DNA from: Isorropodon fossajaponicum endosymbiont JTNG4
Lineage (GTDB): Bacteria; Pseudomonadota; Gammaproteobacteria; PS1; Pseudothioglobaceae
Reading direction: 5' to 3'
Assembly (NCBI RefSeq): GCF_016592615.1
Contig: NZ_AP013043.1
Location: 840,001 to 872,000, forward strand
Length of the DNA: 32,000 nucleotides
Part shown: positions 1 to 32,000 of the stretch, piece after piece
Position numbering within the stretch: position 1 is the stretch's first letter
Layout of the letters: each line of letters begins with the position of its first letter
Position numbers and translations under genes: made by a program
The notes under the pieces: generated by a model
Told to the model about the DNA's origin: nothing
Database searches by the model: none
What the model saw: only the letters and a program-made list of their open reading frames with translations

Positions 1-131
1 GTAAGAAATGGACGATGCCAATTAGAAATTGGTCACAAGCAGTGAATTAGTTTATAATCCTGCATGAGGATAGATTAAAGGATTATGTCTGATTTTTAAC
101 GAGGGCTTTACACAATCTGGTTTACAGGGTC
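1..131 (+). mobile_element. Right end of an IS256-family insertion sequence (partial, continues left of the window)
   Basis: The reading frame starting at nt 3 translates to KKWTMPIRNWSQAVN*FIILHEDRLKDYV, which resembles the conserved C-terminal tail of IS256/mutator-type transposases. The sequence CTTTACACAATCTGGTTTACAGGGTC (106-131) resembles the IS256 terminal inverted repeat (TTTTACACAAT...). Confidence 0.55.
3..92 (+). pseudogene. IS256-family transposase 3' fragment with an in-frame TAG
   Basis: An in-frame TAG at 48-50 sits where family members usually have Gln (..ALNQF..). The conserved tail continues in frame to TGA at 90-92. Confidence 0.5.
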
Positions 132-316
132 AAGAATCAGTGGAAGTAAATACTGATACCCACCATCTAGATACAATGAAGTCAAAGGTAGAACACCTAA
201 GATTGAAACAACATTGGCTATATTTTTAAACAAAAAATAAAAAGAATGGAATTTTGGAGAGGGAATTATGAATTACGCAAAGGTCTCACTTAACAATAAC
301 TGTTAAAAAAAAAATA

Positions 317-802
317 ATGTATAAATTACTACCCATATTACTAATTTCTAGTGTGATTAGTGCTAATTCGTTGAACAACGATCTCTTTGATAATGGCTTT
401 AAGCACAATGTTTGGCGCGATTTTGAGCAACTGTTCCAACAGTTTAATTATAAAATGAGCCAAATACAAAGCTCTAGTAACTTTGGCACAAAGGGTAGAA
501 GGTACTTTGATAATCAAACAAACAACTACATTATTCAATTAAAAGTTAATGGGCTTAATAAAGAGAACCTTGATATTTCTACCAACAATGGTCGTATTTT
601 TATCAAAGGGCGTGTTAAAAAAATTCAAAACACCGCTCACAGTTCAAGCACCTCGTCTGGCAGTTTTTCCCAATCATTTACACTGCCGTATGATGTTGAT
701 ACTGATAATATCAATGCAAGTTTTAACAATAATATCTTAACTGTCTCTATTCCAAAACTTAAACAGCCAAAACTACAGATACGAAAAATCACTATTCAAT
801 AG
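317..802 (+). CDS. Hsp20/alpha-crystallin family small heat-shock protein with a signal-peptide-like N-terminus
   Basis: ATG at 317. Alpha-crystallin domain pattern YIIQLKVNGLNKENLDIS..GRIFIKG...FSQSFTLPYDVDTDNINASFNNNILTVSIPK. The N-terminus MYKLLPILLISSVISA/NS looks like a Sec signal. Confidence 0.8.
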   Translation: MYKLLPILLISSVISANSLNNDLFDNGFKHNVWRDFEQLFQQFNYKMSQIQSSSNFGTKGRRYFDNQTNNYIIQLKVNGLNKENLDISTNNGRIFIKGRVKKIQNTAHSSSTSSGSFSQSFTLPYDVDTDNINASFNNNILTVSIPKLKQPKLQIRKITIQ

Positions 803-1444
803 TTACTTGCCTTTTTCATCACCCCAAAGTAGTTTATGCAATTGTAATTGCAGTCGTACATTTAGCTGTTGATCCAAAATCCAATCTGCCAATTGCGTTG
901 GCGTAATATCGCCAAATACGGGTGAGAATAATACGCCTGCAGTGGTGGGATATTGGCTCAAAATAGCCACACTCCAATCAAAATCAGCACGTGACCCGAT
1001 GACAAATTTAAGCTGGTCTTTGGTGGTTAATTTTTTAATATTTGTGTATTTATTTTGTTCAGATTCGCCAGAACTTGGGGTTTTAATATCCATAACTATT
1101 GACACTAAACCATTAACCTCTTGTATGTTAATACTACCACTGGTCTCTAAAGAGACTTGATAATTATTTTTAACCAATTCATCTAACAATAAATAGCAGT
1201 TTTTTTGTGCTAATGGCTCACCACCTGTCACACAAATGTAAAGGGTATCGTATCGCTTGATTTTTTTAATAATTTCATCAACTGCCATTAAGTTATTGCC
1301 CTTAAATGCATATTCAGTATCACAATATGTGCATCTAAGTGGGCAGCCTGTTAAGCGAATAAATACGCTAGGCAAGCCAACTTCACGCGCTTCACCTTGA
1401 AGGGAATAAAATATTTCATTAATGTTTAATTTAGTGTTAATCAT
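803..1444 (-). CDS. queE: 7-carboxy-7-deazaguanine synthase (radical SAM, queuosine biosynthesis)
   Basis: [40 protein letters not shown] contains the CxxxCxxC radical-SAM cluster typical of QueE. I chose the ATG at 1444 ([12 protein letters not shown]) because the longer track ORF runs into uvrB. This start overlaps the uvrB stop by 8 nt. Confidence 0.9.
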
Positions 1445-3467
1445 AATGCTTTTTAAATTGAGTGTCTTTGAGCTGTTTAATCTGATTACGCACATCTGCT
1501 GCACGCTCAAACGCCAAATCGCTAGCAAAACCATACATTTTCTTTTCTAATATTTTAATTTCTTTTGCTAATTGCACGGGTAAAAGTTGGGTAAACACTT
1601 TCTGAGTACCATCTTCCTCGATCTGGTTACTGGTTAAATCTGTATCAAGGATATTAATAATAGGCTTATCAATGCCTTTAGGAGTGATGTTGTTTTTCAA
1701 ATTATAAGCTTGCTGTTTAATCCGACGTCTTTTGGTTTCATCCATCGCTTTTTGCATCGATTTGGTTATGCGAGCAACGTATAAAATGACGTGTCCATTT
1801 ATATTTCTAGCTGCTCGCCCCATGGTTTGAATTAATGAGCGTTCAGAGCGTAAAAAACCTTCTTTATCCGCATCTAAAATAGCCACCAAAGACACCTCAG
1901 GAATATCCAAACCTTCACGTAATAGATTAATACCAACCAGAACATCAAATATACCTAAGCGCAAATCGCGAATAATTTCCACCCTTTCAACCGTATCAAT
2001 ATCAGAATGTAAGTAACGAACTTTAACATGATGGTCGTTTAAGTAATCACTTAACTGCTCACTCATTTTTTTGGTCAAAGTTGTCACCAATACGCGTTCG
2101 CCCGCTTTAACGCGCATACGTATTTCACTCAGTAAATCATCCACCTGAGTATCCACAGGTCGAATGTCAATCTCAGGGTCTAACAATCCTGTTGGCCTTA
2201 CTACTTGTTCAGCAATCACACTAGAAACTTCCAACTCATATTGTGCAGGCGTGGCAGACACCAAGATACATTGATGAACTCTGTCTTCAAATTCTGAAAA
2301 TTTAAGTGGTCGATTATCCAACGCACTTGGTAGGCGAAAACCAAACTCAACAAGCGTTTTTTTGCGTGCCCTATCACCTTTATACATACCACCAATTTGG
2401 CTAACAGTCACATGCGATTCATCTAAAATTACCAATGCATTATCGGGCAAATAATCCAACAATGTTGAGGGTGGCTCGCCAGGGTTTTGATTGGATAAAT
2501 AGCGCGAGTAATTCTCAATACCTGTGCAGTATCCTAACTCGCGCATCATTTCGATATCCATATGTACGCGTTGTGTTAAGCGCTGTTCCTCAACTAATTT
2601 ATTCACAGACAATAACTCACTTCTGCGATCTTTTAGTTCTGCTTTAATATCATCTAACATATTCAAAATTTTAGATTTTGGTGTAACGTAGTGTGTTTGT
2701 GGATAGATGGTAATTCTTTGCAAAGACTTTAGTTTTTCCCCTGTTAAAGGATCAAACCAATAAAGTTGTTCAATTTCTTCATCAAACATTTCAATGCGTA
2801 TGGCTTGTTCTTCAGAATCAGCAGGAAAAATATCAATCACTTCACCTTTAACTTGAAAATGACCACGTATTAAAGTAGCATTACTACGCGAATATTGCAT
2901 TTGCGACAAACGTGAAAGTATCTCACGCTGATTAGTAATTTCCCCGACACTCAAATGCAGCAACATGGCCATATAACTTTCAGGGTTGCCCAGGCCATAA
3001 ATAGCAGACACACTAGCAATAATAATAACATCATCACGCTCTAATAACGCCTTAGTGGCAGATAGGCGCATTTGCTTAATTTGCTCATTAATAGAAGAGT
3101 CTTTTTCGATATAAGTATCAGAGGCGGGTACATAAGCTTCTGGCTGATAATAATCATAATAAGAAACAAAATATTCCACTGAATTGTGTGGAAAAAACTC
3201 CTTCATCTCACTATACAATTGTGCTGCTAATGTTTTATTGGGTGCCATAATCAAACTGGGGCGCTTAGTCTGTTGAATAACATTGGCCAATGTAAAGGTT
3301 TTACCCGAGCCAGTTACGCCAAGCAAAGTTTGAAACTTAGCACCAGCATTCACACCATCAACCAAAGTTTTAATCGCTTCTGGCTGATCCCCACTAGGGG
3401 AAAATTTCGATATCAGTTGAAATTTATTGTCCACACGCAAGATTTTTTCATTAACATAAACACTCAA
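1437..3467 (-). CDS. uvrB: Excinuclease ABC subunit B
   Basis: 676 aa with [11 protein letters not shown]-type N-terminus ([15 protein letters not shown]), Walker [10 protein letters not shown], helicase motifs and a C-terminal UVR domain ([13 protein letters not shown]). The start appears to be TTG at 3467, because no in-frame ATG lies upstream of the conserved N-terminus. Confidence 0.97.
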
Positions 3468-3494
3468 TTTTAATCTATTTTCTTATTAATAACC

Positions 3495-4673
3495 ATGTCA
3501 GCACATCTTTCCGATAGGGTTCAAAAAGTTAAACCTTCAGCCACGCTTGCTGTTACTGCAAAAGCCAATGAATTAAAATCTCAAGGTATTCAAATTGTAT
3601 CCATGGGTTCTGGTGAGCCAGACTTTGACACCCCTGAAAACATTCAAAAAGCAGCTATACAGGCTATTAAAAATGGTCAAACTCGTTACACAGCGGTAGA
3701 TGGTACACCTATATTAAAACAAGCGATTATTGACAAATTTAAACGAGAAAATAACTTAACTTACACCAATACTGAGGTCATGGTTTCATCAGGTGGCAAA
3801 CAAGTATTTTATAATCTATGCCAAGCTGTGCTAAATCAAGGTGATGAAGTGATTATCCCTGCACCTTTTTGGGTAAGTTACCCAGATATGGCTCTTTTAG
3901 CTGATGCAACACCAATCATTATTGAAACAGGATTGGAGCAAGACTTTAAAATCACACCAGAGCAACTAGAGGCAAGCATTACTAGCAATACTAAATTATT
4001 TGTTATTAACAGCCCTTCTAACCCTACAGGTGCGGTTTATTCTCAAGCTGAGTTACAAGCACTAGCAAAGGTATTAAAAAAACACCCAAAAGTATTAATC
4101 ATCACCGATGACATTTATGAGCATATTCGTTGGGGCAATGATGATGGCTTTGTTAATATTGTTATGGCTGATAAAACACTGAAGAATCACACCATTATTC
4201 TCAATGGCGTGTCTAAAGCCTATGCGATGACTGGTTGGCGCATTGGCTATAGCGCAGGTCCAGAAAATATTATTAAGGCCATGAAAAAAATCCAAGGTCA
4301 GTCCACCTCCAATCCTTGTTCAATTGCCCAAGCTGCCGCTTTAGAAGCTTTAAATGGCGATCAAAGCATTATTAATATAATGGTTTGCGCTTTTGAGAAA
4401 AGGCATGACTTTATTGTTGACGCATTAAATGCAATTGATGGCATTGAATGCCCCAAATCACAAGGTGCCTTTTATGCCTTCCCAAGAGTTAAAGGCTTAA
4501 TTAGTCGCCTTGGTTTAAAAAACGATATTGAACTTTCTACTTACTGCTTAGAAGTGTTAAACATTGCATTAGTCCCAGGTTCAGCCTTTGGTGCACCAGA
4601 CTATGTGCGTTTTTCGTTTGCCACGAGTATGGACAACATAAAGCAAGCCGTTGAAAAACTCAGCAAGGTCTAA
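3495..4673 (+). CDS. aspC: Class I PLP-dependent aspartate aminotransferase
   Basis: 392 aa with ATG at 3495. The PLP-lysine context SKAYAMTGWRIGY, the NPSNPTG motif (INSPSNPTGAVY) and overall class I aminotransferase layout are present. Confidence 0.88.
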   Translation: MSAHLSDRVQKVKPSATLAVTAKANELKSQGIQIVSMGSGEPDFDTPENIQKAAIQAIKNGQTRYTAVDGTPILKQAIIDKFKRENNLTYTNTEVMVSSGGKQVFYNLCQAVLNQGDEVIIPAPFWVSYPDMALLADATPIIIETGLEQDFKITPEQLEASITSNTKLFVINSPSNPTGAVYSQAELQALAKVLKKHPKVLIITDDIYEHIRWGNDDGFVNIVMADKTLKNHTIILNGVSKAYAMTGWRIGYSAGPENIIKAMKKIQGQSTSNPCSIAQAAALEALNGDQSIINIMVCAFEKRHDFIVDALNAIDGIECPKSQGAFYAFPRVKGLISRLGLKNDIELSTYCLEVLNIALVPGSAFGAPDYVRFSFATSMDNIKQAVEKLSKV

Positions 4674-4710
4674 AAACTACCATACTAAGCCAGTATTTTA
4701 AAATAAAAAA

Positions 4711-4739
4711 AATCCTATCATGTAGATAGGATTTTTTTG
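4711..4739. terminator. Rho-independent terminator hairpin, probably bidirectional
   Basis: AATCCTATC (4711-4719), loop ATGTA, GATAGGATT (4725-4733), flanked by an A-run upstream and a T-run downstream. It lies 38 nt after the aspC stop and just outside the island att repeat, so it was probably also the original tRNA-Asn terminator. Confidence 0.75.
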
Positions 4740-4744
4740 CATTA

Positions 4745-4761
4745 ATGGCTCCTCGAGGTGG
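4745..4761. repeat. Distal att site: duplicated tRNA-Asn 3' end fragment
   Basis: ATGGCTCCTCGAGgTGG here versus ATGGCTCCTCGAGcTGG at 20735-20751. Confidence 0.85.
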
Positions 4762-4820
4762 AGTGTAACTATCCCTAATATACCTTACTACAAGTACATT
4801 ACAAACAATATAGGTAATTT

Positions 4821-4844
4821 TGTACTCACAAATGTACTCACAAA
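4821..4844 (+). repeat. Tandem 12-bp repeat TGTACTCACAAA x2, a candidate integrase arm-type binding site
   Basis: Two perfect tandem copies. Related copies TATACTCACAAT and TGTACTCACTTT occur in the same orientation at 20591-20614, at the other island end. Confidence 0.5.
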
Positions 4845-5073
4845 TGAATTAGTTATTTATTATGGATTTACTAATAATAACTGGTAATTTATAGTTAATG
4901 AGAATGGTTCTCATCTAGTGATTGATAGACCCTCCCTCTAACTTTTATATTCAATTAGACCCACCCTGGGGGCCCCTAATGGCAGTACGGATGTATTAAT
5001 AAACCATCACTTTTAGATGAAACAGGATTTCAAATTAATCATCCAGTATTTCATTTTGGTCTACAATTGACCT

Positions 5074-5427
5074 ATGAAACTAAAAATATTATCAACTTTA
5101 TTAATATCATTAGGGATAGCTATCAGCTACCCAGCTCTAGCTGATGAATCAACTCAAGCTAAGAAAGACCATTTAAATAAGGTTTATGAAAAATTTAAAA
5201 GTGAATGGAGAATCCCAAAAGCAAAAGATGGCTGGACTTGTGAAGTGTATATCTTGCAAGATAGAGATGGCAATGTATTGAAGAGTAATGTCAGTAAATG
5301 TAATACTGATGATAAGAGGTTTATTAGTCAAACTGAGAAGGCTGTCAAACTAGCATCACCTTTTCCTAGGGCATCAGACGAAGTATTTACCAGTGAGTTG
5401 ATTCTAAACCCAACAATAAAGGGGTGA
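5074..5427 (+). CDS. Secreted protein with a TolA/TonB C-terminal-like domain
   Basis: Signal peptide MKLKILSTLLISLGIAISYPALA/DE. The remainder (W.IPK....W.CEVYILQDRDGNVLKSNVSKCNTDDKRFISQTEKAVKLASPFPRASDEVF) follows the TolA domain III / TonB_C pattern. Confidence 0.6.
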   Translation: MKLKILSTLLISLGIAISYPALADESTQAKKDHLNKVYEKFKSEWRIPKAKDGWTCEVYILQDRDGNVLKSNVSKCNTDDKRFISQTEKAVKLASPFPRASDEVFTSELILNPTIKG

Positions 5428-5446
5428 CGTTGATGTTCTTAGAAAG

Positions 5447-5929
5447 ATGCGGAAAAGAGTATTAGACGGAGACCTTAAGGCAATAAAGGCGGCTGAAGTA
5501 CTTAAGAAGTATCTTGATAAGAAGATGGAGGATGACCCAGTCTTTCGCCAATCTATGGAAGACACAAAGGAGAGGCGACTTAACCAACTTAGAGATGCCG
5601 TTATCGCTCTAAAAAGTGGTGATTCTAAAACTGCCTTTAAGATTTGGCTGCCATTTGCTGAAAGAGGAAGTAGCACTATACAATGGAATATAGGTTCACT
5701 ATATCAATTAGGCGAAGGCGTTGATAAGAACATAGATAAAGCTTTCTATTGGTACGAGAAATCAGCTGAAAAAGGGTATCACGCTGGTCAACACAGCCTA
5801 GGCAAAATGTATCAAAAAGGTACTGGGGTAACCCAAGATATTGATAAGGCTGTTTACTGGTATAAGAAAGCAGCTAAGCAAGGGAATAAGCAAGCACTTG
5901 AGGTACTTGATGAATATAATTTAAATTAA
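5447..5929 (+). CDS. Sel1-like (SLR) repeat protein
   Basis: Consecutive Sel1-type repeats: IQWNIGSLYQLGEGVDKNIDKAFYWYEKSAEKGYHAGQHSLGKMYQKGTGVTQDIDKAVYWYKKAAKQGNKQA. Confidence 0.8.
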   Translation: MRKRVLDGDLKAIKAAEVLKKYLDKKMEDDPVFRQSMEDTKERRLNQLRDAVIALKSGDSKTAFKIWLPFAERGSSTIQWNIGSLYQLGEGVDKNIDKAFYWYEKSAEKGYHAGQHSLGKMYQKGTGVTQDIDKAVYWYKKAAKQGNKQALEVLDEYNLN

Positions 5930-5942
5930 ATTAAATTATATT

Positions 5943-6353
5943 ATGATAATTAAACACCTTAGAACAGGATTTTTATTTATTGTTGGGATAATATGTTTTG
6001 GATCTATATATCACGTTGCTGGTCTTTATGCTCGGCACATTATTGATTCTGGTATACCTGGCTCAATAATTACCAGCTTGATTGGTGCTGCATTTGTAAC
6101 ATTCATTCCTATAATTGCTCATCTAGCAATTGTTGGGAATAAAGCTCCTGTTAAAGACCACGAACTAACTAGTAGAAGTATATTTCTAAATTTTGGTTTG
6201 TTTTGTTTTGTTGTAACTTTTTTAATTACTTTGTTAATTCGTTCTGATTTTTTAATCAGTTATTACAGTCTTGCAACTGTGTTGTTAGCAATATGGACGT
6301 TTTTTGGAATCGCTCAAATGATTGCTACACTTGATTTCGATAAAGAAGATTAA
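5943..6353 (+). CDS. Small integral membrane protein (about 4 TM segments), unknown function
   Basis: ATG at 5943. The 136-aa product is dominated by hydrophobic stretches. Confidence 0.6.
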   Translation: MIIKHLRTGFLFIVGIICFGSIYHVAGLYARHIIDSGIPGSIITSLIGAAFVTFIPIIAHLAIVGNKAPVKDHELTSRSIFLNFGLFCFVVTFLITLLIRSDFLISYYSLATVLLAIWTFFGIAQMIATLDFDKED

Positions 6354-6489
6354 GTTAATCTATCAATTAGAAGAAGAATGGGCGATACAAAATTAAAAGG
6401 GAGCAATGAACTTTATTGATTTAAGAAATAATCGTATAAAGGAAATTTGCATAGCTTGCCTAGCTTAAATACTAATAAAGAATAATATT

Positions 6490-9400
6490 ATGGCGGAGAC
6501 AAAACATCTTATACCTGGACTATTCTGGAGACTCCTTGGATTCAAAGGTGGTTCTATTGATATTAGTGAAAAAGGGATAACATTACACAAAAGTGATAAA
6601 AGCTACTTTATTGATAACCATGCCTTTGTAAAGAAAGGATTTATTACAGGAGGATGGCCTAGTTTTCTTGTATTCAACACCACCCAAGGTGAAATTAAGT
6701 TTGGCCCCCTATCCCACGCTAAAGCCACACAGGCATACGAATGGCTACAAAGCTATTGGTATAAAGAAATCTTCCCTGAAATAAATAAAACATTCAAGAG
6801 CTTACAGCGAAGACTTACGAGTCGATATATTAGAAGTTCCCAGTGGCCTGAGATTATAAGTGATGCACAATCTGCATTAAATAGATTTGTAAAGCCACCT
6901 AACGAAGGTTTGGTGGATGACAAGATAAGACATCCTTTTATCAAGATAAACATCTATGCCCATATGGAAAGAGACAAATTGGATGATTATCGAAAAGAAT
7001 ATCTAACTCGAAAGAAGAAACAATTTAAGAAGTATTTTAAGAATATCGAATCTCACCCATTAACCGAAGACCAAATCGAAGCCTGCATCATAGATGAAGA
7101 CAACAACCTAGTATTGGCTGGAGCTGGTACAGGTAAGACCAGCACCATGGTTGGTAGAGCTGGATTTCTGTTGGAAAGTAAACAAGCTAAACCTGAAGAT
7201 ATACTAATGCTTGCATTTACCAAAGAAGCATCCAAAGAAATGCAAGAAAGAATGCAGCAAAGGATAAATAGAGATGATGTAAGTATTAGCACCTTTCATA
7301 AACTAGGCATAAATATCCTCTCTGAAGTTGAAGGTGGTCAGCCTAATATTAGTAAATATGCTGAAGACAACAAATCTAAAAATAGCGTATTCAAACAAGA
7401 TGTTAGCAAGTGGATTGACGAGCTATTAGAACAAGACAGTTATAAAGATAAAGTTATTAAGTATTTTGAAGATTACTTATATGTAGAAAAGAGTCCGTTC
7501 GATTTTAAAACTCAAGGTGAGTACTTTACTTATATCGAGGCTGATGAAATACGAACCTTTAAAGGTGTAAAAGTAAAAGGCCATGGTGAGCGAATTGTAG
7601 CAAATTTTCTTCTCAGGATGGGCATTGAGTACGAGTATGAAGCCAAATATAAATTTGATACAAAAACAATAGAGTACAGACAATATAAACCTGATTTTTA
7701 TCTACCTGAACATGATGTTTATATTGAACATTTAGGAGTAGATAGAGACGAATCGACTGCTCCCTACATTGACAAAGATTTATACCATCAGGGAATACGG
7801 TGGAAGCGTAATATTCATAAAATCAATAAAACCAATCTAATCGAGACATTCTATTATGAGCATAAAGACGGAACATTAAGAAGCAACCTAACCAAAAAGC
7901 TTAATGACTTAGGTATTGAGTGTAATCCATTGCCAAACGATGCAATTATCGAAACCTTACGTGAACATGAGGAAATAACCAAGTTCTCCGATTTAATGGC
8001 TGAGATTATTAAGAGATATAAAGCCAACTGGTTTGATCAAGACAAGTTAAACAGCAAGATAAACGCTTCTCCGTATAAGAAACATTTAAATATTGCATTA
8101 GAGTTAATGATGCCATTGATGAATAGGTATGAAAAAATACTAAGGGATAACGACGAGATAGACTTCGAAGATATGATTGGTAAAGCTTTGGAGTATGTAT
8201 TGGATGGTAGTTTTAAGCCACAATGGAAATTCATTATGGTTGATGAGTTCCAAGATATATCAGATCCTAGAGCTAGACTAGTACAAGCATTAAAAGAGAA
8301 ATCAGTTGACTGCTCTTTGTTCTGTGTTGGGGATGATTGGCAGGCTATTTACAGGTTTAGTGGGAGTGATATTAGTTTTACAACAGGATTCTCAGAATAC
8401 TTTGGAGCAACACAATTTACCAAGCTTAAAAAGACTTTCAGGTTTAATAATAGCATTGCAGAAGTGTCTTCACAATTTGTTCTAAAGAATCCTTTTCAAA
8501 CCAAGAAATCAATAACCACCCTCAGCAAGGTTAAAAAACCAGCTATTTCTATACTTAGAGAAAGTAATAAAGTTGTTGCTGGAGATGACAAGGAACTAAA
8601 TTTACTGTTAAGGAGGCTTGCCAAACAACCAGATAACAACAATTCTCCTTATTTATTAGGCAGATATATGCAGGTAGACAAAGTCCTGCAAGCTATTAAT
8701 AAATTAGACCGAAAAGTTTCTGTATTAATCTTAGGGAGATATAAATATACAATACCTAGCCCTGCAGAAATGAAACTGCATAAGGAAAAGTTTCCTAATT
8801 TAGAATTGAATAAACACACAGTCCATGCTTCAAAAGGTAAAGAGGCAGATTACGTTATTGTTATGAGATTACAGTCTGGAAAAGATGGCTTTCCTTCGGA
8901 AAAAACAAATAATCCACTACTAGACGCCCTACTACCAACCCCTGAAGATTTTGAATTTGCAGAGGAAAGAAGATTGTTTTATGTGGCAATTACAAGAGCT
9001 AAAAAGCGTTCTTATTTAATAGCTGATATGTCTACCTCTTCAAGCTTTGTAAATGAACTTATCAATGAGGATTACGACATTGAGTTGAATGAGTTTGAAA
9101 TCGCCCAAGAACAACGAATCTTTCAAAAGTTTCATTGTATCAAATGTGAAACTGGAGTTATGCAACACAAAGTCAGGCGTAAAGATAATGCCACCTTCTA
9201 TGGCTGTTCTCACTGGTCCCTTTGTAAGCACACAGAAAATGAATGCAGTCACTGTGGAGGTGCAATGACAAGGGTTAATGAATCTAATAAATATAGAGTT
9301 TGTTTGCCTTGTAAGAATTGGGTGTTAGTTTGCCCTGATTGCGGTGACGATATGAAGTGCATTTCTGGTAAATACGGCCTATTCTGGAGAGGTTTGCGTT

Positions 9401-9720
9401 CACATAGTGACGACAAAACTACATGTCAATATACAGTCAACAATAATAAAGTTATTCCGCCAAAAGGATATCCAAATATTGAGCAATTAATGGGTAAAAA
9501 GTTTAGTAGTCGCAAAGATGCTAAACAATATGCAGAAAAAGTTACAACAGAATCCAAAAAAACAACGCATCTAGTAGAGAATGAGTTTGACTTTGAGGTT
9601 TTTTCTAACTGGGATGATGCAAGTGAGTACGCTCAAGAGAAGCCTGGTAAGAGGAGTATTGAAAGACTAGATGAAAGACTAGATAAAGGAAGAGGATTTA
9701 CCGTTAAAGAGAAAAAGTAG
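6490..9720 (+). CDS. Helicase IV (HelD)-like SF1 UvrD-family helicase with an inserted PD-(D/E)xK-like module and C-terminal zinc ribbons
   Basis: The N-terminal domain is laid out like E. coli HelD. Walker A LVLAGAGTGKTS, motif II MVDEFQDISDPRA, motif III VGDDWQAIYRFSG, then TVHASKGKEADYVIVM and RRLFYVAITRAKKR. Insert: GERIVANFLLRMGIEYEYEAKY...YKPDFYLPEHDVYIEHLG (7585-7737). C-terminus (9130-9430): CIKC..x..GCSHWSLC, CSHCGG...CLPC and CPDCG...C, which look like topoisomerase-type Zn fingers. Confidence 0.85.
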   Translation: MAETKHLIPGLFWRLLGFKGGSIDISEKGITLHKSDKSYFIDNHAFVKKGFITGGWPSFLVFNTTQGEIKFGPLSHAKATQAYEWLQSYWYKEIFPEINKTFKSLQRRLTSRYIRSSQWPEIISDAQSALNRFVKPPNEGLVDDKIRHPFIKINIYAHMERDKLDDYRKEYLTRKKKQFKKYFKNIESHPLTEDQIEACIIDEDNNLVLAGAGTGKTSTMVGRAGFLLESKQAKPEDILMLAFTKEASKEMQERMQQRINRDDVSISTFHKLGINILSEVEGGQPNISKYAEDNKSKNSVFKQDVSKWIDELLEQDSYKDKVIKYFEDYLYVEKSPFDFKTQGEYFTYIEADEIRTFKGVKVKGHGERIVANFLLRMGIEYEYEAKYKFDTKTIEYRQYKPDFYLPEHDVYIEHLGVDRDESTAPYIDKDLYHQGIRWKRNIHKINKTNLIETFYYEHKDGTLRSNLTKKLNDLGIECNPLPNDAIIETLREHEEITKFSDLMAEIIKRYKANWFDQDKLNSKINASPYKKHLNIALELMMPLMNRYEKILRDNDEIDFEDMIGKALEYVLDGSFKPQWKFIMVDEFQDISDPRARLVQALKEKSVDCSLFCVGDDWQAIYRFSGSDISFTTGFSEYFGATQFTKLKKTFRFNNSIAEVSSQFVLKNPFQTKKSITTLSKVKKPAISILRESNKVVAGDDKELNLLLRRLAKQPDNNNSPYLLGRYMQVDKVLQAINKLDRKVSVLILGRYKYTIPSPAEMKLHKEKFPNLELNKHTVHASKGKEADYVIVMRLQSGKDGFPSEKTNNPLLDALLPTPEDFEFAEERRLFYVAITRAKKRSYLIADMSTSSSFVNELINEDYDIELNEFEIAQEQRIFQKFHCIKCETGVMQHKVRRKDNATFYGCSHWSLCKHTENECSHCGGAMTRVNESNKYRVCLPCKNWVLVCPDCGDDMKCISGKYGLFWRGLRSHSDDKTTCQYTVNNNKVIPPKGYPNIEQLMGKKFSSRKDAKQYAEKVTTESKKTTHLVENEFDFEVFSNWDDASEYAQEKPGKRSIERLDERLDKGRGFTVKEKK

Positions 9721-9730
9721 TTTGTATTAA

Positions 9731-9777
9731 TTGACGTTACTCTATTTATGTTGTATGATGTACAACAAACAACATAA
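9731..9777 (+). promoter_or_regulatory. Sigma70-like promoter with an overlapping inverted repeat (candidate operator) upstream of the XRE regulator
   Basis: TTGACG (9731-9736), 17-nt spacer, TATGAT (9754-9759). Inverted repeats TGTTGTA (9749-9755) / TACAACA (9761-9767) and TTATGTTG (9746-9753) / CAACATAA (9770-9777) overlap the -10 element. Confidence 0.45.
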
Positions 9778-9785
9778 AGTCAGAT

Positions 9786-10457
9786 ATGAACACAACAGGT
9801 TTTGGTTACTTTCTAAGAGATATTCGTGAAAACGGTAAGATTTCTTTGCGCAAGCTAGCCCAAGAAACTCAGCTTGATCCAGCATATCTTTCACGAATGG
9901 AACGTGAAATGAGTCCAGCTCCTAGAGTGGAAATTGTTCAACGACTCGCTAAAGCACTTTGTGGTCTGCAAAACTTATCAATGGCAGAATGTGAAAAACT
10001 GAAACGTGATTTACTAGATTCAGCAGGACAACTTACTGAGAGCGCTGATTTGATTGATGACCTAAAGCAGCGTTTTGCGGAACGATTAAGAGACCAAGGG
10101 ATGGAGGAATCCTACATTGTTGATGCAGTCAGCAAGGTTAGCTTAGAAACTATGGACAGAATCTTAAGTGGCCTAGAGAATTTAGAAATTGGTTGTATCA
10201 GTCATTTTGTACCTGGTCCAGATTATTTACCGCTTGATGAAATTGAAGAGCGTAAATCAAAAGGCGAAGAAGTACACTTATTGAAAATGAAGGAAGTGCC
10301 TGCTTCTCCATCTCCTAGAAGAGCGAGCAAAGCTGTCAAAAAAACTAAGTTTCGAGCTGGCTCCCGTGCTTTTATTGAGGTCGATGGCGACCTGACCCCC
10401 TATCAAGAAGAGTTACTGAGGTCGATCACTAGTACGGTGCGACTCATACTAAAATAA
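9786..10457 (+). CDS. XRE-family helix-turn-helix transcriptional regulator with an uncharacterised C-terminal extension
   Basis: HTH_XRE pattern FGYFLRDIRENGKISLRKLAQETQLDPAYLSRMEREMSPAPRVEIVQRLAKAL. At 223 aa it is much longer than a minimal Cro/C-protein. Confidence 0.8.
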   Translation: MNTTGFGYFLRDIRENGKISLRKLAQETQLDPAYLSRMEREMSPAPRVEIVQRLAKALCGLQNLSMAECEKLKRDLLDSAGQLTESADLIDDLKQRFAERLRDQGMEESYIVDAVSKVSLETMDRILSGLENLEIGCISHFVPGPDYLPLDEIEERKSKGEEVHLLKMKEVPASPSPRRASKAVKKTKFRAGSRAFIEVDGDLTPYQEELLRSITSTVRLILK

Positions 10458-10493
10458 AAATAAGATAAATAATAACAAAATAGGAGAACGAAA

Positions 10494-10748
10494 ATGATTA
10501 GAAGATCAAAAGGCTACGCAGTGGTAGAAGTAATGAATGCTGATAGAGAAATTAGAGCATCATTCAGCAAACTTGTGGATGCAATGGCGTTTCATAATGA
10601 TGACAAAATTGACATTGAAAAAGCAAGAATGCAATTTAAGAAAATAACCGATCGTGTGATTCGTGATTTTGAAGAAGATATGATGAATTTTCCTTCGCAT
10701 AGCGATTCACAAAGACCAGTTGAAAGAAGAATTTATACACACCAGTAG
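10494..10748 (+). CDS. Hypothetical 84-aa protein
   Basis: AGGAG RBS at 10482-10486, 7 nt before the ATG. No recognisable motif. Confidence 0.55.
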   Translation: MIRRSKGYAVVEVMNADREIRASFSKLVDAMAFHNDDKIDIEKARMQFKKITDRVIRDFEEDMMNFPSHSDSQRPVERRIYTHQ

Positions 10749-10931
10749 ATGTTAGAGAGTATACAACTTAGCGATTATCAACCTGACGAATTTAAGGAGT
10801 TGTACGTCTGTGCTTTAATACTGATGGCGCAAGATTCATCAATACAGGATGCACACAGTAGAGTGGAAACCTTGAGAGAGGGGTTAGAGTTTGAAGTAGA
10901 GGTCATACCAAATCGTGAAGAGACACACTAA
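10749..10931 (+). CDS. Hypothetical acidic 60-aa protein
   Basis: The ATG follows the upstream TAG directly (TAGATG), which suggests translational coupling. No recognisable motif. Confidence 0.45.
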   Translation: MLESIQLSDYQPDEFKELYVCALILMAQDSSIQDAHSRVETLREGLEFEVEVIPNREETH

Positions 10932-10969
10932 TGTCATGAAGATCAACTAAAAACAACCTTGGTATTTAG

Positions 10970-11323
10970 ATGAAAAAACTAATATTATTATCTTTATTAT
11001 TAAGCTTTAGTGCCTATAGCGACTGTTTAGACAACGCCATAACAACCACTGCTATGGTTGCTTGTTACGAGACACAGTTAGAAATAGAAGAGCAGAAACT
11101 AGATGATATGCTTAACAAGGCTTACAAGAAATCAGACTGGATTGCTTATGAGATTGAGCAGTCGCAGAAGTATTGGCTTCAATATAGGGACGCTCAATGC
11201 AGTGCTATATATTCTTTCTATGAGAGGGGCACAATGAGATTTATCGCTCATCCTTCTTGTATGGTTGAGTTGAGCAAGCAGAGGCAGAAGGAAATTTATA
11301 CAAGTTTTGTTGAGGATTGGTAA
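10970..11323 (+). CDS. Secreted DUF1311 / LprI-like (lysozyme-inhibitor family) protein
   Basis: Signal peptide MKKLILLSLLLSFSAYS. DUF1311 pattern with conserved Cys spacing: C..........C.....E...LD..LN.AY.......Q..WL.YRD..C.......G......C......R..E. Confidence 0.7.
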   Translation: MKKLILLSLLLSFSAYSDCLDNAITTTAMVACYETQLEIEEQKLDDMLNKAYKKSDWIAYEIEQSQKYWLQYRDAQCSAIYSFYERGTMRFIAHPSCMVELSKQRQKEIYTSFVEDW

Positions 11324-11370
11324 TAATTTTGTTGATAGATAAGTAGTAGCTAAGAAGATAAGAGTAAATA

Positions 11371-11417
11371 AGCTATGCACCCTATGCACATTGATTTAAT
11401 GCATAGCTTGCATAGCT
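11371..11417. repeat. Imperfect inverted repeat built from GCTATGCA units, upstream of the MTase module
   Basis: AGCTATGCACCCTATGCA (11371-11388), 11-nt spacer, TGCATAGCTTGCATAGCT (11400-11417). The arms match at 16/18 positions. A related element lies at 16658-16696. Confidence 0.7.
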
Positions 11418-11448
11418 TTAATAGGTGATAATTAATACATAAATCATT

Positions 11449-13546
11449 ATGAATATAACACAGATAGAACAAAACCTTAAAGGCCTAATCGATTCATTCG
11501 ATAAGGATGAGTTTATCTATGATTTATTATTAGCTTACGGAAGGCCTAAGGCGTCCATTACTCGTCTTAAAAGTGGCAACTTAAACCTGTCTTCAGTAGA
11601 AGGTGAAGTATCCTGGAAGAAGCAATTATTCTTTAAAGAAGAATACAATGCTGACCTACACCTAACAGTTTCAGAGTTAGTTAAAACAATCAAGAATGAC
11701 CAAAGGTTTGTCATCGTTACTGATTATGAAACTCTTCTAGCGATTGATGCCAAGACACTAGATAAGCTTGATATTAAACTAACTGATTTACCTAAGCATT
11801 ATGATTTCTTCTTGCCTTGGGCTGGCATGGAGAAAACTCAGCATCAAGATGAAAATCCTGCCGATGTTAAAGCTGCTGAGAAGATGGCTAAGCTATTTGA
11901 TAAGATTAAGGAAGATAATCCAGATGACTCACCTGAGTTTATTCATGGTCTAAATGTCTTCTTATCAAGGCTGTTGTTCTGTTTCTTTGCAGAAGACACT
12001 AATATCTTTACTGGGAATCAGTTTACTTCTAACATAAGCTCACACACACAGCCTGATGGCAGTGATTTACATAGTTACCTAGCAAGCTTGTTCAAGGTAT
12101 TAAACACACCTGAATCGGACAGACAAGGCCTACCTGATTACTTAAAAGAGTTTCCTTATGTCAATGGTGAGCTGTTTAGTAAAGAGCATCAAATACCTGT
12201 ATTTAAGACCAAATCAAGACAAGCGATTATCGATAGTGGTACGCTAGACTGGTCAAGCATTAACCCTGACATCTTTGGCTCAATGTTCCAAGCAGTAGTT
12301 GGAGAGACTGAACGGGGTAGCTTAGGCATGCACTACACCTCGGTGCCTAATATCATGAAGGTAATCAAGCCTTTATTCTTAGATGATTTGTATGAAGCCT
12401 TTGATAAGTCAATTGGAAATAATAAGAAGCTAATTAAGTTAGCTGATAGACTTAGTAAGATTAAGATATTCGACCCTGCTTGTGGCTCAGGGAACTTCCT
12501 GATTATTGCCTTTAAAGAGCTTAAGAGATTAGAGATGGAAATCTTTAAAGAGTTGAACTCTTTCACCTTTTCACAAATAACACCTTCACAGTTCTACGGT
12601 ATTGAAATAGATGACTTTGCTCATGAAATAGCCAAACTGTCTTTATGGTTGACCGAACATCAAATGAATGTTGAGTTTAATAATGAGTTTGGCAGGGCTA
12701 ATCCAACGCTACCACTTAAGAAAGCTGGCAATATTACTTGTGCAAATGCTACGAGAATTGATTGGGAAGAGGTTTGCCCTAAAGATCGAGATGATGAAAT
12801 TTATGTTTTAGGAAATCCTCCCTATTTAGGTTCAAGAAATCAAAATCTTCATCAAAAAGATGATATGAAATTTGTATTTACAACTGGATACAAGAGTTTA
12901 GATTATATTTCTTGTTGGTTTTATCTGGGTGCGAACTACATAAGGGGTGTAAATATAAAGTGTGCATTTGTATCTACTAATTCAATATCTCAAGGCGAAC
13001 AAGTGTCACTTACATGGCCAAGAGTTCTAAAAAAAGATGTAGAGATATTTTTTGCTTATCAGTCATTTAAGTGGAAAAACAATGCCATAAGCAATGCTAA
13101 TGTAATAGTTGTTATTATTGGCATTGCAAACACCTCTAGTGATAAAAAATATATGTTTAAGGAAGCGATAAAGCATGAAGTTTCAAGTATAAATGCATAT
13201 GTTATGGATGAGGGCTGTTGGAGGAAGGCTAAAAACAGATTATAGGTATTCAAAAAATGTTGTTTACAATACCTTTCCATTTCCAACAATGAGCAAGAGG
13301 CAAAAAGAAGAATTAACTCAACATGTTTTTAATATCCTGGGTGAGCGAGAAAAGCACCCTGAGAAGACATTAGCCCAACTCTACGATCCAGACAAAATGC
13401 CAGACGGTTTACGAGAAGCTCATCATCAAAATGATTTAGCGATTGAGAGTTGTTATCGTAGCAAGCCATTTGAAAATGATGAAGAAAGACTGGAGTATTT
13501 ATTTAAACTATATGAAAAGATGATTGCCGAAGAGGAGACTAAGTAA
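11449..13546 (+). pseudogene. MmeI-family-like gamma-class N6-adenine DNA methyltransferase, disrupted by a frameshift and an apparent deletion of the target-recognition domain
   Basis: Motif I IFDPACGSGNFLI (from 12469) precedes motif IV GNPPYLG (NPPY at 12814-12825). FVSTNSISQGEQV is present. The family C-terminal tail GGRLKTDYRYSKNVVYNTFPFP...LYDPDKMPDGLREAHHQNDLAIE...ERLEYLFKLYE is in a different frame (13193-3546). Frame 1 stops at 13243-13245. Confidence 0.75.
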
Positions 13547-13547
13547 T

Positions 13548-15476
13548 ATGCCAAATTTAATTGATGTTGAATACGCTCAAACGGGCCAAAGCACCAGTAC
13601 CAATGAGATGGGTATGCGAGACATGCAGGTTCGTGCCTTTGATGGTCGTGATGCTCAATACATTCTACTAAAGTCTCCACCAGCCTCAGGCAAGTCTCGT
13701 GCTTTAATGTATATAGCGTTAGACAAGTTAATCAATCAAGGTGTTAAAAAGGTAATTGTTGCCGTGCCTGAACGCTCAATTGGTGGCTCGTTTGTGACAA
13801 CTGATTTAAAGTCCAAAGGATTCTTTGAGGACTGGGAGCCAAGTGATCGATATAACCTTTGCACCCCAGGGGGAAGCAAGAGCAAGGTCAAGGCTTTCCA
13901 TAACTTTCTAGATAGTGATGAACAGATACTAATTTGTACACACGCCACACTTCGCTTTGCATGTGAGGGGATAGATGAAAGTCAGTTTAACGATGTACTA
14001 TTGGCAATTGATGAGTTCCATCACGTGTCGGCAGATGTAAATAGTCGATTAGGTGAACTATTAAGGCCAATCATGAATAGGTCTTCCGCACATATTTTTG
14101 CCATGACTGGTTCGTACTTTAGAGGAGATAGTGTTCCAATTCTATTGGCAGCAGATGAAGCTAAATTTACTAAGATCACTTATAACTATTATGAGCAGTT
14201 AAACGGCTATAAATACTTAAAGTCTTTAGGTATTGGCTATCACTTTTATCAAGGTAAATATACTTCTGCGATTATGGAAGTATTAGACACAGACAAGAAG
14301 ACCATTCTTCACATTCCTAATGTCAACTCAGGTGAGTCAACCAAAGACAAGCATAATGAAGTTGATTTCATTCTAGATGCTATTGGCGATGTAGTGAGCC
14401 AGGATGCCGATACAGGCGTTATTCATGTCAAAAGACATGGTGATGACGGCAAGATGTTAAAAATAGCCGATTTAGTGGAGGATACCGCTCTTGAAAGGGA
14501 TAAGATTGTGGCTTATTTGAGAGGTATGAATTCTGTTGATGACATGGATTTAATTATTGCTCTGGGTATGGCCAAAGAAGGATTTGACTGGCCATATTGT
14601 GAGCATGCATTAACCGTTGGTTACCGAAGTTCACTCACTGAAATCATTCAAATCATTGGCCGAGCCACTCGTGATAGTGACAATAAGAATCATGCCCAAT
14701 TCACTAACTTAATTGCTCAGCCTGATGCAGATAATGATGAGGTTAAGATAGCTGTTAATAACATGCTTAAAGCTATTACTGCGTCACTATTAATGGAACA
14801 AGTTCTAGCCCCTAGCTTTAAATTTAAAACCAAATTATCAGATGATGACACATCAACAGGCAGGACAATAAAAGTTGGCGGCCTGAAAGAGCCTAGCTCT
14901 AAACGAGTTAAAGATATTGTTGAGTCTGACTTAAATGATTTAAAGGCTGCGATATTACAAGACCCTCAGATGCTCAAAGCCATGCCAGGCAATATAGACC
15001 CCAAGGTTATGAATGAGGTGTTAATCCCTAAAATCATTAGAACCAAATACCCTGATTTATCTGACCAAGAGTTAGAAGAAGTACGTCAGCATGTAGTGAC
15101 TGATTCAGTGATTAAGAATGGTGAGATTAAAAAAGTAGGTGACAAACGATTCATTCGTATGGCGGATACTTTTATTGATATTGATGAGATAAACATAGAC
15201 TTAATTGATTCTATTAACCCCTTTCAAAAAGCCTTTGAAATCATGTCTAAGTCAGTCACTAAACAGGTGCTTAAAGTTATTCAAGAAACTATCCAGGCTA
15301 CAAGAATTAAGATGGATTGGGAGGAGGCAAAGATACTGTGGCCCAAGGTTAAAGAGTTTGTCAAAGCCAATAAAAGAGAACCAAGCATTGAATCTCGTAA
15401 CCCTCAAGAGCAACGTTTGGCAGAATGTGTAATTTACCTTAAAGAAGAGAAAAGAAGGAATGCCCAGAATGGATAA
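13548..15476 (+). CDS. SF2 DExH-box helicase/translocase (restriction Res-like) with an uncharacterised C-terminal region of about 200 aa
   Basis: ATG at 13548 with a GAGGAG RBS (13532-13537), 1 nt after the MTase stop. Walker A LLKSPPASGKSRAL, DEFH box AIDEFHH (14010-14021), motif III-like MTGSYFRGD and motif VI QIIGRATRD. Confidence 0.8.
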   Translation: MPNLIDVEYAQTGQSTSTNEMGMRDMQVRAFDGRDAQYILLKSPPASGKSRALMYIALDKLINQGVKKVIVAVPERSIGGSFVTTDLKSKGFFEDWEPSDRYNLCTPGGSKSKVKAFHNFLDSDEQILICTHATLRFACEGIDESQFNDVLLAIDEFHHVSADVNSRLGELLRPIMNRSSAHIFAMTGSYFRGDSVPILLAADEAKFTKITYNYYEQLNGYKYLKSLGIGYHFYQGKYTSAIMEVLDTDKKTILHIPNVNSGESTKDKHNEVDFILDAIGDVVSQDADTGVIHVKRHGDDGKMLKIADLVEDTALERDKIVAYLRGMNSVDDMDLIIALGMAKEGFDWPYCEHALTVGYRSSLTEIIQIIGRATRDSDNKNHAQFTNLIAQPDADNDEVKIAVNNMLKAITASLLMEQVLAPSFKFKTKLSDDDTSTGRTIKVGGLKEPSSKRVKDIVESDLNDLKAAILQDPQMLKAMPGNIDPKVMNEVLIPKIIRTKYPDLSDQELEEVRQHVVTDSVIKNGEIKKVGDKRFIRMADTFIDIDEINIDLIDSINPFQKAFEIMSKSVTKQVLKVIQETIQATRIKMDWEEAKILWPKVKEFVKANKREPSIESRNPQEQRLAECVIYLKEEKRRNAQNG

Positions 15477-16647
15477 AGAGCAAGCTCTATCCGCTATATT
15501 TGCAGATGACCCTTTAGGTATTCTTGTAATAAGGGCAGCTTCAGCACCGAGAACATCTGATGAGAGGCTAGTGTCTTCATTCCAAGAGATTACTGATTTT
15601 TATACAGCCAACGGGCGTGAGCCAGAAGCAAATCAGAGTGATATTGCAGAGTACCAATTACATGCAAGATTAAACAGTCTTAGAGAAGACACTGATAAAG
15701 CCGAATCGTTAGAAGAGTACGATCAGTTTGATTTACTTAAGGTTGAAGAAAAAGAAATTAATTCTATTGATGATATATTTGATGATGACTCCCTAAATAT
15801 TCTTGGTGGAGATGATGAGGGTCTGTTTGATTTTGAACACACACCAAAGCAAAAAGATATTAATAAAGCTGACTTCGTTGCTCAAAGAAAACGATGCAAG
15901 GACTTTGATAAATATGAGCAGCAGTTCAAAGACATTCATCATGACTTAAAAGCAGGAAAAAGAAAGCTTATACCTTATCAAGAGAAGCAATTAAATGAGG
16001 CAGGCAATTACTTTGTTCACAATGGAATCTTGCTTTACCTTGAAACTATTAATGACCTAGCAAAGGATAGGTTTCATAAGGCTGATGGTAGAACTAAAAT
16101 CATCTTTGAAAATGGCACTGAATCAAACATGAAGCTTCGTTCACTTGGTAAAAATTTACTAAAAAATAGCAAAGCAGTTACAGCTAATACAGAACAATAC
16201 GATGAAGACTTCCTTAAAACCTTTAATAATGTAACTGATGAAGACGATGAAACAGGCTTTATCTATGTCTTAAAATCGAACAGCATGGACGAGACTATTG
16301 CATCAATTGCCAACCTGCATAAGATTGGATACTCAAAGAATGATGTTGCTGGACGAATTAAGAATGCAGAGCATGAGCCAACCTATCTAATGGCCTCAGT
16401 TTCAATTGTTGGTATTTGGCAATGTTTCAATATGAATCCGCAGAAGTTCGAGCAATTACTCCATAACTTCTTTGGCATGACATGTCTTGATCTAGATGTG
16501 TTTGATGACAATGGCAAACGTCATAGGCCGCAAGAGTGGTTTATTGTCCCAATTGAGGCAATCAATCAGGCGATTGAAATGATAATTAGTGGCGTTATTG
16601 TCAACTATAGATATGACCAGGAATCTGAATCTATTGTATTAAGATAG
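15460..16647 (+). CDS. Protein with a C-terminal T5orf172 (GIY-YIG superfamily) domain
   Basis: The ATG at 15460 overlaps the helicase stop (15476). The C-terminal GFIYVLKSNS...LHKIGYSKNDVAGRIKN......IVGIWQCFNMNPQKFEQLLHNFF.......RPQEWFIVPIEAINQAIEMI fits the T5orf172 pattern. An alternative start lies at 15469. Confidence 0.7.
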   Translation: MPRMDKEQALSAIFADDPLGILVIRAASAPRTSDERLVSSFQEITDFYTANGREPEANQSDIAEYQLHARLNSLREDTDKAESLEEYDQFDLLKVEEKEINSIDDIFDDDSLNILGGDDEGLFDFEHTPKQKDINKADFVAQRKRCKDFDKYEQQFKDIHHDLKAGKRKLIPYQEKQLNEAGNYFVHNGILLYLETINDLAKDRFHKADGRTKIIFENGTESNMKLRSLGKNLLKNSKAVTANTEQYDEDFLKTFNNVTDEDDETGFIYVLKSNSMDETIASIANLHKIGYSKNDVAGRIKNAEHEPTYLMASVSIVGIWQCFNMNPQKFEQLLHNFFGMTCLDLDVFDDNGKRHRPQEWFIVPIEAINQAIEMIISGVIVNYRYDQESESIVLR

Positions 16648-16657
16648 GCCCAATTAA

Positions 16658-16696
16658 AGCTAGGCAAGCTATGCACTTTGCATAACTTGCATAGTG
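16658..16696. repeat. Imperfect inverted repeat of GCTATGCA-type units, downstream of the MTase module
   Basis: AGCTAGGCAAGCTATGCA (16658-16675), loop CTT, TGCATAACTTGCATAGTG (16679-16696). Each arm matches its counterpart at 11371-11417 at 15/18 positions. It sits between convergent genes, so it may also act as a terminator hairpin. Confidence 0.65.
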
Positions 16697-16704
16697 TTAT
16701 GTTG

Positions 16705-18290
16705 CTAGAACTTGTCTTTGAATGATTTTAAATCTATATGACTGTCATCAAAATCGTCATCCTCTGCTTCAAACTCATATTCAGTTGCTCTTTGATTGTG
16801 CTTACTAATCGTTACAAAGGTTTTGTTCGTCCTGTCTTTTGATTTTTCATAGTAAATACCAACAATCTCTAATGATTCTTGAAGCCTATCCAGGTAGTTA
16901 ACCACGCCTTTGGCGGTAGTTGGCCATCTTTGTGACCTGATAACCTTTTCAGATACATAACATTTGTCTTCTAGCCTCTCCAGCAATTCAATCGGTCTGC
17001 CATAAAAGTTACTTTCTCTTTCAAACATCTTAACAATACCAGAAGCAAAGGTAGAGGACTCTAACGAATCGACATGGGTGTTCCTTATGTTGTCTTTATA
17101 GACTTTCATAAACTCACCTTCGAACCATCCATAGGCACCTGATGCTGCTGTAGACAGTCGACAGAAGTCGGCCATACGGGTTAAATCATCAACCTGTGTA
17201 TGCGGCATGGCTTGAATTGACCAAGCCAGTCCATCTAGTAATGCACCAAAGATAGATGGAGCATCTGCCGTAAAGTCAGCCCAAACCTTTTTCTCAGTTT
17301 TCCTAGTCTTGATTTTTCTTAGCGGTAACTTAACGCTACGACTAACTAAATCACCACGCTTAGCTATCTCATCAATACCATTCATAAGACAAGGTTTCTT
17401 AATGGAGATGGTCATCTCATCGTTAGTGGTGTAGAGCTTTCTAACTGCCTGGTTGTCGCCTGTTGCAATCTTGCAAATAGCATCACTAAACTGAGGACTG
17501 ATGCCACTCAAGTTGTCAAATGCTAGTACATGGTTGTTAGTTCCAATTACTCTCATGTCACTAATGCTTGGCTTGGTGAGCAAGTCAACTTTGTTAGGGT
17601 CTACAAGCTCTCTAAGCATCCTAGAAGCGGTTGTCTTACCTGTGCCAGCACTACCCCATTAAGAATCATAACAGGATAGGCTCCTGGTCCAGCTTGCAAT
17701 GACATTAGCAACCACCCAACAGCAAGAGGTAAGTCTCTCTTCTCGATGTTAATATGATTAAGTAACAATGAAATATCACCACCCTCTATAGGAGCAGGCA
17801 ATGGCCTCATGTTTCCAGTACGTGTAAAGCATACTGGAGATTTATCTAGCACTCTCCAGCCATTTATATCAACTTCAACAACCTGCCATGAGTCATTACA
17901 CAGGTCAATGTACATGGAGTTATCTACTTGGGCTACCCTTAGATAAACATCTTTTCTATCGCCATCAAAATCTGCAATAGATTTAATGGTGTCAATAGCA
18001 GTATCTAGTGCCGCCTTAGAAACGCCTGTGAGTGTTTGATAATAATACTTCTTTCTTAACCAGCTCTTATATTTAACCGAATCTGCTCGATATATTTCCG
18101 TATGGCCATTGAGTTTAATTTCAGCGTATTCATTTTCTTGATTATCACAAAACAAAACGTTTTCCAACCTAGCAAAATCAATTAATATGTTCTCTGGTTT
18201 TTTGTTAGAATTATCATTGAGGTTATTATCCAATTTCTTCTGGCCAGTTAAGCTCTCTACAGTTTCACTGGCTTTTTTATTGTCATTCAT
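16705..18290 (-). pseudogene. P-loop NTPase replication (primase/helicase-like) protein of the island, frameshifted in a homopolymer tract
   Basis: Two ORFs overlap (17601-18290 and 16705-17619). The Walker A GSAGTGKTTASRMLRELV is readable only in the downstream frame, which is closed by TAA just upstream. One extra G in the GGGG run (C4 at 17654-17657 on the plus strand) would restore ..VMILNGGSAGTGKTT... Walker B-like VLAFDNLSG is present. Confidence 0.7.
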
Positions 18291-18484
18291 TTCGTCACCG
18301 CCCTCTTCTCAATACATTTATCCAAATAGTCCATCACCTCTTGCTCAACCCAACCGCTTGAGCGTTCACTTAATTTGATTTGCTTTGGAAACTTTCCATC
18401 CGCTATTAAACGGTAGATAGTTGTACGACTAAGGGTGGTTATATTTAGTACCTGGTACAGTTTTATGATATTCATGTGCTTCAT
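18287..18484 (-). CDS. alpA: AlpA-family (MerR-like HTH) regulator/excisionase
   Basis: LSRTTIYRLIADGKFPKQIKLSERSSGWVEQEVMDYL is the classic AlpA/phage_AlpA pattern. AGGAG RBS upstream. The stop overlaps the next gene's start (ATGA). Confidence 0.85.
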   Translation of the reverse strand: MKHMNIIKLYQVLNITTLSRTTIYRLIADGKFPKQIKLSERSSGWVEQEVMDYLDKCIEKRAVTK

Positions 18485-18572
18485 TAAGACTCCTTGTCTT
18501 GGTTAAAAAAGCGTTATTAGGTTGTAATAACTACTTGTGGAGTATTATGAAATATCGTGTGATTTATTGAAA

Positions 18573-18603
18573 AGGTGATTTTATAAAATAAAATAAATCA
18601 CCT
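18573..18603 (-). terminator. Hairpin downstream of orf256 (candidate terminator)
   Basis: AGGTGATTT (18573-18581) pairs with AAATCACCT (18595-18603) across a 13-nt A/T loop, 20 nt after the stop at 18623. The trailing T-run is weak. Confidence 0.4.
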
Positions 18604-18622
18604 AAGAAGAATGTTGTTATGA

Positions 18623-19393
18623 CTAGGGTTTCAGAGCGTTGAAGATATATTTCTTTATTGTATTATCTTTTAAATTCCGCTCTGCTTTATTTAAACAAAG
18701 CTTAACCAAGTTGAAGAACCTGCCCTCAATAAGCTCATCGTCAGTCTCATTGATATAGTAGCCGTCGTCCTTACCTTTGTGTGTTGTGGTGTATTTACCT
18801 TTAGAGCTTCCTGTGAAGATTTTATAGTTAATAAAAAGATTTCTAATGAAAGCCATATCAATATTCACTTTGCTTTGATTTGATTCTAACTCGATATAAT
18901 TTGAATTATTCTTTTCAAGATTTTCTATTACACCTTGCAATAAAAGCAGTGAAGTAATAATATCTTCTCGTGATGTTGAGATTTCTTTTGCGATTGAACT
19001 GGTGTTGAGCTTTACAAGTTCACTATTGATAATATCTAACTTTTGACTGTGTGTACTTACAGGTGGTGGTGCAAATGCAGAGAAGTAGGTTATAGGGTCA
19101 TCCTTGTTTGTAGTTTTGTATCGATTAACCTCATCCAGTGCCTTGGCTTTAAATTCACCAGCCCCTACTTCATTAGATAAAAGCAAGTTAACTAACGTAT
19201 CAGCAGTCTCGTATATTTCACGTCCAGATGATTTCTTCCACGATTTAGCGCGAATATAAATCATTTGGTCAATATTTATATGCTGAACAAAGTCGCTCTC
19301 GATTTCATCAATAGATGAATTAGTGTATGACTTGTTATCAAATCCAATTTCAAGTAGGTCTTGCTCCGTAATTAGGTATGACTCTCTATCCAT
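18623..19393 (-). CDS. Hypothetical 256-aa protein, translationally coupled to the integrase
   Basis: The ATG at 19393 overlaps the integrase 3' end (19386) by 8 nt. No recognisable motif. Confidence 0.6.
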   Translation of the reverse strand: MDRESYLITEQDLLEIGFDNKSYTNSSIDEIESDFVQHINIDQMIYIRAKSWKKSSGREIYETADTLVNLLLSNEVGAGEFKAKALDEVNRYKTTNKDDPITYFSAFAPPPVSTHSQKLDIINSELVKLNTSSIAKEISTSREDIITSLLLLQGVIENLEKNNSNYIELESNQSKVNIDMAFIRNLFINYKIFTGSSKGKYTTTHKGKDDGYYINETDDELIEGRFFNLVKLCLNKAERNLKDNTIKKYIFNALKP

Positions 19394-20579
19394 TGGAGTT
19401 GCCTTTTATATTATCTAAGTAATCAGACCACTGCTGCATCATATCCCTTCTCTTCTCAAGATACTCCGCATTGTTATAGGCATCTCGAGTCTTATTAGCT
19501 TCAACATGTGCTAATTGCATTTCAATCCAATCTGAATTAAATCCCATCTCATTTAACCTGGTGCTAGCCATGCTTCTAAAGCCATGAGTAGTGAACTTTT
19601 CTTTCGGAATGCCTAACCTTCTAATAGCTGCACGTAAACTTTCAGCACTTATTGGAGATGAGCTTTTCTTGGGACTTGGGAAGACGTATGTATCACTTAA
19701 ACTTAAAGACTTAATCTCCTTAAGTTTAGAAAGCACTTGTTTACTTAAAAACACCAAATGCTCCCTACCCATCTTCATGTTTTCAGCCTTGATCCTGATA
19801 AGCTTCTCTTTAAAATTAACCTCTTTCCATGTAAGCTTAGAAACCTCACCAGGCCTTAAGAGCAAGTAAGGCGTTAAGTTCAATGCCTCTGCAATTTGAT
19901 AGGTACCTCTGCCCTTGTAATTCTCTAGCGTTAACAGTAGCTCCTTAATATCATCTTCAGTAGTTACAGTGGCATGATGTTTAGTCTTATGCTTCTTAAA
20001 ATGCTCGTTGGTAATATTGGCTATTGGGTCGTACTCGATCAATCCAGTAACAACACAATCTTTAAACACCCTGCTTGACCAACCCTTAACTTTCTTAAGA
20101 GCAATTGAAATACCTTTATCATCCATCTGTCTAAGAACATGCAACATATCTGGAGTCTTAATATCTTCAATTGGAGTATTGCCGATGTAAGGAAAGATGT
20201 GTTTTTCAAAAGTAGCAACTTGTTTCTGAGCAGTTCGTTTTGTCCATTCACTCTCATGCCTATTAAACCATCTGTCAAATGCTTCTCTAAAGGTAATCTT
20301 CTGCTGTTGCTTAATTTTTAACTGTTTCTTATAAGCGCTAGGATTAATACCTTGTGACAATAAGGCTTGGTTTTCATCTCTAAGCACTCTAGCTTGAGCT
20401 AATGATACTGCTGGATATTTTCCTAACGAAATCATTGAAGCTTTACCGTCATAACGATAACGAAACCTCCACTTCTTTGCACCTTTAGGAGTGATTCGTA
20501 TAGACAAGCCGTTACTATCAGCGACTCCATACTCAAAGTCCTTAGTTTTTAGGTTTTTAATTTTAGTATTGTTAAGCAT
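19386..20579 (-). CDS. int: Tyrosine-type site-specific integrase (P4-like, DUF4102 N-terminal domain)
   Basis: N-terminus GLSIRITPKGAKKWRFRYRYDGKASMISLGKYPAVSLAQAR. C-terminal catalytic region LLLRPGEV, HGFRSMASTRLNE and IEMQLAH...RDAY. It lies next to the tRNA 3' end. Confidence 0.93.
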   Translation of the reverse strand: MLNNTKIKNLKTKDFEYGVADSNGLSIRITPKGAKKWRFRYRYDGKASMISLGKYPAVSLAQARVLRDENQALLSQGINPSAYKKQLKIKQQQKITFREAFDRWFNRHESEWTKRTAQKQVATFEKHIFPYIGNTPIEDIKTPDMLHVLRQMDDKGISIALKKVKGWSSRVFKDCVVTGLIEYDPIANITNEHFKKHKTKHHATVTTEDDIKELLLTLENYKGRGTYQIAEALNLTPYLLLRPGEVSKLTWKEVNFKEKLIRIKAENMKMGREHLVFLSKQVLSKLKEIKSLSLSDTYVFPSPKKSSSPISAESLRAAIRRLGIPKEKFTTHGFRSMASTRLNEMGFNSDWIEMQLAHVEANKTRDAYNNAEYLEKRRDMMQQWSDYLDNIKGNSNG

Positions 20580-20590
20580 AGTTTTTATCT

Positions 20591-20614
20591 TATACTCACA
20601 ATTGTACTCACTTT
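20591..20614 (+). repeat. Tandem 12-bp units TATACTCACAAT / TGTACTCACTTT, a candidate integrase arm-type site
   Basis: Same core (T[AG]TACTCAC) and orientation as the repeat at 4821-4844. It lies directly upstream of int. Confidence 0.5.
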
Positions 20615-20699
20615 ATATCAGGATGTCGCGGAATTTCATGGAACAGTAAAAACACACTATATTGTTAAATACCGCTATAGGTAGGTATTTAAGACATAA

Positions 20700-20726
20700 A
20701 TCAAGACACCCTGGGGGTGTCTTGAT
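20700..20726 (-). terminator. Island-borne hairpin after tRNA-Asn, a candidate terminator insulating int
   Basis: ATCAAGACACC (20700-20710) pairs with GGTGTCTTGAT (20716-20726) across a 5-nt loop. On the minus strand it is followed by TTTATGTCTT. Confidence 0.55.
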
Positions 20727-20735
20727 TTACTTGTA

Positions 20736-20811
20736 TGGCTCCTCGAGCTGGGCTCGAACCAGCGACAAATGGATTAACAGTCCATTGCTCTACCAACTGA
20801 GCTATCGAGGA
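20736..20811 (-). tRNA. tRNA-Asn (anticodon GTT), CCA encoded
   Basis: The reverse complement reads TCCTCGATAGCTCAGTTGGTAGAGCAATGGACTGTTAATCCATTTGTCGCTGGTTCGAGCCCAGCTCGAGGAGCCA. It has a 7-bp acceptor stem TCCTCGA/TCGAGGA, anticodon loop CTGTTAA, a GGTTCGAG T-arm, and close resemblance to E. coli tRNA-Asn. Confidence 0.95.
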
Positions 20812-20822
20812 ATGAAGGTGAA

Positions 20823-20851
20823 ATTATAATGATATATGCGTGTTAAAGCAA
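20823..20851 (-). promoter_or_regulatory. Candidate sigma70 promoter for tRNA-Asn
   Basis: On the minus strand: TTGCTT (20846-20851), 17-nt spacer, TATAAT (20823-20828). The -10 element ends 11 nt before the mature tRNA 5' end. Confidence 0.45.
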
Positions 20852-21007
20852 TCTAAAAATCAGTTATTTTTATAGTTTTTTTAAATATGCCAAAAACTAC
20901 ACTGATACGTACTTATACACTAATTTTTTTTAAACAAAAAGGACGCAATTACACCCTTGATTAATCAAGATGACTAATTATTTTATCACAGGCGTTGAAC
21001 CAAGCGG

Positions 21008-21073
21008 TTAGGTTAATACTGAAGTCGCTACAACTACTGTGGCCATTGCTACTATTTGTATTAATGTTTTCAT
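21008..21073 (-). CDS. Possible 21-aa hydrophobic peptide (MKTLIQIVAMATVVVATSVLT)
   Basis: A strong GGAGG lies 6 nt upstream of the ATG (21071-21073). The sequence resembles the signal peptides of the two neighbouring GNW-repeat proteins. It is very short, so the call is speculative. Confidence 0.25.
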   Translation of the reverse strand: MKTLIQIVAMATVVVATSVLT

Positions 21074-21170
21074 ACCTACCTCCATACTTTTTTTAATTAT
21101 AACAAAAAAAATAAAATCTAAAAACATGGCAATATTTTGACTGATGCCGCCAAAAAAAAAATTCAGACAA

Positions 21171-21193
21171 TAAAACCACCCAAAGGGTGGTTT
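21171..21193. terminator. Rho-independent terminator after the first GNW-repeat gene
   Basis: AAAACCACCC, loop AAA, GGGTGGTTTT, with A/T runs on both sides. A second perfect palindrome CTGCTAGATTAATCTAGCAG lies at 21204-21223. Confidence 0.7.
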
Positions 21194-21238
21194 TATTTAA
21201 CCTTGCTGCTAGATTAATCTAGCAGTCAATTAGGTGTC

Positions 21239-21772
21239 TTACTTAGCAATCACTTGATCACGACTGTCAGCAGTTGCGTTAGCTTTAGCATAAGCATAAC
21301 CTTTAGCATAAGCATCAGCTTGTGCTTTAGCGAATGCATCAGCTTGACCTTTGGCATAAGCGTCAGCAACACCTTTAGCGCTAGCATCAGCAGTACCTGC
21401 ATATTTGCCATCGGCAGTTGCGCTAGAAACGTTCTTAGTCGTGTTCTTATTATTATAATGGAAACCCCAATCAGAATCGTTGTTCATATCGTTGTTGTTT
21501 GAAAAAGGACCCCAGTTGTTAGCGCCGTTGAAAGGACCCATGTTAGAACCACCATTCATTGGACCCCAGTTGTTACCACCTGAAAAAGGACCCCAGTTAG
21601 AACCACCATTCATTGGACCAAAGTTAGAACCACTATCAAATGGACCCCAGTTAGAAAGACCATTGCCAGTACCCCAGCCGTTGTTATTATTGCCATAACC
21701 GTTGTTGTTATTCCAAAATGCTGATGCAGATGTAGCAGCTACTAAAGTAGCAATTGCAATTATTTTTTTCAT
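21239..21772 (-). CDS. Secreted Gly/Asn/Trp-rich repeat protein, paralogue A
   Basis: I chose the ATG at 21772 (GGAG RBS 7 nt upstream) over the TTG at 21784. Signal peptide MKKIIAIATLVAATSASA/FW. Six 9-aa units of type G(S/N)N(W/F/M)GP(F/M)xG, encoded by 27-nt tandem repeats (21507-21668). Ala/Lys-rich C-terminus with ADAYAKG-type repeats. Confidence 0.8.
   Translation of the reverse strand: MKKIIAIATLVAATSASAFWNNNNGYGNNNNGWGTGNGLSNWGPFDSGSNFGPMNGGSNWGPFSGGNNWGPMNGGSNMGPFNGANNWGPFSNNNDMNNDSDWGFHYNNKNTTKNVSSATADGKYAGTADASAKGVADAYAKGQADAFAKAQADAYAKGYAYAKANATADSRDQVIAK
21424..21757. repeat. 334-bp block identical to 22331-22664 (copy 1)
   Basis: Base-by-base comparison by eye found no mismatch at an offset of 907 nt. 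The block covers the repeat domain and most of the signal peptide of the paralogues. Confidence 0.9.
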
Positions 21773-22157
21773 ATTAATCTCCAAATTAAAAAGTATTAAC
21801 GCTCTTATTGTTAAGCGGGTTTTTAAGTAATCAGACTTTGTGGTCTTGATGGGGGTATTATATGGTAAATATATTATAAGTCAATGGTATTCTAATATAT
21901 ATTAATAATGAAACCATAAGAACCCTTCTAGCCTCTCTATTAAAATATTTTACCAAAATAAAAAAATATTTAAAAAAATAAAATAACCAGAAAATATCAC
22001 TAAAACTAATTAAATTAAGTGTGAAAAAAAGATAAGTTTTAGATAAAAAAATATTCAAAATTTAGCTAATATTTAATCATTAACCTGCATATAAATATAG
22101 CAGAAACAAAAAAGCCCCCCACCCCAAAGGCGGCTTTAATTTAATGCTGTCTGAATG

Positions 22158-22688
22158 TTACTGACCTCTACTGTCAGCATTTCCTGCAGACTTTCCATCT
22201 GCATAACCTTTAGCATAAGCGTCAGCTTGACCTTTGGCAAAACCATCAGCTGCACCTTTAACATAAGCATCAGCCTGTGCTTTGGCATTTGCAGAAACTA
22301 CACCAGTTGCATTACCATCTACTGAGGCATTAGAAACGTTCTTAGTCGTGTTCTTATTATTATAATGGAAACCCCAATCAGAATCGTTGTTCATATCGTT
22401 GTTGTTTGAAAAAGGACCCCAGTTGTTAGCGCCGTTGAAAGGACCCATGTTAGAACCACCATTCATTGGACCCCAGTTGTTACCACCTGAAAAAGGACCC
22501 CAGTTAGAACCACCATTCATTGGACCAAAGTTAGAACCACTATCAAATGGACCCCAGTTAGAAAGACCATTGCCAGTACCCCAGCCGTTGTTATTATTGC
22601 CATAACCGTTGTTGTTATTCCAAAATGCTGATGCAGATGTAGCAGCTACTAAAGTAGCAATTGCCACTAGTTTTATTGCGTTTTTCAT
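22158..22688 (-). CDS. Secreted Gly/Asn/Trp-rich repeat protein, paralogue B
   Basis: ATG at 22688 with an AGGAG RBS. Residues from the signal peptide core to ..NKNTTKNVS are identical to paralogue A. The C-terminus diverges (AKAQADAYVKGAADGFAKGQADAYAKGYADGK). Confidence 0.8.
   Translation of the reverse strand: MKNAIKLVAIATLVAATSASAFWNNNNGYGNNNNGWGTGNGLSNWGPFDSGSNFGPMNGGSNWGPFSGGNNWGPMNGGSNMGPFNGANNWGPFSNNNDMNNDSDWGFHYNNKNTTKNVSNASVDGNATGVVSANAKAQADAYVKGAADGFAKGQADAYAKGYADGKSAGNADSRGQ
22331..22664. repeat. 334-bp block identical to 21424-21757 (copy 2)
   Basis: See copy 1. Confidence 0.9.
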
Positions 22689-22796
22689 TTTATCTCCTAA
22701 TTAAAATTATGTAGTATAAATAAGAAAATTAATATCTACCCGAATAATAATACACAACTAGAAAATAGAGTGCAACACTATTAGTAGACAATAATT

Positions 22797-24047
22797 TTAT
22801 AATATAGAATCAATGATTGCATCACCGAACTCAGAGCATGACAATAATGTCGCACCATCCATAAGTCTTTCTAAATCATAAGTGACAGTTTTATTTTGAA
22901 TAACCTTAGACATCGCCTCTAAAACCATATCAGCCGCCTGTGTCCAACCCATATGCCTAAGCATCATTTCTGCTGAAAGGATGATTGAACCTGGATTGAC
23001 TTTATTAAGCCCTGCATACTTTGGCGCTGTGCCATGTGTTGCTTCAAATACAGCTGTTGTGCCTGAAAGATTCGCACCTGGCGCAATACCAATACCGCCC
23101 ACTTGAGCAGCCAATGCATCTGAAATATAATCACCATTTAAATTAAGCGTAGCAATGACCGAATACTCTTCAGGACGCAAAAGAATTTGTTGTAAAAAAG
23201 CATCCGCAATGACATCCTTAATTGTAATTACTGTGCCTGTGTTTGGATTTTTAAACGACTTCCACGGTCCATCACCAAGGATAGTTGCACCAAATTCATC
23301 ATGTGCTAACTGATAACCCCAATCTCTAAATCCGCCTTCAGTGAATTTCATAATATTGCCTTTGTGCACCAAAGTTACTGAATCTTTATCATTGTCAATG
23401 GCATATTGAATGGCGCTGCGCACTAAACGATCTGTACCCTCTTTAGAAACTGGTTTAATACCAATTCCTGAGGTATCAGGAAAACGAATTTTTGTTGTAC
23501 CCATTTCATCTTGCAAAAAATCAATGATCTTTTTTACCTCAGCAGTGCCTGCCTGATATTCGATGCCTGCATAAATATCTTCAGAATTTTCTCTAAAAAT
23601 AACCATATCAATCTTTTCAGGTGCTTTAACTGGCGAAGGCGTGCCTTTAAAATACTTAACTGGGCGCTGACAAATAAACAAATCCAACGTTTGACGAATG
23701 GCCACATTCAAAGAGCGCATACCACCGCCCACTGGTGTGGTTAGTGGGCCTTTAATAGACACTGAAAACTCTTCTATAGCGTCCAAGGTTTCTTGTGGTA
23801 AATATTCACCATAAATATCATTTGCTCTTTCGCCTGCATAAATATCCATCCATTGAATTGCTTTTGAGCCATTGTAGACTTTAGCAACAATGGCATCAAT
23901 CACTTTTTTCATCACTGGCGAGACATCTGCGCCAATACCGTCCCCTTCAATATAAGTAATAATTGGATAATTTGGCACTTTGATAACACCCTTTTCAAAG
24001 CTAATTTTTTCACCATTTTTAGGTACTTGAATGTGTTGATAACTCAT
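22797..24047 (-). CDS. icd: NADP-dependent isocitrate dehydrogenase
   Basis: 416 aa and near-colinear with E. coli Icd: [88 protein letters not shown]. Confidence 0.97.
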
Positions 24048-24078
24048 ACTTTAGTTTGCAGTTGAAAACTGCATTATT

Positions 24079-24309
24079 TTAGCATCTTCCCCATTTGAAT
24101 AGTATTTTTCTCGCTTTGGAAATTTGTTCAAATCCAAGTTTTTGATATAATTGACAGACCTTAAAATTATCCTCCCGAAGTTCTAAAATAATTGATTTAT
24201 TTAATTGTTTTAACGTTTCAATCAACGCAGTTGCCACACCATGATTTTTAAAATCATGGTGTGTTGTAATGCGAAAAATTTCGACCACATCAGTCGTTTG
24301 ATACACCAC
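24079..24309 (-). pseudogene. GNAT-family N-acetyltransferase C-terminal remnant
   Basis: Only the acetyl-CoA-binding half is present (VEIFRITTHHDFKNHGVATALIETL...LELREDNFKVCQLYQKLGFE). The ORF opens with GTG directly after the ilvA stop, and there is no room for the N-terminal half. Confidence 0.45.
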
Positions 24310-24311
24310 AG

Positions 24312-25805
24312 TTAAAGAAAGTATTGATAGGCTTTATTGTTGGTTTCATTTTGATAGAAATAGCCCAGTTCATCAAACTTTTGCTCAAGTTTGGGTGCAT
24401 CACTGGCTTGTAAACCAATTAGTACACGACCAAAGTCAGCACTATGATTACGATAGTGGAATAATGAAATATTCCAATAACTACCAATTTTTTTTAGAAA
24501 ATTAAGTAAAGCACCTGGTCGTTCAGGAAATTCAAAACGATAAATAACTTCATTTTTACAATTTGCACGACCACCTACCATGTAGCGAATATGCGTTTTT
24601 GCGATTGAATTATCACTCATATCTAGCACACCGAATGATTTTGATAGCTTATCCAACAAGGCTTTCTTTTCGCTCAACCCCTCATTCAAAGCCACACCAA
24701 CAAAAATACGTGCTTGAGCATCCGACCCAAAACGATAATTAAACTCAGTGATTACGTGGTTATCTAGCATCTGGCAGAATGTTAAAAAACTCCCTGGTTT
24801 TTCGTCAATAGTAACAGCAATAATAGCCTCATTATGCCCGCCTAAATCAGCGCGTTCTGAAATATAACGTAAACGGTCAAAATTAACATTTGCACCTGAC
24901 ACAATTGAGACAATATTTTCATTTTTTATATTGTTATTTTCAATATATTTTTTCACCCCAGCAGTTGCCAATGCGCCTGCAGGTTCAGCGATTGAACGCA
25001 CATCTTCATAAATATCTTTAATGGCAGCGCAAATCTCATCATTACTAACCAAAATTACTTCATCAACCACCTGCTTGGCAATAGGGTAAGTTTGCTCACC
25101 GATTTGTTTAACCGCCACGCCATCAGCAAAGCATCCTACATCTTTTAATACCACGCGCTTGTTGTTTTTCAATGCTTGGTAAAGTGTGGGCGAGTCTTCT
25201 GGCTCAACACCAATTACTTTAATATTAGGTGCATAATGCTTGATATAAGTTGCCATGCCAGCAATTAAGCCGCCACCACCAACAGGAATAAAAACCTTAT
25301 CCATACTTGGCAGTTGCTCTAATAATTCCTTGGCAATGGTTGCCTGTCCTGCCATGACTTCAACATCATCAAAGGCGTGAATAAAGACCAAATCTTGGCT
25401 TTTTTCTAACTGTTTGGCATATTGGTAAGCATCATCATACACATCGCCATGCAGGACGACTTTTGCACCTGATTGCTCAACAGCGTTAACTTTAATCCTA
25501 GGTGTTGAAAACGGCATAACAATAATCGCACTAATACCTAATTTTTTAGCAGACAGGGCAACACCTTGCGCGTGATTACCTGCGCTGGACGCTACGACAC
25601 CTTTAGAGGCTTGTTCGGCAGACAGGTTTGAAATTTTCTGATACGCACCTCGAAGTTTGAAGGTGTGAATAGCCAGTTTATCTTCTCTTTTAAGATAAAT
25701 TCTATTGCAAACGCGCTTAGATAATTGAGACGCAAAAGACAATGGCGTAACACTTGCCACTTCATAAACACGTGTATCGTTTGCTAAATCAATAATGCGT
25801 TGCAT
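24312..25805 (-). CDS. ilvA: Biosynthetic threonine ammonia-lyase (threonine dehydratase)
   Basis: Colinear with E. coli IlvA: KREDKLAIHTFKLRGAY, SAGNHAQGVALSA, PVGGGGLIAGM, SGANVNFDRLRYISERA, and C-terminal ACT-like regulatory repeats ending NISLFHYRNH. I chose the ATG at 25805 (MQRIIDLANDTRVYEV) because the track N-terminal extension overlaps the upstream gene. Confidence 0.95.
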   Translation of the reverse strand: MQRIIDLANDTRVYEVASVTPLSFASQLSKRVCNRIYLKREDKLAIHTFKLRGAYQKISNLSAEQASKGVVASSAGNHAQGVALSAKKLGISAIIVMPFSTPRIKVNAVEQSGAKVVLHGDVYDDAYQYAKQLEKSQDLVFIHAFDDVEVMAGQATIAKELLEQLPSMDKVFIPVGGGGLIAGMATYIKHYAPNIKVIGVEPEDSPTLYQALKNNKRVVLKDVGCFADGVAVKQIGEQTYPIAKQVVDEVILVSNDEICAAIKDIYEDVRSIAEPAGALATAGVKKYIENNNIKNENIVSIVSGANVNFDRLRYISERADLGGHNEAIIAVTIDEKPGSFLTFCQMLDNHVITEFNYRFGSDAQARIFVGVALNEGLSEKKALLDKLSKSFGVLDMSDNSIAKTHIRYMVGGRANCKNEVIYRFEFPERPGALLNFLKKIGSYWNISLFHYRNHSADFGRVLIGLQASDAPKLEQKFDELGYFYQNETNNKAYQYFL

Positions 25806-26550
25806 GCAGTTCTCGTAGATACGCCACATCAACATAAGTTGCATTAGTCGCATCACCTTTGATTAAGTCAAAAGGCTTATCTTTATCACCTAAATGGTCA
25901 AGCACAACCAACGCACCATCAAATTCATACTTATCTGTATATTCATTAACTGTAATAACGGTCTTAAGTCCAGCTTGTGTTGCCGAAATAATGCCATTAT
26001 GTGAATCTTCAAAGGCCAGGCATTGAGCAGGGCCTAAGTTCATTTGCTCTAGCACATAGGTATAAATATCACCAGCTGGCTTTAGCTTTGGCACAATATT
26101 ACCAGCACCAATCACTTCAAACCAGTCTAGTGCTCCAGATCCTAATGTATTTGCAATCAAGGCATCAACATTAGCAGGGGTTGTGGTTGTGGCAATTGCC
26201 AACCTAAGATTGGTCTTTCTTACCTCATTAAACAAACGCTTAACGCCTGTTCTCAAAGGCACTGCACCTTCATCCATTAAACGTACATAAATTTTAGTTT
26301 TTAACTGATGGATAGAGGCAACAAAATCATCCAAATGTTGATGTTCAAACGCTGGGTTGTATTTTTTTAAATAATATTTAATCCGCAATTGTCCTCCTGT
26401 CACATTGAGTAGTTTGTGGTAAATCTCATTTGACCAATGCCAATCTAGACCCAACTCTTTAAATGCCAAATTAAAGGCCTTTAAATGCCCGTCACGCTCA
26501 GTATTTGCCAAAGTTCCGTCAACGTCAAAAATTAATGCTTCTAATGCCAT
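25789..26550 (-). CDS. cbbY: HAD-superfamily phosphatase, CbbY-like
   Basis: LIFDVDGTLANTE (DxDGT motif) with overall resemblance to CbbY (..AFN.AF..LG.DW.W....Y..LL..TGG..RI..Y; ATTT..NV.AL). Confidence 0.7.
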   Translation of the reverse strand: MALEALIFDVDGTLANTERDGHLKAFNLAFKELGLDWHWSNEIYHKLLNVTGGQLRIKYYLKKYNPAFEHQHLDDFVASIHQLKTKIYVRLMDEGAVPLRTGVKRLFNEVRKTNLRLAIATTTTPANVDALIANTLGSGALDWFEVIGAGNIVPKLKPAGDIYTYVLEQMNLGPAQCLAFEDSHNGIISATQAGLKTVITVNEYTDKYEFDGALVVLDHLGDKDKPFDLIKGDATNATYVDVAYLRELHATHY

Positions 26551-26639
26551 AAAAAATTTATAATGAGAAATATAAAAAATAAATTGCTATTTTAAGGCAG
26601 TTTAGGTATAAACATACTTTTTTAATTAATCTAGTTATT

Positions 26640-27050
26640 ATGCCACAACCAAACTACCAAGAAATTCCTAATTACCAGCCTAAAAAAAATGAAGAATTTA
26701 TGAATGATGCTCAGCTTGAGCATTTCAAAAATAAATTAAATTCATGGAGGGAACAATTAGTTGATGATGCTGAATCAACCATTAATCATATCCAAGAAGA
26801 TTCAAATCAGGTTGCTGATATTAACGATAGAGCTACCCTTGAAGAAGAATTTGCTCTAGAGTTAAGAACACGCGATCGTGAAAGAAAACTGATTGGTAAA
26901 ATTGACAAAACTTTACACATTATTGAACTGGGCGATTATGGCTTTTGTAAAACCTGTGGTGCTGAAATTTCCTTGATACGACTAGAGGCGCGCCCCACTG
27001 CTGATGAATGTATTGATTGCAAAACCATTGCAGAGAAAAAAGAAGTTTAA
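26640..27050 (+). CDS. dksA: RNA polymerase-binding transcription factor DksA
   Basis: 136 aa with a coiled-coil region carrying acidic tip residues (VADINDRATLEEEFALELRTRDRERKLI) and a C4 zinc finger CKTCGAEI...CIDCKT. Confidence 0.92.
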   Translation: MPQPNYQEIPNYQPKKNEEFMNDAQLEHFKNKLNSWREQLVDDAESTINHIQEDSNQVADINDRATLEEEFALELRTRDRERKLIGKIDKTLHIIELGDYGFCKTCGAEISLIRLEARPTADECIDCKTIAEKKEV

Positions 27051-27087
27051 AAATATATTTGACGAGCAGAAAATACCTACCCGTCAA

Positions 27088-28017
27088 TTAAAAGTGTTGA
27101 TAAGAACAACATGGCCTATCAAAAGACCCAATTTTGGTTAACACCATAGAATCGTTAATAATGCCAATTTGAGTGACTGTAATGTTGTTTTTATTTTGTA
27201 ATGCTTTGAGTAAATTCATATTTTTAACTGGCACAGTAAAACACAATTCATAATCATCACCACCTGCAAGTATCAAACACCAATCATTGGTCTTTTTAAT
27301 ATAGGCTTTGACTTCATTGGTCAATGGAATATCATCAAGATTAATACTTGCACCCACGTTAGAACGAGTCAAAATGTGTGTTAAATCTTGCTCTAAACCA
27401 TCAGAAATATCAATACAAGCATTGGCAATATCTGGCAATTGTCGCCCTAGAAATAGCTGGGGTTTTGGTCTATTAAATTGGTTAATAACGTGCTCAGAAG
27501 GCGCTTGGTTGTTTTGTAATTGCTTCCAAGCATAAGCCGCGTCACCAATCGTATTAGACACAAAAATCAAATCCCCTACTTGGGCAGATGAGCGCAATAA
27601 AGCTTTGTTCTTTTCAACCACACCAGTAACATTGATGGTGATGCTAAGTGCGCCTCTTGTGGTATCACCACCAACCAACACAATGCCAAATTCATCTGCT
27701 AAAGATTTAAGTGAGGTAGAAAACTGACTAAGCCATTTTTTGTTAGTATTTGGCAATGTTAAGGCAAGTGTCAAATATTTTGCACGTGCACCCATTGCTG
27801 CCAAATCACTTAAATTAACTGCCAGGGCTTTATAAGCAATATCACTGGCACTGGTATTTGAGGGAAAATGCACGCCTTCAATCAAAGTATCAACGCTGGT
27901 TACTAATTGGTAATTAGCATCTATATCAATAACAGCGCAATCATCACCGATACCTAAATTAACTAAATTTGAACTATCCCAATTAAAATAGGTTTCAATT
28001 AGAGAGAACTCATTCAC
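27088..28017 (-). CDS. thiL: Thiamine-monophosphate kinase
   Basis: EFSLIETYF, GIGDDCAVI, DTLIEGVHF, AVNLSDLAAMGA and GGDTT motifs. The start appears to be GTG at 28017. Confidence 0.9.
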   Translation of the reverse strand: MNEFSLIETYFNWDSSNLVNLGIGDDCAVIDIDANYQLVTSVDTLIEGVHFPSNTSASDIAYKALAVNLSDLAAMGARAKYLTLALTLPNTNKKWLSQFSTSLKSLADEFGIVLVGGDTTRGALSITINVTGVVEKNKALLRSSAQVGDLIFVSNTIGDAAYAWKQLQNNQAPSEHVINQFNRPKPQLFLGRQLPDIANACIDISDGLEQDLTHILTRSNVGASINLDDIPLTNEVKAYIKKTNDWCLILAGGDDYELCFTVPVKNMNLLKALQNKNNITVTQIGIINDSMVLTKIGSFDRPCCSYQHF

Positions 28018-28526
28018 TAACTTTGTGGGTATTTTTGTGCCAGTTTTTGATCAACCTCGCCACGACCCGCATTAAACATTGAACCAGAACCTAGCACGAC
28101 AGACACCAAAATACAAAAAAATAATGGCACCACACCTAACAAACTCAAAATTGAGTCAATAATTCTTGTACCATCCATGCTTGCAGGTGCATCGTTTGAA
28201 ATAATCAACGTTAACGAAGTGACTAAAAAATAAAAAATATAAGCACCAATCAATAATTTATAACGATTAAGTGAAAGCTGCCAGTGCAAATAAACCAGAT
28301 ACGGGTCATTGCTTTTGGCTTTTTTAGTCCGAAAATAAGTATAGATGATGATTATAAAGGAAATTAAAATAGACAAACCAATTGCGCTACTCATGTCAGT
28401 ATTTAGCAATTTAATCAAACCTAAGGTAAGAAATAAATGGACAATAACTGTATTAATAGTGAACAATTCGTGCGCTACTTTGGCGTCTCTACGCTCTTTA
28501 GCACTGGCATCAATAGTAATAATCAT
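28017..28526 (-). CDS. Integral membrane protein, unknown function
   Basis: ATG at 28526. Four hydrophobic segments. The stop overlaps the thiL start by 1 nt. Confidence 0.6.
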   Translation of the reverse strand: MIITIDASAKERRDAKVAHELFTINTVIVHLFLTLGLIKLLNTDMSSAIGLSILISFIIIIYTYFRTKKAKSNDPYLVYLHWQLSLNRYKLLIGAYIFYFLVTSLTLIISNDAPASMDGTRIIDSILSLLGVVPLFFCILVSVVLGSGSMFNAGRGEVDQKLAQKYPQS

Positions 28527-28573
28527 AACCGCTAAGTTTACACCATATTATCCCAAACCCAGCAGAGTGTTAC

Positions 28574-29152
28574 TTACATATAAGCGTTATCAGTATTGGA
28601 ATGGTCTGTTACATCACGCACCGATTTAATCTCTGGAAAGCGTGTTTTAAGCTGTGTTTCAACACCTTGTTCTAAAGTGGATTTAACCGATGAACAGCCC
28701 TGACAACCACCGCCAAAATTAAGAATAACGTCCATCTGCTTAGTAATCTCGACCAGTTCAACAAAACCACCATGAGAGGCAAGTCCAGGACTGATGTCAG
28801 CAGCAATAACGTATTTTATTTTTTCTTCAAGAGGTGCGTCTTCTTTTGGTTCTTCGCCTTTGGTATTAGGTGCAGTGATGGTTAATTTCTTGCCAGTACC
28901 TGCATCTTTTAATGCCACTTCTGAATCCTTCAAATATTCAAAATTTAACTCATCAATATAGGCATAAAATCCTTCATATTCAAATTTTTGATACGTTTTA
29001 CTTAACTCTTTAGGAAAGCAAAAATTAAAAGTAACTGCGGCGGCAGGTGTGCCGGCTTTTTCAACATCCACCTTTAAGCCAAGGTCTTTTTCATCTTGTT
29101 GAGCAAATAAATCAGCTACATAAACTTTTGCTTCATCGGTAATATCAAACAT
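28574..29152 (-). CDS. nfuA: Fe-S cluster biogenesis protein NfuA
   Basis: Colinear with E. coli NfuA: a degenerate A-type N-terminal domain plus an Nfu C-terminal domain with the FGGGCQGCS motif. Confidence 0.92.
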   Translation of the reverse strand: MFDITDEAKVYVADLFAQQDEKDLGLKVDVEKAGTPAAAVTFNFCFPKELSKTYQKFEYEGFYAYIDELNFEYLKDSEVALKDAGTGKKLTITAPNTKGEEPKEDAPLEEKIKYVIAADISPGLASHGGFVELVEITKQMDVILNFGGGCQGCSSVKSTLEQGVETQLKTRFPEIKSVRDVTDHSNTDNAYM

Positions 29153-29154
29153 GA

Positions 29155-29991
29155 TTATCCTTTTTTAAAAATTATATTGTCAATGAGTCGCACAGAACCT
29201 AAAAACACTGCAGATAATATAACAATTTGATGCGTATTACCAGTGATTTGCCTAAGGGTATTTGCGTCTAATGCCTCAAGATAGTCCAATTTAAAGTATT
29301 GCTTTAAGTCAAACTCTGCCAATTGCTTTAACACATCAACTTTTTTATTTTGTAAAATTTCATGCTTAAAATAAGACAAAATTCTGTACAAATTAGTGGC
29401 AATTTTAGCCTCATTCTCAGATAAATACTGGTTTCGAGCGCTCATTGCTAAGCCACTTTTTTCTCTAATAGTCTCGCCAGATTCTATGCATATATCCAAT
29501 GATGAATTCTTGACCATTTGCTTAATGACCAACAATTGCTGATAATCTTTTTGACCAAAAACTGCAACATCAGGACGTACAATTCCAAACAATATTTCAA
29601 CAACCTGAGCCACCCCATTAAAAAAATGCGGACGTGTTTTACCGCATAAAATCTGTCCAATCTTACCAACATCAGTATGTTTGCTTATACCCTTGGGGTA
29701 AATTTGTTTAACATCTGGAATAAAAACACCATCAACATTTACCTCTAATACTGTCAAATCAGCATTAAGCGTACGTGGATAACTGTCTAAATCTTCATTT
29801 TTACCAAATTGGGCGGGATTAACAAAAATACTAACAATGACTTTATCGGCTTTTTGTTTAGCAATGTCAATTAATGACAAATGTCCTTGGTGTAATCCAC
29901 CCATTGTAGGCACAAATGCGACGGTTTTGCCTTGCGTGTGCCAGTCGTTAACTAGCTTGGTTATTTGAGTATTTTGATAACACAACTGCAT
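29155..29991 (-). CDS. panC: Pantoate--beta-alanine ligase
   Basis: GKTVAFVPTMGGLHQGHLSL aligns exactly with E. coli PanC when the ATG at 29991 is used (TMG at residues 29-31 in both). The track ORF begins at an upstream GTG. Confidence 0.93.
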   Translation of the reverse strand: MQLCYQNTQITKLVNDWHTQGKTVAFVPTMGGLHQGHLSLIDIAKQKADKVIVSIFVNPAQFGKNEDLDSYPRTLNADLTVLEVNVDGVFIPDVKQIYPKGISKHTDVGKIGQILCGKTRPHFFNGVAQVVEILFGIVRPDVAVFGQKDYQQLLVIKQMVKNSSLDICIESGETIREKSGLAMSARNQYLSENEAKIATNLYRILSYFKHEILQNKKVDVLKQLAEFDLKQYFKLDYLEALDANTLRQITGNTHQIVILSAVFLGSVRLIDNIIFKKG

Positions 29992-29995
29992 TGCA

Positions 29996-30778
29996 TTAAT
30001 AACTGTGCTGTTCACCTGGAAAGGACTTATCTTTTACCGCTTTGATAAAAGCATTAACAGCAGACTTAACATCACCACTATCAATTAAGAAATTTTTAAC
30101 AAATTTTGGCACGTGTCCTACATGAATGCCCAGCATATCATAGCTTACCAATACTTGCCCATCACAATTCACGCCAGCACCAATGCCAATAGTAGGAATA
30201 CTTAAAGATTGTGACACTTGTTTAGCCAGATTGGCAGGGACGCATTCTAGCACGATTACTTTAACACCCCAAAATGCCAAAGCCAAAGCATTTTTAATAA
30301 TTTTATCAGCGCTTTGCTTGTCCCTACCTTGCACCTTATAACCGCCCATTTCTATTACCGATTGCGGTTGCAAGCCTAAGTGACCACAAACGGGAATGCC
30401 ATTATCTTGCAAGATTTTAAAAGATGCCTCATGTTCACACCCACCTTCAAATTTTATCATTTGTGCACCCGCTGTTATTAAGCGTTTGGCGTTTGTTAAA
30501 GTTTGTTCAGCATTGGTATAACTTTGATAAGGCATGTCCACAATCCTTAATGCATTTTGCGCACCTTTGGTAGCTGCTTGTGTATGATAAACCATATCAC
30601 CCATACTTACATCTAATGTATTTTCACCGCCTTGGATAACGTTACCAAGTGAGTCTCCTATTAAAATAATGTCAATGCCACACGCGTCAAAAACTGATGC
30701 AAATGAAGCGTCATAAGCAGTTAAGCAAGCAATTTTCTCGCCAGATTGTTTAAAGCCCTTTAGCGCTTCAATGTTCAT
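29996..30778 (-). CDS. panB: 3-methyl-2-oxobutanoate hydroxymethyltransferase
   Basis: KIACLTAYDASFA, LIGDSLGNVIQG, KFEGG and IGIGAG motifs. 260 aa. Confidence 0.95.
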   Translation of the reverse strand: MNIEALKGFKQSGEKIACLTAYDASFASVFDACGIDIILIGDSLGNVIQGGENTLDVSMGDMVYHTQAATKGAQNALRIVDMPYQSYTNAEQTLTNAKRLITAGAQMIKFEGGCEHEASFKILQDNGIPVCGHLGLQPQSVIEMGGYKVQGRDKQSADKIIKNALALAFWGVKVIVLECVPANLAKQVSQSLSIPTIGIGAGVNCDGQVLVSYDMLGIHVGHVPKFVKNFLIDSGDVKSAVNAFIKAVKDKSFPGEQHSY

Positions 30779-31248
30779 AATTTAACCAATTTAGTGATGT
30801 CTAGTTTAGCAATCAAATCTTGAATGGGCCCTAAAACTGGCACTTTCAAATTAGGCTCTAATTCTGCTAATGGTACCAATACAAACGCCCTATTCATCAT
30901 TTGCGGATGTGGAACAATCAATTGCTTAGAGGCAATCACTTGCACACCATAAATAATAATATCCAAGTCAATGGTTCTTGCACCCCATTTTTTCTCGCGC
31001 ACGCGATGCTGTCTAGTCTCAATATCTTGACAAACATACAGCAATTCTAATGCAGTTAAATGCGTATCAACCTGACACATGGCATTGATATAATTAGGCT
31101 GCTTTGAATCGTCAATCGGCTTGGATTGATACAAACTTGACAAACTCACCACTTTAACATCTTTAGTAGAATTAAGCGCAATTAGCGCATCTTTAATTTG
31201 CTGTTTTGGGTTGTTAAGGTTTGAACCCAGTCCGATATATGTTAACAC
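30775..31248 (-). CDS. folK: 2-amino-4-hydroxy-6-hydroxymethyldihydropteridine diphosphokinase
   Basis: YIGLGSNL, WGARTIDLDII and VPHPQMMNRAFVLVPL motifs. GTG start at 31248. The stop overlaps the panB start (ATGA). Confidence 0.92.
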   Translation of the reverse strand: MLTYIGLGSNLNNPKQQIKDALIALNSTKDVKVVSLSSLYQSKPIDDSKQPNYINAMCQVDTHLTALELLYVCQDIETRQHRVREKKWGARTIDLDIIIYGVQVIASKQLIVPHPQMMNRAFVLVPLAELEPNLKVPVLGPIQDLIAKLDITKLVKL

Positions 31249-31280
31249 TAATTTTATTCCTAATTCTTTGTTAATTTTGA

Positions 31281-31303
31281 ACTTGTAAAGAGTCTTTACA
31301 AGT
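31281..31303. other. Perfect 10-bp stem hairpin between orf85 and folK
   Basis: ACTTGTAAAG, loop AGT, CTTTACAAGT. The T-rich run is on the plus-strand side only, so a terminator role for the minus-strand genes is uncertain. Confidence 0.35.
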
Positions 31304-31341
31304 TATTTTTATCTAATTTTTCACTAGTAATCGATCTGTTT

Positions 31342-31599
31342 TTAGCTTGATAAATGGCAGTTGCTTAATTTTTCTTTAAGTTCTAGCTTGTCATCTAAAA
31401 ATAGAGTTACTTCATTATGTTCTATTTCTGTTTTTACAACAATATCAATATTTTCACCATGTAAATTTTCAAGCCAGTTGATTAACTCCTCGGGTGTTTG
31501 TATTTGTGGTTTTATAGGCTCTTTTGGTTTTTTAAGTTTTAGCCAAAAATCTTCTTTGCTATCTACTTTAGTGCAATAGTTTAACCTACTTGGACACAT
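31342..31599 (-). CDS. Hypothetical 85-aa ORF starting inside the putative IS3-family terminal repeat (possible fusion or remnant)
   Basis: The ATG at 31597-31599 lies 1 nt after the transposase stop. The first ~9 codons lie within the probable IS end (31572-31597). No recognisable motif. Confidence 0.35.
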   Translation of the reverse strand: MCPSRLNYCTKVDSKEDFWLKLKKPKEPIKPQIQTPEELINWLENLHGENIDIVVKTEIEHNEVTLFLDDKLELKEKLSNCHLSS

Positions 31600-32000
31600 T
31601 TCAAGCCGCTTTTTTCAATTCAGCCATCTCTTGAGCAGGTGTTAAATACCCAATCGCTGAATGAATCCTTTTGTAATTATACAAGTAGATATAACCCTCT
31701 ACATTTTGCACGACTTCACTATGATTTGCAAAACTTTGATAATTTAATCTCTCAGTCTTCAGACTTCTAAAGAAACGCTCCATGACCGCATTATCCCAAC
31801 AATTACCTCGCCTGCTCATGCTTTGAGTAATGTTGTTCTTGTTGCAATAATCAATAAAAACTTTAGAAGAGTATTGAGTCCCTTGATCAGAGTGGAACAT
31901 GTGTTTATTTGTATTGGGCTGGTGTCTAGACACAGCATTACTAAGCGCATCCTTTGCCAACTGAGCATTAGGCTGTTTTGACAATGCCCAACCAACAACT
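31572..32000 (-). mobile_element. IS3-family insertion sequence, right-hand part (continues beyond the window)
   Basis: OrfB integrase-core C-terminus plus a putative terminal repeat TGCAATAGTTTAACCTACTTGGACAC (31572-31597). The repeat starts with TG and has TTGGAC at positions 19-24, as in the IS150 end that I recall. Confidence 0.6.
31601..32000 (-). CDS. IS3-family transposase OrfB (rve/DDE integrase core), 5' end outside the window
   Basis: HSDQGTQYSS..., SMSRRGNCWDNAVMERFFRSLKTE and YNYKRIHSAIGYLTPAQ are typical IS3-family OrfB motifs. The frame stays open to nt 32000. Confidence 0.9.
   Translation of the reverse strand, partial: VVGWALSKQPNAQLAKDALSNAVSRHQPNTNKHMFHSDQGTQYSSKVFIDYCNKNNITQSMSRRGNCWDNAVMERFFRSLKTERLNYQSFANHSEVVQNVEGYIYLYNYKRIHSAIGYLTPAQEMAELKKAA

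What the first reader, a model, noticed from the sequence alone, without database searches (positions are those of the whole stretch)
11449..16647. Coupled MTase / SF2 helicase / T5orf172 (GIY-YIG-like) operon: candidate unclassified R-M-like defence system
Three plus-strand genes are packed as one translational unit. The MTase stop is at 13546 and the helicase ATG at 13548, behind a GAGGAG RBS. The helicase stop at 15476 is overlapped by the next ATG at 15460. Gene 1 is a gamma-class N6A methyltransferase (FDPACGSGNFLI before GNPPYLG) with the characteristic C-terminal tail of the MmeI / type IIL family. Its N-terminal region (..GEVSWKKQLFFKEE..RFVIVTDYETLLAID..) seems to keep the fold of the MmeI nuclease domain, but I see no clear D..ExK triad. 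Gene 2 is a DExH helicase (GKS Walker A, DEFH, QIIGRATRD). Gene 3 carries a T5orf172/GIY-YIG-superfamily domain, which could supply nuclease activity in trans. The architecture does not fit the classes I know. There is no HsdS (Type I), no beta-class Mod plus PD-ExK Res (Type III), it is not a single polypeptide (ISP/IIL), and there are no PglZ, DUF1998 or PLD partners (BREX/DISARM). It sits in the cargo region of a tRNA island with a satellite-like backbone, a typical home for anti-phage systems.
Basis: partly seen in the sequence, partly recalled or inferred. Interest (0 to 1): 0.82.

Follow-up and report, generated by a model that had tools for sequence, protein, structure and literature searches.

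The report
Broken copy of known YeeA-YeeB-YeeC module
The three genes are a real, tightly linked methylase, helicase and nuclease-like module, but the module was described in 2009 (YeeA/DnmA-YeeB-YeeC, a suspected restriction-modification system), and this copy is disabled because the methylase gene has lost its DNA-recognition domain.

Summary
The three plus-strand genes exist, and the stop and start coordinates given are correct. Gene 1 is not intact. A deletion of about 0.53 kb removed about 170 codons, almost the whole target-recognition domain, and shifted the frame. This left two fragments, 11449-13245 and 13193-13546. The helicase (13548-15476) and the T5orf172 protein (probable start 15469, end 16647) are full length.

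The triad is the MmeI-like, nuclease-motif-less YeeA/DnmA + YeeB + YeeC cluster. Morgan et al. described it in 2009 as a probable Type I-like R-M system. It showed no restriction or phage protection in B. subtilis. It was protective in Vibrio crassostreae.

In 80 genomes from more than 12 phyla, yeeA lay upstream of yeeB in 63 of 63 testable loci, and yeeC lay directly downstream in 73 of 73.

Two new supporting points:
- In sibling islands with the same backbone, the same repeat-bounded slot holds Type I hsdM-S-R operons.
- Genes embedded between yeeA and yeeB elsewhere (RhuM, AlbA_2/Schlafen, Fic) include families listed between Type I core genes.

The window most likely comes from a vesicomyid clam endosymbiont.

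Verdict: a known kind, here a decaying relic. The family has no formal R-M type, no entry as a system in PADLOC or NCBIfam, and no biochemistry in the papers I found. Interest is low to moderate.

The parts
11371..11425 (+). Palindromic pair of 9-mer-repeat elements (TGCATAGCT TGCATAGCT, with an inverted copy at 11371-11388). It ends 24 nt upstream of the yeeA ATG and forms the left boundary of the cassette slot. It is a candidate operator, promoter or iteron.
   Evidence: D4; I1, I2. The same pair sits 50-110 nt upstream of hsdM in sibling islands.
11449..13245 (+). yeeA/dnmA fragment 1 (598 aa). It holds the nuclease-dead MmeI-type N-terminal domain, the helical spacer and the gamma-class N6-adenine MTase domain. 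It ends prematurely after the deletion junction.
   Evidence: Pfam MmeI_N 3e-30, MmeI_hel 9e-26, MmeI_Mtase 2e-106. PADLOC PDLC03598 positions 25-626 of 912. MmeI 5HR4 E=4e-118. Family HMM positions 1-591 of 885.
13185..13215 (+). Deletion junction. About 533 bp (about 170 codons, essentially the whole TRD) is missing relative to intact homologues, and the frame is shifted. The end points fall in the conserved blocks NINxY and SKIHMxW that flank the variable TRD.
13193..13546 (+). yeeA fragment 2 (117 aa, other frame). It holds the last 32 positions of the MmeI TRD plus the MmeI C-terminal domain, up to the native stop.
   Evidence: Pfam MmeI_C 3e-21, MmeI_TRD positions 175-206 of 207. PADLOC PDLC03598 positions 798-911. 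Family HMM positions 762-878.
13548..15476 (+). yeeB, an SF2 DExH helicase or translocase of 642 aa. It is full length and all motifs are present. The C-terminal 240 aa or so have no known domain.
   Evidence: HMM positions 1-643 of 643. Identity to homologues across phyla is 63-79%.
15469..16647 (+). yeeC, 392 aa. It has an N-terminal helical region, a beta-rich middle domain and a C-terminal T5orf172/GIY-YIG-clan domain (aa 263-392). It is full length. An alternative in-frame ATG is at 15460.
   Evidence: Pfam T5orf172 and MUG113. 100% identical to NCBI protein P0121. AF2 model pLDDT 72. Foldseek hits to phage T5orf172 and GIY-YIG proteins, E from 1e-5 to 1e-3.
16650..16705 (-). Right-hand copy of the element (26-nt arm at 16650-16675, 92% complementary to 11400-11425), plus TATGCA repeats. 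It lies between the yeeC stop and the 3' end of backbone gene orf16705. It is conserved after that gene in sibling islands.
   Evidence: (I1).
16705..20811 (-). Island backbone: orf16705-17619, orf17601-18290, AlpA 18287-18484, orf18623-19393, tyrosine integrase 19386-20579 and tRNA-Asn 20736-20811.
   Evidence: The backbone is conserved in metagenome contigs L098, L122, L139 and others.
4746..4761 (+). Distal att-like direct repeat of the tRNA-Asn 3' end (15 of 16 nt). It marks the far end of the island of about 16 kb.
   Evidence: D3.

Best explanation
The locus is a recently inactivated copy of the YeeA(DnmA)-YeeB-YeeC three-gene module. It is carried as cargo in the R-M slot of a tRNA-Asn integrative island, most likely in the Isorropodon fossajaponicum (vesicomyid clam) endosymbiont.

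How intact modules probably work (inferred, not shown):
1. YeeA is an MmeI-family protein whose N-terminal domain keeps the MmeI-like sequence frame but has lost the ExK catalytic residues.
2. YeeA reads an asymmetric site with its C-terminal TRD and methylates one adenine on one strand.
3. At unmodified sites YeeA recruits or licenses the YeeB SF2 translocase and the YeeC GIY-YIG-type nuclease, which supply ATP-dependent cleavage in trans. This is a Type I-like division of labour.

In this window a deletion of about 0.53 kb removed the TRD and shifted the frame. YeeA can therefore neither find its site nor, by this model, direct restriction. yeeB and yeeC survive as intact ORFs. Either they are harmless without YeeA or the event is recent.
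For: Identity of the module:
- Domain content.
- The YeeA N-terminal profile aligns to MmeI residues 28-177 (E=6e-9). MmeI E80 is replaced by K63. K82 is replaced by E65, in a column that varies among homologues.
- The architecture matches the description in PMC2731913 and the synteny analysis in PMC9973331.

Linkage:
- Among the 80 kept, yeeA was upstream on the same strand in 63 of 63 loci with enough flank.
- yeeC was directly after yeeB in 73 of 73, with gaps of -5 to +109 bp.
- The triad also occurs in Methanolobus and on 265 plasmids. One is a 7.7-kb Pediococcus plasmid whose only three listed genes are the triad.

Inactivation.

R-M-like role:
- Sibling islands share the Int-AlpA-orf17601-orf16705 backbone and the same flanking repeat elements. 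In the same slot and orientation they carry three size classes of hsdM-hsdS-hsdR operon, one of each confirmed by Pfam.
- Genes embedded between yeeA and yeeB in 28 of 69 loci include RhuM (8 loci), AlbA_2/Schlafen (7), Fic and PDDEXK_3. RhuM and Fic are listed between Type I core genes in a table of PMC9881135.
- yeeAB inactivation restored phage sensitivity in V. crassostreae.
- B. subtilis lacking dnmA grows normally (PMC7261158). This fits restriction that depends on the MTase.

Source organism: YeeC is 100% identical to a protein of Isorropodon fossajaponicum endosymbiont JTNG4.
Against: - In the literature I found, no biochemical demonstration exists that YeeB and YeeC cleave DNA or interact with YeeA.
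- In B. subtilis the cluster gave no restriction of transformation and no phage protection.
- YeeC's nuclease competence is inferred only from clan membership and conserved Y266, R296 and E356. Foldseek against the PDB found no significant match, and a profile search of the PDB found no GIY-YIG structure.
- dN/dS against the closest relative is low for all parts, including the yeeA fragments (0.07-0.17). The age of the deletion and any relaxation of selection therefore cannot be measured.
- I could not align the window proteins directly to B. subtilis YeeA, YeeB and YeeC. They were not retrievable.
Confidence: 0.78

Rival explanations
1. The triad in this window is an intact, active and previously undescribed defence system.
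For: Tight translational coupling, full-length helicase and T5orf172 genes, and a location in an island cargo region. No PADLOC or NCBIfam system model covers the partners.
Against: yeeA lacks 170 profile positions, including the TRD, and is frameshifted. The triad has been described and tested in the literature since 2009.
Confidence: 0.03
2. yeeB and yeeC keep a function of their own in the symbiont without YeeA. This could be a methylation-independent helicase-nuclease defence or a DNA repair or recombination activity. That function would explain why they remain intact.
For: Both are full length, carry every residue that is invariant in the family alignments, and show dN/dS of 0.07 and 0.12 against L001.
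Against: In 63 of 63 testable loci yeeB-yeeC are accompanied by yeeA. No solo pair was seen. The low dN/dS mostly reflects divergence before the deletion, because the yeeA fragments show it too. Decay of yeeC accompanies decay of yeeA in L043 and in a Proteus plasmid, and yeeC is also split in L063.
Confidence: 0.1
3. The family is mainly an epigenetic or regulatory methylation module, as argued for B. subtilis DnmA. On this reading YeeB and YeeC are relics everywhere, and the module is not a restriction system.
For: B. subtilis data show no restriction and no phage protection, and m6A affects promoters. S. mutans SMU.43, which has a YeeA motif, is described as an orphan MTase.
Against: Relics would not keep 63-79% identity in YeeB across phyla and archaea, with absolute synteny. 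The V. crassostreae knockout phenotype argues against it. The module also swaps with Type I R-M in sibling islands.
Confidence: 0.08
4. The apparent deletion and frameshift in yeeA is an assembly or sequencing artefact, and the real gene is intact.
For: None specific. The genome comes from an uncultured symbiont.
Against: The difference is a clean 533-bp absence between two conserved blocks, not a homopolymer slip. Both flanks are otherwise uninterrupted reading frames.
Confidence: 0.03

Closest known systems
DnmA(YeeA)-YeeB-YeeC cluster of Bacillus subtilis and its homologues (Morgan 2009; Nye 2020; Fernandez 2023; V. crassostreae yeeAB, Piel 2021)
   Same: The gene order, strand and domain content are the same. 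These are an MmeI-family MTase-TRD without the PD-ExK motif, an SF2 DEAD/DExH helicase, and a T5orf172/GIY-YIG-motif protein. The location on a horizontally acquired element also matches.
   Different: This copy has lost the TRD and is frameshifted. I obtained no direct alignment to the B. subtilis proteins. [quoted passage not shown]
MmeI, Type IIL/IIG restriction-modification enzyme (PDB 5HR4)
   Same: YeeA aligns with MmeI over residues 108-611 (E=4e-118). More weakly, it aligns over the N-terminal domain from residue 28. The helical spacer, gamma-class MTase and C-terminal domain are shared.
   Different: MmeI is a single polypeptide with catalytic D70, E80 and K82. Here E80 is replaced by K, the K82 column is variable, and two extra genes are obligatorily linked.
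Type I R-M (HsdM/HsdS/HsdR)
   Same: Modification and specificity are on one component, and an SF2 ATPase and a nuclease are supplied separately. Accessory genes embedded in the operon include RhuM and Fic, which are also reported in Type I operons. The module occupies the same island slot as hsdMSR in sibling islands.
   Different: There is no HsdS, because the TRD is fused to the MTase. There is no HsdM_N or HSDR_N domain. The helicase has no PD-ExK nuclease domain. The nuclease candidate is a separate GIY-YIG-clan protein. Modification is expected to be single-strand.
Type ISP enzymes (LlaGI, LlaBIII)
   Same: They combine nuclease, SF2 helicase, gamma-class adenine MTase and TRD, with single-strand modification.
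   Different: They are one polypeptide with an Mrr-type nuclease. Here there are three proteins and a GIY-YIG-type nuclease candidate.
BREX PglX and DISARM DrmMI methyltransferases
   Same: Distant homology of the MTase core (PADLOC and NCBIfam E-values of 1e-6 to 1e-18).
   Different: Scores are far below the curated cut-offs. The ORFs scanned in the window include no PglZ, BrxC, BrxL, DrmA or DUF1998 partner.

Membership tests
YeeA/DnmA-YeeB-YeeC cluster (MmeI-like, nuclease-motif-less three-gene module) | The first gene is an MmeI-family protein with N-terminal, helical spacer, gamma-class MTase, TRD and C-terminal domains. | tested here: inconclusive
   All domains are found except the TRD, of which only the last 32 of 207 Pfam positions remain. 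The gene is a derivative of such a protein, not an intact one.
YeeA/DnmA-YeeB-YeeC cluster (MmeI-like, nuclease-motif-less three-gene module) | The N-terminal domain lacks the PD-ExK catalytic residues of MmeI (D70, E80, K82). | tested here: met
   In the profile alignment to 5HR4, D70 corresponds to E53, E80 to K63, and K82 to E65. The K82 column is variable in 13 homologues.
YeeA/DnmA-YeeB-YeeC cluster (MmeI-like, nuclease-motif-less three-gene module) | An SF2 DEAD/DExH helicase gene lies downstream of yeeA on the same strand, usually adjacent. | tested here: met
   In the window, the stop at 13546 and the ATG at 13548 are 1 nt apart. In other genomes yeeA was upstream in 63 of 63 loci, adjacent (gap under 150 bp) in 41 of 69.
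YeeA/DnmA-YeeB-YeeC cluster (MmeI-like, nuclease-motif-less three-gene module) | The third gene encodes a protein with a C-terminal T5orf172/GIY-YIG-type domain. | tested here: met
   Pfam T5orf172 46.9 bits (cut-off 20) and MUG113 45.7 bits (cut-off 22.3). Present in 73 of 73 loci. BFVD fold matches to T5orf172 and GIY-YIG proteins.
YeeA/DnmA-YeeB-YeeC cluster (MmeI-like, nuclease-motif-less three-gene module) | Direct sequence homology to B. subtilis YeeA, YeeB and YeeC. | not tested
   The B. subtilis sequences could not be retrieved. They were not in the top 120 hits of a search seeded with a Bacillus-lineage YeeC. Membership rests on architecture and on the published descriptions.
YeeA/DnmA-YeeB-YeeC cluster (MmeI-like, nuclease-motif-less three-gene module) | The system is functional, giving methylation and, where active, phage restriction. 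| not testable with these tools
   The sequence predicts loss of function through the TRD deletion and frameshift. There are no methylome or phenotype data.
Type IIL/IIG (MmeI proper) | A single polypeptide with an active PD-ExK nuclease, and no obligatory partner genes. | tested here: not met
   The ExK residues are absent and two partner genes are obligatorily linked. PADLOC nevertheless scores YeeA as REase_MTase_IIG at 6e-200.
Type I R-M | A separate HsdS, an HsdM with the HsdM_N domain, and an HsdR with HSDR_N nuclease fused to SWI2/SNF2. | tested here: not met
   These domains are absent from the triad. They are present in the hsdMSR cassettes of sibling islands.
Type III R-M | A beta-class Mod plus a Res subunit that has a helicase with a C-terminal PD-ExK nuclease. 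| tested here: not met
   The MTase has gamma-class motif order (motif I at aa 341 before NPPY at aa 456). ResIII scores only 20.4 bits, below the cut-off of 22.5.
BREX / DISARM | PglZ, BrxC and BrxL partners, or DrmA(DUF1998), DrmB and DrmC partners. | tested here: not met
   None was found among the scanned ORFs of the window. PglX and DrmMI hits lie far below the cut-offs.
GIY-YIG nuclease superfamily (for YeeC) | The beta-beta-alpha-beta-alpha core with GIY and YIG strands, a catalytic Arg and a metal-binding Glu. | tested here: inconclusive
   The AF2 model gives beta 263-270 (GFIYVL), beta 283-289 (KIGYS), helix 293-297 (R296), beta 311-319, helix 324-334 and E356. It matches predicted phage T5orf172 and GIY-YIG models. 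There was no significant match to solved structures by fold or by profile.

The most novel reading that the evidence does not exclude
YeeABC is a genuine, separate architecture of ATP-dependent restriction-modification: a hemimethylating MmeI-type MTase-TRD, a stand-alone SF2 translocase and a GIY-YIG-type nuclease acting in trans. In SUP05-clade and clam-symbiont islands, whole R-M modules (three kinds of Type I, or YeeABC) are exchanged as cassettes between two conserved palindromic 9-mer-repeat elements. Those elements also act as the island's operator or iteron sites.
Probability: 0.25. Interest if true: 0.5.

Novelty: already known. Interest (0 to 1): 0.27.

Why it matters
For this window it matters little. 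It is a decaying copy of a described module in a symbiont genome.

The family itself is very widespread. The 80 loci kept span more than 12 phyla, and the triad also occurs in an archaeon and on 265 plasmids. The helicase is 63-79% identical across this range. Yet the family has no formal R-M type, no entry as a system in PADLOC or NCBIfam, and no biochemistry in the papers I found.

Automated pipelines will label the MTase 'Type IIG' and ignore its partners. The positional swap with Type I R-M and the accessory genes in common with Type I operons, both found here, add comparative support for the 2009 hypothesis. They also point to compact intact triads suitable for testing, such as L001 or the 7.7-kb Pediococcus plasmid.

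Tried and rejected
- Foldseek of the YeeC model against the PDB gave nothing at E<=0.001. The best hits were weak eIF5A-like matches to the middle beta domain.
- A profile of the YeeC C-terminal domain against PDB sequences gave only chance hits to spastin.
- The AF2 model of YeeB, built from a shallow 9-sequence alignment, was too poor to use (pLDDT 49). No fold search was run on it.
- The YeeB profile against the PDB gave only motif-level matches to LGP2/DHX58.
- I tried to reach B. subtilis YeeC through a Bacillus-lineage query. It was not in the top 120 hits.
- The look-up of the contig encoding P0121 found nothing on record.
- PHROGs and Pfam gave nothing for backbone ORFs 16705-17619, 17601-18290 and 18623-19393. 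A 'satellite-like' backbone is therefore supported only by the integrase and AlpA.
- I first read the 26-nt inverted repeats bracketing the triad as terminal inverted repeats of a mobile cassette. I set this aside when the same elements turned up around Type I R-M cassettes and directly after the backbone gene in sibling islands. Operator or iteron sites, or recombination flanks, fit better.
- I considered D93, D100 and K102 in 'VTDYETLLAIDAKT' as a cryptic PD-DxK motif and rejected it. D93 is N in 3 of 13 homologues, and MmeI has the same block (residues 108-123) outside its catalytic site.
- The sigma-70 and terminator scans of 11250-16800 found fewer sites than the shuffles and were uninformative.
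Full report
**Observation**

TAA is at 13544-13546, ATG at 13548, and GAGGAG 11 nt upstream. The helicase stop is at 15474-15476, overlapped by the next ORF.

Pfam confirms the domain calls:
- Gene 1 has MmeI_N, MmeI_hel and MmeI_Mtase.
- Gene 2 has weak DEAD and Helicase_C matches.
- Gene 3 has T5orf172 and MUG113 at aa 266-375.

Gene 1 is broken. ORF 11449-13245 ends early, and the MmeI C-terminal domain lies in another frame at 13193-13546. The PADLOC profile PDLC03598 is matched at positions 25-626 and 798-911 of 912. A family HMM is matched at 1-591 and 762-878 of 885. Alignment with intact homologues of 878-904 aa shows that about 172 columns, the TRD, are missing.

At DNA level the gap relative to the closest relative L001 is 533 bp, which is not a multiple of three. 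Its end points fall in the conserved blocks (NINxY, SKIHMxW) that flank the variable TRD.

yeeB and yeeC cover their family profiles end to end and keep every residue that is invariant in the family alignments. Homologues and the NCBI protein begin at MDK. The likelier yeeC start is therefore 15469, giving an 8-bp overlap.

**What it is**

The helicase has more than 8000 relatives. The best 120 are all at least 77% identical, although the few that carry organism names include Gammaproteobacteria, Bacteroidota and the archaeon Methanolobus. Contigs encoding close and distant relatives all show the same triad with an intact MmeI-family gene of 878-904 aa.

Of 600 stretches, 589 encode relatives. 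The 80 loci kept come from more than 12 phyla, including CPR lineages, Chlamydiae, Actinomycetota, Firmicutes and Campylobacterota. I scored all six-frame ORFs with HMMs for the three proteins:
- yeeA lay upstream on the same strand in 63 of 63 loci with at least 2.8 kb of flank.
- yeeC lay directly after yeeB in 73 of 73 loci with at least 1.25 kb of flank.

**Already known**

A full-text search shows the triad is the YeeA(DnmA)-YeeB-YeeC cluster.
- Morgan et al. 2009 split MmeI homologues into two sets. One has the PD-ExK motif. The other lacks it, differs in the first 100 residues or so, and is 'invariably' next to a DEAD helicase (YeeB) and a protein with GIY-YIG motifs (YeeC). They proposed a Type I-like system with single-strand modification. 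They also found that YeeA expressed on its own has no endonuclease activity.
- Nye et al. 2020 showed that DnmA makes m6A at GACGAG. They found no effect on transformation and no growth defect in a dnmA deletion.
- Fernandez et al. 2023 showed conserved synteny but no phage protection in B. subtilis, and called it a relic.
- Piel et al. 2021 found that inactivating yeeAB in V. crassostreae restored sensitivity to one phage group.

I found no formal name or R-M type. PADLOC scores YeeA as Type IIG and has only weak PbeA and PDC-S57 hits for the partners. NCBIfam has nothing for them. RefSeq calls them 'DEAD/DEAH box helicase' and 'GIY-YIG nuclease family protein'.

I could not retrieve the B. 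subtilis proteins for a direct alignment.

**Nuclease-dead N-terminus**

phmmer aligns MmeI (5HR4) only from window residue 85. A profile of 13 YeeA N-termini extends the alignment to MmeI residues 28-177 (E=6e-9). It places window E53 opposite D70, K63 opposite E80 and E65 opposite K82. The last of these is a variable column.

**YeeC and YeeB structure**

The AF2 model of YeeC (pLDDT 72) shows an N-terminal helical part, a beta-rich middle domain and a C-terminal beta-beta-alpha-beta-alpha unit. That unit carries GFIYVL, KIGYS, R296 and E356. Foldseek finds predicted phage T5orf172 and GIY-YIG proteins (23 hits at E<=1e-3). It finds nothing significant among solved structures, and a sequence profile finds no PDB relative. 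The T5orf172 fold is supported, but catalytic competence is inferred.

YeeB has no solved relative beyond motif-level matches, and its model was unusable.

**New comparative evidence for an R-M-like role**

1. The triad is bracketed exactly by 26-nt inverted repeats (11400-11425 and 16650-16675, 92% complementary). They are built from tandem TGCATAGCT 9-mers. A third copy sits upstream of the helicase-IV-like gene at 6490.
2. A metagenome scan for the element found at least 12 contigs in which the same element of about 52 nt directly follows a homologue of backbone gene orf16705 (71-90% aa identity). Several of them also carry the Int-AlpA-orf17601 backbone.
3. In those sibling islands the slot between the two element pairs holds hsdM-hsdS-hsdR operons of three size classes, in the same orientation. 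One of each class was confirmed by Pfam. YeeABC and Type I R-M are therefore interchangeable cargo in one slot.
4. In 28 of 69 loci, same-strand genes are embedded between yeeA and yeeB. They recurrently include RhuM (8 loci), AlbA_2/Schlafen-HATPase_c_4 (7 loci), Fic and PDDEXK_3. RhuM and Fic are listed between Type I core genes in the table of PMC9881135.

**Status of this copy**

Without a TRD, YeeA cannot recognise a site. On the Type I-like model this abolishes both methylation and restriction. That would explain how intact yeeB and yeeC can coexist with a dead yeeA, and it fits the viability of B. subtilis lacking dnmA.

dN/dS against L001 is 0.07-0.17 for all segments, so the deletion is a single event whose age cannot be resolved.

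Similar decay occurs elsewhere:
- yeeA is split in L024, L043 and L047.
- yeeC is split in L043 and L063.
- yeeA is truncated by IS26 on a Proteus plasmid.

YeeC is 100% identical to a protein of the Isorropodon fossajaponicum endosymbiont JTNG4. This is the likely source of the window. It is a clam endosymbiont, and from general knowledge gene decay is common in such genomes.

**Verdict**

Novelty is 'already known'. Interest is 0.27. The residual value lies in the under-studied family and in the cassette-slot observation.

Noticed in passing
window 6448-6471, 11371-11425, 16650-16705: A repeated element of tandem 9-mers (TGCATAGCT TGC[C/A]TAGCT), with adjacent TATGCA repeats, occurs three times in the island. 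One copy is upstream of the helicase-IV-like gene. A palindromic pair is upstream of yeeA. An inverted pair lies between the yeeC stop and backbone gene orf16705. It could be an operator, an iteron set or origin, or a flank for cassette exchange.
   Followed up: partly
L094, L096, L098, L100, L102, L106, L110, L122, L139, L152, L159, L161 (metagenome contigs): These are sibling islands sharing orf16705 followed by the element. Several also carry Int, orf18623, AlpA or orf17601. They carry Type I hsdM-hsdS-hsdR operons of three size classes in the slot that holds yeeABC in the window. The same palindromic element pair sits 50-110 nt upstream of hsdM.
   Followed up: yes
window 6490-9720 (with 9786-10457, 10494-10748, 10749-10931, 10970-11323): A second cargo module. 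It has a 1076-aa UvrD/helicase-IV-like protein (NCBIfam DNA helicase IV 7e-154, below cut-off; PADLOC RTasHel and GajB-like hits) with C-terminal zinc-ribbon-like Cys clusters. This is followed by an XRE-type HTH protein (capH-like and C-protein-like hits), two small ORFs and an LprI-family protein. L107 is a 90-97% identical homologue that includes the upstream element. It may be another defence module, and the HTH protein is a candidate regulator of the repeat elements.
   Followed up: partly
L006, L011, L013-L015, L017, L019, L021, L037, L039, L052, L056, L057, L060, L065, L066, L070, L073, L082, L085 (gap between yeeA and yeeB): In 28 of 69 loci, one to seven same-strand genes are inserted between yeeA and yeeB. 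Recurrent families are RhuM (8 loci), AlbA_2/Schlafen + HATPase_c_4 (7 loci), Fic/DOC and PDDEXK_3. There is also an extra DEAD helicase and several ORFs with no Pfam match.
   Followed up: partly
window 11449-13546 compared with L001 3505-6141: Synonymous divergence is mosaic. dS is 0.33-0.43 for the yeeA N-terminal 320 aa, yeeB and yeeC. It is 1.1-1.5 for yeeA aa 321-580 and the C-terminal fragment. This suggests the MTase-TRD half was exchanged by recombination.
   Followed up: partly
L088 (Pediococcus pentosaceus plasmid pP76, NZ_CP148041.1): The only three genes listed for this 7.7-kb plasmid are the intact triad (DNA methyltransferase, DEAD/DEAH helicase, GIY-YIG nuclease family protein). 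It is a compact natural construct for functional tests.
   Followed up: no
L024, L043, L047, L063; L087 (Proteus terrae plasmid p152): Other decayed copies. yeeA is frameshifted or interrupted in L024, L043 and L047. yeeC is split in L043 and L063. On the Proteus plasmid yeeA is truncated by IS26 and yeeC is split.
   Followed up: partly
window 4746-4761 and 20736-20751: A 16-nt imperfect direct repeat of the tRNA-Asn 3' end delimits an island of about 16 kb. Between the distal repeat and the first cargo module lie small ORFs with TonB_2 and Sel1 matches (5074-6353).
   Followed up: partly
window 15469-16647: YeeC is 100% identical to an NCBI protein of 'Isorropodon fossajaponicum endosymbiont JTNG4' (1.45-Mb contig). 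The flanking housekeeping genes (uvrB, icd-like, ilvA-like, dksA, panC) fit a small gammaproteobacterial genome.
   Followed up: partly
window 16705-17619 and 17601-18290 (minus strand): Two conserved backbone ORFs have no Pfam, NCBIfam or PHROG match. They overlap by 19 nt in the window and are about 34 nt apart in the sibling islands. Because they sit next to the repeat element, they are candidates for the island's replication or DNA-binding proteins.
   Followed up: partly

Follow-up and report, generated by a model that had tools for sequence, protein, structure and literature searches.

Tandem genes of the Isorropodon fossajaponicum endosymbiont encode a Thioglobaceae-specific family of secreted repeat proteins that may coat sulfur globules

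Two neighboring minus-strand genes of the Isorropodon fossajaponicum endosymbiont JTNG4 encode secreted repeat proteins that are members of a genuine family shaped by purifying selection, previously unnamed and without a Pfam, NCBIfam or PDB match. Its most likely role, which we favor with slightly better than even confidence, is to enclose periplasmic sulfur globules in a protein coat as a functional counterpart of the purple-bacterial sulfur globule proteins (Sgp). The window, which is the whole 32,000-nucleotide stretch of DNA that was analyzed, shares ~94% identity with Ca. Ruthia sp. Plio_17_S18, and its lineage, assigned to Ca. Ruthia, resembles SUP05 and the vesicomyid symbionts. The two genes and the elements around them are as follows.

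22158 to 22688, minus strand: icd-proximal paralog, open reading frame of 176 aa, ATG start
21239 to 21772, minus strand: distal (tRNA-Asn-side) paralog, open reading frame of 177 aa from the ATG at 21772
22114 to 22133, minus strand: intrinsic terminator 3' of the proximal copy, CCGCCTTTGGGGTGG then a T run (terminator scan, consensus match)
21172 to 21225, minus strand: two hairpins 3' of the distal copy, CTGCTAGATTAATCTAGCAG, then CCACCCTTTGGGTGG and TTTT (read from sequence)
21857 to 21884, minus strand: promoter-like site of the distal copy, TTGACT, 16 nt, TATAAT, with 11 of 12 matches (consensus match only)
20736 to 20811, minus strand: tRNA-Asn(GTT), the conserved edge of the paralog array across SUP05

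The first-pass annotation had described two minus-strand genes with an identical core, and this description holds for 22158-22688 and 21239-21772, which share an exact 334-nt match. The distal open reading frame was listed as 21239-21784 on the minus strand (181 aa), starting from an upstream in-frame TTG at 21784. The ATG at 21772 (MKKIIAIATL...) is more likely to be the true start since GGAGAT, read from the sequence as a ribosome-binding site, lies 4 nt 5' of it and the orthologs in loci L001 and L031 begin there. Strong GGAG ribosome-binding sites are present on both genes. Each gene is predicted to be a separate transcription unit, with a hairpin after each and a promoter-like site before the distal copy, all of these being consensus matches only. 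The hairpins after the distal copy were omitted by the terminator scan because the T run is short; they are kept in loci L001, L018 and L031. The tRNA-Asn(GTT) gene doubles as the attachment site of a neighboring 16-kb island.

Both proteins have the same layout. A signal peptide ending in SASA is followed by FWNNNNGYGNNNNGWGTGNG and then by six nonamer units of the form x-N-[W/F/M]-G-P-[F/M]-x-G-G. Between the nonamers and the tail lies a conserved block, NDMNNDSDWGFHYNNKNTTKN (also NDSDWGFHYNNKN in the proximal copy; NDSDWGFxYNNKN), to which the first-pass annotation had not drawn attention, and the C-terminal tail is built from ADAYAKGQ-type repeats rich in Ala, Lys and Gly.

22626 to 22688, minus strand: Sec-type signal peptide, proximal copy, MKNAIKLVAIATLVAATSASA, cleavage before FW (read from sequence)
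21719 to 21772, minus strand: Sec-type signal peptide, distal copy, MKKIIAIATLVAATSASA (read from sequence)
22414 to 22575, minus strand: 27-nt tandem repeats, six 9-residue units, proximal copy (Tandem Repeats Finder periods 27, 54 and 81; repeat family D1)
21507 to 21668, minus strand: 27-nt tandem repeats, six 9-residue units, distal copy (Tandem Repeats Finder)
22195 to 22288, minus strand: 24-nt repeats, octad tail, proximal copy (Tandem Repeats Finder period 24)
21279 to 21391, minus strand: 24-nt repeats, octad tail, distal copy (Tandem Repeats Finder period 24)

The signal peptides follow the pattern MK(N/K)...AIATLVAATSASA, with a basic N-terminus, a hydrophobic core, an A-S-A site and no lipobox Cys; by reading of the sequences, the Sec signal pattern is conserved in 93 family members. 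Tandem Repeats Finder placed the period-27 arrays at 21534-21664 (within 21500-21668) and 22441-22571 (within 22407-22575). Its periods of 27 and 24 agree with the original description of 27-nt repeats coding for six nonamers and of an ADAYAKG(Q)-type tail.

The mature proteins have a mass of 16.0–16.6 kDa and are hydrophilic (GRAVY -0.97 and -1.02), with 16–19% Gly, 13–14% aromatic residues and 19–21% Asn. Across the family, Cys accounts for 0.0% and His for 0.5% of residues. Metal binding, raised by the name 'prion octarepeat', was rejected because the family is essentially without His or Cys. The G-P motif recurs every 9 residues, with six units in 62 of 93 members, and the variable repeat position is W in 48%, M in 26% and F in 19% of cases. 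The N-terminal two-thirds is predicted to be disordered, and an AlphaFold2 model calculated from a 25-sequence alignment was uninformative (mean pLDDT 46, pTM 0.14). In the octad tail, small (Ala/Gly) and polar (Asp/Tyr/Lys/Gln) residues alternate. The hydrophobic moment of the tail peaks at 180˚ with a value of 0.55 versus 0.10 ± 0.08 in shuffles (z about 5). As there is no peak at 100˚, an amphipathic α-helix was rejected.

The family comprises 102 members in 62 loci, in which the G-P positions are invariant and the core is conserved, with dN/dS values of 0.07–0.39. The proximal and distal copies match the family profile with E = 1.3e-74 and 2.4e-76, respectively, and their orthologs in locus L001 are found at 10001-10525 (dN/dS 0.15) and 10806-11321 (dN/dS 0.14). 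Among the loci and relatives searched, the family was found only in Thioglobaceae/SUP05: every named locus belongs to Ruthia, Vesicomyosocius, Thioglobus, a Bathymodiolus thiotrophic symbiont, Ruthturnera or Thiodubiliella. Only 28 of 1.84 billion cluster representatives score below 1e-10, and among the weaker matches with sequences that were read, most align low-complexity repeats only. The genomic layout consists of one to four tandem copies between icd and tRNA-Asn and one copy elsewhere in the genome, this second location being phoU-phoB/tsf-rpsB. Free-living SUP05 genomes have a layout of three tandem copies plus one, and the Vesicomyosocius genomes (1.0 Mb) keep two copies each. Free-living Thioglobus genomes and OMZ or plume MAGs carry the family equally, and a role as a symbiosis effector was rejected because of its presence in free-living lineages. 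No sulfur genes lie beside either locus, only housekeeping neighbors, and the window contains no sox or dsr genes. A nearby 'cbbY-like' gene had been taken as a hint of autotrophy. This gene (25789-26550) is a generic HAD-IA hydrolase and says nothing specific on autotrophy.

The names attached to family members in databases are 'hypothetical', 'Prion protein', 'PE_PGRS' and 'FliH', and an Sgp name is absent among more than 200 relatives. When the two proteins and 36 members were compared with Pfam and NCBIfam at E values up to 10, only sub-threshold matches to FliH low-complexity sequence and one to DUF6723 (E = 0.005) were returned; a PDB sequence search gave nothing meaningful for the family. 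With no Pfam match in the 36 members, the Prion protein and PE_PGRS identities were rejected as names that reflect only low-complexity Gly/Trp repeats. The octad tail matches the Gly/Ala-repeat (AxxxG/GxxxG) segment of FliH weakly (E = 6e-4 to 6e-2). These matches result from the A/G periodicity of the tail and explain why some database entries are named 'FliH'. The identity was rejected since only the Ala/Gly repeat segment aligns and the matches score 13–22 bits (best, 21.9 bits) against curated cut-offs of 180–293. Unlike FliH, the family is also secreted, with a length of ~175 aa.

The identical core of the two genes deserves separate consideration. The segments 21424-21757 and 22331-22664, offset by 907, match at every one of their 334 nt. 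In a 300-nt stretch that overlaps the tail, the paralogs are ~82% identical, and at that level the chance of 334 straight matches is about 1.6e-29.

22331 to 22664, minus strand: conversion tract, proximal copy, 334 nt, exactly identical to 21424-21757 and mosaic relative to the two L001 orthologs
21424 to 21757, minus strand: conversion tract, distal copy, mostly proximal-type sequence

The 5' ends, flanks and 3' tails of each copy are 90–98% identical to their positional orthologs in Ca. Ruthia Plio_17_S18. The core, in contrast, is 100% identical between the two copies of the window and mosaic relative to both orthologs. Alignment columns 151–350 of the tract are 80–96% identical to the L001 proximal copy and only 36–84% identical to the L001 distal copy, and columns 351–400 are of the distal type. 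The distal copy is thus mainly the recipient, since most of its tract carries proximal-type sequence. This comparison with orthologs identifies the identical core as a gene-conversion tract, in which 334 nt of the distal copy were recently replaced, mostly by proximal sequence, and indicates that the paralogs evolve in concert. Of the earlier proposal that gene conversion was confined to the repeat domain, the conversion is upheld and the confinement is not. The tract extends past the repeats: it begins within the signal peptide, at codon 9 of the proximal gene (codon 6 of the distal gene), and takes in both the repeats and the conserved block before it ends at about codon 119.

Similar conversion tracts are seen repeatedly in the family, including between loci separated by 760 kb. 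It is very improbable that the 334-nt core is instead an assembly artefact, in the form of a collapsed or copied repeat. While the tract does exceed a typical short read, the flanks differ between the copies and are orthologous to two different genes of an independent complete genome, and tandem copies appear in dozens of independent assemblies. Paralog-identical tracts longer than 334 nt also occur elsewhere, namely 410 nt in CP072538 and 518 nt in CP072533 (both records titled complete genomes) and 504 nt on the 1.58-Mb contig CBDBIZ010000011.1. Finally, an assembler facing such a repeat would normally break the contig, not write the repeat twice in frame.

The Sgps are reportedly rich in Gly and aromatic residues. 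For comparison, Allochromatium vinosum SgpA (Alvin_1905), SgpB (Alvin_0358) and SgpC (Alvin_1325), as well as SgpD (Alvin_2515), which has been studied as a C-terminal mCherry fusion, were considered together with the Sgp-like proteins of Thiocapsa, Beggiatoa and Thiothrix. Like the family described here, Sgps are small, repetitive and Gly/aromatic-rich proteins with a Sec signal peptide and regularly spaced Pro; they occur as several paralogs per genome, which in the case of the Sgps partly replace each other, and each gene is its own transcription unit (by predicted promoter and terminator in the family). Sgp traits have been summarized as a Sec signal peptide, repeats with regularly spaced Pro, an own promoter and terminator, and several paralogs (Kumpel et al. 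2023). The hosts of both are reported to deposit periplasmic sulfur that is oxidized through rDsr. The differences are as follows. The mature family proteins are ~16 kDa as opposed to 11–13 kDa for the Sgps. They are hydrophilic and Asn-rich (GRAVY about -1.0), whereas Allochromatium SgpA–C are described as 'extremely hydrophobic', a contrast drawn from the descriptions of the Sgps. Finally, the three-module layout of nonamers, NDSDWGFxYNNKN block and ADAYAKGQ octad tail was not found described for Sgps. The sulfur-globule reading, which was first put forward from composition, is now stronger, if still indirect, than composition alone would make it, given the clade, the sulfur storage reported for its hosts and the abundance of the proteins encoded at the matching position in strain EF1; the hydrophilic character, unlike that of the Allochromatium Sgps, weighs against it.

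With respect to sulfur storage, a gene set of Sox without soxCD, together with rDsr, Apr and Sqr, has been reported for every Ca. Ruthia and Vesicomyosocius genome. Within Thioglobaceae, Arctic96BD-19 genomes have been reported that lack sox and dsrAB. The literature presents sulfur globules as typical of SUP05, and EF1 (Ca. Thioglobus autotrophicus) forms periplasmic sulfur globules (Shah et al. 2019, PMC6509183). Papers on symbiont genomes and proteomes and on other sulfur bacteria yielded nothing usable about Sgp proteins or sulfur globules in the symbionts of Bathymodiolus or of vesicomyids.

Codon usage in the two genes is skewed. The Asn codon AAC makes up 65–73% in both, versus 6–41% in the other genes of the window, and the Gly codon GGT makes up 80%. 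Together with the GGAG ribosome-binding sites, this bias fits high expression. In EF1, three uncharacterized genes, SP60_00725, SP60_00730 and SP60_00735 (176, 174 and 171 aa), adjoin icd (SP60_00740), the same position as the family's site in the aligned icd-tRNA-Asn loci; their UniProt accessions are A0A0M4NW56, A0A0M5LEB6 and A0A0M4PM17, respectively. By synteny, size and copy number only, we infer that the three are family members. All three were detected in the EF1 proteome among the most abundant proteins, with spectral counts of 813 (oxic) and 1087 (anoxic) for SP60_00735 and of 646 and 807 for SP60_00725. EF1 has other abundant adjacent uncharacterized proteins, such as SP60_01110 and SP60_01115. 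Four putative sgp paralogs, three of them detected in the proteome, have been reported for EF1 (Shah et al. 2019, mBio, PMC6509183), a count that matches the three-plus-one layout of free-living SUP05. The clade and the number of four paralogs are shared with the family; the paper gives no sequence description, the words 'globule' and 'sgp' are absent from its supplements, and the dataset labels no protein Sgp. Word-indexed protein searches, among them one with a 36-member profile weighted to free-living SUP05, returned no protein named Ca. T. autotrophicus (EF1), and none of the proteins returned came near the 87% identity of the L001 copy. This database could therefore not tie the family to SP60_00725–00735. 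None of the three locus tags turned up in a full-text search of the literature.

How such proteins might coat sulfur can be outlined. A SUP05-specific, small (mature ~16 kDa), Cys-free and low-complexity protein would be exported through Sec and made in very large amounts. Its N-terminal domain, predicted to be disordered and with Pro every 9 residues, would adsorb to hydrophobic S8 or polysulfane sulfur through the regularly spaced aromatic and Met side chains of about six N-[W/M/F]-G-P-[F/M]-x-G-G repeats. The NDSDWGFxYNNKN block and the octad tail may then drive lateral self-association into a thin coat; given the alternation of small and polar residues, an extended chain of the tail would have one apolar and one hydrophilic face. 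Several paralogs with different tails would be retained, comparable to SgpA and SgpB, which are partly redundant. By analogy, the family may be likened to phasins on PHB granules and to silk- or hydrophobin-like coats, which are likewise small, abundant, amphipathic and self-associating without an enzymatic domain. Silk motifs have a small/polar alternation like that of the octad tail, although there is no sequence relationship and the analogy is mechanistic only. A more elaborate version of this model is possible but rather doubtful. The family would be a new, independently evolved globule coat, sequence-unrelated to the Chromatiaceae Sgps, with a disordered aromatic/Met 'sticker' that wets sulfur and a silk-like Ala/polar tail that forms a 2D sheet at the sulfur-water interface, its two to five paralogs being kept uniform by frequent conversion even across hundreds of kb in reduced endosymbiont genomes.

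Two other functions were weighed against a globule coat. It is unlikely, if not strikingly so, that the family serves the cell envelope or surface as an abundant structural protein with no part in sulfur storage, whether a periplasmic or secreted matrix, an S-layer or outer-membrane partner, or a Thioglobaceae-specific self-assembling (silk- or amyloid-like) fiber. Hydrophilic, Asn/Gly-rich proteins with a silk-like alternating tail would suit such a role; however, no anchoring motif, lipobox or β-barrel is present. The SUP05 envelope is unusual in having an S-layer and lacking FtsZ, and two of the icd-adjacent EF1 proteins SP60_00725, SP60_00730 and SP60_00735 are listed as 'Extracellular' (PSORT-type calls in the EF1 dataset). 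Against this, at least two copies are kept in extremely reduced intracellular symbionts that shed many envelope functions. The EF1 trio rises 2- to 4.7-fold per cell under oxic, globule-rich growth, but the rise is not specific: the EF1 S-layer protein increases about 3-fold under oxic growth, a similar change that fits an envelope protein, and 96% of the proteins common to both growth conditions have a higher per-cell abundance under oxic growth. No neighboring gene has a sulfur function, which again suits an envelope role, whereas the copy number equals the published putative sgp count, and the lack of Cys and the regular aromatic/Met-Pro repeats suit a coat exposed to reactive sulfur.

It is quite improbable that these low-complexity proteins play a non-structural part in the periplasm, for instance as a chaperone or holdase, a polysulfide-buffering carrier, an Asn (nitrogen) reserve, or a host-directed or host-digested product in symbionts. 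The predicted disorder of the N-terminal two-thirds is compatible with these roles, but the strongly conserved repeat register and central block point to a defined assembly. A reserve would be in keeping with the very high Asn content and with genes that adjoin tRNA-Asn. A carrier would have no obvious means of binding sulfane sulfur or metals with neither Cys nor His. As for a host-directed product, many members do come from symbionts; however, the equal presence of the family in free-living Thioglobus and in OMZ/plume MAGs indicates that it is not a symbiosis factor.

SUP05/Thioglobaceae are the dominant sulfur oxidizers and dark carbon fixers of oxygen-minimum zones, hydrothermal plumes, and the clam and mussel symbioses of vents and seeps, and sulfur hoarding is thought to underlie their success. 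To our knowledge, no study has yet defined the proteins from which SUP05 sulfur globules are built. Concerted evolution among the copies offers a readout of recombination activity in reductively evolving genomes. Should the family prove to be a globule coat, it would serve as a marker of sulfur-storage capacity for metagenomes, metatranscriptomes and metaproteomes, as a tagging target in the cultured strain EF1, and as an independent second model of a protein layer that stabilizes a hydrophobic, mineral-like inclusion. In the more elaborate version of the model, it would provide the first molecular handle on sulfur storage in SUP05, a group of global importance in the sulfur and carbon cycles.

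Two paralogous minus-strand genes lie between tRNA-Asn and icd, the proximal copy on the icd side and the distal copy on the tRNA-Asn side:

22158-22688, minus strand: proximal paralogue ORF, 176 aa
21239-21784, minus strand: distal paralogue ORF, 181 aa counted from TTG

For the distal gene, the most probable start is the ATG at 21772 (177-aa product), since a GGAGAT ribosome-binding site precedes this ATG and the orthologues begin there. The 334-nt identical core claimed in the first-pass annotation was borne out, with all 334 sites of 21424-21757 matching 22331-22664 at an offset of 907 nt. Across 300 nt overlapping the tail, the copies are ~82% identical, and the chance of a 334-nt identical run at this level is ~1.6e-29. 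Tandem Repeats Finder detected period-27 and period-24 arrays in both genes, the 27-nt repeats being located as first described. The spacer separating the paralogues (21785-22157) is 370 bp long and AT-rich; promoter-like sites are present there, as is a tandem repeat with a 20-nt unit (21942-21983).

Both genes belong to a family of small secreted repeat proteins that may be considered in terms of a Sec-type signal peptide ending A-S-A, an Asn/Gly/aromatic-rich leader, a series of nonamers, an almost invariant central block (NDxxNDSDWGFxYNNKN) and a tail of ADAYAKGQ-type octads. The nonamers follow the pattern [S/N/Q]-N-[W 48% / M 26% / F 19%]-G-P-[F 85% / M 12%]-x-G-G, with six units in 62 of 93 proteins (range 3-8). 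A longer subtype of ~196-206 aa, usually the final gene of its array, has an N-terminal PWMPWDN and a GYGQKGHLGY...FPAP end. Across the family, Cys accounts for 0.0% of residues and His for 0.5%; the mature window proteins are ~16 kDa, with a pI of 5.0-5.6, 19-21% Asn and 16-19% Gly. AlphaFold2 (mean pLDDT 46) predicts that the N-terminal two-thirds is disordered and that the tail forms a helix, the latter with low confidence. The hydrophobic moment of the tail has no peak at the α-helical angle and instead peaks at 180 degrees (0.51-0.55 vs. 0.10 +/- 0.08 for shuffles), because Ala/Gly strictly alternate with polar residues.

A protein search returned 37 relatives, all of them either without a name or misnamed "Prion protein", "PE_PGRS" or "FliH", and no Pfam, NCBIfam or PDB entry matched the family proteins. 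Of 1.84 billion cluster representatives searched exhaustively with HMMER, only 28 fell below 1e-10; among the weaker matches inspected, most align low-complexity repeats only. Scanning a single genome for each species yielded 62 family loci, in which every named organism is a member of the Thioglobaceae, and a profile search over their ORFs gave 102 family members. Two layouts recur: one to four tandem copies in the icd to tRNA-Asn interval and, at a second locus next to tsf-rpsB, a solitary copy. From dN/dS values of 0.07-0.39 across orthologue pairs, these are constrained protein-coding genes.

In some free-living genomes, the solitary copy is immediately preceded by a ~182-186-aa ORF (L034 9101-9649, L014 1934-2491 and L015 9031-9591, L-numbers denoting family loci in other genomes). 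This ORF has no Pfam match and, in two loci, a weak family-profile match (E about 1e-6); possibly it is an additional, highly diverged paralogue. The long-type third paralogue is decaying in Ca. Ruthia, with an 86-aa remnant in Plio_17 (L001 11734-11994) and a 69-aa remnant in Cpac_8 (L018 11153-11362), and is gone from the window (20812-21238), a loss consistent with reductive genome evolution.

Gene conversion between paralogues recurs across the family. In an alignment of both window genes with the two of Ca. Ruthia sp. Plio_17_S18, upstream regions, first codons and 3' tails pair by position (distal-distal 90-98%, proximal-proximal 82-98%). Across the larger part of the core (columns 151-350 of the alignment) the window tract resembles the Plio_17 proximal gene, and over columns 351-400 the distal one. 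The identical window core is thus a mosaic tract younger than the lineage split. Conversion between the copies, as first proposed, therefore stands, while its confinement to the repeat domain does not, since the tract also takes in most of the signal peptide and the conserved non-repeat block.

Longest identical tracts between family copies, with identity
Window, tandem copies: 334 nt; 85.5% over the gene
Ruthia Plio_17, distal copy (L001 10806-11321) vs. copy 760 kb off (L043 10004-10519): 410 nt; 99.8%
Ruthia Cpac_8, icd locus (L018) vs. second locus (L026): 518 nt; 98%
CBDBIZ, two loci on a 1.58-Mb contig: 504 nt
MOW MAG, copies on two separate contigs: 322 nt
Vesicomyosocius, two genomes, icd vs. 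second locus (L025 vs. L028; L027 vs. L033): 55-69 nt; 84-86%

An assembly artefact is unlikely to explain the 334-nt identity of the window, since such tracts occur in records titled complete genomes (Plio_17 and Cpac_8) and the flanks are distinct and orthologous. In two Ca. Ruthia genomes, paralogues separated by hundreds of kb share 98-99.8% identity, compared with only 84-86% in two Ca. Vesicomyosocius genomes. The recA gene is reported missing from clade I vesicomyid symbionts, and the C. pacifica symbiont keeps and expresses it; at the clade level, the identity pattern fits this reported status. At the Cpac_8 icd locus, a single chimeric gene (L018 10001-10540) joins a 5' flank of the proximal type to a 3' tail and terminator of the distal type, and is the product of unequal crossing-over between the two tandem paralogues.

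The window has a G+C content of 36.6%, and at the nucleotide level its housekeeping regions share 93-94% identity with Plio_17_S18 (CP072538), 87-90% with Cpac_8 and Ca. Ruthturnera, and ~80-85% with Ca. Vesicomyosocius. The order tRNA-Asn, paralogue array, icd, ilvA, HAD, dksA, thiL, nfuA, panC recurs across the SUP05 group, in symbionts as well as in their free-living relatives. The HAD gene, first read as cbbY-like, instead encodes a generic HAD-IA hydrolase. Its ORF (25789-26550), upstream of ilvA, is overlapped by 68 nt by the ilvA ORF (24312-25856, listed from GTG). The true ilvA start is probably further downstream, since the regions matched by Pfam and NCBIfam models start at residues 21-35. 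At the other end, an island absent from Plio_17_S18 has integrated:

4762-20734: integrative island, 16 kb, at the 3' end of tRNA-Asn
4745-4761 and 20735-20751: flanking 17-bp att direct repeats, ATGGCTCCTCGAG[G/C]TGG
6490-9720: UvrD-like helicase, 1076 aa
11449-13245: MmeI-like type IIL restriction-modification enzyme
13524-15476: DEAD-box helicase
15460-16647: T5orf172/GIY-YIG-like protein
19386-20579: tyrosine integrase, closing the island

An HTH regulator and a Sel1-repeat protein complete the cargo, which looks like a defence island. For a reduced, clam-symbiont-like genome, recent acquisition of such a mobile element is unexpected.

Both window genes carry a strong ribosome-binding site and terminator hairpins of their own, and a near-consensus promoter-like site precedes the distal copy. 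AAC makes up 65-73% of Asn codons in both paralogues vs. 6-41% in eight other window genes, and GGT ~80% of their Gly codons, a pattern that would be expected of very highly expressed genes. The Asn-rich array (21239-22688) is separated by ~430 nt of non-coding sequence from tRNA-Asn(GTT) (20736-20811), an adjacency kept in aligned SUP05 loci; its position beside AAC-biased genes could be coincidence or an expression link.

In Ca. Thioglobus autotrophicus EF1, a SUP05 strain, icd (SP60_00740, 416 aa) equals the window icd in length, and directly beside it are three uncharacterised proteins, SP60_00725 (176 aa), SP60_00730 (174 aa) and SP60_00735 (171 aa). From their position, size, number and predicted export, we infer that these are family members. 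Their oxic and anoxic spectral counts were 646 and 807, 311 and 180, and 813 and 1087, respectively (Shah et al. 2019, PMC6509183). EF1 forms periplasmic sulfur globules and has four putative sulfur globule protein (sgp) paralogues, three of them detected (Shah et al. 2019, PMC6509183). The free-living SUP05 layout of three tandem copies plus one fits this count.

Established Sgps are Sec-exported, repetitive with regularly spaced prolines, encoded in separate transcription units and partly redundant (Kumpel et al. 2023). The family shares all four features; however, the "extreme hydrophobicity" of established Sgps is not seen in the window proteins (GRAVY ~ -1.0). The main rival reading, in which these are abundant structural proteins of the envelope or surface with no relation to sulfur, is less likely. 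Sox without soxCD, together with rDsr, Apr and Sqr, is a set associated with sulfur deposition and re-oxidation. According to the literature, all Ca. Ruthia and Vesicomyosocius genomes have it. On balance, we lean towards the family proteins forming the envelope of SUP05 sulfur globules, in which the aromatic/Met-Pro repeats would make contact with sulfur, and a lateral lattice would be formed by the alternating tail.

Sulfur globule proteins are a known functional class, and these genes had probably been flagged, though not described, for a single strain in the 2019 paper. As far as established, what is new is the definition and architecture of the family, its restriction to one clade, the conservation of its loci, its misannotation in databases and its pervasive concerted evolution.
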